A stretch of DNA of 32,000 bases from a virus: IMG/VR virus record IMGVR_UViG_3300045988_065417, positions 1 to 32,000 of that record. One strand, written 5' to 3'. Position numbers and translations under genes: made by a program. Shown one piece after another: positions 1 through 32,000 of the stretch. How positions within the stretch are numbered: position 1 is the first letter of the stretch; each line of letters starts with the position of its first letter. A model generated the notes under the pieces. The model did no database searches and was not told where the DNA came from. It worked only from the letters and a program-made list of their open reading frames with translations.

Positions 1-142
1 ATTAATCCTTTTTCTGGATTAACCCCTTACCTTTAAAATGGTAAATAAGTTAATCTTCCTTTCTCCTCTAACTACCCTAATTTTCTCATATTTTCACCTA
101 TATTACTACATTTTATTCTGTAAAATTTTAAAAAATATTCCA

Positions 143-259
143 TTTTATATGCCACTGTGCCAAAGTTTTATGCCACAAATTTATAAATTCTCTTCCTTAT
201 TATTATATAGGCATACAAATTATTATATAGGCATACAAATTATTATATAGGCATACAAA
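143..259. repeat. Cluster of five GGCATAYAAA-type motifs, two in one orientation and three in the other
   Basis: Plus strand TTTTATATGCC (143-153) and TTTTATGCC (166-174) are reverse complements of the GGCATACAAA core found at 210-219, 230-239 and 250-259. Confidence 0.8.
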
Positions 260-260
260 A
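201..260. repeat. Near-perfect 3 x 20-bp tandem repeat TATTATATAGGCATACAAAT
   Basis: Read directly: 201-220, 221-240 and 241-260 are identical except for the last base of copy 3. Confidence 0.95.
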
Positions 261-290
261 AAGCCTCCTGCTGGCATGGAGACTTTTTTG
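255..290. terminator. Hairpin flanked by an A-run and a T-run (bidirectional terminator-like; pairs better on the minus strand)
   Basis: AAAAAAGCCTCC-tgctggcat-GGAGACTTTTTTG. On the minus-strand RNA the stem GUCUCC/GGAGGC pairs fully with one G-U and is followed by U6. Confidence 0.45.
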
Positions 291-367
291 GCAAAGAATA
301 TTTATCAGAAAGGGGCGTGTCACAATTAACACATCAATAATATAACACCTTAATTATATGATTTGTT

Positions 368-408
368 AAAAAAACAAAAAAACCATACCTGATGTGGATG
401 AGGTATGG
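368..408 (-). terminator. Intrinsic terminator
   Basis: Minus strand CCATACCT-catccacatc-AGGTATGG followed by TTTTTTTGTTTTTTT. The stem is 8 bp. Confidence 0.7.
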
Positions 409-575
409 AATCGTTTTGGTGACAACTTTAAAAAAGGGGAGCTTTTAGCAATTGTCACATTTTGTTGTTGTTTATGCTAGTGCCTACAAGAGAAAAGTGA
501 AGATACAATCACACGTCTGCAATCGTCTCTACACAAAAGAGAGCTTAGGCCTTTATCACTCTGCTTTTTCCTAGC
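368..575 (-). ncRNA. Candidate ORF-less transcript (unit 2, about 200 nt)
   Basis: Lies between the extended -10 TGATATAAT (582-590) and the terminator at 368-408. The longest ORF with an ATG is 11 codons and has no SD. Internal 7-bp stem GTGACAA/TTGTCAC (419-425/452-458). Confidence 0.2.
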
Positions 576-581
576 AACATG

Positions 582-590
582 ATTATATCA
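582..590 (-). promoter_or_regulatory. Extended -10 promoter element TGATATAAT (weak -35)
   Basis: Minus-strand TGATATAAT read from plus 582-590. It sits in AT-rich DNA, so a chance match is possible. Confidence 0.3.
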
Positions 591-611
591 TATCAGTATG
601 AATTTTATATA

Positions 612-816
612 AAAAGAACCACCTTTCAAGTACTTCTAGAATGTACTCTATTCAGTGGTAAGAAAATAATATTTCTTTGTAGTCGACTTGCATAAAAATA
701 ATATTAATCAGTCACGCTTGGTATGACTATAGATCAATACTAATAAATCCATATGCCTAACTTGGATTTGTACATCAAGCTAGCATGGTTCACTTGGAAT
801 TTCTCATGCTCGGCCT
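612..816 (-). ncRNA. Candidate ORF-less transcript (unit 1, about 200 nt)
   Basis: Lies between the extended -10 TGCTATAAT (823-831) and the hairpin plus T-run at 616-659. Only 5-14 codon ORFs are present, none with an SD. Confidence 0.2.
616..659 (-). terminator. Compound hairpin followed by TCTTTTTAT (putative terminator)
   Basis: Outer stem ACCAC/GTGGT (618-622/655-659), inner stem AGTAC/GTACT (629-633/643-647) around the palindrome TTCTAGAA. A T-run follows on the minus strand. Confidence 0.35.
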
Positions 817-822
817 AAGACG

Positions 823-831
823 ATTATAGCA
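823..831 (-). promoter_or_regulatory. Extended -10 promoter element TGCTATAAT (poor -35)
   Basis: Minus-strand TGCTATAAT read from plus 823-831, downstream of the endolysin terminator. Confidence 0.35.
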
Positions 832-903
832 TAAACCGTATAAAGTTCATACGATTTAAGTAACTCCTTCTACACTAGTAGACGAGCTATGAAAATAATA
901 GCA

Positions 904-936
904 TAAAAAAAGAGCCTATGAACTTAATCATAGGCT
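904..936 (-). terminator. Intrinsic terminator of the lysis operon
   Basis: Minus strand AGCCTATGA-ttaagt-TCATAGGCT (9-bp perfect stem) followed by CTTTTTTTAT, about 125 nt after the endolysin stop. Confidence 0.75.
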
Positions 937-1060
937 AAGTATACGAAAAATAGTTGAAGGATTTGTGCCATTTTTTAATTATGACACTTTTATTGATATT
1001 TAATTGTAATTTTTGCACATTTTGTACAATTTTGACACTTATATGTTTTATTTTTGTGCT

Positions 1061-2146
1061 TTACGCAATTTCTGTTAATGGTGTTGGGTCAACCCAAATA
1101 CCGCCAATTTTAACAATATTCTTTTGAACATTCACTGCATCGACTCTGATTCTAGACACATATACAACTGCATTTGTGGTATGCAATACACTGTCATTAT
1201 ATCCATCTGAATTTGGTACTTTATCGACTAAGCGAATTGGAAACCAACCACCTAATTGTGCGAGATATGCACATAAATCATCACCAATTTTCTTCAAGCC
1301 TTGGTTGCCAATTTTCATATGTACAGATGTAACATAGCTTCCTTCATGCAAGATTTGGTCGATAGCTTCTGCACTAGACTGTGTTGTTCCAACTGGTGTA
1401 TGAGGATCTGAATCAATACCTGTATCATTTGTCCATCCAATCGCTACCCCATTTCTATCTACACGATACGGATATTTAGCACCTTTAATTACTCTACCGA
1501 TTGAACCGTTCCAATCGCCTTTTAAGATTTTAGAATTTCCGTAACAGTTAACGCTTAATGTATTTGTGCAGATAGGTGTACCGACTGAATATTTTTCGCC
1601 ACTTGGAGCACTTGGTTGTGTTGGAGCTACTGTTTGACCGTCTAATCTAGCATTTACTTCTTGTGCTAATTGATTCATCTTAGAATGTAAATAAGGACCA
1701 GGACAAGATGTTGCTGCGAACATTCTATGTTCTGTCAAGCTTCCAGTTGAATCACCAGTGTAGTTTAATCTGAATCCATATCGTTTACATACATCCACGC
1801 ATAGATTTACTAATGCGTTCCAAGCTTTTGGTGAGATTGTCCACGTATCTGTATTATCGTTCGCAATTTCAATTGTAATTGATTGGCAATCGTTGTAGTA
1901 GTTTGATGATGTCCACGCTCTGTTTTCTTCGTCTACATTCGAAACAATCGTACCGTCTGAACCAATGCAATAGTTTGCACTAGCCATTCTTCCGCTTACT
2001 TGGAATGATTGAGCACATCGTTCTGCCGACCACTGACATGCCATATGATGAGGTGTGATTTTACATACTTTATAGCCACCACGTCCTCGCATATAGTTGT
2101 CTGCGCTGGCAGGAATATATTTATTTGTTAAGCTTGAATATGACAT
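1061..2146 (-). CDS. Endolysin: N-acetylmuramoyl-L-alanine amidase (Amidase_2/PGRP type) with a C-terminal putative cell-wall-binding region
   Basis: 361 aa. Motifs ITPHHMA, ITIEIAND, LTEHRMF..TSCPGPYL are typical of Amidase_2. About 170 C-terminal aa form two repeat-like segments. It is the last gene after the holin. Confidence 0.85.
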   Translation of the reverse strand: MSYSSLTNKYIPASADNYMRGRGGYKVCKITPHHMACQWSAERCAQSFQVSGRMASANYCIGSDGTIVSNVDEENRAWTSSNYYNDCQSITIEIANDNTDTWTISPKAWNALVNLCVDVCKRYGFRLNYTGDSTGSLTEHRMFAATSCPGPYLHSKMNQLAQEVNARLDGQTVAPTQPSAPSGEKYSVGTPICTNTLSVNCYGNSKILKGDWNGSIGRVIKGAKYPYRVDRNGVAIGWTNDTGIDSDPHTPVGTTQSSAEAIDQILHEGSYVTSVHMKIGNQGLKKIGDDLCAYLAQLGGWFPIRLVDKVPNSDGYNDSVLHTTNAVVYVSRIRVDAVNVQKNIVKIGGIWVDPTPLTEIA

Positions 2147-2232
2147 TCTTCTTCACCTTCTTCTTTTCCATTTGATAACTCTGATTGAGCTTCTTCTGAT
2201 AAATCTTCAAATTTTACTTCTTTTTCTTCCAT
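2128..2232 (-). CDS. Small acidic ORF (34 aa, MEEKEVKFEDLSEEAQSELSNGKEEGEEECHIQA) overlapping the endolysin start
   Basis: Not in the ORF track (under 60 aa). Strong SD AGGAGG 8 nt upstream of the ATG at 2232. The stop is 19 nt inside the endolysin ORF. Confidence 0.3.
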   Translation of the reverse strand: MEEKEVKFEDLSEEAQSELSNGKEEGEEECHIQA

Positions 2233-2244
2233 GAATTATACCTC

Positions 2245-2640
2245 CTAATTTTTTTCGACCAAGAAATCTTGAATTTCATTTCTAGTTTCGACTAGCTTTT
2301 CCTTATCTGAATCAGACAATAAACCATTCAAGATTGCAATGTTTGCCTTAAGTAGCAAATTACTTCTTTCTTTATCTTCATCCAATCTACCATCATGGTC
2401 AAACAAAATGCGAGCATGTTCTTCTAGCTTTTTATTGATTCCTTCTTGATTCAACGTAATCTTTTCCAATGAATTTAATCGCTCATTATCTTTGTGAAGT
2501 AATTCATCGTGTCTTTGAACTTTAGCTTTTAAATCGTCACTCGGCTTTTTCAATTCTTTAATAATCTTCACAACACCCCAAATGGATGCTATGAAGCCAC
2601 AAATCCATACAATCTGTTGGCTTGTAATTGTAAAATCCAT
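2245..2640 (-). CDS. Membrane-anchored coiled-coil protein of the lysis cassette (function unknown)
   Basis: N-terminal hydrophobic segment (IVWICGFIASIWGVV), then a heptad-rich charged region. I prefer the ATG at 2640 (SD GGTGG 5 nt upstream) to the GTG at 2649. It lies between holin and endolysin. Confidence 0.6.
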   Translation of the reverse strand: MDFTITSQQIVWICGFIASIWGVVKIIKELKKPSDDLKAKVQRHDELLHKDNERLNSLEKITLNQEGINKKLEEHARILFDHDGRLDEDKERSNLLLKANIAILNGLLSDSDKEKLVETRNEIQDFLVEKN

Positions 2641-2654
2641 ACAAACCACCTACT

Positions 2655-2921
2655 TTATTTTTCTTCAGTAGCGCCTTCAACAAACCTTGTGAAAGCTTGG
2701 TGCATACCTGTACTAGCTAATCCCATCAATGCACCATAAACTGCATTTTCGATTGACATACCACTAACCGCTAGGTTTAGCACCAATCCAGTGAATGCAA
2801 GTACTGATGGAATATATTTATTAGGGAAACTTGTGAATGACGTTTTCAAAATGTAACCTACGATTAAACAGGCTACTACAACCACCAAAACAAAATATTT
2901 ACTTAAATCTACAAAATCCAT
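2655..2921 (-). CDS. Holin (small multi-TM protein, Hol44/phage_holin_5-like)
   Basis: 88 aa with hydrophobic segments, the motif NKYIPS and a charged C-terminus (EGATEEK). SD GGAGGA upstream. Positioned upstream of the endolysin. Confidence 0.75.
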   Translation of the reverse strand: MDFVDLSKYFVLVVVVACLIVGYILKTSFTSFPNKYIPSVLAFTGLVLNLAVSGMSIENAVYGALMGLASTGMHQAFTRFVEGATEEK

Positions 2922-2944
2922 TTTTTATTCCTCCTATGTCATAT

Positions 2945-2970
2945 ATAAAAAGGCTAGATATTCTAGCCTT
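2945..2970 (-). terminator. Intrinsic terminator between XkdX and holin
   Basis: Palindrome AAGGCTAGA-tat-TCTAGCCTT followed on the minus strand by TTTTATATAT. Confidence 0.6.
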
Positions 2971-2971
2971 C

Positions 2972-3097
2972 TTAATAATTTTCACCAGTGATTTTTTTAT
3001 ACTGATCAGTCGTAATGATTCCTTTTTCACAGAATTTTCTTACCTGCTTATCTGTATATAGTTTTAGATCATAAAATCTTTTGATTTTTTCAAACAT
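2972..3097 (-). CDS. XkdX-family small phage protein (41 aa)
   Basis: Not in the ORF track. MFEKIKRFYDLKLYTDKQVRKFCEKGIITTDQYKKITGENY matches the XkdX pattern (Y..g.yt...v..fv.kg.IT..qY..ITGe.Y). Typical position between fibre and holin. Confidence 0.7.
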   Translation of the reverse strand: MFEKIKRFYDLKLYTDKQVRKFCEKGIITTDQYKKITGENY

Positions 3098-3100
3098 AAA

Positions 3101-3451
3101 TTAAGCCTCGTTTTCTTCTAGAAGCGTATCTGTCATCATGGCCGTGTACATGACTTGTGCCTCAATCTTATCCTGCGCGGTTGCTTGTTGCTCTGGTTCT
3201 TTGATTGTTGGCTTTTCTTCTTCCGCGACTTCAACCACTTTACCTTCTACAAATTTGTAGTTATATCTTCCATGTTCGTCTACTAATCCTTTTTCTAGAT
3301 ATTGACTTTGAGCATGAGCGTATTTATCACCTTGTCCTTGGTCGATTTCTGTCATTGTTTGAATTTCTTCTTGTGATAAAAAGATTTCTGAATTAATAGA
3401 TGTGATATATCCGTCTTGTAAGGATACGTATACTTTATATTCGTTGTTCAT
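3101..3451 (-). CDS. Hypothetical protein at the position of a tail-fibre accessory/assembly gene
   Basis: 116-aa ORF with an SD, immediately after the receptor-binding protein and before XkdX. I did not recognise a domain. Confidence 0.55.
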   Translation of the reverse strand: MNNEYKVYVSLQDGYITSINSEIFLSQEEIQTMTEIDQGQGDKYAHAQSQYLEKGLVDEHGRYNYKFVEGKVVEVAEEEKPTIKEPEQQATAQDKIEAQVMYTAMMTDTLLEENEA

Positions 3452-3459
3452 AGTTCCTC

Positions 3460-4359
3460 CTAATAAATTTCTGCGTCTAGAGTTATACCGTTAATAGTGA
3501 TTGTGAAGTTGCTTATTCCACGGTCAAGAGTAACTGTATCAATTGATTTACTAGTAAGTTCAAAAGAAGCACTTCCGGTAAATGTAGAATTATCGCTTTG
3601 GCCTAGTGCTTTATATGTCAATGTCGGCGTTGTTCTCATTTCTGTAGGTAAATTACCACTTGTCGCTTGAAAGAATTTTTCTGAAACACTAATTAAATCT
3701 CTCGTATAAACAAGTGGTACACAATACAATTTTGGGATATATTGAAAATATCTTTGACACTTCGGATACTCTTCTATAGCGCTAGGAGCAGTATATGCAG
3801 TTGCGACTGCACCCTCTTCTAGTTTTACATAATCTATCTGCAATGAAGCTCCACTTGAAATTAAAACGCCAACTTCCGAAACCCCTTTTGTTGACGTAAA
3901 TGTTACGGTATTCAATCCGGATACAATGCTTTTATCAATAATATTAGTGCCATTCTCATTTATAAAGAAATGCACATTGCCACTTACTCTTGAAGCCTTA
4001 ATTGTTACTGTATATGTTCCTATTAGAGGGAGTTCTAAAGTTTGTTTAAATTGTCCACTGCTTGAATTTGGATTTGTCAACACTTTTGTTGACGCATTCA
4101 GATTAGCGTTATAAATATTCCATCTATCAACAGTATATATTTTTTTTGAATTTGCAGAACTGTAAGTACTGTTTCCTCTTTGATTGATTTTAAAATCCGG
4201 ATTAATCAATAAATTCGGATTACTGAATTTATTCCCTAAATAGTCTGCTAATTGTGTTAATGAACCTTTTTTTAATCCTGCGCCATTGTGCACAGGCAAT
4301 AAGCTTGTATCCGTGAAACTGGGCAATGCGTCTAATTCTGTTACTTGCTTCCCTGGCAT
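3460..4359 (-). CDS. Tail fibre / receptor-binding protein
   Basis: 299 aa. N-terminal anchor motif VTELDALPS..DTSLLPVHNG, then NLLINPDFKINQRG, KLEEGAVATAY and EYPKCQRYF motifs as seen in Gram-positive phage fibres. SD AAGGAGG. Confidence 0.7.
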   Translation of the reverse strand: MPGKQVTELDALPSFTDTSLLPVHNGAGLKKGSLTQLADYLGNKFSNPNLLINPDFKINQRGNSTYSSANSKKIYTVDRWNIYNANLNASTKVLTNPNSSSGQFKQTLELPLIGTYTVTIKASRVSGNVHFFINENGTNIIDKSIVSGLNTVTFTSTKGVSEVGVLISSGASLQIDYVKLEEGAVATAYTAPSAIEEYPKCQRYFQYIPKLYCVPLVYTRDLISVSEKFFQATSGNLPTEMRTTPTLTYKALGQSDNSTFTGSASFELTSKSIDTVTLDRGISNFTITINGITLDAEIY

Positions 4360-4362
4360 TCT

Positions 4363-4518
4363 CTATTCCTCCTTGACTTTATATGTCCAATCCGTGCCGA
4401 CTACTCCACTTGCTACTTCATAAGACCAATCGGCTAAGATTGTATTTCCTTTTTCATCTACTAAATCTTGAGCGCTTGTTGCGCTCAAATTTGTAGTAAA
4501 GTGATTGTTCATCACCAT
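4363..4518 (-). CDS. Possible small ORF (51 aa), uncertain
   Basis: Open frame MVMNNHFTTNLSATSAQDLVDEKGNTILADWSYEVASGVVGTDWTYKVKEE filling the fibre-RBP gap. No clear SD. Confidence 0.2.
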   Translation of the reverse strand: MVMNNHFTTNLSATSAQDLVDEKGNTILADWSYEVASGVVGTDWTYKVKEE

Positions 4519-4608
4519 TTAATTCAATGCGTTATGTGATGTAGTTACATGCTTTATTCTATCGACAAGCCACTGAATAGAAGCTTTGTCTTTGAATAGG
4601 AAAGCCAT
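4519..4608 (-). CDS. Possible small ORF (29 aa), uncertain
   Basis: MAFLFKDKASIQWLVDRIKHVTTSHNALN. The ATG is 4 nt after the upstream stop and the stop overlaps the next ATG (TAAATG). No clear SD. Confidence 0.15.
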   Translation of the reverse strand: MAFLFKDKASIQWLVDRIKHVTTSHNALN

Positions 4609-4611
4609 ATA

Positions 4612-5220
4612 CTAACCCCACATTGTGCTTAAATCGTTTGTGCTAATTGCAGTTAATCCTGAACTCTTAACATATCCTGATAAATCAATATCTGTATTAC
4701 CAATCTTTTCAAACGTTTTAGTGTCTGCAATCCAAATATACTCATCATAAATATCTTGCGTTCCATGCGAATGTGCAACTAAATAGATAACGCTATTCGA
4801 TCCTGTAACAGGTAATGAACTTACCTTTTCATACTTAATAGATGCGATGTTTCCTACTGCCGAATTAATCAATGATTGTACTTGTGATTGCGTTTGATAT
4901 CCTTTTCCTGTAATCGTTGAATTAACCTGTGTAGCATTTTGAAAGCCGCTGTCATTTCCTAATTGTGATACCTTTGTTGGCACTGAAATATCTACAGCTT
5001 TTGAGCTTGGCTCAACCTTTGTACCGTTAACCTTTACAGACTCAATCACATTCGCTTGAGCACCACTTGCGATACCACTTAATTTGCTTTTTTCTTCGCT
5101 TGTATAGTCATTTGTCGATAAGCCTTTGCCGCTTTCCACATCAACTTTTCCACCTAATGCAGTTTTAATTTTGCTGATTAATAGAGTTAATCCACTCTTA
5201 TCTAAATATTCAATAGCCAT
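4612..5220 (-). CDS. Tail fibre protein
   Basis: I prefer the ATG at 5220 (SD AAGGAGG 8 nt upstream) to the track start at 5256. Motifs GKGLSTNDYTSEEKSKLSGI and IYLV....YDEYIW....FEKIG are typical of Gram-positive phage fibre proteins. Confidence 0.7.
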   Translation of the reverse strand: MAIEYLDKSGLTLLISKIKTALGGKVDVESGKGLSTNDYTSEEKSKLSGIASGAQANVIESVKVNGTKVEPSSKAVDISVPTKVSQLGNDSGFQNATQVNSTITGKGYQTQSQVQSLINSAVGNIASIKYEKVSSLPVTGSNSVIYLVAHSHGTQDIYDEYIWIADTKTFEKIGNTDIDLSGYVKSSGLTAISTNDLSTMWG

Positions 5221-5233
5221 TCTTTTTTCCTCC

Positions 5234-5527
5234 TTATAAACTATTCCATATTTCATCTAATTCATTTGTTGATACCGAAGTTACAGAGCCATCTGCCATA
5301 GCTCCAATATCCTCCGGTGTATATACCGGTCTTGTCTCTGTTTTCGCCCATGCTGGAACTGTTGGGTCCTCTTCTTCCATAGCTCCTATGATCTCTTTAC
5401 CGTTTAGAGTTGGCTTGTTTTTCAGTTTGTTGTAGTCGCTTGTTCCTGCGACGTATTGCTCTTTTAAATCAAACCCCAGGCTTTCGTTTTCCTCGGCTAG
5501 ATTGATACTAAATTCATCTTTCATCAT
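5234..5527 (-). CDS. Small tail fibre-associated protein
   Basis: 97 aa. Motifs DYNKLKNKPTLNGKEIIG and PAWAKTETRPVYTPEDIGA are recurrent fibre motifs. Its C-terminus resembles that of the next gene. Confidence 0.6.
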   Translation of the reverse strand: MMKDEFSINLAEENESLGFDLKEQYVAGTSDYNKLKNKPTLNGKEIIGAMEEEDPTVPAWAKTETRPVYTPEDIGAMADGSVTSVSTNELDEIWNSL

Positions 5528-5823
5528 TCTATGATTTCCTTATATAAAACCGGAAAAACAGGACGGGTTAGAATTGGGGAAGCTATAACCGTTCCTTCTT
5601 CGGTGATAGCTCGAATTTGTACCTGATATCGTCCAGGTATAAATTGAAGTGTCTCTTCCTGGGTTAGCGTTACGGCCACAGTATTTTCCTCAATCACTAG
5701 GTCTTCCATTCTTTTTGTTAGAATAGTCCCGTTCTGTTCAATCGTTAAATATAGACTTGTTAGTTTCTCTAGCTCAAGTCCTGATGTGTGAATGACCAGA
5801 GTTGGTGTTGTCCCTTGTCTCAT
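5524..5823 (-). CDS. Hypothetical tail/baseplate-associated protein
   Basis: 99 aa, 4-nt ATGA overlap with the next gene, located in the distal tail module. Confidence 0.55.
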   Translation of the reverse strand: MRQGTTPTLVIHTSGLELEKLTSLYLTIEQNGTILTKRMEDLVIEENTVAVTLTQEETLQFIPGRYQVQIRAITEEGTVIASPILTRPVFPVLYKEIIE

Positions 5824-5831
5824 GATCTTAC

Positions 5832-6602
5832 CTACTGAACCTGATACTTCCAGTCCGCAAATATATTTGTGCCCTCTTCGTCGGTTAGAGTGTTGTCCAC
5901 GTCAACTTGAAGCTCTGTATAAATGTGATTGTCCAGAAGCATGTTTTCAAGGTTTAGAATGCGGCCAGCTAGTGCCGTTGCGACTTCACCCTGAAGTGTT
6001 TCTTCTAAAGATTCGAACCATTTTCTGAATTTCTCGCCGTTGGCGTATTGAGTGTCCTCATTTTCTTTCTGGATTCTTTCATAGAAACTTTGGAATTGAT
6101 CATATAGTTCTTGTGTTGGTACTCGCGTTAAAGTATCAACCGTTAGACCGCAGTAGTTTTCGTCAAGTCTTACGTCCTGAATCATTTCTTGCGTGATTTC
6201 TCCAGCTGATGCCTTTAAAGCTACAATCGCAATGATTAGCTCGTATTCTTCTAGATTTCGAATACGCGTAGGCATTGACTGTGTTCCTTTCTGATATACA
6301 AGACCGCATGAATTGCTGATCTTATCATATCGAATGGCCACGTAGTCGTATCTAGTGTAGTTCGTAGCGACGGTAGCTGTTAGGGTAGTTTCGACTTTAG
6401 GCGAGTAAACGATACCACCTATTCCGTCGCTGGATGTCTTTAAAAAGGCGAGCCCGTTACTGACTGATATATTCATACCGCCGGCAGTTCTTACTTCGAA
6501 GTCTTCACCGGTGATATTAAAAAGGCCAGGTGTTCGCCCGGCGTGGAACATCCGCAGATCTTCTGCCAGATATTCCGTGTTGTCTAAAGGGTATGCTGTC
6601 AT
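5832..6602 (-). CDS. Tail fibre/baseplate structural protein
   Basis: 256 aa, follows Tal with an overlapping stop/start. Assigned by synteny only. Confidence 0.55.
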   Translation of the reverse strand: MTAYPLDNTEYLAEDLRMFHAGRTPGLFNITGEDFEVRTAGGMNISVSNGLAFLKTSSDGIGGIVYSPKVETTLTATVATNYTRYDYVAIRYDKISNSCGLVYQKGTQSMPTRIRNLEEYELIIAIVALKASAGEITQEMIQDVRLDENYCGLTVDTLTRVPTQELYDQFQSFYERIQKENEDTQYANGEKFRKWFESLEETLQGEVATALAGRILNLENMLLDNHIYTELQVDVDNTLTDEEGTNIFADWKYQVQ

Positions 6603-7654
6603 GAGACCCCTCCTTTCATTTTTGTTGCGTTTTCTTGAACCTCTACAAATTCTAATTCGATGGTGACCTGCGTCTGTAAATTGCTTTCTTCTACAAACTT
6701 AAGGCCTGAGATTCTTGCAAACGTAAATAAATTGAATTTAAAGCTTAGACACGGTATCACGTCTCCTAGGTCAAAGTCCTTTTGAAGGATGGCCTTCTTG
6801 TCGTCCGCATCAATTTCAAATTCAAATTTAGAGGAGCCTTTTCTAGCCTCTGCTAGCTTATTGAGGCCCCTCTCTTTTAGCAAATTGCTGTATGCTTCTT
6901 CCGTATAGGTTTGCTCGTTACCTGATGCATCAGTATATGTAGACTGCAAATCTCTGGCATCCACATACAGTTCCATTCTCGGCTCGTCTCCTATTCGAAG
7001 ATCTACGATCGCGCTTTTTCGGCCTGATCCAGATTCTTCTCCGTACACGTAAGCATAGTTTTTATACCCTGATATATCCTCGATAAAAGTCTGCGAGATT
7101 AGGTTTCCGAGTCTATCCGAAAACCTCAACTTGCTTTTTGTTGATCCAGTATAGATTTCGAAGTAATTCAGTGTAGTCCCTTTTAGAACTTCTCTGTATC
7201 CGTAGCCTACTAGATGGCAGTATTTCTGAGCCATGGTCCTGAGCGTGTCGTATGTTGTGTCGGATGCGTTCTCAAGTTTTCCGGGAAGGCCTGTATTCTT
7301 TCCGATTACTATATCCAATCCGCGCTTGTTCTTTTCAAAATTACCGAGTAACGATTGTTCTACATTTCGAACGGTCAAGGTATAGAGGTTTATACGGTCC
7401 TCCAAATTGTCCATATGACCGAGTACTACAATTTCTTTTGCAAGTCTTTCTACGGATTCTATAAAGAGAATCTCGTTTCTTTCCTTGCAAACGATTCGGT
7501 TCCATTTCTGTAGATATCTTGTATTGAAGTCCGTATATTCCACATGAATCTCAGCTTTTCCTGTTTCATAATATTTTGGGTTCCATTGCACGCTGGTTAT
7601 GTTCTGGAGCGGCCCTTGTCGTTTTCCTTCTCTGTCGTAAACATAATAGTGCAT
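6599..7654 (-). CDS. Tail-associated protein (Tal; siphovirus Gp37-like N-terminal domain)
   Basis: 351 aa directly after Dit. The N-terminus MHYYVYDREGKRQGPLQNITSVQWNPKYYETGKAEIHV matches the Gp37-like pattern. Confidence 0.65.
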   Translation of the reverse strand: MHYYVYDREGKRQGPLQNITSVQWNPKYYETGKAEIHVEYTDFNTRYLQKWNRIVCKERNEILFIESVERLAKEIVVLGHMDNLEDRINLYTLTVRNVEQSLLGNFEKNKRGLDIVIGKNTGLPGKLENASDTTYDTLRTMAQKYCHLVGYGYREVLKGTTLNYFEIYTGSTKSKLRFSDRLGNLISQTFIEDISGYKNYAYVYGEESGSGRKSAIVDLRIGDEPRMELYVDARDLQSTYTDASGNEQTYTEEAYSNLLKERGLNKLAEARKGSSKFEFEIDADDKKAILQKDFDLGDVIPCLSFKFNLFTFARISGLKFVEESNLQTQVTIELEFVEVQENATKMKGGVS

Positions 7655-7656
7655 AT

Positions 7657-8529
7657 CTATACCCCCGCCAGTACTTCTTCAAACCGTAGAAGTGCATCCA
7701 GGCTTCCGGGGTTTTCCTCTGCTGTATATTTCAGTACGTTTTCTCCTGGTTGAATCTGGAAAAACTCGGAATCGTAGTCTGTCATCCAGAAAATATTTTC
7801 TACTTCTCCGTTTCGTATCAAGTGGCAGTATTGCTCGTTTGCGAAAGTACTTATTTCTAGCACGTCACCTAAATTCATTTCTAGGTCTGCTACTTGTCCG
7901 AAGGCTATATGCTCCTGAGTAAACACGTTTAGAATTTTCGGATTCTTCACTTTTGCCTCCGCTTTCATAGTCAAAAGGAAGCCTGTGTTTATACTCCCCT
8001 TATAGTCGACTGTTACCAGTGGACTTAGAATTTTTTCTGATATTTTCCAGGGCTCTGTATTTGAAAAAGAGCGAGGAAATTTAAAGAGCGACCTCAATCT
8101 CTGGAAAGTCACCTTTGTTTCCTTTGCACGTCTTGCGTATGGGAATGGGGCTCTCAATACAATCTGGAATTTCTGCCAGGTTTCATTGAGTGTGATAATT
8201 GGCGTCGTTTTAGGTTCAACCTTCCAGTATACATCGACTCCGGCTCTTGTGTTGATATAACGAAGTGTTGCTGATACTCCAGGAAGGATTACCGCTAGAA
8301 GTCTTTTTCTAGTGTCTGCGTTGTATTTAAAGCGCCCCTCTAGGGTGATGTCCTTGGGCTCAATAGAAGCCCCGGACACCGTTGTCCCTATTTGATTTGA
8401 AACGCTTGATTCTGATAAAGTGATCTCATTTTTAGAGATTCCGTCTAGTGTTGTTAGTCGGATGCCTGAGGCCTCGGAAAACTCAACTGATTTCCCCAGG
8501 CTGTTTGTGTATATTACTGTTACGCCCAT
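7657..8529 (-). CDS. Distal tail protein (Dit, Sipho_tail-like)
   Basis: 290 aa. Overlaps the tape-measure stop. Canonical TMP-Dit-Tal order. Confidence 0.7.
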   Translation of the reverse strand: MGVTVIYTNSLGKSVEFSEASGIRLTTLDGISKNEITLSESSVSNQIGTTVSGASIEPKDITLEGRFKYNADTRKRLLAVILPGVSATLRYINTRAGVDVYWKVEPKTTPIITLNETWQKFQIVLRAPFPYARRAKETKVTFQRLRSLFKFPRSFSNTEPWKISEKILSPLVTVDYKGSINTGFLLTMKAEAKVKNPKILNVFTQEHIAFGQVADLEMNLGDVLEISTFANEQYCHLIRNGEVENIFWMTDYDSEFFQIQPGENVLKYTAEENPGSLDALLRFEEVLAGV

Positions 8530-11105
8530 GCTAACCTCCTAACCATTCTTTCTGTTTCTTGCGCAATTTCGCTAGGTCTTAGCTCCTTCGCTGAATTTAT
8601 AGTCTGATCTACTTGATAGACGACTGTATTGCCTAAGCTGCTTCCTAGGCCTCCAGGATTGCCTTCTAAAGCCAATCTTGAAGTTAGGCTGTCCATGTTA
8701 GCCGCTTCTAGTAAATCACTAGACATGCATCCCATAAAGGCCTTAGCCTTTGGCATAGCTCTTTCTACGCCTAGCGTGATTCCGGCCGGAATCCATTTAC
8801 CAATACGATCTGCGAACAGTCTTGAAGGCGACCCGATCCCTAAGGCACCTTTTACACCGTCAATAAGGCCCTTAGCCATGTTTCCAAGCCATCCAGTCAA
8901 TCCGCTCCATGCGTTGCTGATTCCTCGTTTAATTCCACCTACTATATCCGAGCCAATAGATAGCATCTGTCCCGGTATTTCCTTTACCTTGTTTACAATC
9001 CCGCTAAAGAAATTCTGTCCTGCTTGAATCGCTTGCTGTACAAACTGACTTGCAAAACTTGCGGCATTGCTGATCGTATTTGATAGCCATGTCCATACAT
9101 TACCGGGTAATTGTGAAATAAAGTTGATCGCATTTGATACAAAGTCACGCCCTGCCTGAATCGCTTTCTGGATCATCTGGCTTACCCATTCAGCTGTTTT
9201 GTTGATTGTGTTTAGTAGCCAAGTCCAGATCTGGCCTGGTAGCTGCTTAAACCAATCCACTACTTTCGATATAAACTGCGGAATGTCTTGCGTCGCGAAT
9301 TGTACAAGTCTTAAACCCCACTCTACGAACTTTCCTAGAATGTATCCTACGGCGTATCCGATCCAGTAAGGTATCGTTGATCCGAAAAACGTTTGAATGT
9401 TCGTCACAAGCGTTTGTACGCCGTTTGGAATGGTAATCGTAAAGAATTGAACTACTTGTGTAGCCAGGTTCTGTGCTGCTTCCACGAAACTTTGGCACGC
9501 CTCTGGAATTGTTACTGTAAAGAAGTTTACGATTCCATCTATGACTTGGCCTGTAGTTTCCTTTATGCCTTTCCATAGATTGATCCAGAATTCTCTGAAG
9601 CTGTCGCTGGTATTCCAAAGATATACGAAAGCCGCTACTAATGCTCCGATAGCTACGACCACCAGTGTGATAGGTCCACCGATTACTCCAAGAGCTGCGC
9701 TTAATCCAGAAAGTCCTCCGCCGGCTAGTGTAAAGGCTTCGGCCATACTTGCAATCACGCCTGTTCCTGATGATGCGGCGTAGGCTAGGCCATCAATCAA
9801 TCCAGAGCCTTGTGATACTAAATGTCCGAATGTCTTGATCTTCTTTCCAGCGTCACCGATTGTTTTCGCGATATTACTTACAGCTTTGATTCCTTCCCAG
9901 GCTGCAAAGGCTCCGGCTACGGCTGCAATTAAAGGCATTAGCTCCTGAATCTTATCTGCTACAGTTTGTACTTTGTCTATAATGTCTGGAAGCTTCTCGA
10001 TAAACGCTGCGACGAACTCTCCTACTTTTTCTACAAGAATCGGCAGAATATCTCTGATTCTTTCCAATCCGCTCTTTACAAAGTCTAGGGAATCATTAGA
10101 GTCTAGTTTCTGCGCGATAGTTTCTCGCACGCTGTTCCAGGCCTCTTGAATCTTCTCTGTTGCCGCTTTGATTGCTTCCGCTGTTGGCGCGAAAAAATCT
10201 TTCAGTGCGTTCAACGCTTTCGGTATTTCTTCTGCAATCCAATTTAATCCGTTTTTGATTACGGACCCGAAGTTTGCAATCATTTCTTGAATTGTTGGCA
10301 AGCTGTTATCCGCTAAAAAGTCATTGAACGCTGTAATGATGTTAGCTATACCGATTGCGATACGTGCTGACATATTTGAAAAGCTAGTTGCAAAACTTCC
10401 GGCCATTTCCTTAGATTTTCCAGCTACAGCTGGGAAGGATTCAGTTCCGTTTTCTAGTGCGTCCATCAAAACGTCATTAAATTCTTGCGCACTAATTTTT
10501 CCGGTAGAGAATGCGTCCGAAACTTCTCCCATGCTCTTCCCTGTCTTTTCTGCGAAAATCTTTAAAACGGGAATTCCTGCGTCAGTTAAACGTTGCCATT
10601 GATCTGCAGATATTTTTCCACTGGCGTTCATCTTTGCGATTGCATCTACTGTATTGGCCAGGGTTTCATTGGTTCCGTCTCCATAGAAGGAAACGGCATC
10701 CATCATGTCCTTTACCATTCGGGTAGATTTGTCTAAGCCTAATCCTGATGTGGCTAGCTTTTGAGTCGAACTCGAAGCGGTGTCTAATCCGTATGCCGTA
10801 TCGGATACCGCGTCACTTAGTTCATTTACAACCTTCGCAGCTTTTTTGCTGCTTCCTGCTAAAACTCCTATAACTTGTTTAGCTTTTTGCATGGCATCTA
10901 ATCGGGCGGTTGCTTTTCCGATTGATCCAGATATTAAGTCCCAACCTTTGCTGGCGGCTTTGAATACCGTTGCGCCTACGAAGGTTGACTTCACTTTGTC
11001 TGCGAAGCTTTCCGCACTTTTATGCGCTCCGCTAAGGCCGCTTTTGTATTCGCTGTCGTCAAGTCCTAATTTGACTTTAATTGTTCCATCAGCTCCTGAT
11101 GCCAT
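8520..11105 (-). CDS. Tail tape measure protein
   Basis: 861 aa, Ala/Gly/Ser-rich helical sequence with a central hydrophobic block and internal repeats (QLPGxxWTWL...QxAIQAG). Positioned after the chaperone pair. Confidence 0.9.
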   Translation of the reverse strand: MASGADGTIKVKLGLDDSEYKSGLSGAHKSAESFADKVKSTFVGATVFKAASKGWDLISGSIGKATARLDAMQKAKQVIGVLAGSSKKAAKVVNELSDAVSDTAYGLDTASSSTQKLATSGLGLDKSTRMVKDMMDAVSFYGDGTNETLANTVDAIAKMNASGKISADQWQRLTDAGIPVLKIFAEKTGKSMGEVSDAFSTGKISAQEFNDVLMDALENGTESFPAVAGKSKEMAGSFATSFSNMSARIAIGIANIITAFNDFLADNSLPTIQEMIANFGSVIKNGLNWIAEEIPKALNALKDFFAPTAEAIKAATEKIQEAWNSVRETIAQKLDSNDSLDFVKSGLERIRDILPILVEKVGEFVAAFIEKLPDIIDKVQTVADKIQELMPLIAAVAGAFAAWEGIKAVSNIAKTIGDAGKKIKTFGHLVSQGSGLIDGLAYAASSGTGVIASMAEAFTLAGGGLSGLSAALGVIGGPITLVVVAIGALVAAFVYLWNTSDSFREFWINLWKGIKETTGQVIDGIVNFFTVTIPEACQSFVEAAQNLATQVVQFFTITIPNGVQTLVTNIQTFFGSTIPYWIGYAVGYILGKFVEWGLRLVQFATQDIPQFISKVVDWFKQLPGQIWTWLLNTINKTAEWVSQMIQKAIQAGRDFVSNAINFISQLPGNVWTWLSNTISNAASFASQFVQQAIQAGQNFFSGIVNKVKEIPGQMLSIGSDIVGGIKRGISNAWSGLTGWLGNMAKGLIDGVKGALGIGSPSRLFADRIGKWIPAGITLGVERAMPKAKAFMGCMSSDLLEAANMDSLTSRLALEGNPGGLGSSLGNTVVYQVDQTINSAKELRPSEIAQETERMVRRLAWA

Positions 11106-11117
11106 TTTTTCAGCCTC

Positions 11118-11705
11118 CTAGATTTCTAATCTGGCCAGAAGTTCTGTTTCTATTTCTTGCGGTGTTCTTTCCTTTTCTGGTCCTTTGTCCTCAGGCAGGC
11201 GGTAATACTTTTCTAGGCGCTGCGCATGACTCTTCTCTTCCCCTTTTAGGTTTGAAGTGTCTCTGGTCCTGTATCCAATAACGCGTATGATCATGGTGTC
11301 GTCGCCTAGAGCATTAAAAAGCGCCTTGAATTCAAACCAATGAAGTTTAGCGTCTAAAAGGTTTATGTTGTATTGCTGTCTAAACGCTGCATATATAAGG
11401 TCCATATCGTATTCGAATCGATAGCCTTGTCGTCCGTTTGTCTTGGCATAAGATTCCTTAGGCTTTTTGTTGCAAAAATAAAAGCCCATTATCGCATCCC
11501 ATAGGTCTTTCTGATCACCTTTAAAAGCGAACGGATTGATTCCTATTAGATCACAAATAACGGGCAGCTTCAGCTCCTCTGGTATTGCGTTATCTTGTAT
11601 AACGCTGTCAACTCGGGCCCAGGTTCTAAAGTCTGTGAAAATGGGGAGAACCGTTCCGTTAACGTCTACGCTTTCCGGAAGGTCTTCTCTCTTTAGCCAC
11701 AGCAT
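11118..11705 (-). CDS. Tail assembly chaperone (phage Gp15-like)
   Basis: I prefer the ATG at 11705 (SD GGAGGT). Motifs LPIFTDFRTWARV and IYAAFRQQYNINL resemble the Gp15 family. Lies between tail tube and TMP. Confidence 0.65.
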   Translation of the reverse strand: MLWLKREDLPESVDVNGTVLPIFTDFRTWARVDSVIQDNAIPEELKLPVICDLIGINPFAFKGDQKDLWDAIMGFYFCNKKPKESYAKTNGRQGYRFEYDMDLIYAAFRQQYNINLLDAKLHWFEFKALFNALGDDTMIIRVIGYRTRDTSNLKGEEKSHAQRLEKYYRLPEDKGPEKERTPQEIETELLARLEI

Positions 11706-12120
11706 TTCTACCTCCATATCGTTTGTCTGCGTATTCTAATGTCCTGTTAAATTTGTCCATAGATTCGCAAAGCTTGTCGATTTTATCCAGATTCTTTTTT
11801 TCTTCTTCCGCGACTTTTGCCTGCTGATCCTTTAAAAATTCATCCTGGAAGATGCTGTGTAATGTGAAGCAAAGTTCAAACTGTGCCGAGCTTCCTTCGT
11901 ATCCTTTAAATAGAGTTTCAAAGGCTCCATCTCCTAGAATCTTATCAATCAAAGCAGGACAGTCCTCTAGTGATTCTTTTCCGAATTTGCTAAGTGCATT
12001 TTGTTCAGTTGCCCAATTTTCTAGGGCTTCGATCTTAGAAGTGTCCTTTACATCGACTCTGAATCTGTGTCCGTCGATTTCGATATCTTTAAATAATTGC
12101 TTTTGTAACTTTAGTTCCAT
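11659..12120 (-). CDS. Tail assembly chaperone (first of pair)
   Basis: 153 aa, acidic, between the major tail protein and the Gp15-like ORF. Its 3' end overlaps the next gene by 47 nt. Confidence 0.6.
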   Translation of the reverse strand: MELKLQKQLFKDIEIDGHRFRVDVKDTSKIEALENWATEQNALSKFGKESLEDCPALIDKILGDGAFETLFKGYEGSSAQFELCFTLHSIFQDEFLKDQQAKVAEEEKKNLDKIDKLCESMDKFNRTLEYADKRYGGRNAVAKERRPSGKRRR

Positions 12121-12147
12121 GATGTCCTCCTTATGTTGTTAAGTGCT

Positions 12148-12657
12148 TTACTCTTTGTCTCTGTCTGCGGTGAATATTTTCGTCTTAATGTTAAACGTTC
12201 CCTTTACCTGATCGCCTTGTTGTGCGAACGTTCCAGAGCACATTAGTTTGCCTCCAGCCTCTCCGCTTCCTGGGTTATCTGGTTGCACTTCGTAAACTCT
12301 TTGATAAGCTACAAAGTCCCCAGATTTGTCTACTTTCTCGTTCCATGTTTCCACTTCGATCTCTTCGAAAGTAGAACCGACTATCTGTTCTTTACCTTGC
12401 AAGTACACCCAATAGTTAAATGCGTCTCCTGGATACGCTCGGCCCTCGTAAGACACTGTAGGCGCATAGCCGGTAACCTGGCTTTGGCTTCCGGCCTCTC
12501 CGATATATTGCACCCCATCATCTGTTGTAGCGTTCAAGGCTTGCTCCCAGTTTGTCAATCCCTTGTTGGCTAGAACGTAGCTATCCGAGCCTGTGAATTT
12601 GACGTAATGTAGGTTGTCTTCGACCTTGAGTTCTCTGTTTGGTAGTTCTGATGCCAT
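12148..12657 (-). CDS. Major tail (tube) protein
   Basis: 169 aa. Assigned by position upstream of the chaperones and by size. Confidence 0.65.
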   Translation of the reverse strand: MASELPNRELKVEDNLHYVKFTGSDSYVLANKGLTNWEQALNATTDDGVQYIGEAGSQSQVTGYAPTVSYEGRAYPGDAFNYWVYLQGKEQIVGSTFEEIEVETWNEKVDKSGDFVAYQRVYEVQPDNPGSGEAGGKLMCSGTFAQQGDQVKGTFNIKTKIFTADRDKE

Positions 12658-13121
12658 TATTCAAACCTTCCTTTCTTTTCGTAGGTTAATGTCATAGAGC
12701 AGTAGAAAGTTGAAAGCGCGGCCTCTTCTCCCGTGTAGTCTGAAGGTAGCGTTGTGAGTGCGACATCTTGCGGTGTTGCTTCGTCTAGCACGAGATTTGG
12801 AAAACCTTGCGCCTCTTCTTCCGCGAGTGCCTGTACTATTGCATACAGGATTCTGGATAAGTCCAGACGTGCTTTCGTGTCCTTTCTGCTTGCTTGAATA
12901 TAAATTTCAAAAGGGTAAGTAGCTCTATAGCCACCACCCAGATAGTGTTCTATTTCTTCCGTGTAGCCACTACTTTTGAAAAGTAAGGCGGTGTGCTTGG
13001 ATTCGTTAAAATACTCCAGGCACCACGGTATGTTGTTGATATTGATTGAAGAAAAAAAGCTATACAATCCGTCCTCAATCTGTTTTACGTCTTCCAGCTT
13101 TATGATCTTCTTTTCACTCAT
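12657..13121 (-). CDS. Head-tail joining / tail completion protein
   Basis: 154 aa, overlapping starts and stops within the connector gene block. Synteny only. Confidence 0.55.
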   Translation of the reverse strand: MSEKKIIKLEDVKQIEDGLYSFFSSININNIPWCLEYFNESKHTALLFKSSGYTEEIEHYLGGGYRATYPFEIYIQASRKDTKARLDLSRILYAIVQALAEEEAQGFPNLVLDEATPQDVALTTLPSDYTGEEAALSTFYCSMTLTYEKKGRFE

Positions 13122-13537
13122 CTGAATTCCTCCTTAAAAAATTTTTTAGCGCCTTCCATCCAGGCATTCTTTCTTGCTTTCAAAGTTTTAGGCCACCACT
13201 CCGAACCTCCTTGTCTATAACTCAAATTTCGAGTTGTATAGACTTTTGTTTCTCCGTGTTTAGCCCATGGACTGTGGCTATGGGTTCCAATCATCACTCT
13301 TCCCGTATGTTGGAAGTGTGCATATGGCGTATCCCATACGATCCAATCGTTATCCTGTGCCGCCCATCTTAAAGCTGATGTTCTCAGTGTTCCTTTTCCG
13401 ATAGGCACGTTTTTGTTCGTGTCTTGAACGATAAGCTGCTTCAGCTTCAATCTAGACCGTCGGAGCGCTTTTGTTCCTCTGGCCTGTAGCTGTGCCACCG
13501 GGATATCAACTATAACTTTTAGATGATACTCACTCAC
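13118..13537 (-). CDS. Head-tail joining protein (minor capsid protein family-like)
   Basis: 139 aa. The motif NVPIGKGTLRTSA...VWDTPYAHFQHTG resembles the minor-capsid/HK97 gp10-like neck family. Confidence 0.6.
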   Translation of the reverse strand: MSEYHLKVIVDIPVAQLQARGTKALRRSRLKLKQLIVQDTNKNVPIGKGTLRTSALRWAAQDNDWIVWDTPYAHFQHTGRVMIGTHSHSPWAKHGETKVYTTRNLSYRQGGSEWWPKTLKARKNAWMEGAKKFFKEEFR

Positions 13538-13901
13538 ATGTTACCTCTATGAATTCCGGCGTATTTCTCAAGGGATTTAGAATATTCACATTTGTGATCT
13601 CGTAAATGTCGCCGTGTACTTCGATACGGTCCCCGGTTCTAATTGTGAATTGAGTGTCTGGCGTCTTAAATTCTGAAGGGGGAACTAGAACCTTGTCAGC
13701 CTTATAATCGTTCACGTCTATCGTTATGAGGATCGTATCTGAATTACTGGCGCCCGTCTGTCCATAAGTCCGGGCTTTTGTTTTGGAAACCTTTACGTGT
13801 TGGACCGTTACTGTTGACGTAATTTCTTCCAGGTTTTCTTCACCTAGAATGTTCATGACTTTTATTGTATGCGGCCTAAGCCATCTCGGGCTTTTCACCA
13901 A
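13530..13901 (-). CDS. Head-tail connector protein
   Basis: 123 aa, overlapping neighbours. Synteny only. Confidence 0.55.
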   Translation of the reverse strand: MVKSPRWLRPHTIKVMNILGEENLEEITSTVTVQHVKVSKTKARTYGQTGASNSDTILITIDVNDYKADKVLVPPSEFKTPDTQFTIRTGDRIEVHGDIYEITNVNILNPLRNTPEFIEVTCE

Positions 13902-14290
13902 ACCGCCTGGCAGGCTAGTCCTGCTTTGAGTAATTGGTAGTCGAGCTCTGATGCTGCTAGGCTTGATAAGGGTATGTCATGGAACCTTATCGTTTTAGCA
14001 TTATCTACGGAATACGAGAAACCGCTTGTGGTTGCGCCTGTGAAGTTCATATCGCTAGAACCTACAAAGCAGTCCATGCCGCCATGTGCTTCTATGAAGT
14101 CAATCTGGTATAGGACTACTTTTTTTAGGTCCATGCCGTAATCTTCCAAAGCCTGAACTTTCCAGTATGGAATATTCTCTCGAATGTAGGATTCTAGAAG
14201 ACTTTCGGTTCTTGGTTCTATTTGTGAGTACTCCACTTCATCCAGTAGCGTTCCACCTAAGGTTGTGTATTCCTCAAAGCTTAGGATCAT
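13895..14290 (-). CDS. Head-tail connector protein
   Basis: 131 aa, first gene after the major capsid. Synteny only. Confidence 0.55.
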   Translation of the reverse strand: MILSFEEYTTLGGTLLDEVEYSQIEPRTESLLESYIRENIPYWKVQALEDYGMDLKKVVLYQIDFIEAHGGMDCFVGSSDMNFTGATTSGFSYSVDNAKTIRFHDIPLSSLAASELDYQLLKAGLACQAVW

Positions 14291-14301
14291 GTTTTATCTC
14301 C

Positions 14302-15294
14302 TTATCCTGCAGTAGGAGCTACTTGTACATTACGGAATACACCGGCTTTAGTTGTATCTTTTGAAACGATAGAAGCAATCATTTCTACTTCTCCTTTTTT
14401 AACGGCTCCAGGTTCGCTTAAATTTGGCATATATTGACGAATGATTTTCTGCCCTTGCGGACTTACTGCGTGCACGGCATCCAATCCTAATTTTGCAGCG
14501 TAAATGCTTGTTGTTCCTGTTGTTTCGTCGATAGGTACGCACATCAAGGATTTAGTTCCATTGTAGTATTCTCCCATGTCAACGATTGCGATTCCGTCGT
14601 AGTTGTCTACGCCTTGGCCGAAGCTGTCCTCTGATCTTGTGTAGTATCCTTGCATTTTAGCGATTGTTTTTAAAACAGTAGCTGTCTTGCGGTTTACTAA
14701 TAAAGCGTCTGGTTTTACAGAGAATTCTGATAGCCAAGAATCCAATGCAAAAGTGAAGGCATCTGCGTTTTCTTTGATCTTTGCTGCTGTCGACAAATCA
14801 AAGGCTGCATCTGCGTTTTTCTCTTCTGTATTTGTTCCCTTTACTAATACATCCAAACCGTCAAAGCCTGAGTTATCTGTTGCAGCAGTTCCTTTGACTG
14901 TTGACTTTCCATTAATGAAGTCATAGTGGAATTTGTTCTTTACTGCAATGATTTTCTGAGCTAATTGGAATGCAATTTCTGAGCTTGCTGCTGTGTCTTC
15001 TAATACACGGTCTACTTCGTAAGCCCCACCAAAGATTTTTAAGTTTGTAGTTTTCTGAGTCTTTACAGCTTCTCCTGCTGTGTATTCGCTATTCAATTTA
15101 CGACCTTCAGCCACTGATGGTGTTTTTAATTGCAAACAGCCATAAGTTAATGTCGAGCCACCTGTTCCTGGTGATACCACATTATCGAAAGTTAAACGAT
15201 CCAAAATAAAAGAGTCCCTACGGAACTCATCAATGACCTGCTGGTCTACGTGATCGGCTAAACCGACTTTTGATTGCTCTAATGTAATTGGCAT
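14302..15294 (-). CDS. Major capsid protein
   Basis: 330 aa directly after the scaffold gene, with a strong SD. Size and position are typical. Confidence 0.8.
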   Translation of the reverse strand: MPITLEQSKVGLADHVDQQVIDEFRRDSFILDRLTFDNVVSPGTGGSTLTYGCLQLKTPSVAEGRKLNSEYTAGEAVKTQKTTNLKIFGGAYEVDRVLEDTAASSEIAFQLAQKIIAVKNKFHYDFINGKSTVKGTAATDNSGFDGLDVLVKGTNTEEKNADAAFDLSTAAKIKENADAFTFALDSWLSEFSVKPDALLVNRKTATVLKTIAKMQGYYTRSEDSFGQGVDNYDGIAIVDMGEYYNGTKSLMCVPIDETTGTTSIYAAKLGLDAVHAVSPQGQKIIRQYMPNLSEPGAVKKGEVEMIASIVSKDTTKAGVFRNVQVAPTAG

Positions 15295-15307
15295 CTTTTA
15301 GTTCCTC

Positions 15308-15871
15308 CTATTTTTTATAGTATTCTGAAATTGCGCCGGCTAGAGTTGTTGGTGCCTCTGGTTTCGGACTTCCTTCGTGATTTCCATCAAGCACGACGTC
15401 GTTCCCATTTTTTGGCTTGTTTGGCTCTGCCGCCTTAAATAAGAAGCTGTCTTCTTTCTTGATAGCTTCGATTTGTTCGTCAAGTCCTGTTAATTTTCCA
15501 TCTTTATCAAACTTGATCTTGTCTTTATCTAGTAATCCCATCAAGGCCTTTTCAGATAAGGTTCCAGATTTCGCGATAGCTAAACGAATTGCGCTGTCAC
15601 GTTTTGTTTCTTCCAAGTCATGATCGTATTTTGTTTTCCAGTCGTTGACGTCTTTTTGTAGTTGTTTTACGTCTACTCCGTCAAAATCCTTGACGCTTTG
15701 TGTAAGCTCTTGAATGCGCGTTTCTTTGGCTTGCATGTCACTCTCGTATTTTGCTTTCGAAACGTATTCTCCTGAGGCTAGGTTTGCTAATTTTACGGTT
15801 TTATTTCCTTCTAGCTTAGCTGCAACCTGTGCATACAATTCCTCACCTAAGATTTCTTTTAAAAACTCCAT
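15308..15871 (-). CDS. Scaffolding protein (phage GP20-like)
   Basis: 187 aa. The N-terminus MEFLKEILGEELYAQVAAKLEG...LANLASGEYVSKAKYE matches the GP20 pattern. Coiled-coil rich. Confidence 0.8.
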   Translation of the reverse strand: MEFLKEILGEELYAQVAAKLEGNKTVKLANLASGEYVSKAKYESDMQAKETRIQELTQSVKDFDGVDVKQLQKDVNDWKTKYDHDLEETKRDSAIRLAIAKSGTLSEKALMGLLDKDKIKFDKDGKLTGLDEQIEAIKKEDSFLFKAAEPNKPKNGNDVVLDGNHEGSPKPEAPTTLAGAISEYYKK

Positions 15872-15921
15872 TTTTGTCCTCCTGCGTTTTTTATATCTGG
15901 TTCACTCCAGTATCGAGTCCG

Positions 15922-15971
15922 GCCTTTTATATCCCGTGCCGAGGGGTATTCAAGCCTTTTATATGCCGTGC
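15922..15971. promoter_or_regulatory. Two 18-bp direct repeats GCCTTTTATAT(C/G)CCGTGC spaced 32 bp apart, upstream of the scaffold gene
   Basis: 15922-15939 and 15954-15971 differ at one base. A third TTTTATAT unit sits at 15889-15896. On the minus strand they read GCACGGNATATAAAAGGC. Confidence 0.5.
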
Positions 15972-15983
15972 TTAGGGCATAAT

Positions 15984-16009
15984 AAAAACCGCGCCATTCC
16001 TAGCACGGT
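15984..16009 (-). terminator. Intrinsic terminator after the YjcQ-like gene
   Basis: Minus strand ACCGTGC-taggaatg-GCGCGGT followed by TTTTT. Near-identical copy of 16373-16399. Confidence 0.7.
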
Positions 16010-16032
16010 TCTTGTCCTTATTTAGTTGTGTT

Positions 16033-16353
16033 CTATAGTACTTCCGCAATTCCTTTTGCAAGTCTTGCGGCTTTCTGCATCAAGCTGTTTTCTTCTAGGT
16101 ATTCTAGTCCCTTAAGGGTTATCCTGATACCCTCTAGCCCTTCAATGTTTGGTGTTTGGTCTCCTATGTATTGAATCACCTGGAATCCCTCAACGTATCT
16201 ATTTTTCAGTAGCATGCCTAGAAGTGCTTTTCTCTTTGGCTCTGTGATGTCTAGGTTATCCGCTGAAAGTCTTCGAATGTCTACTACCTCATAGTCCATT
16301 GATTTCTGCAGAGTTGATAGAATTTTGTATATCGTTCTGAAGTCTTCCGACAT
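16033..16353 (-). CDS. YjcQ-family winged-helix protein
   Basis: 106 aa. IYKILSTLQKSMD...ITLKGLEYLEENSLMQKA matches the YjcQ pattern (iT.kGieYLeENS). SD GGAGG. Confidence 0.7.
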   Translation of the reverse strand: MSEDFRTIYKILSTLQKSMDYEVVDIRRLSADNLDITEPKRKALLGMLLKNRYVEGFQVIQYIGDQTPNIEGLEGIRITLKGLEYLEENSLMQKAARLAKGIAEVL

Positions 16354-16372
16354 GTTCTGCCTCCTATCTACT

Positions 16373-16399
16373 AAAAAACCGCGCTATTTCTAGCACGGT
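16373..16399 (-). terminator. Intrinsic terminator after the MuF-like gene (paralogous copy)
   Basis: Minus strand ACCGTGC-tagaaata-GCGCGGT followed by TTTTTT. 24 of 26 positions match 15984-16009. Confidence 0.7.
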
Positions 16400-16462
16400 A
16401 GATAAGCCCACCCGGTGATGCTTACCCGGGGTCCCTTTTGGCCACTGCGGCGTGTGGACGCA

Positions 16463-18058
16463 TCATTCCTCCACCTTAGGCTTTTCTTCACTTACAGTAT
16501 ACTCTTGATTTTCCTTAAAGTAAACCTTTGTTATACGGCCCTTTTTTTCAGCTTTTTCTATTTGTTTTTGTCTCATAAATTGTCCAGTAATAATTGAATG
16601 AAATTTTTCGTTGCCCCCTGTTGATAGTTTCAATGTTATTTTTGCATTGTGGTCATCCAGTTTTTTGACTACCCATCTTGTGTTTTCTTTTCCATTTTCA
16701 ATGTACACAGCGTCTGGATCAGTAAGAATACTAGGTAAATTTTTTACGATAGCATCCACCGCTTCAGGGTGACTTTCTTTTATGTGCTTTTTCCTTTCAT
16801 CCATCAAAATTACTTTTGAACTAGAGCCTTCTGGTGCCTTATATTTAGAAGAGTCTATATTACACAGAACTTCGTATTTTGGTATGTCTGTATTCGTTTC
16901 TTTATCGCTTACTTGTGCATTGGCCTTTGTAGTAACTCGTTTCTTCGGTATTCTTACAGGCTTGTAAGGTCTGCCCTTTGTTCCGCCTATCTTCTCGGCT
17001 GAGTAATCTCGCTTCAGATACCCGTTAGAAGCGTCCACAAGCTCTTTCAGTCTCATCTTGTTGTATTTATACCAGTAGTCCTCTTTTGTCGTGTCTAGCC
17101 CTGCTGCGGCTTTCACACGTCGCTCTCTGTCCCACTTTCTCATGTTTCTTTCGTAAGACCTTTGCTTTTGCTCCATCTGGTATATTCTGTCATTTTCTTT
17201 AGGATTTACAGGCTTGTTGTAATCCTCACTTATTCCTGGAAAGTATGCGGTAAATGAATGCCTACAGTTCCACCCGCCAAGTCCTGCACCTGTTCCGTAT
17301 CCTGTGGCCTCATAAAAGTTCTCGTAATTTCCTTCCGGATAGTTTACCCAGAATACTTTTCCTTGCCAGGCTGCGTGGCTTGGTCTGGCTCCCATGTGGG
17401 CACTTGTCTGTACTAGATTTATATCTAGCTCATCAATGACCGATTTCTCGCAAGCCAGGGCGTTCTGGTTTACTGCGGTTCGTACTGCCAATCGAACGGC
17501 CGCCTCGATTGATCGTTGAGCACCGCTTGGGTAGGATACTTTTGTTAGGCCTTCTTTGCATAGCTTATCTATTGTGTTTGCGGTCGCTTGATCTAGTGAG
17601 TAAGCTCCGCTTGATACCTGAAGATAAGCCATGTCATAGTATCTCATAAAAGTGTCGCTAGCCAGTTGAGCTGTGGTCCTTGTAAGGTTCTGGATGTCTC
17701 CCCACAGTGCTGATGTTCCTTTTTTGATCTGATTCGAAAATTCTAAGCCGCTTGTGTCGTATCCTCCAGCCTCTAGTCTATCGAAGGTATCACGGATACT
17801 TTTATAAGCGCTCTGTTGCATGATCCGGTCGACTTCTTCTTCGGAAGTGTGTAGTATCTCAGCTAGTCTTTTATTAATCCAGTCTTGCTGGAGTCCTAGC
17901 TGCTTTAGCTTGTTGTTTAAATACTCCGTGGTGCTTGTCATAGCGTCCTGATTCATCTTGATCCGCTCCGCTATGTCCACCAGTATTTCTGTGGCCAGTT
18001 CCTGATACAGCTTTTCTAGGTCGTCACCTACGTTCTGTAGGTAGTTTGGTTCTAGCAT
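16463..18058 (-). CDS. Minor head protein (MuF / SPP1 gp7 / minor capsid protein 2-like) fused to a C-terminal PBECR-like nuclease module
   Basis: 531 aa after the portal. The N-terminal part has ...GLGGWNCRHSFTAYFPG... The C-terminal ~135 aa (KVILMDERKKHIKESHPEAVDAIVKNLPSILTDPDAVYIENG...) resembles phage Barnase-EndoU-ColicinE5/D-RelE-like (PBECR) domains. Confidence 0.8.
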   Translation of the reverse strand: MLEPNYLQNVGDDLEKLYQELATEILVDIAERIKMNQDAMTSTTEYLNNKLKQLGLQQDWINKRLAEILHTSEEEVDRIMQQSAYKSIRDTFDRLEAGGYDTSGLEFSNQIKKGTSALWGDIQNLTRTTAQLASDTFMRYYDMAYLQVSSGAYSLDQATANTIDKLCKEGLTKVSYPSGAQRSIEAAVRLAVRTAVNQNALACEKSVIDELDINLVQTSAHMGARPSHAAWQGKVFWVNYPEGNYENFYEATGYGTGAGLGGWNCRHSFTAYFPGISEDYNKPVNPKENDRIYQMEQKQRSYERNMRKWDRERRVKAAAGLDTTKEDYWYKYNKMRLKELVDASNGYLKRDYSAEKIGGTKGRPYKPVRIPKKRVTTKANAQVSDKETNTDIPKYEVLCNIDSSKYKAPEGSSSKVILMDERKKHIKESHPEAVDAIVKNLPSILTDPDAVYIENGKENTRWVVKKLDDHNAKITLKLSTGGNEKFHSIITGQFMRQKQIEKAEKKGRITKVYFKENQEYTVSEEKPKVEE

Positions 18059-19614
18059 TAGGCTTCACCCTCTGGCTCCTCTTCTTGTGTTTCATCTTGC
18101 TGGAAGAACATACTTTGAATTTTGTCCGCCGGGTTTTGTGTTTCTCCGGTCATCTCGCGTGCGGTCTGTTCGTCTTCTCCGTAGTATCGGACGCGATATT
18201 CCCATTTCTGTAGGATGCCGGCCGAGATTTCCTGAAGCATTCTTAGACGTTCCGCTTCCTCGTCTGAGAACATAGTGTCGTCAAATTGAATTGTGATGCG
18301 TACGTCTGGATCAAGCCCGGATATGTGGCACTTCTCTTTGCCTAGAATGATAATCGATCTCGTTAGCTCTGTAAGGGCGTCCTGGATTGCGATACGTTGC
18401 TTCCAGACGCTTTCTGTTAGCTCTTTATTGCTTGCACGAACCTGCGTTGCTGTGGTCATGTTCTGGATGCTGAACTGGTATCTGTTTTGGCCAAGTCCGC
18501 ATTTACTTGATAAAAGATTTAGATTGAATTGAACATTCTCCTTGTTTTCATCAACTCTAAGGCTGGGGTTGTATTCCTCAAAAAGTCGAGGCTTGTCTGG
18601 GCTTACTTGTGTTCCCGTACTTACGTATAGAGATTTTTCCAAAGTTGCACCAACGTCTGGTTCTTGCCTTACTGGTACTCGTTCACCTTTATCGTTTATC
18701 GCGTAGGCTGTTGGCTTCATGCTGAATAACGCCTGATCCATGAAAACCTTTTTCTTTCCTAGCAAAGTATCCATGAATAGATTGTCGTATGCCAAGTCGC
18801 AGCTTTCTAGCATGTCGATTGCGTTTGCGTAGATCGACATCCCTAATGGTACGTCTGCTATGTTGTTTTCAATGTTCGGCTTCAAAATAACAAACGGTTT
18901 GCAAGGCAATTTATAGCTGATTGCTTCGCCATGTGGTGCTGATACTCTTTCATAGCCTACGGCGTCTCCTGCCACGTTGTTGATCTTGAAGTAATGGTTG
19001 TAGATTTGGTAGCCTTCTTGCTCTTGCTTGAAGACCTGGATGTACATGAAACGCTCCCCGTTTTGTGTGTACTCGCTAGCTAATGCAATTTCTGAAATAT
19101 CTTCCTCGTCATAGGTCAATGGCACTATTTTCTGCGCGTCCTTGATAGCTTTGATTTGTACGCTCTGGGCACTTAGCTGTCCTTTGTTTACTGTTGGATT
19201 TACAAGCTGCAGATAGAAGCACACGGTCCCTTGTGCGAATTCTCTCTCGACCGCCTTGTTTCCTAGCTTCCAGAACTTGCTGTTTCCTAAAACTCCACCG
19301 TTCTGGTCTTCTTTGTCTCCAGTCAAAAATTCTTGTGTGATGCTCGTTCCGTGGTCATCACACTCTACAAGAATTCTAGTCTTATCGTTTAGAAGTAAAT
19401 CGGCCCAGTCTTCGCAGACCTTCTTGGCCATGCGCATCTGTTTTCTTTTGACTTCTCTTGAGTTTCCGCTTTCGTTCTTGATCTCGTATTTATGAAAATC
19501 TTGAACGTAGCCCTTCCACCAATCGTTCCAGAATTGAATTTTGTTGTAGTAGTCTTGGACTTCCTGGCTCACAGGATATCCTAAGTCCTTTAGTATTGTG
19601 AATAAAACTTTCAT
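18058..19614 (-). CDS. Portal protein (SPP1 Gp6-like)
   Basis: 518 aa immediately after TerL. The N-terminal YYNKIQFWNDWWKGYVQDFHKY motif is typical. Acidic C-terminus. Confidence 0.9.
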   Translation of the reverse strand: MKVLFTILKDLGYPVSQEVQDYYNKIQFWNDWWKGYVQDFHKYEIKNESGNSREVKRKQMRMAKKVCEDWADLLLNDKTRILVECDDHGTSITQEFLTGDKEDQNGGVLGNSKFWKLGNKAVEREFAQGTVCFYLQLVNPTVNKGQLSAQSVQIKAIKDAQKIVPLTYDEEDISEIALASEYTQNGERFMYIQVFKQEQEGYQIYNHYFKINNVAGDAVGYERVSAPHGEAISYKLPCKPFVILKPNIENNIADVPLGMSIYANAIDMLESCDLAYDNLFMDTLLGKKKVFMDQALFSMKPTAYAINDKGERVPVRQEPDVGATLEKSLYVSTGTQVSPDKPRLFEEYNPSLRVDENKENVQFNLNLLSSKCGLGQNRYQFSIQNMTTATQVRASNKELTESVWKQRIAIQDALTELTRSIIILGKEKCHISGLDPDVRITIQFDDTMFSDEEAERLRMLQEISAGILQKWEYRVRYYGEDEQTAREMTGETQNPADKIQSMFFQQDETQEEEPEGEA

Positions 19615-20844
19615 TTAAGTACTCCTTCCTGTGATCAGGTCCATATATGTCGACCAACTATAAAAGTGGGCGTCGAATGTATCGACGTCGGTTGTAAAGT
19701 CATCCAGAATCTTATCTTCCTTCGATTTTGTATCGTATAAAGCTGTGCTCAAACTTTCGACCACCATAGGTACTGCCTGGAACTTCATCTTGTGTCGGTT
19801 CAGCAACATGTTGTAGGTCAGAATACGTGTCTTTCCGTCTATCTTGCGGCAATCCATCACATTGGTTGGAAAGCCTGCCCTTTGTACGGCTACTCGTATA
19901 CTGTTCAAAATGACTTGTTCTGCGTTATCTACAAAAACACTTGATACCACAAATCCTTGAATCCATAAAGCTCTGATCAGGTCGACTGTCTCTGTGCAAA
20001 GTCTTTCGGCATCTATAGTTCCTTTAGCGTGTACTACTTTACGTTCTGCAAAGGTTACAATCTCAGAAAGGTCTGCAGTGATCCCCGTTACGATCAGGCT
20101 ACTATGTGAACGTGTTCCACCTATGTCCAGGCCTATGTTGATCATGTTAAAAAGTGGAAGTTCTCCTTTGACTTCCCACTCGTCTGGATTGTCTGCAAAC
20201 TGTGGAAAGAGTAGCCCTTCCGCGTTGCACCATTCTCCCAGTATGTATCTGTTGTATAGGACTGTCCCTCGATATTCGAGTTTCAAGTTTTCCACGAATT
20301 CCTGCGGCAGAAACGGGTTGTCCTCAATCGTATATTTCTGGCGGAAGATGTCGGCTCCTGATTCTAGAAACTTTAGAAACCAATGGTTCTTGTTGTCCGG
20401 GTTGCATGTTCCGTCAAAGCAGCTATACGGTTTATCTAGACGCGATTTTAGCATGTCAAATACTTTCTTATTCCAGGTTACGACTTCATCCCCGTAGCAG
20501 TACGCTACTGAGGCCCCTTGTATCTTTGTTACCTGGCTTTCTTTGTCTGCGCCTATTGCGTAGCAGTTACGGCCGAATAGTCGCACAGTGTTGTCTGGTC
20601 TTACTCTTCCAACTAGTTCAGGGCCATACAATTCTCGCATGGGTTCTAGAACGTTTCTTTCAAGTGTTGACTTTGTGTTTCCTATGAGGAACACGTGGCC
20701 TGGAAGGCCCTCTATAGCTCGAATACGTTTCGGGATGATGTAATAGTCCAGCCACGTCTTTCCGCTACGTGTAGCCCCTTCTTTTATGTTCCAGCGGCTT
20801 GGTTTATGATTCCAGAACTCTTTCTGTTTCTCAGTCAGTTCCAC
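19615..20844 (-). CDS. terL: Terminase large subunit (PBSX-family type)
   Basis: 409 aa. Walker A GATRSGKT near the N-terminus. Overlaps the TerS stop. Confidence 0.9.
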   Translation of the reverse strand: MELTEKQKEFWNHKPSRWNIKEGATRSGKTWLDYYIIPKRIRAIEGLPGHVFLIGNTKSTLERNVLEPMRELYGPELVGRVRPDNTVRLFGRNCYAIGADKESQVTKIQGASVAYCYGDEVVTWNKKVFDMLKSRLDKPYSCFDGTCNPDNKNHWFLKFLESGADIFRQKYTIEDNPFLPQEFVENLKLEYRGTVLYNRYILGEWCNAEGLLFPQFADNPDEWEVKGELPLFNMINIGLDIGGTRSHSSLIVTGITADLSEIVTFAERKVVHAKGTIDAERLCTETVDLIRALWIQGFVVSSVFVDNAEQVILNSIRVAVQRAGFPTNVMDCRKIDGKTRILTYNMLLNRHKMKFQAVPMVVESLSTALYDTKSKEDKILDDFTTDVDTFDAHFYSWSTYMDLITGRST

Positions 20845-21334
20845 TGTTGTCTCCGGCTACTGTGTCCATAGCTTTCAGTAAAAGATCCAGTTTCGTAATC
20901 TCTTTAGAAGGGTCTCCTTGTCTCTTGATCTGTTCAGCTTGTGCGTTCATCAGCTTCGTTCGGGCTCTGTCTAGACTTGTGACTGGTTGCTGTCCTGTAA
21001 GGTCTCGAATGAATTCTGCAGCCCTTACGTCTCCGCGTGTGGCTTTGTTGAACATGGTTGCGGCTAAAAGCATTTGATTGCTGAGCTCATCATCTTCTAA
21101 TCCCATGTCGATCAGCTTCTCTTTATTTCTTTCGCTTGGCTCCAACTCTAGGATTGCCGCCAGGCATTGTTTCAACTTCTTTTTCTTTTTCTGGACTTTC
21201 TGGCTTGCGGCTCCGCCTTTGCGTCCCATCTCTGCTGCATTCTCTTTCGTGAAAGGCTTCAGGTTTTGCATAGGGTCTTTGCGCTGTCTGGCCGCTTCGC
21301 TTTTTGTACGTCCGGCTAATCCCTTAGCAGGCAT
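20831..21334 (-). CDS. terS: Terminase small subunit (putative)
   Basis: 167 aa basic protein (NLKPFTKENAAEMGRKGGAAS...ATRGDVRAAEFIRDLTG) overlapping the TerL start by 14 nt. Confidence 0.6.
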   Translation of the reverse strand: MPAKGLAGRTKSEAARQRKDPMQNLKPFTKENAAEMGRKGGAASQKVQKKKKKLKQCLAAILELEPSERNKEKLIDMGLEDDELSNQMLLAATMFNKATRGDVRAAEFIRDLTGQQPVTSLDRARTKLMNAQAEQIKRQGDPSKEITKLDLLLKAMDTVAGDNSGTD

Positions 21335-21579
21335 CTGATATCAGCTCCGCCTGTTCTCCGGTGTAATCTTCCCAGCGCTTGATAACTACATCGGCAAAGT
21401 GTGGATCATACTCCATCATGAAGCACCTCCGTCCTAGCTGTTCGCAAGCCATAAGCGTGGAGTCTGAACCTCCGAATAGGTCCAGCACGTTTCCTCCATT
21501 TCGGCTGCTGTTCTTGATCTGTCTTGCAATCAGTGGAATTGGTTTCATGGTTGGATGTTCTTATGTCTTTAATGTTCAT
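21324..21579 (-). pseudogene. Remnant of a beta-class N6A/N4C DNA methyltransferase (C-terminal third only, frame broken)
   Basis: Frame A: EHPTMKPIPLIARQIKNSS..VLDLFGGSDSTLMACEQLGRRCFMMEYD (HPTxKP plus FGGSxST motif I). No DPPY motif. A native-looking SD plus ATG at 21579 (MNIKDIR) is in another frame, and a TAA sits 4 codons before MKP. Confidence 0.65.
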
Positions 21580-21600
21580 GTGTGTTCACCTCTGTTGTAT

Positions 21601-22194
21601 TAAAAAAGAAGCGTTAGCAGCTCAGTGTTCTCTCCAATGAGAGGTCTATCCTGTTTAGCTTCTAAGGCTTCTTTGTTGTCTATGATTACCCGGAGCGCTG
21701 AAAAGAAGATAAAATTTATGTCCATGATTTGTCGTAGCTGATGTTTGACGTTGTCTGGAAAGCACTCGTTTTTTTATAAAGGAGGACGCTCCGGGTAAAA
21801 GAAAAGGGGCCCTTTTCTATCGGTCCTCTTTTACAAGTACTAATATACCACTTTAAAGTGGTACACAGTGGGAACTCTTTAGCTTTTTGTGAGCTTTTTT
21901 ACTTCCGCCATCAGATGTTTATATAGTCCTCGTCTACTGTGCCTCAAGTTTAGCTGCATGAAGGGTTGCTACTTCTTCGAGCTTGTTTCCTAGCTGATCA
22001 CGTTTATAGATTTCTCCTGATGTCATCTGTAGCAGCTGACCGCATAGCACTCCAGCGTTGGCTGCTAGCAATGATTCGTTGTTATCTAGTTCCAGAACCT
22101 TCTCACGTTTGAAAGCGTGGTATTCTGTCATCGCTTTTTGAGGTAGCTCGATTGATTTTTTTAAGTACTGAACCGGTTGAAGTTTGTCAACAGT
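21601..22194 (-). pseudogene. Remnant of a phage SNF2-family helicase (inter-lobe segment readable, remainder decayed)
   Basis: Open frame 22194-21934: ...IELPQKAMTEYHAFKREKVLELDNNESLLAANAGVLCGQLLQMTSGEIY...LHAAKLEA matches the linker pattern of phage SNF2 helicases (aanaavl..kLlQ...GavY...h..Kl.aL). It has no N-terminal ATPase lobe. Downstream only broken frames remain. Confidence 0.5.
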
Positions 22195-22325
22195 CTAGAT
22201 GCAAGTGTTCTTGCCGAATGGTCATTCTTAATGTTAGGATATGCAACTTTGTATGCTCTTGTTGCATTCAAATCAATCAAATACTCGTCAACAAATAATT
22301 TCTGCTTTTCTGTCAATTTAGCCAT
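22161..22325 (-). pseudogene. N-terminal fragment (54 aa) of a Terminase_2-type small terminase, with an intact SD
   Basis: Not in the ORF track. MAKLTEKQKLFVDEYLIDLNATRAYKVAYPNIKNDHSARTLASRLLTN then FNRFST-stop. Matches the LTxKQxxFxxEYxxxxNAtxAxxxAGYSxKtAxxxaSRLLxN signature. SD AAAGGAGGA upstream. Confidence 0.65.
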
Positions 22326-22365
22326 AGAATTCCTCCTTTCATTATTTTGAAATTAAATATCTGTC

Positions 22366-22707
22366 TTAATGCCCTTTCCATCCTTTTCTTGGTGAGCCAG
22401 CTCCTCTTACCCACAATTGATCTACTTCTTTTGCTATTTGTCTTTTTCGACGACGTTGTTCTGAATCTTTATTAGCTAAATCTCGGCTTGTAAGCTTTTG
22501 TACTTTATAACCCATAGATTTTGCCCTAGAAGCTATATCGGATAAGGTCCTAGGAATTTCCCTACTTCCACTATCAGCAAATGATGCACCGGAAAAAGAA
22601 AATACTTTCTTTCCTTTTTGCCTATACTCAAATACAGTTCCATCTCCTGTGGTAACAGTTAAACCAACTGTCCCCCCCCGATTTACATATTGGCCTCTTC
22701 CACCCAT
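22366..22707 (-). CDS. Small basic protein starting MGGRG (113 aa), unknown function
   Basis: SD AAGGAGGA 9 nt upstream of the ATG. Gly-rich N-terminus and a basic C-terminal tail (RRRKRQIAKEVDQLW). Confidence 0.6.
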   Translation of the reverse strand: MGGRGQYVNRGGTVGLTVTTGDGTVFEYRQKGKKVFSFSGASFADSGSREIPRTLSDIASRAKSMGYKVQKLTSRDLANKDSEQRRRKRQIAKEVDQLWVRGAGSPRKGWKGH

Positions 22708-22732
22708 ATAATATTTCCTCCTTATTCATGTA

Positions 22733-22764
22733 TAAAAAAAGCACCTTGAATTAACAAGATGCTT
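22733..22764 (-). terminator. Intrinsic terminator immediately upstream of the 113-aa gene SD
   Basis: Minus strand AAGCATCTTG-ttaatt-CAAGGTGCTT (10 bp with one G-U) followed by TTTTTTTAT. Confidence 0.7.
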
Positions 22765-22893
22765 AGATAGCGTTTAAAATTTAAACTGATATTTTTTAAT
22801 AAATCGAAAAGGCGCTCCGATTCGAACGGAGGTTTCCTCAGTGCATATCGTTTTGTGATATGCATGCATCAAAGTGTAATCACCCCTATACGA

Positions 22894-23292
22894 CTACCTT
22901 TTCTTATTTTTATTTAACCATAACCGTTTTACACGGTCAACCATTTTCCTTTCCTCTGCAGTCAAGTTTGTGGCACCTTTTTTCCCGTCACGTTCAGAAT
23001 GATAATAACCATGATGAGTATGTGGCTTCATATTTTGATGATCATGTGTTAAATCAATCTGTTTTGTACGTTTATTTGAATTGTCATAATAAGAAATTGA
23101 TGAAATTTCATCTTTATCATTTACTGTGGCATATACTCGCCCTCTGGTCATCGTTTCCATCGGAGCTTTTGCATTACTAGCATTGGCTTGCTTCACAAAT
23201 TTAATATTTCCACTCTGATAAACTGTATTGTATTCGCTCCCATAAGGCTTTCCACTGTCACTGACACCGCTGCTTGCTCCTCTACCGCCCAT
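22894..23292 (-). CDS. Small His-rich protein starting MGGRGASSG (132 aa), unknown function
   Basis: The start overlaps the DUF4417 stop by 11 nt. Motifs NIKFVKQ, RVYATVN, DLTHDHQNMKPHTHHGYYHSE. Basic tail EERKMVDRVKRLW. Confidence 0.65.
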   Translation of the reverse strand: MGGRGASSGVSDSGKPYGSEYNTVYQSGNIKFVKQANASNAKAPMETMTRGRVYATVNDKDEISSISYYDNSNKRTKQIDLTHDHQNMKPHTHHGYYHSERDGKKGATNLTAEERKMVDRVKRLWLNKNKKR

Positions 23293-23920
23293 GTTTTCTT
23301 GCCCTCTCTATAACTTTATTTTTATAATAAATAACTTTTGTTCCTTTGAAATCATGTTCAATAGATTGGCCATAAATTAGAATTGCAGTAGGTTTAAGCT
23401 TATCAATCATGTAATCTACACCATCTTTCCAAATGGATCTAGCATATTCATCCTTAATACATCCAATAGTTGAGATTGCCACAATACCCCCTGGTTCAAT
23501 GCCATCAAAACAGAATGTGTATGTTTCTCTTTCGGCCCAGGAAACTGTTGGAATCACACATATTCCTTGACTCTGAAGGTATTGCCCAATTAATCTACTT
23601 CTATAGATATTCCATACTTTCATAGCTCTAGGCATATCCATATAAAGAGAAAAGTCTGGTGTAAGAACACAGTCATACTGTTTTAAGACATTCACATATC
23701 GTTCGGGAGTGTTCCAAATGCGCTCAAACTGATAATCATCAATAAACATATGAATTCCAGATTGATAATTCTTTGAAGAAATTGCTTCATTGAATCCAAT
23801 TAACTCATTAGGAATATGAAGTGTCTTTTTAATTACTGGCATTTCAAATGGACCGTCTGCTTCATATGGATCATATAAATCTAGATTGTATTTTTTGATT
23901 GTTAGTTCTCTTCCTGGCAT
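23282..23920 (-). CDS. DUF4417-family protein
   Basis: I prefer the ATG at 23920 (SD GGAGGTG). MFIDDYQFERIWNTPERYVNVLKQYDCVLTPDFSLYMDMPRAMKVWNIYRSRLIGQYLQSQGICVIPTVSW matches the DUF4417 signature as I recall it. Confidence 0.75.
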   Translation of the reverse strand: MPGRELTIKKYNLDLYDPYEADGPFEMPVIKKTLHIPNELIGFNEAISSKNYQSGIHMFIDDYQFERIWNTPERYVNVLKQYDCVLTPDFSLYMDMPRAMKVWNIYRSRLIGQYLQSQGICVIPTVSWAERETYTFCFDGIEPGGIVAISTIGCIKDEYARSIWKDGVDYMIDKLKPTAILIYGQSIEHDFKGTKVIYYKNKVIERARKHGR

Positions 23921-23941
23921 AGAACACCTCCTTTCTTGCAT

Positions 23942-23966
23942 AAAAAAAGCCAAGACCTCTGTCTTG
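23942..23966 (-). terminator. Hairpin plus T7 immediately upstream of the DUF4417 SD
   Basis: Minus strand CAAGAC-agag-GTCTTG followed by GCTTTTTTTAT. Confidence 0.5.
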
Positions 23967-24087
23967 ACATAATTTCTTATGGTATTAGTTTACCACTTAT
24001 TCAAGTACACAGTGTGCACCAATATAATAAAAGCCCATTTACCGGCTATATATATGGACTTATTCTTTATATATAATATTATTCTAA

Positions 24088-24222
24088 TTAGATTGTATAG
24101 TTAATCTTGTTTGATTTCGGATCAACATAAAATCTAAAAGCTTTCTTACCGTAATCTTTTGCGTAATACGTTACGCCATCACGTGTAAAGTGAGTACAAA
24201 AAATAACTTTTTGTTGCTTCAT
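24088..24222 (-). CDS. Small ORF (44 aa, MKQQKVIFCTHFTRDGVTYYAKDYGKKAFRFYVDPKSNKINYTI)
   Basis: Not in the ORF track. Strong SD AAGGAGGA 8 nt upstream of the ATG at 24222. Basic and aromatic-rich. Confidence 0.45.
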   Translation of the reverse strand: MKQQKVIFCTHFTRDGVTYYAKDYGKKAFRFYVDPKSNKINYTI

Positions 24223-24329
24223 ATTACATTCCTCCTTTCACAATCTTGAAAGGAGCGTCGCAAAATGATACAATTCAATTGATCTATTGAAGAGTTTAGC
24301 CGCATTTTGTGTGCTCATCTCAAGATTTT

Positions 24330-24359
24330 AGAATCAAGTTGCAGCTTGATTCTTTTTTT
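24330..24359 (+). terminator. Plus-strand-oriented intrinsic terminator (the only clear plus-strand signal in the window)
   Basis: AGAATCAAG-ttgcag-CTTGATTCT (9-bp perfect stem) followed by TTTTTT on the plus strand. On the minus strand it is followed by AAAATC. Confidence 0.55.
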
Positions 24360-24398
24360 ATATTCAATGTTCAAAAAAAGCTGAACATTCAATATAGT

Positions 24399-24923
24399 CT
24401 ATTTTTTAAAATTTTCAACTTGTATCTTTGCACATTGCCAAGATACTTTACAATTTTTCACGATATCATTTGCACTCATATTTTTTACTAAATCCATAGG
24501 AACTAAAAGCTCAGCTGCAAATGTATTTGCTTGCCATTCCGGGTTTATATAGAACGGAATTTCTTCGTTTGCTCTTGCAAAACGAATGTGATTCGCCGTA
24601 TGGAAAAGGTAATGAAACAATTCATGCGCTAACGTGAATCTAGATCTCCCGTCTCCATTAATTGCTTTTTCGTAAACGTCTGACCGCACTACCATCTCAT
24701 GAGTATCAGGATATGTTATAGCGTAATGTCCAGGTGTGATTTCATCTGGCTCAACAATACTCAGAGAAAATTCTTCATCAATTGTTGGCAACACAACATC
24801 AAGAAACTTAACTATCAGAAAACAATATCCCTTAATATTGAAAATTTTTCTAAGTCTTTTAGCAATTAATCGAATCTCATTTCTTGACAAACCATCCGCC
24901 TGGCACATTGTACTCATAAGCAA
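24399..24923 (-). CDS. ImmA/IrrE-family (COG2856) zinc metallopeptidase
   Basis: 174 aa. HEXXH motif in TLAHELFHYLFH, and a downstream EWQANTFAAELLVP motif. Its start abuts the XRE stop. Confidence 0.85.
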   Translation of the reverse strand: MLMSTMCQADGLSRNEIRLIAKRLRKIFNIKGYCFLIVKFLDVVLPTIDEEFSLSIVEPDEITPGHYAITYPDTHEMVVRSDVYEKAINGDGRSRFTLAHELFHYLFHTANHIRFARANEEIPFYINPEWQANTFAAELLVPMDLVKNMSANDIVKNCKVSWQCAKIQVENFKK

Positions 24924-25277
24924 CTAATCCTCCTTTAATACTTTTTCAATAGCTTTGATTTGATTCTCTGTTAATGAATCAAACTTTCGAGCAAAAGCAT
25001 TGGCTAAGCCAGCTAAATCAGCATCTTTCCCAATCAGATTTATATTCACGTTCTGTTTAGATAAATCCGCTGCTTTTTCCAGATTTTCTATCTCATTCTG
25101 TGAAAGACTGTATAAAGAAGTTAATGAACTAATAAAAGATTTTGGAATTGCTTTTTTTCCATGCTCAATCGCAGATAAATACGATGATTTCACACCTAAA
25201 CTATCCGCCATTGTTTTTAATAGTTCTCCTCGATCTAAACGAATTTTTCTGACTTCCTTCCCAAACGCTGTAAGCAT
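24924..25277 (-). CDS. XRE-family helix-turn-helix transcriptional regulator
   Basis: 117 aa. FGKEVRKIRLDRGELLKTMADSLGVKSSYLSAIEHGKKAIP is a canonical HTH_3 sequence. SD GGAGGA. Confidence 0.85.
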   Translation of the reverse strand: MLTAFGKEVRKIRLDRGELLKTMADSLGVKSSYLSAIEHGKKAIPKSFISSLTSLYSLSQNEIENLEKAADLSKQNVNINLIGKDADLAGLANAFARKFDSLTENQIKAIEKVLKED

Positions 25278-25313
25278 AAAGCAGTCCTCCTATCATTTCT
25301 CCAATGTCCATAG

Positions 25314-25343
25314 ATATTATCTCATAAAAAATTAATATGTCAA
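25314..25343 (-). promoter_or_regulatory. Sigma-A-type promoter of the XRE-ImmA cassette
   Basis: Minus strand TTGACA (25343-25338), 18-nt spacer, TAATAT (25319-25314), about 35 nt upstream of the XRE ATG. Confidence 0.6.
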
Positions 25344-25384
25344 CTTTTTAAAGTTATTATTTTAACTTTATATGGGTTAACTTT
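25340..25384. promoter_or_regulatory. Operator-like repeats: palindrome AACTTTTTAAAGTT overlapping the -35, plus direct repeats T(T/C)AACTTT
   Basis: AACTTT-TT-AAAGTT at 25342-25355. TCAACTTT at 25340-47, TTAACTTT at 25362-69 and 25377-84. Confidence 0.45.
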
Positions 25385-25385
25385 T

Positions 25386-25823
25386 TTACACTAAACTGTG
25401 TATCTCATTTCTTATATGTTTCCATAACCCTTTTCTAGAATATCCATATTTATCGGCTACATCATATGTATTCATATTCCAGAAGTACAGATCAAATAAT
25501 ATATTCTGGTCTTGCAAAGATAAAAGCTCGATTGCTCTGCATTCATTTAAACGTCTTCGATAATAATTTATTTCTTCCACTTTTAAAGTTTCTTCTTCCA
25601 TCATCCCTAAAGGACTTGTATAAGAACCATGAAAGGTCGGCATAGGAGCATTGGATTTCTCCTGCTCCTTTGTCAACCTAATTGGATTATGGCTTAGTCC
25701 TAACATTTTATGATTAAGAACCTCAAGTTCTTCGTTCAATTCAATAATTCGATGGCAGCAATAGTTTGCCGACTTCAAATCATTCAACATTTGATTTACT
25801 TTTAATTTGTTCATTTTGTCCAC
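25386..25823 (-). CDS. Putative late-gene transcriptional activator (sigma-70 region-4-like HTH; RinA/ArpU/DUF1492-like architecture)
   Basis: 145 aa. N-terminal coiled coil. C-terminus LSLQDQNILFDLYFWNMNTYDVADKYGYSRKGLWKHIRNEIHSL resembles region 4. It is the last gene of the early block. Confidence 0.5.
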   Translation of the reverse strand: MDKMNKLKVNQMLNDLKSANYCCHRIIELNEELEVLNHKMLGLSHNPIRLTKEQEKSNAPMPTFHGSYTSPLGMMEEETLKVEEINYYRRRLNECRAIELLSLQDQNILFDLYFWNMNTYDVADKYGYSRKGLWKHIRNEIHSLV

Positions 25824-26027
25824 CTACTTCTTCTTTGCGACAACTGACCCTCTATGCCAAGACTCTTCCCCACTACGATATCTTCTTTCGTTTGCTCTTT
25901 CCTGGTGTTTCTTATATTCTTTTAATCCTAGATTCTCACGTTCCAATCTAACAATGTAATCAATAGTGCTTTGCAAACATTCTCTTATATCTTCATCATG
26001 AATATCATTTACGTTTGCATTCATCAT
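25824..26027 (-). CDS. Hypothetical early protein (67 aa)
   Basis: ORF abutting its downstream neighbour and overlapping its upstream one. Charged, coiled-coil-like. Confidence 0.5.
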   Translation of the reverse strand: MMNANVNDIHDEDIRECLQSTIDYIVRLERENLGLKEYKKHQERANERRYRSGEESWHRGSVVAKKK

Positions 26028-26254
26028 TCATTCTCCGTAACAAATTCAATTTGTTCTCTATCAACACAAAACCTAGCACCATCATTAAATTCGATGTCGT
26101 ACAAATATCTAGTTGTGCCAACAAGCACACATATGTTTTGCTTGTGCGTAACATTACCAACTTGACCGATGTAATCTTCTTTGTGCTTACCAGTACTACT
26201 AATCAATTCTTCTTCGTACTTATCATCTAAATATAATAATCTAGCTTTCTGCAT
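26024..26254 (-). CDS. Hypothetical early protein (76 aa)
   Basis: ORF whose ATG overlaps the upstream stop (TAATG). Confidence 0.5.
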   Translation of the reverse strand: MQKARLLYLDDKYEEELISSTGKHKEDYIGQVGNVTHKQNICVLVGTTRYLYDIEFNDGARFCVDREQIEFVTENE

Positions 26255-26433
26255 TATTTGATTACCTCATAATTATCTAAGATTTCATGAATTGGAATAC
26301 TTGTACCAATGTCTTTAAAATATCCTTTTTTATACAATTCGAGCAAAGTACCGTAATTTGAAATACACTGCCGCATTCCACTATTTTTATATGCATTCAA
26401 TAAATCGTATTCGCATTGTGTTAATTTGTATGT
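26254..26433 (-). other. 59-codon open frame continuing in-frame beyond the TAA of the upstream gene (no ATG or SD at its 5' end)
   Basis: ...ASPYRN-TAA-TYKLTQCEYDLLNAYKNSGMRQCISNYGTLLELYKKGYFKDIGTSIPIHEILDNYEVIK-TAA. Protein-like composition. Confidence 0.4.
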
Positions 26434-26763
26434 TTAATTTCTGTATGGACTTGCCAACCATCTAAGTCTTTTCTTATTACAATTATCATTACCGCTAAAG
26501 CCGCATTTACTACAACTTGTATCTAAGCACTTCGTAAGTCTTCCATTAACTCGAGCAAAACCGCCTAGACCTACTGTTGACAAATATTCAAAATGATGAT
26601 CAAGATTCGTTTCTACTTTTGCTTCAAAATGCTCATTAATTAATGATGATAAAAAATCTAAGTTTACCGCAATTTGTTCCAACGCCCATTCGTCACAAAT
26701 TGAAGAATAAAACGCTTCTCTAATCTTTTTTATAGCATCTTCATAGTCTTTTTTTGTCACCAT
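26434..26763 (-). CDS. Hypothetical early protein, Cys-rich C-terminus (109 aa)
   Basis: ORF with CLDTSCSKCGFSGNDNC. Sits in the tightly packed early operon. Confidence 0.55.
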   Translation of the reverse strand: MVTKKDYEDAIKKIREAFYSSICDEWALEQIAVNLDFLSSLINEHFEAKVETNLDHHFEYLSTVGLGGFARVNGRLTKCLDTSCSKCGFSGNDNCNKKRLRWLASPYRN

Positions 26764-26991
26764 TTAAATCCACCCCAGTTCTTCTTTTTGTTTTTGAATG
26801 GCTTTCTTTACATTTTCATCAGGGATTTTTATTGCCATTCCACACGAGCAGTGACAAGTTTTTTTCTTTAAATCAAATGTGACAATTTCAATCGTCTGCC
26901 CTGTTAAATGACTAACTTTTTTGTAATAAATAGAGTGTTTAAAGTGTCTCCAGTTGTAACCTAACTCTAAAAACATGTCTTCTGCTGTCAC
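26764..26991 (-). CDS. Hypothetical early protein (75 aa)
   Basis: ORF abutting or overlapping its neighbours. Confidence 0.5.
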   Translation of the reverse strand: MTAEDMFLELGYNWRHFKHSIYYKKVSHLTGQTIEIVTFDLKKKTCHCSCGMAIKIPDENVKKAIQKQKEELGWI

Positions 26992-27323
26992 TCTTCATCT
27001 CTCCAATCTAATGCTTGTCCACAACTTGGACAATATTTAAAATCATTTCCACTCATATGTTCTAAATTGCAATTTGGACACCACCAATCATACCTAGGAA
27101 TGTTTGTTCCATCTCTATAATTATCTTTTCTAATTAACTCTTTTATTTCTGGTTTTTTTGGAGTTGCTCTTTCAACCAATTCTTGTGATGTTTCGCATGA
27201 GCTATAATAAAAGTTTTGTAAATACTTTGCAGTGCGATATCCATCACCACTTTTATCTAGCACTATGTTTTTAATCTCATCTAACGCTTCTTTATATTTA
27301 TTCATAGCCTTGTAACACCTCAA
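26988..27323 (-). CDS. Hypothetical zinc-ribbon protein (111 aa)
   Basis: CPNC...17 aa...CPSC pair near the C-terminus. Confidence 0.55.
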   Translation of the reverse strand: MRCYKAMNKYKEALDEIKNIVLDKSGDGYRTAKYLQNFYYSSCETSQELVERATPKKPEIKELIRKDNYRDGTNIPRYDWWCPNCNLEHMSGNDFKYCPSCGQALDWRDEE

Positions 27324-27546
27324 TTCCTAACTTTTCATATTCTTCTTTAATTAATTCTTTGTAATCTTCATAATATTCATCAGAACTACAAGCGCCTTTA
27401 GCGGAATAATAAGTAGTTTCTTCAATATCTTTGTTTCTCAATAAATCAGAAAATAAATCATCTAAATCTCCACCATAGTTGTATATTTCTTCTGATAAAT
27501 CATCTTCACAATAAATATTTCCGTTGTATTCGTATTTTTTATTCAT
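27298..27546 (-). CDS. Highly acidic, Tyr-rich small protein (82 aa)
   Basis: Hand count: 23 D/E against 8 K/R. Confidence 0.55.
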   Translation of the reverse strand: MNKKYEYNGNIYCEDDLSEEIYNYGGDLDDLFSDLLRNKDIEETTYYSAKGACSSDEYYEDYKELIKEEYEKLGIEVLQGYE

Positions 27547-27799
27547 ATCCCTTTATCTCCCTTTTTAAATCTTCAATAGCCTGTTTAACTTGTTTCAAGT
27601 CTAAATCTACGTTAGAAACTAAATCTGCCATACGATTATTAGAATAACTCTGTAAAGCCGATTCTAGCGTTGTATGGTATGAGATAGGCATTTGTACGTC
27701 TATCTCATTTCCTTCTTTATCCTTGCCCTTCACGAACGTTACAAGGGCGAACGAACCACTTCTAGAAGTGATTGCATAATTGTTTTTTAATTTAATCAT
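27539..27799 (-). CDS. Hypothetical early protein (86 aa)
   Basis: ORF overlapping its neighbours. Confidence 0.5.
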   Translation of the reverse strand: MIKLKNNYAITSRSGSFALVTFVKGKDKEGNEIDVQMPISYHTTLESALQSYSNNRMADLVSNVDLDLKQVKQAIEDLKREIKGYE

Positions 27800-28025
27800 C
27801 TTCTTTTCCTTCTTTCTCTTTCACTAATTCTTCATATTTGTCGGCTATAAATCCATCCATATCTTGTTTTGTGAACCCTAGATTTAATAAATCATCTTTA
27901 TAATTCATTCCGTAATTAAATGAATCTATATCCAAATAGTGCTCTAATGAATAGTTCTCAACGTCTAAAAATCTACAATTGAGTTCTAGAATGTATTTCT
28001 TATACTGATCTATTTTTTCGGCCAA
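27792..28025 (-). CDS. Acidic small protein (77 aa); start uncertain (TTG, no SD)
   Basis: The track start is TTG. The frame is open upstream to 28061 with no ATG. It lies in the -1 frame relative to the upstream 43-aa ORF, across an A9 tract. Confidence 0.45.
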   Translation of the reverse strand: MAEKIDQYKKYILELNCRFLDVENYSLEHYLDIDSFNYGMNYKDDLLNLGFTKQDMDGFIADKYEELVKEKEGKEDD

Positions 28026-28030
28026 ATCAT

Positions 28031-28162
28031 TTATTTTTTTTTGGCTTGTGCAACATCTTCGCTATGTGATTCTTGTTCCTCTTTTAGCCTTCTTTTTAAA
28101 TACTCGTTATTAAACTTTAACGTATCATATGTTTCTAGTGACATTTGAACAAACGCTTCCAT
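28031..28162 (-). CDS. Small ORF (43 aa, MEAFVQMSLETYDTLKFNNEYLKRRLKEEQESHSEDVAQAKKK)
   Basis: Not in the ORF track. SD GAGGAGGA upstream. Its ATG overlaps the upstream stop (TAATG). Confidence 0.5.
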   Translation of the reverse strand: MEAFVQMSLETYDTLKFNNEYLKRRLKEEQESHSEDVAQAKKK

Positions 28163-28332
28163 TAAAAATCATCCTCCTCATTTGAATTATCATTAATAAT
28201 TGCATTGTATAAGAATTCAATACGTTCTCTGTATTCCTCTTTTGTGATTTCTGACAAAGGTTTTTTAAATCCTGTAGGTAGCAATTTGAATCCGAATTCT
28301 TTTTCAAATTCATCTAAATCTTTTTCTGTCAT
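28162..28332 (-). CDS. Small ORF (56 aa, MTEKDLDEFEKEFGFKLLPTGFKKPLSEITKEEYRERIEFLYNAIINDNSNEEDDF)
   Basis: Not in the ORF track. Protein-like composition. Replaces the implausible 62-aa track ORF 28125-28313. Confidence 0.5.
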   Translation of the reverse strand: MTEKDLDEFEKEFGFKLLPTGFKKPLSEITKEEYRERIEFLYNAIINDNSNEEDDF

Positions 28333-28344
28333 ATTTACACGTCA

Positions 28345-28641
28345 TCACTTTTCTTTTTCTTCTAACATGCGAAGTTCTGCATAGTCTACTCTTTTCTTTA
28401 CTGTTATCACTTCATCATCGGCAGGCATATAAAACGTTAATCCACACTGATTCTCAATAAGTTCTTCAATTCTATCTAGAACCTTCAACGCTTTTTCTTT
28501 ACTGGAATATCTACCTAAATCGTAGCTTGATTTATCATGTTCTAAACTAATCAAACATTCATCAGGATACTCATTAATTAGCATTCCGTCAGATGTATCA
28601 ACATTCATTAACAACCGTTTATTTTGACTTCTAATCCACAT
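28345..28641 (-). CDS. Hypothetical early protein (98 aa)
   Basis: ORF starting directly after the dUTPase-like gene. Confidence 0.5.
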   Translation of the reverse strand: MWIRSQNKRLLMNVDTSDGMLINEYPDECLISLEHDKSSYDLGRYSSKEKALKVLDRIEELIENQCGLTFYMPADDEVITVKKRVDYAELRMLEEKEK

Positions 28642-28642
28642 C

Positions 28643-29140
28643 TTAATACCCCTTCGCTAATCTTTCTTTATTGATCTCATTCTTGCGAATATATTCGTTA
28701 TAAATTTCTTCAATCGAATATCCTAAATGACATCCTAATGCGATTACGTAAGCTAATACGTTATCATCTCGTGTTAAACTGATTACACAACTAAATGCAT
28801 ATGCCTGTCCAAATCCTAAATCAGTTTTAAGCTTGTTGTAATTCCACTTAATATCCTCATCCATATAACATCCTGTACCAAATTTGATTTCGTACATTAA
28901 AGCGAAATGTACAACATCAATGTATTCCTCAAATACTTTAGATTCGTCTTTAGGTTCTTGCGTGAACTTCCACCAACACCAATCTGATTTCTGAGCGTGC
29001 ATCAATTCTCCTAATTCATCAAACAATGCACTTTCTAATTGGCTTTTAGAAACATAGTCAACATTATGCTTCTTAAATACTTCCGCATCATATGCTTTCT
29101 GTCTTTCAAGCATATCTTTAATTAATTCTGTACTTGTCAT
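28643..29140 (-). CDS. Dimeric dUTPase-like / MazG-like nucleotide pyrophosphohydrolase
   Basis: 165 aa. The pattern MLERQKAYD...LFDELGELMHAQKSDWCWWKF...EYIDVVHFAL resembles the dUTPase_2 family. Confidence 0.55.
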   Translation of the reverse strand: MTSTELIKDMLERQKAYDAEVFKKHNVDYVSKSQLESALFDELGELMHAQKSDWCWWKFTQEPKDESKVFEEYIDVVHFALMYEIKFGTGCYMDEDIKWNYNKLKTDLGFGQAYAFSCVISLTRDDNVLAYVIALGCHLGYSIEEIYNEYIRKNEINKERLAKGY

Positions 29141-29151
29141 TTGGTTCTCCT

Positions 29152-29964
29152 TTAAAACAATTGTGTTTCTACGTTGGACAACATCTTTTCTTTTGCTTGG
29201 TTATAAAAATTCTTTTTAATTTCAAATCCATAACAACTTCTTTTTAATTCCGCACAAGCTCTAAGTGTTGAACAACTTCCAGCTACTGGATCAATCACCA
29301 CATCGCCTTCATCTGTATAAATCTCAATCAACTGTTTCAACAGATTTACGGGCTTTTGTGTAGGATGAATCTTCGGTATATCTTTTCCATCACGTTCAAA
29401 TTCAAACCAATCTTTAATCATTTTTCCAGTTCCTTTAATCGGTTTTCCATCTTCTCCAATTTGTCTACCATTTCTAAATTTAGGCAATTTGTCACGCCAC
29501 AGAACCAAAGCACATTCGGTAGCACCTACAATTCGCATATTTGCTTTAAGCACTTGTGATGATGATTTCTTTACAAAGAACAATGGCTGCGTATGTTTGA
29601 AACCAAATTGTTTTGAATACTCTGTAATCTCATTCAACTGTTGCCATGAACAAAATATGATCATGCATGGTGCTTTCCCTTTTTCCTTCGGCTCTTTCTT
29701 TAATAATCGAGTACAAAAATTGAAGAAATTATAGATCTTAAAATCCTTGTCAGTATCAAAGAACTCACTATTAGCTTTCTTTGATTCTCCATTTTTATTG
29801 TCACCCCCCACGTACCAATCACTTCTGCTACCATATGCATTTTTACCAATGTTATACGGTATATCTGCAATAATTAATTGTGCACGTGGGATTTGGTATC
29901 TTTTAGCATTTTCAAAGTGATCGTTGAATAATTCAATCTTCACTCGCTTTTGATATTCACTCAT
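29152..29964 (-). CDS. DNA methyltransferase, beta class (N6-adenine or N4-cytosine)
   Basis: I prefer the ATG at 29964 (SD GGGAGG) to the track start at 30066. Motif IV IIADIPYNIG comes before HPTQKP and motif I VIDPVAGSCSTLRACAEL. Confidence 0.85.
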   Translation of the reverse strand: MSEYQKRVKIELFNDHFENAKRYQIPRAQLIIADIPYNIGKNAYGSRSDWYVGGDNKNGESKKANSEFFDTDKDFKIYNFFNFCTRLLKKEPKEKGKAPCMIIFCSWQQLNEITEYSKQFGFKHTQPLFFVKKSSSQVLKANMRIVGATECALVLWRDKLPKFRNGRQIGEDGKPIKGTGKMIKDWFEFERDGKDIPKIHPTQKPVNLLKQLIEIYTDEGDVVIDPVAGSCSTLRACAELKRSCYGFEIKKNFYNQAKEKMLSNVETQLF

Positions 29965-29986
29965 TCTTGTTCCTCCCTTTCTGTTT

Positions 29987-30322
29987 TTAAAACAACGTTT
30001 CTTGTTCATACTTTTTACCATTGCACGTGAATACATTAGATTTCTTTTCTTGAGACTTTGATTCATCCCAGTATTTAACTAACTCGTTATAATTGCTTGT
30101 GAACGTCCCATCATAAGCAACTCCATTAATTACTGTATGATAATCAAGATCAATTTCTTCATCTTCGCCTATTCTTTCAAAAACTAGTGCGTGCTCGTAA
30201 TCTATATAAAAATCTGCTTTTGGAAACACACGCTTAATATATTTGTCCGCTTCTTTTAATTCGTAGTTTTTAAAGAATGAAGCATACCTTCCGTAAACGT
30301 TATTTATCAACATATTCCCCAA
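29987..30322 (-). CDS. Hypothetical early protein (111 aa)
   Basis: ORF in the early operon. Confidence 0.5.
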   Translation of the reverse strand: MGNMLINNVYGRYASFFKNYELKEADKYIKRVFPKADFYIDYEHALVFERIGEDEEIDLDYHTVINGVAYDGTFTSNYNELVKYWDESKSQEKKSNVFTCNGKKYEQETLF

Positions 30323-30509
30323 TGTATAGACTTCCTTCGATTACATACAGATTCATAATGTTTTCCTTTTTTACCCCTAGAAAATCTTTTCCAGGCTTTT
30401 TAAAAGCTAGTTTTCCATCTTTTGTACAGTATTTGTATTTGTTAGAACTATCATCATCACATCTTTGAACACTGTACATAAGTTCATCATCATATCTTTT
30501 TGCAATCAT
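30300..30509 (-). CDS. Hypothetical early protein (69 aa)
   Basis: ORF immediately after the SSB gene. Confidence 0.45.
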   Translation of the reverse strand: MIAKRYDDELMYSVQRCDDDSSNKYKYCTKDGKLAFKKPGKDFLGVKKENIMNLYVIEGSLYIGEYVDK

Positions 30510-30911
30510 CTAGAATGGCATCCCTTCGTCATTATCATAATGTTCAGGATAAGACTGATAATTTACTTTATTTGTAAATGGAACTGTTTGTGGCATTGTC
30601 GCATTGTTTAAAGCCAATTCTACGTCCATTACGTACACGCTAGTCTTATACACCTTTTGATTGTCTTTGTTCGTGTATGAGCTTTTTTGAAGCTTTCCGT
30701 CAACTGCAATGTGTTGTCCTCTAAATCCATATTGATTAATATGTTCTGCATTATCTCCCCAAGCAGTACAATCGAAGAAAGATTTAAACTCTTGTCCATT
30801 CTTTCCTTTGTCCTTAACCTCGATAGAAAAATTACATAGGCTTTGCCCTGCTGCAGTTTTCTTTAAAGTGATATCGCTACCGATTTCACCTGATAAAATA
30901 ACTCTGTTCAT
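30510..30911 (-). CDS. ssb: Single-stranded DNA-binding protein
   Basis: 133 aa. OB-fold pattern MNRVILSGEIGSD...FDCTAWGDNAE and an acidic C-terminal tip DNDEGMPF. Confidence 0.85.
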   Translation of the reverse strand: MNRVILSGEIGSDITLKKTAAGQSLCNFSIEVKDKGKNGQEFKSFFDCTAWGDNAEHINQYGFRGQHIAVDGKLQKSSYTNKDNQKVYKTSVYVMDVELALNNATMPQTVPFTNKVNYQSYPEHYDNDEGMPF

Positions 30912-30926
30912 TTCTTTTCAACTCCT

Positions 30927-31571
30927 TTATACAAATTCGACACCTATCAAATTGGGTTTGATCCCTTCCAACATCTGATACAAATAAGGTACAGAGATAA
31001 AATTCTTATTGGCACATTCTGCAATCGAGTTATAAATTTTATCTCCAACCTTTACCTTCTTCGAGTTTTTTAATCTGTTTACTTCTGATAGATCTACTAA
31101 CTTTAGATTTTCTATTTTTAAATCCCCATCACATACAACAATGTGTTTATCTTTTATTTCCCCAACAAACGCTTTATACGCTTCCCCAAGAACGCTTATA
31201 TATTTCTTTCGCTTTCCATCTATGATTTTTACAACATATCTAGTTTCGCTTGTTTTTCGGATACGCATTTCTCTTTCCGTTCCATCAAATGGTGAAACAG
31301 AAACGACTCTTATGTGACTTGTAACGTAATATCTAAATCCGGAATCACTTTCACCAACCAATTGGTATAGTTCCTCCGATTCACTTGTTGGAAGCTCTCT
31401 GCCGCTCTCACGAATGACGGGAACGAGAATACATCCGTTATAGACTTCCTCGTTTCTCACCATTTTAGTGAACTGGGCATTTGTAATGCCCAATTCCCTC
31501 ATTACATCTTTGGCAATTACGATTCCACGTACATTTGATATATCTCTTATGTCCAGCATGTAATATTTCAC
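30927..31571 (-). CDS. Degenerate homing-endonuclease-like DNA-binding protein (NUMOD4/HNH_3-like core lacking the catalytic His, NUMOD1-like C-terminal HTH)
   Basis: 214 aa. YYVTSHIRVVSV (NUMOD4-like). IVVCDGDLKIENLKLV sits where HNH_3 has v.H.DG...NN..NL. IYNSIAECANKNFISVPYLYQML is HTH-like. Confidence 0.4.
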   Translation of the reverse strand: MKYYMLDIRDISNVRGIVIAKDVMRELGITNAQFTKMVRNEEVYNGCILVPVIRESGRELPTSESEELYQLVGESDSGFRYYVTSHIRVVSVSPFDGTEREMRIRKTSETRYVVKIIDGKRKKYISVLGEAYKAFVGEIKDKHIVVCDGDLKIENLKLVDLSEVNRLKNSKKVKVGDKIYNSIAECANKNFISVPYLYQMLEGIKPNLIGVEFV

Positions 31572-31586
31572 TTTTGCCCCTCCTGA

Positions 31587-31823
31587 TTATTTCGTCTCCT
31601 CGAAGCCTAAGTAATCACCACTGTATTTACTTGATTCAAGCTTCTTTTCTAGCTCATGTTTCTGATATTCAAGTGTTCTAATCTTTCGCCTGTATTCTTC
31701 ATATTTGTAGATACATTTACAGGCTTTGTCTTGTTCTTCCTGAATTCTTTTTCCAACAAATAGGCTATATAGAAGAAGTGTTGTACCACTTCCACATATA
31801 ACCCCACAAAACCAATTAATCAT
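31587..31823 (-). CDS. Small membrane-anchored coiled-coil protein (78 aa)
   Basis: N-terminal hydrophobic segment followed by a charged helix. Confidence 0.5.
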   Translation of the reverse strand: MINWFCGVICGSGTTLLLYSLFVGKRIQEEQDKACKCIYKYEEYRRKIRTLEYQKHELEKKLESSKYSGDYLGFEETK

Positions 31824-31835
31824 TTAATCACCTTT

Positions 31836-32000
31836 CTACGCTCTTAACATTTCCCTTCTCACCCTGTTAAATTCTTTCATCAAATCTTCATCGGATAGTG
31901 TGTTTTCCTGGGTGTAGAATTTAGAATCCAATTTAACAGGCTTATTTTTATTTCTTTTGGTCCATTCATCATGTACCCATTTTTGAAGCACAAGTGAATG
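31836..32000 (-). CDS. 3' end of a gene truncated by the window edge
   Basis: Open frame ...HSLVLQKWVHDEWTKRNKNKPVKLDSKFYTQENTLSDEDLMKEFNRVRREMLRA-stop (TAG at 31836-38). Confidence 0.4.
   Translation of the reverse strand, partial: HSLVLQKWVHDEWTKRNKNKPVKLDSKFYTQENTLSDEDLMKEFNRVRREMLRA

Follow-up and report, generated by a model that had tools for sequence, protein, structure and literature searches.

The muf gene of the viral DNA analysed here (IMG/VR record IMGVR_UViG_3300045988_065417, positions 1 to 32,000; this whole stretch is referred to below as the window) appears to encode a head protein of the SPP1 gp7 / Phage_min_cap2 class that carries a swappable PBECR RNase-like effector domain as cargo, a reading to which we assign a probability of roughly 60%. 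This estimate extends to two further parts of the reading, namely that the cassette encoding the cargo came from an AT-richer source by recombination at a conserved junction (GRPYKPVRIPKK), and that the phage is temperate and siphovirus-like, with a gut or oral Firmicute as its host. The C-terminal domain has the family ties, modelled fold and conserved residues of PBECR proteins, is swapped as a cassette among near-identical phages, and is not accompanied by a private immunity gene. The features of the locus are collected in Table 1.

Table 1. Features of the muf locus and its neighbours, in window coordinates.
Feature	Position	Strand	Remarks
Portal gene	18058..19614	-	Directly upstream of muf; Pfam SPP1_portal, 26.7 bits
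muf gene	16463-18058	-	531 aa; from the ORF list and translation
MuF-type minor head core, residues 1-373	16940..18058	-	Phage_min_cap2; terminates at the conserved junction GRPYKPVRIPKK
Basic linker, residues 374-390	16889..16939	-	RVTTKANAQVSDKETNT; start of the cassette; contains the left recombination breakpoint
PBECR2/MuF_C-like domain, residues 391-518	16505..16888	-	Family HMM envelope; predicted BECR-fold metal-independent endoRNase
His425 codon	16784..16786	-	Predicted catalytic His, first helix of the core; motif ERKKHIKESHPE
Ser488 codon	16595..16597	-	Conserved alcoholic residue in core strand 4; motif HSIIT
Acidic C-terminal tail, residues 519-531, and stop codon	16463..16504	-	EYTVSEEKPKVEE; beyond the family HMM
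Intergenic spacer, 109 nt	16354..16462	-	No plausible small ORF in the ORF list
Terminator-like hairpin followed by a T-run	16378-16399	-	Promoter-distal part of the spacer; terminator scan; fold z-score -1.8
yjcQ, 106 aa	16033..16353	-	Pfam YjcQ, 79 bits; constant right-hand neighbour

The open reading frame proposed in the first-pass annotation was confirmed, including the peptide quoted there. Residues 2-341 of its product match Phage_min_cap2 (PF06152) with an E value of 1.2e-86, and the protein is assigned to PHROG 581 ('minor head protein'). The gene lies between the portal and scaffold genes, and the portal stop codon overlaps the muf start, which is the canonical muf position; the order terminase-portal-MuF-scaffold-capsid is common to all related loci that were compared. 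Phage_min_cap2 corresponds to the MuF2 class of Jamet 2017 (PMC5576092), and a MuF-superfamily N-terminus placed directly 3' of the portal gene is what defines the front part of a MuF polymorphic toxin. The core is homologous to SPP1 gp7 and phage Mu gpF, with which it shares the post-portal position and a presumed few-copy, DNA-associated role; both are listed as single-domain MuF proteins of PF04233 (Jamet 2017, PMC5576092). MuF is believed to bind DNA and to occur at two to three copies in each head (PMC12226406). In nucleotide comparisons, a megablast search of positions 16000-18100 against GenBank phages returned no match. With the full MuF protein, tblastn retrieved only cores, among them those of FP_Lugh and phiCD111, at no more than 37% identity and without coverage of the C-terminus, and with the C-terminal 165 residues a single weak match to an unannotated faecal phage contig. 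Rfam gave no match in the window.

Cassette replacement is most directly visible among close relatives. Thirty-six protein clusters have MuF cores at least 90% identical to that of the window, and their C-termini are PBECR3-like in 12, RadC/JAB-like in 11, PBECR2-like in four, a 106-aa helical type in four and Ntox50 in two, with three having none. These five cassette types and a null allele on cores of at least 90% identity constitute the polymorphism that characterises MuF toxins. Relatives align with the window protein as far as GRPYKPVRIPKK at residue 373, share the junction KPVRIPKK and part after PKK; their cores remain 91-98% identical despite different C-termini, and non-homologous tails are found on cores that are 98% identical. 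At the DNA level, blastn shows flanks of 92-95% identity around the swapped cassettes, with sharp breakpoints. Homology to related loci ends on the left at approximately 16897-16941 and on the right at 16366-16467, the latter varying with the partner locus. The exchangeable cassette thus comprises the last 158 residues of the 531-aa protein, its coding part ending with the acidic tail and stop codon, and a natural cargo-less allele is 373 aa long. The interval given in the first-pass annotation for the cargo (16463-16960) agrees with this segment, the basic linker it had described after the core is indeed present, and the separate acquisition with which it had found the base composition consistent is now directly demonstrated by the replacement of cassettes on near-identical cores.

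The composition of the cassette differs from that of the core, with 34.8% GC and 27.2% GC3 at 16466-16939, the corresponding core values being 46.0% and 47.5%. The drop in GC claimed earlier is real (34.2% at 16561-16800) and in fact larger than had been estimated, since positions 17041-17580 have 46.3% GC rather than the hand-counted 42-43%. Within the structural module (5000-22000), the cassette is the lowest-GC stretch of 474 nt (z = -3.4); across the full window its GC does not stand out, the early and lysis regions being just as AT-rich. Every cassette type has a lower GC than the core, and that of the window has the lowest. Low cassette GC goes partly with a composition rich in Lys, Ile and Glu.

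Assignment of the cargo to a family was approached through its relatives. The window domain scores 23.1-23.4 bits against MuF_C (PF18819; Pfam cut-off 27.6), which is its best single, sub-threshold Pfam match, and 20.6-21.1 bits against PBECR2 (PF18810; cut-off 27.1). Among 57 aligned relatives, 54 match PBECR2 (E values up to 0.01, the best being 8e-16), 35 match PBECR3 (PF18812) and 25 match MuF_C. An exhaustive phmmer search with the domain found 170 representative homologous clusters, many of them stand-alone proteins of 100-200 aa. A search with the family profile retrieved 637 proteins, reaching PF18810/PF18812 proteins at E values around 1e-40; nearly all of the 120 matches listed carry one of these two domains, with NCBI naming some of them 'PBECR2 nuclease fold domain-containing protein'. 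When the domain alone was the query, a word-indexed protein search yielded just two near-identical fragments, and a sequence-profile search of the PDB yielded nothing meaningful (best match, puromycin-sensitive aminopeptidase at E 1.3). The evidence for membership of the window domain is therefore transitive, drawn from the PBECR2 matches of its relatives together with the family profile search. On these sequence grounds, residues 391-518 belong to the PBECR2/PBECR3/MuF_C clade of predicted metal-independent endoribonucleases. As described for this clade (Iyer 2017, PMC5512222), the domain is of the homologous family, is fused to the C-terminus of a MuF protein beside a portal gene, and has solo versions elsewhere; the window protein is a divergent, sub-threshold member (20.6-23.4 against 27.1-27.6 bits) that falls between the PBECR2 and MuF_C models.

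A fold was predicted with AlphaFold (AF2), giving a model of the C-terminal domain with a pLDDT of 91 and a pTM of 0.81, in which helices are followed by four strands; the pLDDT falls to 65 in model residues 131-140 and is 85 in the last four residues. Foldseek, the structural check recommended in the first-pass annotation, matched this model in BFVD to MuF C-terminal (MuF_C) and polyvalent-protein domains, with E values of 3e-10 to 2e-4 and TM scores of 0.62-0.75. Against the PDB, no match to the whole model or to a trimmed core reached E 1e-3. The whole 144-aa model mainly drew CorA matches, rejected as spurious, and trimming raised the RelE/ParE signal, short of significance. With no solved structure found by sequence either, the domain is linked to RNases of proven activity only indirectly. 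For the trimmed core, the weak top five were RelE/ParE, YoeB/ParE, RelE1, CdiA-CT and HigB entries (7vd7_A, 6n90_A, 9g12_B, 5ycl_D and 7m5f_C; E 5e-3 to 0.25). With RelE/ParE/YoeB/HigB toxins and CdiA-CT RNases, the domain has in common helices packed on a four-stranded antiparallel sheet (TM 0.45-0.65 over 84-95 columns) at an identity of 10-15%, and it adds two N-terminal strands and a C-terminal helix-strand. Unlike RelE/ParE-type toxins, it has no antitoxin partner and is covalently joined to a virion protein.

These results leave little room for an explanation in which there is no separate module, the end of MuF being merely fast-evolving and compositionally biased and its likeness to PBECR due to chance. 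Such a reading could appeal to the sub-threshold Pfam scores and to the contribution of amino acid composition to the low GC; it is refuted by the DNA breakpoints, the 170 homologous clusters with their many stand-alone members, the PBECR2 matches of relatives, the confident fold prediction, the significant BFVD matches, the fall in GC3 and the swapping of non-homologous tails on 98%-identical cores, and we consider it scarcely tenable.

The residues expected of an RNase-like PBECR domain are retained. [quoted passage not shown] His425 (model helix 33-42) is invariant in alignment A1 and 99% conserved among 291 unique homologous domains; Ser488 (model strand 100-108, the fourth after the helices) is 96% and Thr491 81% conserved in the same set. 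All conserved residues of the clade are kept (E421, R422, H425, H430, P448, D449, T460, S488, T491 and Y513); at position 487, the window protein has His in place of the Asn found in 90% of the family (motif KNS). Together with the PBECR2/PBECR3 homologues and the BFVD matches, this His/Ser configuration lends computational support to the PBECR-like C-terminus proposed in the first-pass annotation.

Such a domain might nevertheless be non-catalytic, binding nucleic acid or serving a structural part in the handling of DNA or RNA in the capsid, a role that Iyer et al. proposed for MuF-C of phage Mu gp30, which is inactive (PMC5512222). That MuF_C is the best single Pfam match, that the cassette lacks an immunity gene, that chromosomes tolerate solo homologues and that the domain is rich in Lys (15%) are all consistent with such a role. 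The His and Ser/Thr that define active PBECR families are, however, 96-99% conserved across the 291 homologues and kept here. The domain is moreover dispensable and freely gives way, at the same site, to enzymatic toxin domains, Ntox50 among them, which points to an accessory effector and away from a structural role, and we regard a non-catalytic role as unlikely. Stand-alone homologues are chromosomal with no obvious antitoxin nearby, an arrangement compatible with narrow specificity and equally with a non-toxic or non-catalytic role. A search of the literature found no experimental assay of any PBECR domain.

The gene order around the cassette could also be read as that of a classical MuF polymorphic toxin, in which a broadly toxic RNase would act in bacterial competition or superinfection control and the downstream YjcQ would shield the lysogen or producer. 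In agreement with the layout of Jamet 2017, a MuF2 protein ends in a variable, toxin-like region, and an ORF of less than 150 aa follows. The yjcQ gene lies directly 3' of both PBECR2-like and PBECR3-like cassettes, is truncated at the locus that has lost its cargo, and is replaced where a RadC-like cassette has its own small ORF, a pattern that could mean that PBECR and YjcQ form an ancestral pair. Against this stands the near-constancy of YjcQ, which is 92-98% identical (98-104 of 106 residues) beside four unrelated or distant cassettes (PBECR2-like, PBECR3, Ntox50 and helical), including two PBECR2-like cassettes that are only ~45% identical to each other, whereas a toxin and its cognate immunity protein normally diversify together (PMC12226406). 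It is missing at three related loci (L006, L017 and L019) and truncated at a fourth (L007); no yjcQ accompanies homologous PBECR2-like MuF C-termini in other phage lineages or stand-alone PBECR2 genes, and a terminator-like hairpin separates it from muf. Since YjcQ is constant across four cassette types and absent elsewhere, it is rejected as the cognate immunity protein, and the earlier suggestion that the YjcQ-like gene might neutralise the domain finds no support, as yjcQ does not co-vary with the cassette. We therefore consider a classical toxin-immunity pair quite unlikely. A literature search on YjcQ function and PDB entry 7VD7 was uninformative.

No other candidate takes the place of YjcQ. 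A search for a hidden immunity ORF in the spacer and on the opposite strand found just antisense ORFs of 22-61 aa and one of 33 aa with a GTG start that overlaps the 3' end of muf, all unsupported, and the cognate small immunity gene that lies directly downstream of MuF toxins is thus absent from the window locus. The Ntox50, helical and RadC-like cassettes are each accompanied by an overlapping ORF of 50-78 aa (71, 78 and 50 aa, respectively, none with a Pfam annotation), and the PBECR2-like and PBECR3-like cassettes have no private ORF. A long shot is that this division marks two classes of cassette, one self-toxic and always carried with a private ORF (Ntox50, RadC/JAB-like and helical), the other PBECR alone, which would make the latter a target-restricted RNase. 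If so, the PBECR cargo would be no general toxin and, once injected, would act on RNA of host defences or on early transcripts of the phage. As a further part of this long shot, a PICI-like satellite bearing the cassette could place its own effector in the capsid of its helper phage.

With regard to lifestyle, no integrase was found in the 32-kb window, which encodes an ImmA-like M78 peptidase. A near-identical phage is embedded in a 366-kb contig, and related fragments adjoin an integrase in a Solobacterium MAG; the host is possibly Solobacterium. In a PICI-like integrative element (L010, L020), a 5'-truncated muf occurs with the same cassettes and yjcQ.

Under our preferred reading of the protein as a head protein with effector cargo, the MuF core would enter the procapsid at the portal, and a few copies of the RNase-like domain would thereby be carried in the virion. 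At the next infection, the domain would exit together with the DNA and may then cut a restricted set of RNAs, belonging either to the host or its defences or to the early mRNA of the phage, in favour of the incoming phage. Its packaging, injection and RNase activity are predictions. Effectors borne on MuF are presumed to reach the host cytoplasm before any other phage protein.

Packaging and injection have likewise been predicted for PBECR-MuF fusions in general, and the cargo-on-MuF architecture recognised in the first-pass annotation is the one described there (Iyer 2017, PMC5512222). Such fusions and MuF toxins (Jamet 2017, PMC5576092) are already known, and the window protein is a further member. 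With MuF polymorphic toxins it has in common the MuF2 class (PF06152), the post-portal position, a C-terminal effector that varies among near-identical phages, and the setting of gut or oral Firmicute phages. Validated MuF toxins such as the (p)ppApp synthetase Apk2 have a dedicated immunity gene directly downstream (PMC12226406). Unlike Apk2, the window cassette has no ORF of its own and a YjcQ neighbour that does not co-vary, although its sister Ntox50, RadC-like and helical alleles do have private ORFs. The PBECR domain (MuF-C) assigned to the C-terminus of Mu gpF (gp30) is predicted to be inactive (Iyer 2017, PMC5512222), in contrast to the copy in the window protein, which is predicted to be active. 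Polyvalent proteins, which are associated with virions or with transfer, carry two to fifteen effector domains per polypeptide, commonly with a processing metallopeptidase (Iyer 2017, PMC5512222). By Pfam, the window protein lacks a peptidase and has only two domains, one MuF and one PBECR-like; it matches 'the simplest architectures' of Iyer et al. and sits at the edge of that class.

As an annotation the result is otherwise ordinary, in that a published architecture is confirmed and the idea of YjcQ as cognate immunity protein is corrected. Its wider interest lies in the locus as a natural near-isogenic series, in which one backbone carries PBECR2-like, PBECR3-like, Ntox50, RadC-like, helical or no cargo. 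This series could reveal the effect of each cargo on infection, lysogeny and anti-defence, and why only some of them need a partner ORF.

The 531-codon muf gene lies within a canonical siphovirus-like morphogenesis block encoded entirely on the minus strand (see table). Pfam Phage_min_cap2, termed 'MuF2' by Jamet et al. 2017 (PMC5576092), spans residues 2-341 of its product (E 1.2e-86), which PHROGs also classes as a minor head protein. The first-pass annotation had placed a PBECR-like nuclease module at 16463-16960, and both its quoted peptide and these coordinates proved correct when the ORF and translation were checked. No integrase was found within the 32-kb window, whose early region has genes for an ImmA-like M78 peptidase and for an N6/N4 DNA methylase.

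Coordinates of features in the window and of partner ORFs at related loci
Feature	Coordinates	Strand	Remark
167-aa ORF		-	phrog_2412; small-terminase position
Large terminase	19615-20844	-	
Portal	18058-19614	-	
muf	16463-18058	-	MuF-type minor head protein; between portal and YjcQ-family gene
Terminator-like hairpin	16378-16399	-	9 pairs, with T-run
YjcQ-family gene	16033-16353	-	
Scaffold	15308-15871	-	
Major capsid protein	14302-15294	-	
Tape measure and amidase		-	beyond major capsid protein
DUF4417 gene	23282-23953		
ImmA-like M78 peptidase	24399-24923		early region
N6/N4 DNA methylase	29152-30066		early region
Private ORF of Ntox50 cassette	L004 4557-4772		71 aa; overlaps muf stop
Private ORF of 106-aa helical cassette	L005 4418-4654		78 aa; overlaps muf stop
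Private ORF of RadC/JAB-like cassette	L006 4707-4859		50 aa; overlaps muf stop

A search with the full-length window protein retrieved 2,145 homologues, and C-terminus classes were counted over the 36 clusters with a core at least 90% identical to it. Beyond a junction after ...GRPYKPVRIPKK (residue 373), the C-termini diverge into several classes: PBECR3-like (12 clusters), RadC/JAB-like with an HNHP…S..D motif (11), PBECR2-like (four, one as in the window and the other three only about 45% identical), a 106-aa helical tail (four), Ntox50 (two) and no cargo (three; proteins of 373-376 aa). Pfam backing of these labels is uneven, with 74 bits for Ntox50 and 25.8 and 19.1 bits, both sub-threshold, for PBECR3 and RadC. 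Terminase, portal and MuF core DNA is 92-95% identical between the window and nine related loci, in which all similarity is lost at window positions about 16897-16941, restarts according to locus at 16467, 16398, 16370, 16366, 16221 or 16035, and continues at 90-97% identity through scaffold and capsid.

The cassette (16466-16939) has a GC content of 34.8% (GC3 27.2%), compared with 46.0% (GC3 47.5%) in the MuF core. It is the lowest-GC 474-nt stretch of the structural module (5000-22000; z = -3.4), but unremarkable beside the AT-rich early and lysis regions; the lysis/tail-distal (1-4800) and early/regulatory (22300-31500) regions have 28-35% GC against 43% in the structural module. Alternative cassettes range from 36.7 to 39.3%, every one below the core. 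The GC drop noted from hand counts is a real step: 16561-16800 measures 34.2%, within the earlier 32-38%, although 17041-17580 measures 46.3% rather than 42-43%. Because of the DNA breakpoints and the lower GC of all cassettes, the annotated interval is almost exactly a recombination cassette, and its separate acquisition, proposed from composition, is shown directly by replacement on near-identical cores. A natural cargo-less allele (L007 and L008, 3001-4370), present on at least 15 contigs, ends MuF at ...PVRIPKK (373 aa), with a deletion that extends into yjcQ and leaves a C-terminal fragment of it.

The window domain itself scores below the Pfam cut-offs for MuF_C (23.1-23.4 bits; cut-off 27.6) and PBECR2 (20.6-21.1 bits; cut-off 27.1). 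Searched exhaustively with phmmer, 1.8 billion representatives yielded 170 matching clusters (E up to 1e-3), comprising C-termini of about 450-550-aa proteins and free-standing proteins of 100-200 aa. Among 57 aligned members, 54 match PBECR2 (best E 8e-16), 35 PBECR3 (best E 1e-20) and 25 MuF_C. The profile built from these members drew 637 proteins, and of the 120 matches listed nearly all already carried a PF18810/PF18812 annotation, several of them under the name 'PBECR2 nuclease fold domain-containing protein'. Over 291 unique homologous domains, His425 (99%), His430 (97%), Pro448 (99%), Asp449 (92%), Thr460 (96%) and Ser488 (96%) are near-invariant, and conservation is 81-87% at Glu421, Arg422, Thr491 and Tyr513. 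Every one of these residues is retained in the window protein; the sole replaced position of the conserved set is Asn487 (90% conserved), which is His. These comparisons support the PBECR-like identity first suggested, as a somewhat divergent member with predicted RNase activity.

An AlphaFold2 model built from the alignment is confident (pLDDT 91, pTM 0.81). It runs from two strands at the N terminus through three short helices and four antiparallel strands to one further helix and a closing strand; His425 falls within the first of the helices and Ser488 within the fourth of the antiparallel strands. This His-in-helix and strand-4 layout is that of the PBECR clade and of BECR RNases such as colicin D (Iyer et al. 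2017, PMC5512222). The structural similarity that the annotation had anticipated was significant in BFVD, where Foldseek matched the minor capsid protein of a phage, another phage protein listed as uncharacterized, proteins named 'MuF C-terminal domain-containing' and a polyvalent ADP-ribosyltransferase (E 3e-10 to 2e-4, TM 0.62-0.75), but not in the PDB, where the full model found nothing convincing (best a Salmonella TA toxin, E 0.14). With a trimmed-core model (pLDDT 80), five BECR toxins rank top: the TA toxin 7vd7_A (E 5e-3, TM 0.57/0.65), YoeB/ParE (6n90_A), RelE1 (9g12_B), the CDI-system chain 7m5f_C, which we take to be CdiA-CT, and a chain of the HigBA complex (5ycl_D). Since none of these reaches E 1e-3, and the family's sequence profile found no PDB relative, the predicted fold is well supported among predicted proteins but only moderately against solved RNases.

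The first-pass annotation had raised a toxicity assay of the C-terminal domain with and without the adjoining YjcQ-like gene; comparative context across loci speaks against cognate immunity. Of the 106 residues of YjcQ, 98-104 are identical whether it stands beside the window cassette, a 45%-identical PBECR2-like, a PBECR3-like, an Ntox50 or a helical one; the RadC-like cassette has no YjcQ next to it, and the cargo-less allele keeps just 60 aa of it. No yjcQ was found in phage lineages with 50-54% identical MuF and homologous PBECR2-like C-termini, one of which has no gene called between muf and scaffold and another DUF4417 and an ADP-ribosyl exotoxin gene instead, nor beside the stand-alone PBECR2 genes examined. 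An immunity role is therefore not supported. On a residual reading, YjcQ would be a general partner that serves PBECR-type cassettes without co-evolving with them, and would stay behind as an orphan once other cassettes take their place. Unlike the Ntox50, helical and RadC/JAB-like cassettes, PBECR-type cassettes bring no private small ORF. The three private ORFs, without Pfam matches, are candidate immunity or partner proteins; the window's 109-nt muf-yjcQ spacer holds no credible ORF. The hairpin lies in this spacer, inside the late operon, and its start coincides with the right recombination boundary of locus L002 (16398).

Besides a Prim-Pol/AAA_25 primase-helicase and a tyrosine integrase, a small integrative element (L020 1-5200, L010 1-4500) encodes a 144-aa phrog_2412 protein, a relative of the window ORF in the putative small-terminase position. 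At its end stands a muf gene truncated at the 5' side but still with a cargo cassette, and then yjcQ. The element is homologous to the window from 17268/17110 down to 15878, exactly before the scaffold start, and weakly to 20982-21267. The L020 cassette is PBECR2-like (91% identical to the window's); that of L010 is PBECR3-like, preceded by the 71-aa ORF that elsewhere accompanies Ntox50. Its make-up suggests a PICI-like satellite that took up MuF's cargo end. Accessory genes seem to concentrate in the muf-scaffold interval, which in a 50%-identical lineage (L017 and L018, 4551-6571) contains DUF4417 together with a 234-aa member of the ADP-ribosyl exotoxin family (PF03496) and an ORF of 67 aa; the window's DUF4417 gene sits elsewhere. 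Stand-alone PBECR2/3 homologues lie outside intact phage head modules (L011-L013, 4001-4384; L014-L016, 4001-4435), one in an apparently chromosomal setting (LytTR two-component system, SufBD, MurJ) where no antitoxin is obvious, and another adjoining a pair made up of nSTAND3-AAA and S8 peptidase, beside the scaffold gene of a phage.

SPP1 gp7 is a portal-associated minor head component. It is the single MuF protein studied by experiment (Jamet et al. 2017, PMC5576092), and each head is thought to contain 2-3 copies of a MuF protein, bound to the viral DNA (PMC12226406). The window locus shares its architecture with the PBECR-MuF fusions, 'the simplest architecture' of Iyer et al. 2017 (PMC5512222), and with the MuF2 proteins of temperate phages of Firmicutes, whose toxin C-termini vary (Jamet et al. 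2017), and so falls, somewhat divergent, within a known kind. Deposited phage genomes yielded no close relative (at most 37% identity in the MuF core); the phage is common in metagenomes, one 98%-identical cluster having 334 member sequences, and related fragments are carried by a Solobacterium sp. MAG. Modestly new are the near-isogenic allelic series at one junction and the split between cassettes with a private ORF and PBECR-type cassettes without. Apk2, one such MuF toxin, was validated along with dedicated immunity proteins (PMC12226406), whereas the window cassette has no private partner ORF. Packaging and injection have been proposed for PBECR-MuF fusions (Iyer et al. 2017); the window domain would likewise enter the next host together with the DNA, and may then cleave a restricted set of RNAs. 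As this cassette lacks the kind of partner that its sisters at the junction bring, the predicted RNase may be either not generally toxic to the producing cell, or inactive until released.

What the first reader, a model, noticed from the sequence alone, without database searches (positions are those of the whole stretch)
22366..23953. Uncharacterised three-gene cassette: DUF4417 coupled to two small MGGRG-initiated proteins
A DUF4417 protein (213 aa) overlaps by 11 nt the start of a 132-aa His-rich protein (MGGRGASSG...DLTHDHQNMKPHTHHGYYHSE...). After a structured spacer comes a 113-aa protein that also begins MGGRG. Both small proteins end in a similar basic tail (EVDQLW / VDRVKRLW) but differ in the middle, as if they were alternative cargos on common N- and C-terminal handles. 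From memory only, GGRGASSG-type linkers and the NIKFV...PH.HHGY.H.E module occur at the C-termini of some large MuF/polyvalent proteins of Gram-positive phages and conjugative elements. If that is right, these are free-standing versions of injected effector modules. The cassette sits in the moron hot-spot upstream of the ancestral terS, is AT-rich, and is bounded by terminators. None of the three has an assigned function, so this is my top candidate for a novel anti-defence, defence or host-modulation module.
Basis: partly seen in the sequence, partly recalled or inferred. Interest (0 to 1): 0.7.

Follow-up and report, generated by a model that had tools for sequence, protein, structure and literature searches.

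The report
Phage DUF4417 with GGRG-tagged effector proteins
The three genes are real and belong to a widespread, apparently undescribed prophage module in which a conserved enzyme-like protein (DUF4417) is followed by one to three small proteins that share only an exposed N-terminal Gly-Gly-Arg-Gly tag and otherwise carry interchangeable toxin-like domains; one of them has a tRNA-shaped RNA built into its stop codon.

Summary
On the minus strand lie DUF4417 (23282-23920, 212 aa), a 132-aa protein (22894-23292) and a 113-aa protein (22366-22707). Both small proteins start with MGGRG.

The "structured spacer" is a tRNA-like RNA (22796-22905, Rfam SpF41 type) followed by a terminator.

The linkage is general. 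Of 80 DUF4417 loci, 73 carry 1-3 (M or leader)GGRG genes next door, against 0 such ORFs on the opposite strand. Searching only for the leader+GGRG motif recovers DUF4417 nearby in 84 of 120 loci.

About a quarter of the GGRG tags follow an L27/Prp-type leader (NLQFF|GGRG), so the mature N-terminus is probably a free GGRG. This cleavage is inferred, not shown.

Cargo is polymorphic, about 160 crude clusters. It includes an ADP-ribosyltransferase, a glutamine deamidase toxin and zincin-like domains. The 132-aa family is a divergent Ntox24-like domain.

The DUF4417 model is closest to tRNA-guanine transglycosylase/DpdA, and DUF4417 is often fused to ParB.

The two small proteins share only the 12-residue N-terminal tag. 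The proposed common C-terminal tail is not supported, and no MuF-internal GGRG linker was found.

Best reading: a new polymorphic phage effector system whose conserved partner reads or modifies the GGRG tag. The chemistry and the delivery route remain inferred.

The parts
23949..23968 (-). Terminator-like hairpin plus U-run just upstream of the DUF4417 ribosome-binding site
   Evidence: Consensus scan found an 8-bp stem with 4 GC pairs followed by TTTTTTT. This is a pattern match only.
23282..23920 (-). DUF4417 protein, 212 aa; the conserved partner of the GGRG-handle proteins
   Evidence: Pfam PF14386 at E 1.1e-76, profile positions 1-183 of 183; phrog_8680 and phrog_940. The AF2 model has pLDDT 88.9. 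Its best fold matches are TGT in the PDB (probability 0.94-0.99, TMq 0.46-0.53) and phage 'queuine tRNA-ribosyltransferase' in BFVD (probability 0.99-1.0). In 73 of 80 DUF4417 loci, 1-3 GGRG-handle genes follow it.
22894..23292 (-). 132-aa GGRG-handle protein, phrog_9479, with a divergent Ntox24-like all-beta core and a C-terminal helix
   Evidence: phrog_9479 at E 8.5e-57. More than 1238 homologues of about 130 aa fall into 483 50%-identity clusters. Ntox24 is the only recurrent Pfam hit: 21 of 34 and 14 of 64 members, best E 1e-7, while the window protein scores 14.6 bits against a cut-off of 24. Invariant residues are G5, Y17, G18, R52, Y54 and H91. The AF2 model has pLDDT 73 and no PDB fold match.
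22796..22905 (-). tRNA-like RNA (Rfam SpF41 family) that overlaps the last codons and the TAG stop of the 132-aa gene. It has acceptor, D and T arms; the third arm is short and carries a 28-nt extra hairpin in this window.
   Evidence: Own covariance model R1 scores 59.2 bits, E 2e-12, over the full model length. Rfam RF02435 scores 32.7 bits in the window but 99.6, 71.8 and 53.5 bits in phages A25, Dorea DO134P1 and Roseburia Jekyll. For the cloverleaf, 87.6% of cells are paired against 36-46% when the pairing is slid, and 18 of 20 pairs show compensatory changes. The element follows the 132-aa gene in 74 of 80 IMG/VR loci.
22739..22764 (-). Intrinsic terminator after the tRNA-like RNA
   Evidence: A 10-bp stem followed by TTTTTTT. 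Equivalent terminators follow the RNA in A25, the Dorea phage and others.
22366..22707 (-). 113-aa GGRG-handle protein, a second and rarer cargo family ending in LWVRGAGSPRKGWKGH
   Evidence: No Pfam, PHROG, PADLOC or NCBIfam hit. Homologues are P0001-P0006, with more distant members next to DUF4417 in L004-L008, L051, L113, L178, L226 and L291 (alignment A6). It shares only residues 1-12 with the 132-aa family.
22672..22679 (-). G8 homopolymer in codons 10-12 of the 113-aa gene; its length varies among relatives
   Evidence: Among near-identical relatives the counts for G7, G8, G9 and G10 are 7, 15, 10 and 1. Only G8 keeps the reading frame. The database proteins P0002 and P0003 are the frameshifted readings.
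22161..22325 (-). Remnant of the original small terminase gene (54 aa), marking the downstream edge of the module
   Evidence: It matches only Terminase_2 profile positions 1-43 of 141. Relatives have an intact terS of 165-175 aa at this position.

Best explanation
The cassette is one instance of a widespread two-part prophage system of Bacillota and Coriobacteriia phages.

Part one is DUF4417, a conserved enzyme-like protein with a TGT/DpdA-type alpha/beta fold. It is often fused to a ParB NTPase domain.

Part two is an array of one to three small proteins. Their only common feature is the N-terminal peptide GGRG[AGS]SSG. This peptide is exposed either by removal of the initiator Met or, in about a quarter of cargo types, by cleavage of an L27/Prp-type leader (xxNLQFF|GGRG). 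Behind the tag sit interchangeable cargo domains, several of which are known toxin or effector enzymes.

This window carries two cargos. The first is the common 132-aa Ntox24-like, presumably RNA-targeting, domain. A tRNA-like RNA overlaps its stop codon at the position where a polymorphic toxin would have its immunity gene. The second is a rarer 113-aa cargo whose expression depends on a length-variable G8 tract.

Inferred mechanism: DUF4417 binds or chemically modifies the free GGRG N-terminus, with an acidic guanine-type pocket reading the guanidinium and the alpha-amine. In this way it licenses or loads the cargo proteins as late-expressed effectors, most likely for delivery with the virion, as happens for MuF-fused toxins. 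The tRNA-like RNA is inferred to act as a decoy, neutraliser or processing signal specific to the Ntox24-like cargo.

Shown: the gene linkage, the shared tag, the leader variants, the cargo diversity and toxin domains, the RNA structure, and the fold similarity.

Inferred: Prp cleavage, a physical or chemical DUF4417-tag interaction, delivery, and the role of the RNA.
For: Linkage from the DUF4417 side: 73 of 80 loci have 1-3 handle ORFs within 1.6 kb on the same strand, and 5 of the 7 misses are G-tract frameshifts. The control is 112 handle ORFs on the gene strand against 0 on the opposite strand.

Linkage from the handle side: 84 of 120 loci found by the NLQxF-GGRG motif alone have DUF4417 within 1.5 kb, usually abutting.

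Linkage from the 132-aa side: DUF4417 lies within 2.5 kb in 77 of 80 viral loci and 67 of 80 genome loci, in either gene order.

The three-gene cassette recurs with permuted order in distant lineages: L004-L008 have DUF4417, then the 113-like gene, then the 132-like gene; L113 has the 113-like gene, then DUF4417, then the 132-like gene.

Handle and leader: the handle is invariant GGRG across about 163 cargo clusters, and 40 of those clusters have Prp-like leaders. The published Prp motif is MLxx(D/N)LQ(F/L)F'A (PMC9405229). No DUF4417-cargo fusion that keeps the handle was seen.

Cargo: ADPrib_exo_Tox at 56.8 bits, Gln_amidase at 57.1 and 45.3 bits, and HExxH and HxHP motifs. Ntox24 best E is 1e-7; it is described as all-beta with conserved Y, H, H and as occurring on MuF proteins (PMC3482391).

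Fold: TGT in the PDB and phage DpdA-type proteins in BFVD are the top non-self hits. ParB fusions are frequent. This parallels DpdB (ParB-fold ATPase) working with DpdA (TGT-like) (PMC10164549). ParB-DUF4417 fusions are enriched in phages (bioRxiv 10.1101/2025.10.10.680097).

RNA: covariation supports the cloverleaf. The RNA occurs only with the 132-aa family. In L096, L097, L099-L101 and L104 the RNA is retained although the 132-aa gene is deleted, as orphan immunity genes often are.
Against: There is no direct evidence that DUF4417 touches the handle. No complex prediction was possible.

The fold match to TGT is modest: TM about 0.5 and E between 2e-3 and 6e-3. There is no sequence-level TGT homology and no Zn-binding CxCxxC motif.

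Virion presence is untested, and no proteomics data were found.

Some handle genes sit far from any visible DUF4417, after the endolysin at the prophage end. The loci there are truncated, so absence of DUF4417 from those genomes is unproven.

The window's 132-aa protein is itself below the Ntox24 cut-off.

Six of 80 132-aa genes lack a detectable RNA. No toxicity data exist.

Prp cleavage of a P1' Gly substrate has not been demonstrated.
Confidence: 0.45

Rival explanations
1. DUF4417, with or without ParB, is a DpdA/DpdB-like nucleic-acid base-exchange or glycosylase enzyme. It would modify phage DNA, or tRNA, for anti-restriction at packaging time. The GGRG proteins would be accessory or specificity subunits rather than effectors.
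For: TGT/DpdA proteins are the top fold matches in two libraries. The ParB fusion mirrors DpdB plus DpdA. The module occupies the same position upstream of terS as phage ParB-methyltransferase fusions, and a methylase fragment sits at the equivalent place in the swapped module of this window.
Against: This reading does not explain why the partners share only a 12-residue N-terminal tag while carrying unrelated toxin domains such as an ADP-ribosyltransferase and a deamidase. No 7-deazaguanine synthesis genes are visible in the window. There is no TGT sequence signature and no Zn site.
Confidence: 0.2
2. The module is a toxin-antitoxin, abortive-infection or superinfection-exclusion module acting inside the lysogen. 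The GGRG proteins would be toxins. DUF4417 would be a universal antitoxin that sequesters the common tag, and the tRNA-like RNA would be a type III-like RNA antitoxin for the Ntox24-like toxin.
For: Zhang et al. note that Ntox24 also occurs in TA systems. The gene order of upstream partner, overlapping start and small toxin is TA-like. The RNA is strictly linked to one toxin family and is retained as an orphan. The G-tract ON/OFF behaviour is typical of contingency loci.
Against: There is no PADLOC hit. The module sits in the late operon next to the terminase genes and behind a terminator, not in a lysogeny-expressed moron position. DUF4417 has the conservation pattern of an enzyme and is often fused to ParB. 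Type III RNA antitoxins are repeat arrays upstream of the toxin, which is not the arrangement here.
Confidence: 0.12
3. The 132-aa His-rich protein is a packaging accessory nuclease, like the HNH proteins that sit next to terS/terL in cos phages. The rest of the cassette would be unrelated neighbours.
For: The gene lies immediately upstream of terS in A25, the Dorea phage, the Roseburia phage and relatives of this window. It has a conserved His cluster, H85/H91/H93/H94/H98, and a nearly invariant N127 in the following helix.
Against: There is no HNH Pfam hit and no PDB fold hit. The conserved neighbour is DUF4417 in either order, not terS. The shared tag with toxin-domain proteins and the embedded tRNA-like RNA are left unexplained. 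In this window the adjacent terS is a dead remnant, yet the cassette is intact.
Confidence: 0.06

Closest known systems
MuF polymorphic toxins of temperate phages (Jamet et al. 2017, PMC5576092) and polyvalent proteins (Iyer et al. 2017, PMC5512222)
   Same: They occur in temperate Bacillota phages and are encoded in or next to the packaging and head-morphogenesis module. They carry variable toxin domains from the same repertoire: ADP-ribosyltransferase, papain-fold deamidase, zincin and Ntox24. A relative of this phage has an L27/Prp-type site (LDLQLFA) between the MuF domain and its C-terminal domain.
   Different: Here the cargo is free-standing. It is tagged by a 8-12-residue N-terminal GGRG peptide instead of being fused to a MuF domain, and it is coupled to a separate conserved protein, DUF4417. 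No GGRG motif was found inside MuF proteins. Neither paper mentions DUF4417 or this tag.
Adaptor/chaperone-plus-effector pairs of T6SS (Eag/DUF1795, DUF4123) and T7SS (Lap proteins with LXG toxins); own knowledge
   Same: A conserved partner gene lies directly upstream of effectors. The effectors share a conserved N-terminal region and have swappable toxin domains.
   Different: Here the partner looks like an enzyme with a TGT-like fold, many invariant acidic and polar residues and ParB fusions. The conserved region is a short peptide that apparently must be the free N-terminus. The delivery machine would be a phage particle.
DpdA/DpdB 7-deazaguanine DNA modification (PMC10164549) and phage DpdA
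   Same: A TGT-type fold is combined with a ParB-fold NTPase, and the genes are phage-borne.
   Different: There is no sequence homology to TGT/DpdA, and the domain is much smaller at 183 aa. It lacks the Zn subdomain. No preQ0 synthesis genes are present. The obligatory GGRG-protein partners have no counterpart in Dpd systems.
Rfam RF02435, SpF41 sRNA of Streptococcus
   Same: The window RNA is a divergent member of the same family. Phage A25 scores 99.6 bits against the Rfam model.
   Different: SpF41 is catalogued as a streptococcal sRNA of unknown role. Here it is shown to be a phage element with a tRNA-like cloverleaf. It overlaps the stop codon of the 132-aa gene and occurs well beyond Streptococcus.
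T4 internal proteins and Alt (N-terminal capsid-targeting sequence removed by the prohead protease); own knowledge
   Same: Short N-terminal signals on otherwise unrelated small proteins, including an ADP-ribosyltransferase, are proteolytically processed.
   Different: In T4 the conserved peptide is removed. Here the conserved GGRG peptide is what remains after processing. The protease would be host Prp or MetAP. Capsid targeting has not been shown.

Membership tests
Pfam DUF4417 (PF14386) | Full-length HMM match above the gathering score | tested here: met
   256.8 bits against a cut-off of 28.9, covering profile positions 1-183 of 183.
TGT/DpdA transglycosylase superfamily | TIM-type alpha/beta fold superposable on TGT | tested here: inconclusive
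   Foldseek probabilities are 0.94-0.99 against the PDB and 0.99-1.0 against BFVD. However TMq is only 0.46-0.55 and E is 2e-3 to 6e-3.
TGT/DpdA transglycosylase superfamily | Sequence-level match to the TGT family and the Zn-binding CxCxxC...H subdomain | tested here: not met
   Pfam returns only DUF4417. A profile search against the PDB found nothing. The protein has four scattered Cys residues and no CxCxxC motif (sequence).
TGT/DpdA transglycosylase superfamily | Catalytic Asp nucleophile and general acid at equivalent structural positions | not testable with these tools
   No coordinates or residue-level superposition are returned by the tools. The invariant residues H57, D61, D62, D89, E130, C137 and D139 are candidates.
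Ntox24 (PF15529) | HMM match above the gathering score (24 bits) | tested here: inconclusive
   The window protein scores 14.6 bits, E 0.04. Family members hit Ntox24 in 21 of 34 and 14 of 64 cases, with a best E of 1e-7. No other Pfam family recurs.
Ntox24 (PF15529) | All-beta domain with conserved Y, H, H (Zhang et al. 2012) | tested here: met
   The AF2 model has six beta strands plus a C-terminal helix. Y54 and H91 are invariant and H85 and H93 are at least 90% conserved. The published description was read.
Polymorphic toxin systems | A conserved N-terminal module joined to many unrelated C-terminal toxin domains | tested here: met
   The GGRG handle is invariant over about 163 cargo clusters. 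Toxin Pfam domains occur in several of them.
Polymorphic toxin systems | A cognate immunity gene immediately downstream of each toxin | tested here: inconclusive
   The 132-aa family is followed by a tRNA-like RNA rather than an ORF. Downstream ORFs of the other cargo types were not analysed.
MuF polymorphic toxins | An N-terminal MuF (SPP1 gp7) domain in the same polypeptide | tested here: not met
   All family members are about 130 aa and free-standing. None of 120 NLQxF-GGRG motifs lies inside a MuF protein.
Rfam SpF41 sRNA (RF02435) | Covariance-model score at or above the gathering score of 52 bits | tested here: inconclusive
   The window scores 32.7 bits, because of a 28-nt insertion. 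Homologous positions in A25, Dorea and Roseburia phages score 99.6, 71.8 and 53.5 bits. The own model R1 gives the window 59.2 bits over its full length.
tRNA (RF00005) | A cloverleaf with a 7-nt anticodon loop, detected by ARAGORN or the Rfam tRNA model | tested here: not met
   ARAGORN finds nothing in the window. The third arm is a 4-5-bp stem with a tetraloop. Only the Dorea phage copy passes the Rfam tRNA cut-off, at 32.6 bits.
Prp (L27-type) protease substrates | An N-terminal xx(D/N)LQ(F/L)F' leader | tested here: not met
   Both window proteins start directly with MGGRG. Homologues and 40 of about 163 cargo clusters do carry the leader. Cleavage itself is not testable here.
Known anti-phage defence systems (PADLOC) | An HMM match to any system component | tested here: not met
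   None of the three proteins gives a hit.

The most novel reading that the evidence does not exclude
DUF4417 is a TGT-type double-displacement enzyme, or a Cys/His ligase, that uses the free N-terminal Gly-Gly-Arg-Gly of the cargo proteins as the incoming nucleophile. The nucleophile could be the Arg4 guanidinium standing in for guanine, or the alpha-amine. The reaction would covalently join interchangeable effector proteins to a nucleic acid or to a head protein. Candidate nucleic acids are phage DNA, loaded through ParB next to the pac/terS region, or the tRNA-like RNA. The outcome would be a post-translational equivalent of the genetic MuF-toxin fusion, allowing effectors to travel with the genome.
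Probability: 0.1. Interest if true: 0.95.

Novelty: new variant of a known kind. Interest (0 to 1): 0.75.

Why it matters
If this reading is right, several annotation dead-ends become parts of one system. These are DUF4417, which is one of the commonest unknown domains fused to ParB in phages, phrog_9479, and the Rfam 'sRNA' SpF41.

The system is present in prophages of gut Lachnospiraceae and Oscillospiraceae, oral and pathogenic streptococci (phages A25, Str01 and the Javan phages) and Coriobacteriia.

It would define a new way for temperate phages to deploy swappable toxins: a minimal N-terminal peptide tag plus a dedicated partner enzyme. It would give a simple sequence rule, (M or Prp leader)GGRGxSSG next to DUF4417, for mining new effector and toxin domains. 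It would extend the substrate range of the essential Firmicute protease Prp. It would also provide a tractable case of a tRNA mimic paired with a putative RNase.

Culturable models exist, namely S. pyogenes phage A25/A1 and Dorea phage DO134P1, so the hypotheses can be tested directly.

Tried and rejected
- Megablast of the region against GenBank phages gave no match.
- tblastn of the 113-aa protein against phages gave no match.
- A search for close relatives of the 113-aa protein in GTDB genomes found none.
- The 132-aa model has no significant fold match in the PDB. Profile searches against PDB sequences were negative for all three proteins.
- PADLOC and NCBIfam returned nothing.
- I considered that the spacer might be a true tRNA or an attP-type tRNA fragment. 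I rejected this because ARAGORN is negative, there is no anticodon loop, and a full covarying cloverleaf lies far from any integrase.
- I considered that the TGT-like enzyme might target a U-G-U in the RNA's third arm. I rejected this because that arm is a tetraloop hairpin, often GNRA, with no conserved UGU.
- I considered that the 132-aa protein might mimic ribosomal protein L27. No L27 fold hit appeared, and the N-terminal resemblance (KGVSS versus RGASS) is too short to weigh.
- I considered that the GGRG proteins might be DNA-hitchhiking cargo attached at internal DNA sites. This is unlikely for steric reasons at the portal and is kept only as part of the low-probability novel case.
- A common C-terminal handle is rejected.
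- The two internal NLQNF-GGRG hits, in L219 and L272, are PolA-like proteins and count as chance.
- Literature searches for DUF4417, SpF41, Ntox24 and the GGRG strings found no functional study.
Full report
**Anatomy**

All genes of the window read on the minus strand. After a terminator-like hairpin (23949-23968) and an AGGAGG site, the DUF4417 gene runs from 23920 to 23282 and encodes 212 aa. It matches PF14386 at E 1.1e-76.

Its last 11 nt overlap the start of a 132-aa gene (23292-22894). This protein belongs to phrog_9479 at E 8.5e-57.

The 186-nt spacer that follows is strongly structured, with a folding z-score of -4.4. Behind an AAGGAGG site comes a 113-aa gene (22707-22366), which has no hit in Pfam, PHROGs, PADLOC or NCBIfam.

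Forty nucleotides further on is a 54-aa stump of a small terminase (22325-22161), followed by a methylase C-terminal fragment. The GC content steps up from about 0.35 to about 0.45 here. Close relatives (L009-L011) have an intact terS, a TerL of the Terminase_3 type, an SPP1-type portal and MuF directly after the 113-aa gene.

So the cassette is the last element of the native left arm, and the packaging and structural module of this phage was swapped in. The cassette's AT-richness is that of the whole early arm. It is not a property of the cassette.

**The 132-aa protein and DUF4417 form a conserved pair**

The 132-aa family is large: more than 1238 proteins in the 90%-identity database and 483 clusters at 50% identity. 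Almost all members are about 130 aa and free-standing.

In 30 GenBank phages the gene sits next to DUF4417, or next to ParB-DUF4417 annotated as 'DNA modification methylase', and just upstream of the terminase. These phages include Streptococcus A25, Str01, phiNJ2 and the Javan prophages, Dorea DO134P1 and Roseburia Jekyll.

Among 80 IMG/VR loci retrieved with the 132-aa profile, 77 have DUF4417 within 2.5 kb on the same strand. In about 25 of them DUF4417 lies downstream rather than upstream.

Among 80 loci from species-representative genomes, 67 have DUF4417 nearby, and several of the misses are truncated contigs. The hosts are Lachnospiraceae, Oscillospiraceae, Ruminococcus, Streptococcus, Erysipelotrichaceae, Veillonella and Eggerthellaceae/Coriobacteriia.

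**The spacer is a tRNA-like RNA**

An Rfam scan placed SpF41 (RF02435) directly after the 132-aa gene in several phages. The scores are 99.6 bits in A25, 71.8 bits in the Dorea phage (where the same stretch also passes the Rfam tRNA cut-off), 53.5 bits in the Roseburia phage, and a sub-threshold 32.7 bits in the window.

I aligned 34 diverse copies (alignment A5) and tested a cloverleaf on them. It consists of a 7-bp acceptor stem, a 4-bp D stem, a 4-bp third stem capped by a tetraloop (GAUG, GUUU or GNRA), and a 5-bp T stem with a GGUUCGAAUCC-type loop.

In this model 87.6% of cells pair, against 36-46% when the partners are slid by a few columns. Eighteen of 20 pairs show changes on both sides. 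The covariation score is 0.51, against about 0.1 for the slid controls.

A covariance model built from this alignment matches the window at 22905-22796 over its full length, at 59.2 bits and E 2e-12. The window copy has a 28-nt extra hairpin inside the third arm. The same model finds the element after the 132-aa gene in 74 of 80 IMG/VR loci.

The 5' strand of the acceptor stem is made of the last codons of the ORF, and the conserved GUAGU at the acceptor/D junction contains its TAG stop. An intrinsic terminator follows.

The RNA accompanies only the 132-aa family and never the other cargo types. In several close relatives of this window it persists although the 132-aa gene has been deleted (L096, L097, L099-L101 and L104). 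Some phages carry it in tandem.

It is not a tRNA: ARAGORN is negative and there is no anticodon loop.

**The handle**

The two small proteins of the window are unrelated except at their N-termini. BLASTP is not significant. Profile-profile comparison aligns only residues 1-12, MGGRGxSSGxxx, with probability 89.5%.

The 113-aa family (alignment A6) is rarer, but it recurs next to DUF4417 in distant phages and in different orders. In L004-L008 the order is DUF4417, 113-like, 132-like, RNA. In L113 it is 113-like, DUF4417, 132-like.

Some members of both families do not start with MGGRG. They carry a short leader instead: MVENLQFF|GGRG, MKLNLQLF|GGRG or MVMNLQYF|GGRG. This leader matches the cleavage motif of the Firmicute protease Prp on ribosomal protein L27, which is MLxx(D/N)LQ(F/L)F'A (PMC9405229).

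Removal of Met before Gly, or Prp cleavage, would both leave a free GGRG N-terminus. That step is inferred.

In 118 of them the motif is at the very N-terminus of a small protein. The downstream sequences fall into about 39 unrelated clusters.

In 84 of the 120 loci DUF4417 lies within 1.5 kb on the same strand, usually abutting, although DUF4417 was not part of the query.

The reverse search gave the same picture. Of 80 loci retrieved with DUF4417 only, 73 have one (42 loci), two (25) or three (6) ORFs beginning (M or leader)GGRG within 1.6 kb. Five of the seven misses are relatives of this window with a frameshifted G-tract.

As a control, the same detector finds 112 such ORFs on the gene strand and none on the opposite strand in 424 kb. 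In the 32-kb window it finds exactly the two genes in question.

Over about 163 crude cargo clusters the tag reads G-G-R-G-[A/G/S]-S-S-G. The leader is M-only in 107 clusters and Prp-like in 40. This set is biased by how the loci were retrieved.

No DUF4417-cargo fusion that keeps the tag was seen. The only fusions are deletion products that lack it. This fits a requirement for a free N-terminus.

**Cargo**

Pfam recognises ADPrib_exo_Tox (56.8 bits; another copy is sub-threshold) and 'Papain fold toxin 1, glutamine deamidase' (57.1 and 45.3 bits) among the cargos. Others carry HExxH or HxHP motifs.

For the 132-aa family the only recurrent Pfam hit is Ntox24. It hits 21 of 34 close members and 14 of 64 diverse members, with a best E of 1e-7. 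The window protein itself scores 14.6 bits, below the cut-off of 24.

Zhang et al. describe Ntox24 as an all-beta domain with conserved Y, H, H. They predict it to be a metal-independent RNase and report it on T5SS, T7SS and MuF toxins and in TA systems (PMC3482391).

The AF2 model (pLDDT 73) is a beta meander plus a C-terminal helix. Y54, H85, H91 and H93 are conserved. It has no PDB fold match.

**DUF4417**

The AF2 model is confident, with pLDDT 88.9. Apart from its own family, its best matches are tRNA-guanine transglycosylases in the PDB (probability 0.94-0.99, TMq 0.46-0.53) and phage 'queuine tRNA-ribosyltransferases', the DpdA type, in BFVD (probability up to 1.0, E 2e-3).

Sequence methods see no TGT relationship, and the Zn motif is absent. 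I therefore do not file DUF4417 as a TGT.

Most homologues are ParB-DUF4417 fusions. A 2025 preprint lists this among the phage-enriched ParB-CTPase fusions of unknown function. The pairing of a ParB-fold NTPase with a TGT-fold enzyme is exactly DpdB plus DpdA, the DNA 7-deazaguanine insertion machinery (PMC10164549).

DUF4417 has many invariant acidic and polar residues, including H57, D61, D62, D89, S91, E130, C137 and D139. This is the conservation pattern of an enzyme or of a tight ligand pocket.

**Interpretation**

The following are shown:
- A conserved protein is genetically locked to a conserved N-terminal peptide.
- That peptide is borne by interchangeable domains, some of them toxin-type.
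- One cargo family has its own tRNA-shaped RNA.

The logic 'conserved partner reads conserved tag' is the same as for T6SS and T7SS adaptor-effector pairs. It excludes DUF4417 as a cargo-specific immunity protein.

I infer that DUF4417 binds or modifies the exposed GGRG tag. A guanine-type acidic pocket would suit a guanidinium plus an alpha-amine.

I also infer that the cargos are late effectors. They are most likely virion-delivered, as are the MuF-fused toxins that draw on the same domain repertoire and sit in the same genomic neighbourhood.

The RNA occupies the place of an immunity gene and is retained as an orphan. I therefore favour a decoy or neutraliser role towards the Ntox24-like RNase. 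The alternative is an RNase P/Z processing signal that would strip the stop codon from the mRNA.

The rival readings are listed with their tests: DpdA-like nucleic-acid modification, a TA or exclusion module, and a packaging nuclease. The boldest reading that is not excluded is that DUF4417 covalently couples the GGRG N-terminus to DNA, RNA or a head protein.

**Novelty**

Full-text searches for DUF4417, SpF41, Ntox24 and the tag strings found no functional description. The MuF-toxin and polyvalent-protein papers do not mention the tag or DUF4417.

I rate it a new variant of a known kind, namely polymorphic effector systems of phages. Its tagging principle, its partner protein and its RNA component are all new.

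Noticed in passing
window 22672-22679 (minus-strand G8, codons 10-12 of the 113-aa gene): The homopolymer length varies among otherwise near-identical relatives: G7, G8, G9 and G10 occur 7, 15, 10 and 1 times. Only G8 keeps the MGGRG frame. The database proteins P0002 and P0003 are the frameshifted readings. This could be phase-variable ON/OFF control of the second cargo, or a homopolymer assembly error.
   Followed up: partly
window 22161-22325 and 21324-21548 (minus strand), with a GC step near 22000: The small terminase is truncated to its first 54 aa and is followed by a C-terminal fragment of an N6/N4 DNA methylase. Then come a different putative small terminase (20831-21334, phrog_2412) and a TerL. 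This is the scar of a packaging and structural module replacement. Relatives L009-L011 keep the intact original terS.
   Followed up: partly
window 16463-18058 (minus strand): The minor capsid protein 2 (MuF-like, Phage_min_cap2 at E 1e-86) carries a C-terminal extension of about 190 aa. The extension has a sub-threshold MuF_C match and an HIKESHPE motif reminiscent of PBECR-type nuclease domains. The phage may therefore also carry a MuF-fused effector.
   Followed up: no
window 24399-25277 (minus strand): An ImmA/IrrE-type M78 peptidase gene and an XRE-family HTH gene form an overlapping pair directly upstream of the cassette, on the late strand. This is an unusual place for such a switch module. 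A 44-aa ORF (24088-24222) lies between it and DUF4417 and is conserved in relative L009.
   Followed up: no
L009:2458-3849: In a close relative, an IS91/Y2-family transposase is inserted between the tRNA-like RNA and the 113-aa gene.
   Followed up: no
L024:2885-3037, L038/L041/L048 about 2885-3041, L140 and L156: The tRNA-like element occurs as two tandem, diverged copies after the 132-aa gene in several phages. In Dorea phage DO134P1 a genuine tRNA-Met follows it (L001:4499-4570).
   Followed up: partly
L096, L097, L099-L101, L104 (relatives of the window): The 132-aa gene is cleanly missing, while DUF4417, the tRNA-like RNA and the 113-aa gene remain. Other relatives (L050, L068, L088, L091) carry a variant 132-aa gene with no detectable RNA.
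   Followed up: partly
L172, L184, L187, L190, L206, L230, L257: GGRG-handle genes with Prp-type leaders, sometimes two in tandem, sit just after a GH25 endolysin at the prophage end, with no DUF4417 within the fetched flank. Whether DUF4417 is encoded elsewhere in these phages was not checked.
   Followed up: no
proteins P0250 and P0307: These are chimeric proteins. A ParB domain, with or without the first approximately 30 residues of DUF4417, is joined to residues about 27-130 of the 132-aa family, and the GGRG tag is absent. They look like deletion fusions across the gene pair.
   Followed up: no
L010:3522-4940 (MuF of a close relative): The MuF protein contains an internal LDLQLFA motif, an L27/Prp-type cleavage site, between the MuF domain and a C-terminal domain of about 110 aa. 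This suggests that host Prp also releases MuF-fused cargo.
   Followed up: no

Follow-up and report, generated by a model that had tools for sequence, protein, structure and literature searches.

A phage cassette in which an XRE–M78 pair precedes a predicted antisense RNA and a conserved 44-residue protein

Introduction

The ImmR/ImmA modules of ICEBs1 and phage phi105 comprise a gene for a helix-turn-helix (HTH) repressor followed, within one operon, by a separate peptidase gene, an arrangement shared by the locus described here. These modules are located at the lysogeny module, where they control integrase, excision, or lytic genes. A comparative-genomics study is also said to have predicted that XRE and COG2856 proteins pair as toxin–antitoxin systems. 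In the related CapH/CapP and Deinococcus DdrO/IrrE systems, a palindrome-binding HTH repressor is removed by its partner M78 peptidase, forming a protease/repressor switch that is triggered by DNA damage and drives an adjacent immune operon; CapH is cut between F82 and R83, within its C-terminal domain. [quoted passage not shown]

The same two protein types recur in RosmerTA (RmrT/RmrA; phage-borne, e.g. in Gordonia phage Kita) and in pneumococcal RipAB, together with a small effector that varies between families. ImmA-domain antitoxins with varied toxins are validated phage-borne defense systems (PMC10440598). Rosmer systems are borne by phages and prophages amid other toxin–antitoxin and defense cargo, and RmrA is usually an HTH–peptidase fusion.

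A different form of control is found in the SOS-controlled type I toxin–antitoxin loci tisB/istR-1, symE/symR, and dinQ/agrB, in which a stress-derepressed promoter drives a small protein. The mRNAs of such loci have a structured leader, and a constitutive antisense or divergent sRNA holds translation down, thereby setting a threshold.

Here we analyze a cassette within a 32,000-nt stretch of viral DNA (IMG/VR record IMGVR_UViG_3300045988_065417, positions 1 to 32,000), referred to throughout as the window. From the comparisons of sequence presented below, the XRE–M78 pair of this cassette stands at the head of a mobile phage unit that is complete in itself and has a conserved 44-aa protein as its predicted payload. 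By analogy, the unit would be Rosmer/CapHP-like in its proteins and tisB/istR-like in its RNA.

Results

Organization and distribution of the cassette

The cassette runs from a promoter with operators through genes for a 117-aa XRE protein and a 172-aa M78 peptidase without a GAF domain, to a predicted antisense sRNA gene on the opposite strand, a leader capable of two folds, a 44-aa open reading frame (ORF), and a terminator (Table 1). All features listed in a preliminary description of this locus were recovered at the positions given there, and the autonomy that it claimed for the cassette is borne out by a promoter and a terminator of its own. The conserved core of the unit, which that description overlooked, comprises the 44-aa ORF and the intergenic RNA element.

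Table 1. Coordinates of cassette features within the window, listed from the promoter to the terminator
Feature	Position	Strand	Remarks
Operator-like repeats	25340-25384	-	AACTTT-NN-AAAGTT (25342-25355) overlaps the -35; two more AAAGTT(A/G)A copies
Cassette promoter	25314-25343	-	-35 TTGACA 25338-25343; -10 GATAAT 25316-25321 with upstream TG, or TAATAT 25314-25319
XRE-family repressor, 117 aa	24924-25277	-	N-terminal HTH and C-terminal domain with conserved motif aFARK[fl][dn]
M78 (ImmA/IrrE-type) zinc peptidase, 172 aa	24399-24917	-	HExxH at 98-102; no GAF domain
Hairpin P0	24361-24394		Directly after the M78 stop; TATTGAATGTTCA / TGAACATTGAATA; by folding
Antisense sRNA promoter	24246-24274	+	TTGAAA-17-TGaTACAAT, extended -10
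Predicted antisense sRNA, ~80 nt	~24281-24361	+	Bounded by promoter and terminator; complementary to left half of the small-ORF leader
Antisense sRNA intrinsic terminator (P1)	24330-24360	+	9-10 bp stem (24330-24353) and T7
Leader fold A, long hairpin P2-P3-P4	24242-24327	-	Outer stem AATCTTGA (24320-24327) x TCAAGATT (24242-24249)
Leader fold B	24216-24272	-	Core CUCCUUUCA (24247-24255) x UGAAAGGAG (24232-24240); Shine-Dalgarno buried
Conserved small protein, 44 aa	24088-24222	-	GGAGG Shine-Dalgarno; basic, aromatic-rich; core motif FTRxGVTYYAKDYGKKAFRF
Terminator closing the cassette transcript (intrinsic)	23942-23968	-	Just upstream of a DUF4417 gene

Approximately 90 loci with identical gene order were found in Clostridia phages, in Alphaproteobacteria, and in the cultured E. 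coli phage LLS (PQ299149), in which the small gene of the cassette is unannotated and the predicted antisense RNA would lie between gene 27 and complement(24032..24172). IMG/VR contains 311 or more such loci. Across these loci the order is fixed: a palindrome-bearing sigma-70-type promoter, XRE, a short M78, an opposed predicted sRNA gene, a structured leader, and a protein of 34-60 aa. A terminator usually closes the unit: of 67 distinct relatives, 48 have a terminator-like site after the small gene. Searches for near-identical DNA returned none for the window's cassette among GenBank phages, and none for the LLS cassette among complete E. coli genomes. Literature searches on this arrangement yielded related systems, with the small protein and the sRNA nowhere described. 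We infer that the cassette is an accessory transcription unit (moron) that would move between phages.

The repressor and the peptidase

Both proteins carry the features of the superfamily that unites ImmR/ImmA, CapH/CapP, and DdrO/IrrE, namely an M78 domain with an HExxH motif and an adjacent XRE HTH protein with a C-terminal domain. The peptidase matches Pfam Peptidase_M78 (PF06114) at 8.6e-11, and the residues H98, E99, and H102 of its catalytic motif are invariant in 25 homologs. For both proteins the best profile and structure matches lie with CapH/CapP and DdrO/IrrE. Among PADLOC profiles, the peptidase is matched best by capP (3e-15), and 14 RmrA profiles also match, down to 8e-10; among solved structures it lies closest to CapP (7t5t, 6e-13, over the peptidase domain only) and IrrE (3dte, 5e-5). 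The repressor is matched by the capH profile over residues 2-115 (3e-8) and weakly by an RmrA profile (0.006), with Pfam HTH_31, HTH_19, and HTH_3 all falling below cut-offs; it also matches the XRE-family regulator chains 9sf2, 6jq1, and 7t5u. The pairing of XRE with M78 is kept in all loci examined.

Several differences separate the pair from these relatives. Unlike CapP and IrrE, the 172-aa peptidase lacks the GAF domain: it matches positions 35-124 of the 242-position capP profile, and aligns to residues 82-179 of the 291-aa CapP chain 7t5t. The HTH and the peptidase are encoded by separate genes, in contrast to the usual RmrA fusion. Moreover, capH/capP is divergent from its CBASS cargo, whereas the cargo of the cassette is co-directional, consists of one tiny gene, and is accompanied by predicted RNA control. 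The logic of repressor removal shared by CapH/CapP and DdrO/IrrE may nonetheless extend to the cassette, as the conserved C-terminal motif of XRE falls where CapH is cut. The FARK motif is thus a candidate cut site for the peptidase.

The XRE stop and M78 start were initially described as abutting, and the XRE TAG does adjoin a TTG at 24923, at which the M78 ORF also opens (ORF 24399-24923). Gene callers and 207 database members prefer the ATG at 24917, 6 nt past this TTG.

The promoter and its operator-like repeats

Two readings of the cassette promoter fit the sequence. The originally proposed TTGACA-18-TAATAT is confirmed, with 10 of 12 matches, and the alternative TTGACA-16-GATAAT with an upstream TG has 11 of 12, making it the best promoter-like site in 23200-26200. 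Relatives feature the same TTGACA-type promoter upstream of XRE. The palindrome AACTTTTTAAAGTT that had been reported to overlap the -35 is indeed present and is the sole match in the 32-kb window, a finding that alone is not beyond chance (at least one match in 24 of 100 shuffles). The clustering of its half-sites is more telling: AAAGTT/AACTTT hexamers start at 25342, 25350, 25364, and 25379, and none of 300 first-order Markov simulations reached four hexamers within 50 nt, which bears out the earlier report of repeats flanking the -35. In relatives, different palindromes occupy the same place (TTAACC-N6-GGTTAA or ATCAACAAAA..TTGTTGAT), making three sequence classes in which an operator-like palindrome either overlaps the promoter or lies beside it. 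These data fit the autoregulation that the preliminary description had proposed. Candidate XRE sites near the sRNA promoter were also considered, and rejected: 24222-24398 contains no AAAGTT/AACTTT hexamer when read from the window sequence, and relatives display no consistent operator half-site there.

The small protein

The 44-aa ORF, noted earlier for its strong Shine-Dalgarno sequence, proves to be a real gene: 83 of 91 loci have it, with 51 different sequences among them. Six of the eight exceptions end within approximately 40 nt of the M78 match, and in a seventh (L071) the ORF is present and was missed by the script. The last, L003, keeps XRE, M78, and the sRNA region, and has lost the small ORF exactly at the Shine-Dalgarno, a pattern of decay that would be expected if the small gene is the harmful one. 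In look-ups from two small-protein homologs, XRE and M78 adjoin the gene wherever upstream sequence is present.

The family comprises 276 clusters at 50% identity, all of them stand-alone small proteins. A search for domain fusions among 1.84 billion representatives gave credible matches that were likewise all stand-alone; a single long match consisted of 13 short repeat matches and was dismissed as a fusion. The protein is predicted to be all-beta with no helix (AF2 pLDDT 72, moderate). Comparison with Pfam, PHROGs, PADLOC, and NCBIfam assigned it to no family, tblastn against phages gave no match, a PDB sequence-profile search gave chance matches only, and a Foldseek search with the AF2 model returned nothing at E <=0.001. 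Where Rosmer effectors vary by family, the partner in this cassette is a new, all-beta, basic family of 34-60 aa that matches no PADLOC toxin model. Its basic, aromatic-rich composition suggests nucleic-acid binding.

The intergenic RNA element

The preliminary description noted a plus-strand terminator between M78 and the 44-aa ORF, which is present, and took it as a hint of an antisense transcript. A promoter conserved on the opposite strand and covariation of the terminator lend this hint strong support. The suggested extent of the transcript did not hold: its start lies most likely at ~24281, and it would therefore cover the leader of the small ORF and not the ORF itself. Complementarity between the predicted sRNA and the left half of the leader is exact, and the sRNA has a predicted fold of -20.5 kcal/mol (z -2.4). 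A crude scan of 57 distinct intergenic regions scored a TG-extended promoter as the best on the opposite strand in 46; a terminator was found in 47 of the 57, and the predicted sRNAs of relatives have a median length of ~75 nt. Compensatory changes occur in all seven modeled pairs of the P1 terminator stem. An antisense RNA gene overlapping the mRNA for a small protein, as in type I toxin–antitoxin systems, is thus present at the level of sequence. An Rfam search of 22000-27000 (E up to 1) returned nothing in the intergenic region of the cassette, and weak, chance-level matches elsewhere.

The leader itself can fold in two ways that exclude each other: either its left and right halves pair together (fold A; -24.0 kcal/mol, z -4.0), or the right half is paired to the Shine-Dalgarno (fold B; -21.7 kcal/mol, z -4.8), the extended stem also pairing the first two bases of the AUG. 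Leader pairing is retained in 81.9% of cells of a MAFFT-only alignment, against 37-46% in slid controls, and the helices of the leader and terminator feature compensatory changes in 33 of 36 pairs, with a covariation score of 0.42 versus <=0.11. For fold B, 77% of cells in relatives are paired versus 39-64% in slid controls, and G-U pairs favor the mRNA strand (46 vs 18); covariation of the anti-SD:SD hairpin is weak. A covariance model matches 24220-24361(-) at E ~5e-4. This model aligns divergent members, the window included, less well on the left arm, and the window structure was therefore checked by direct folding. Read by eye from the alignment, relatives also have a hairpin of different sequence at the place of P0.

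Masking of the sRNA-complementary part lowers the predicted accessibility of the Shine-Dalgarno by >0.2 in 22 of 57 cases and raises it in none. A point against the mechanism proposed below comes from the clade of the window, in which the ribosome-binding site is buried in the equilibrium fold whether or not the sRNA is present; the "on" state would rely on co-transcriptional folding. We also considered, and rejected, a forward promoter within the leader that would drive the small ORF, as a "-10-like" box has neither a fixed TG nor a -35 register across loci when inspected by eye; this box is better read as the complement of the antisense -10 within hairpin P4. The published Rosmer accounts compared (including PMC10440598) contain no RNA component, in contrast to the conserved predicted antisense sRNA and switchable leader that lie between peptidase and partner here.

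Genomic position

The cassette is located between a regulator-like gene (phrog_36) and packaging genes. This position had been called atypical, a view that is not upheld, as an unrelated phage lineage (L006-L009, L106-L109) has the cassette in the same place. Sibling phages carry SocA/Panacea toxin–antitoxin pairs or PDC-S42, a PADLOC defense candidate, in this slot. To judge from such contents, the interval from the regulator gene to the packaging genes is a hotspot for defense or toxin–antitoxin cargo in these phages. The earlier suggestion of a toxin–antitoxin or abortive-infection-like role fits this neighborhood.

Discussion

Our preferred reading, to which we assign slightly better than an even chance, is that the cassette is a stress- or infection-triggered effector module, derepressed by its protease and given a threshold by its RNA, that phages carry as an accessory unit. 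At rest, XRE dimers on the palindromes would hold the operon low, and sRNA from its own conserved TG-extended promoter would pair with the leader of the few read-through transcripts. This pairing would free the right half of the leader to close over the ribosome-binding site, such that no small protein is made, and the sRNA–leader duplex would probably be marked for cleavage. A signal would then activate the peptidase, with DNA damage or ssDNA (compare ImmA, CapP, and IrrE) or an infecting phage as candidates, and XRE would be cut in its C-terminal domain, perhaps at the conserved FARK motif. As transcription climbs past the sRNA supply, fold A would form co-transcriptionally, the ribosome-binding site would stay open, and the small protein would build up. 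This protein would be the effector, most likely a growth inhibitor serving abortive infection, superinfection exclusion, or addiction, like the Rosmer toxins. Relative to tisB/istR-1-type loci, the place of LexA would be taken by XRE, with a dedicated peptidase as its proposed remover; the small protein is not hydrophobic; and the sRNA, which overlaps a stretch of leader upstream of the ribosome-binding site, would act by refolding.

The small protein could instead be a regulatory partner and not a toxin: an activator or sensor for the peptidase, giving positive feedback, an anti-repressor, or a counter-defense protein. In that case the sRNA would set the threshold for a bistable switch with its true targets elsewhere. 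In favor of this reading, the peptidase lacks the ssDNA-sensing GAF domain of CapP and IrrE, and the small protein is basic and aromatic-rich, lacks the membrane-like character of most type I toxins, and accompanies this M78 subfamily at every locus with upstream sequence. We nevertheless consider this unlikely. With a single XRE palindrome in the 32-kb window, no other targets are visible there; silencing of leaky expression by a layer of RNA typically goes with harmful products; the slot carries toxin–antitoxin or defense cargo in siblings; and L003 has lost this gene only. More speculatively, and in our view quite doubtfully, the cassette may be a widespread but hitherto unrecognized three-layer phage module (repressor, protease, and antisense RNA) whose all-beta protein of 34-60 aa is a new kind of effector that works with the GAF-less peptidase, e.g. 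in nucleic-acid sensing in trans; the whole would then be a bistable sensor of damage or infection and not a simple toxin–antitoxin pair.

There is, we believe, only a slim chance that the cassette is an ImmR/ImmA-type immunity module serving the phage's own lysis–lysogeny or late-gene decision from an unusual position. ImmR and ImmA come from the same two protein families, the peptidase has the size of ImmA, the cassette directly follows the regulator-like gene, and in L003 and phage LLS it is found near the integrase or attP. In other phages, however, it is located after the lysis genes, and siblings with >90% identical regulator and flanking genes lack it and carry other cargo instead. Furthermore, the window contains no second copy of the operator, and neither control of the phage's own integrase, excision, or lytic promoter nor a site at the lysogeny module was found for the cassette, which is swappable cargo in phages. 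L094, a sibling with an identical cassette, also possesses a divergent HTH repressor/Cro-type junction separate from it, and a further sibling, L091, in which the cassette was not detected, has an integrase and an S24 CI-type repressor. The preliminary description had cited ImmR/ImmA as an example of such pairs, and named a lysogeny switch elsewhere and relatives without the cassette as findings that would count against it; on the evidence of L094 and L091, both are largely what is seen. The cassette is therefore unlikely to be the phage's lysogeny switch.

We give equally little credence to the intergenic element being a mere structured 5' leader or protein-binding DNA palindrome, with look-alikes of a promoter and terminator as by-products on the opposite strand. 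In favor of this view, any hairpin arm that is the complement of a -10 box will itself look like one, and the G-U asymmetry of the long hairpin is modest (70 vs 50). Against this, the opposite-strand TGnTAnAAT box, with a TTG-type -35 at 17 nt, forms the most invariant columns of the intergenic alignments. An A-run is kept upstream of a P1 stem of changing sequence, which makes sense only as a terminator on the other strand, and the G-U pairs of this stem lie mainly on the antisense strand (11 vs 3 on the cassette strand). E. coli phage LLS has the same parts in unrelated sequence. Finally, a classical type II system of peptidase toxin and XRE antitoxin with an incidental small ORF, although reportedly predicted earlier from comparative genomics, is highly improbable, since over-produced COG2856 proteins were not toxic in S. 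pneumoniae or E. coli (PMC4257102), ImmA-domain proteins are the antitoxins of Rosmer systems, and no parts of the unit are more tightly linked than the small ORF and its RNA control.

XRE–M78 pairs are among the commonest unexplained gene pairs of phages and mobile elements, and are usually annotated, then ignored. In this subfamily, the pair appears to be the control end of a larger unit with two unannotated conserved parts: the small protein family and a covarying antisense-RNA/leader element that is not in Rfam. The unit would join two controls that are usually investigated separately: the removal of a repressor by proteolysis and a threshold set by antisense RNA. As the same architecture is found in LLS, a cultured phage of E. 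coli K-12, every proposed step is open to routine genetics.

Genomic setting of the cassette

The window is a segment of a temperate-type siphophage genome, its long ORFs essentially all on the minus strand, running from SSB, methyltransferase and small early genes through a phrog_36 regulator-like gene to the cassette, then DUF4417, packaging, head, tail, holin and endolysin genes. Every cassette part listed in the preliminary description (XRE, M78, promoter, palindrome, repeats, 44-aa ORF and plus-strand terminator) is present in the sequence. The likelier M78 start is the one used by 207 database members. The cassette promoter is the top-scoring promoter-like site within 23200-26200, and four AAAGTT/AACTTT hexamers fall within 45 nt, a density matched in 0/300 first-order Markov simulations; octamer repeat frequency across the whole window is at chance level.

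Coordinates of cassette features and compared loci (window positions unless another sequence is named)
Feature	Position	Details
phrog_36 regulator-like gene	25386-25823	
Palindrome	25342-25355	single occurrence in window
Cassette promoter		TTGACA-18-TAATAT; alternatively TTGACA-16-GATAAT with upstream TG
XRE gene	24924-25277	
M78 gene	24923 or 24917 (start)	TTG or, more likely, ATG, respectively
P0 hairpin	24361-24394	between M78 stop and sRNA terminator
Plus-strand terminator	24330-24353 (stem)	stem + T7; between 44-aa ORF and M78
Predicted antisense sRNA	about + 24281-24361	
Opposite-strand promoter	+ 24246-24274	TTGAAA-17-TGaTACAAT
Covariance-model match	24220-24361 (-)	E about 5e-4
Leader fold A	24242-24327	-24.0 kcal/mol, z -4.0
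Leader fold B		-21.7 kcal/mol, z -4.8
Segment common to both folds	24242-24255	
44-aa small ORF		Shine-Dalgarno GGAGG
Minus-strand terminator	23968-23949	closes cassette
132-aa MGGRG gene	22894-23292 (-)	phrog_9479
SpF41 match	22778-22906 (-)	32.7 bits, gathering score 52, E 0.024
113-aa MGGRG gene	22366-22707 (-)	no family
54-aa ORF	22161-22325 (-)	
74-aa ORF	21324-21548 (-)	
Large terminase	19615-20844	
L098 slot cargo	7593-8462	PADLOC defence candidate PDC-S42, 3.4e-20
L092 slot cargo	13255-14367	SocA/Panacea antitoxin gene, then partner
L099 slot cargo	14309-15227	SocA/Panacea antitoxin gene, then partner
L092 split terminase	14951-17123	
Phage LLS small ORF	PQ299149.1 complement 24032..24172	= L190 3619-3759

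The cassette's position had been considered atypical, and a lysogeny role like that of ImmR/ImmA had been suggested for it; comparison with other phages does not support the first and makes the second unlikely. Among sibling phages, whose early genes are 87-95% identical to those of the window, in L094 the cassette is identical and again follows this regulator-like gene, and others hold PDC-S42 or SocA/Panacea pairs in this slot, which is therefore a cargo hotspot. An unrelated lineage (ERF/Sipho_Gp157 type) has a 47%-identical cassette at the same relative position; other phages carry one downstream of the lysis genes, at the end of the prophage, and further phages near an integrase or attP. 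Two siblings also have switches of their own: in L094 a divergent HTH repressor/Cro-type junction lies 11 kb further upstream, and L091, in which the cassette was not detected, has an integrase, S24 CI-type repressor and Rha/ANT antirepressor. Given this cargo, recurrence and separate control, the cassette is neither the lysogeny switch nor unusually placed for this kind of unit.

At the neighbouring start of the packaging region, exchange of modules seems to have left a mosaic junction. Two gene remnants lie here: the similarity of the 54-aa ORF to the siblings' 165-176 aa small terminase (78% identity) is confined to the latter's first 50 residues, and that of the 74-aa ORF to DNA methyltransferase families is confined to their C-terminal part. 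The large terminase of L092 is not related to the window's, and its gene is interrupted by a 202-aa ORF that leaves parts of 171 and 251 aa; a comparable split occurs in L001 (169 + 251 aa) and none in the window. Between DUF4417 and the terminase remnant lie two adjacent genes encoding MGGRG N-termini, which in L098 travel with DUF4417; the weak Rfam match to the Streptococcus sRNA SpF41 in the gap between them is probably due to chance.

A conserved small protein family downstream of M78

Around M78 homologues of 40-70% identity the gene order is constant: XRE (116-132 aa), M78 (168-182 aa) and a 34-60 aa ORF, the last lying 96-266 nt downstream of M78. An HMM of the small proteins detected this ORF in 83/91 loci (51 distinct sequences); among the eight exceptions, six end about 40 nt or less from the M78 match, and in L071 the ORF is present and was overlooked by the script. 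Conversely, with two small-protein homologues as starting points, XRE and M78 adjoined wherever upstream sequence existed. These comparisons indicate that the small ORF is conserved and that the conserved unit extends beyond the XRE-M78 pair. L003 has lost the small gene and retains everything upstream (XRE, M78 and the sRNA region); relative to the near-identical L004, the breakpoint falls exactly at the small-ORF Shine-Dalgarno (L003 10523-11034, L004 1515-1915), and an integrase gene on the opposite strand follows.

The proteins share the core motif h-x-[FY]-[IT]-x-x-x-G-x-x-[IY]-[YW]-A-x-x-[YH]-G-x-x-A-[FW]-x-[FI]-x-V. Searching 1.84 billion representatives in full with HMMER yielded 276 clusters, all stand-alone small proteins with no informative fusions. 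Pfam, PHROGs, PADLOC, NCBIfam and the PDB contain no match to the family, and its AlphaFold model (small, all-beta, pLDDT 72) has no significant structural neighbours. The architecture extends to Proteobacteria, including Sphingomonas, Rickettsiales, Alphaproteobacteria MAGs and E. coli phage LLS (host K-12), in which an unannotated 46-aa member lies downstream of genes 28 (XRE) and 27 (M78), with its own opposite-strand promoter (TTGACA-16-TATACT) and terminator.

A predicted antisense sRNA and alternative leader folds

Along the cassette strand from M78 to the small ORF come P0, then an A-run leading into P1 (a GC-rich hairpin), the left arm, loop sequence of the pattern ACAAnnnnAnTnTAnCA, the right arm with its TTGCAAG or TTTCAAG, and finally a short hairpin whose end is the Shine-Dalgarno; this element has no Rfam model. 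On the opposite strand the same parts read as a promoter (TTG-type -35, 17 nt, extended -10 TGnTAnAAT) and an intrinsic terminator about 75 nt downstream. The least variable alignment columns of the region are those of the -10 box, and a crude scan of 57 distinct regions found the best promoter TG-extended in 46 and a terminator in 47. In P1 the A-run is kept and the stem sequence varies, with compensatory changes at 7/7 pairs and 11 G-U pairs on the antisense strand against 3 on the cassette strand. The conserved -10, downstream terminator, P1 covariation and strand bias of G-U pairs lead us to predict an antisense sRNA, strengthening an earlier hint of a transcript ending at the plus-strand terminator. 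P0 has a counterpart at the same position in relatives and differs in sequence among several clades (e.g. TGTAATGGAGAAATCCTTTACA), and neither strand has a T-run there; possible roles are protection of the XRE-M78 message at its 3' end or, as a fallback, stopping antisense transcription.

On the cassette strand, pairing of the left arm with the right gives a long hairpin, P2-P4. In a MAFFT alignment, fitted to no structure, 81.9% of cells pair against 37-46% with partners slid, and 86 cells are doubly changed against 20-38. In most loci searched, a covariance model built from 19 sequences finds the element where it is expected, between M78 and the small ORF and on the correct strand; its few off-target matches are all at E > 0.1. 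In the 36-sequence model alignment 33/36 pairs show compensatory changes (covariation score 0.42 against at most 0.11); because this alignment is biased towards the model, the independent evidence is that from MAFFT. Alternatively, the right arm pairs with the Shine-Dalgarno (77% of cells against 39-64% slid), with G-U pairs favouring the mRNA strand (46 against 18); covariation is weak here, as expected from the constraint on the Shine-Dalgarno.

Both leader folds of the window are unusually stable, and they are mutually exclusive because they share a segment; fold B buries GGAGG and pairs the first two AUG bases. The predicted sRNA is a perfect complement of the leader's left half. Masking that half lowers mean predicted Shine-Dalgarno accessibility across the family from 0.33 to 0.16, with decreases above 0.2 in 22/57 and increases in 0/57. 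For the clade to which the window belongs, the Shine-Dalgarno is already buried in the equilibrium ensemble, and the open state would have to be a co-transcriptional one.

Regulatory proteins and proposed mechanism

The pair's best defence-model matches are capP (3e-15) and capH (3e-8), followed by RmrA; among solved structures, M78 lies nearest to CapP and IrrE, and XRE matches XRE-family regulator chains. M78 consists of the catalytic domain alone (172 against 291 aa) and, unlike CapP and IrrE, lacks the GAF domain by which these bind ssDNA (PMC13228613). Relatives' promoters carry palindromes of three sequence classes, every one overlapping or adjoining the -35/-10, a pattern consistent with repressors that co-evolve and act on their own promoters. 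XRE proteins share a C-terminal motif, aFARK[fl][dn], in the same region as the CapH cut (F82|R83), making it a candidate cleavage site.

We propose that XRE represses its own operon, and that the sRNA would bind the left arm, neutralising basal read-through into the small ORF as the right arm closes over the ribosome-binding site. A trigger would activate the peptidase and XRE would be cut, whereupon transcription would outrun the sRNA and small protein would be made. Similar RNA logic operates in the LexA-controlled tisB/istR-1 and symE/symR systems. The small protein is most likely a harmful effector for abortive infection, exclusion or addiction, given the precedent of phage-borne Rosmer systems (PMC10440598) and likewise RipAB, the sibling-slot cargo, the loss of only the small gene in L003, and the RNA silencing layer. 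Alternatively, it could assist the GAF-less peptidase as a cofactor or sensor, or have some other regulatory role; the XRE-M78 pair could feed into the phage's own decisions; and the antisense parts could be non-functional. A model with the peptidase as toxin is disfavoured, running against published tests (PMC4257102).

Literature searches turned up related systems but no account of the small-protein family or RNA element. We rate the cassette as a Rosmer/CapHP/ImmRA-type module in which the regulator is split, the effector family would be new and a layer of antisense RNA would be added.
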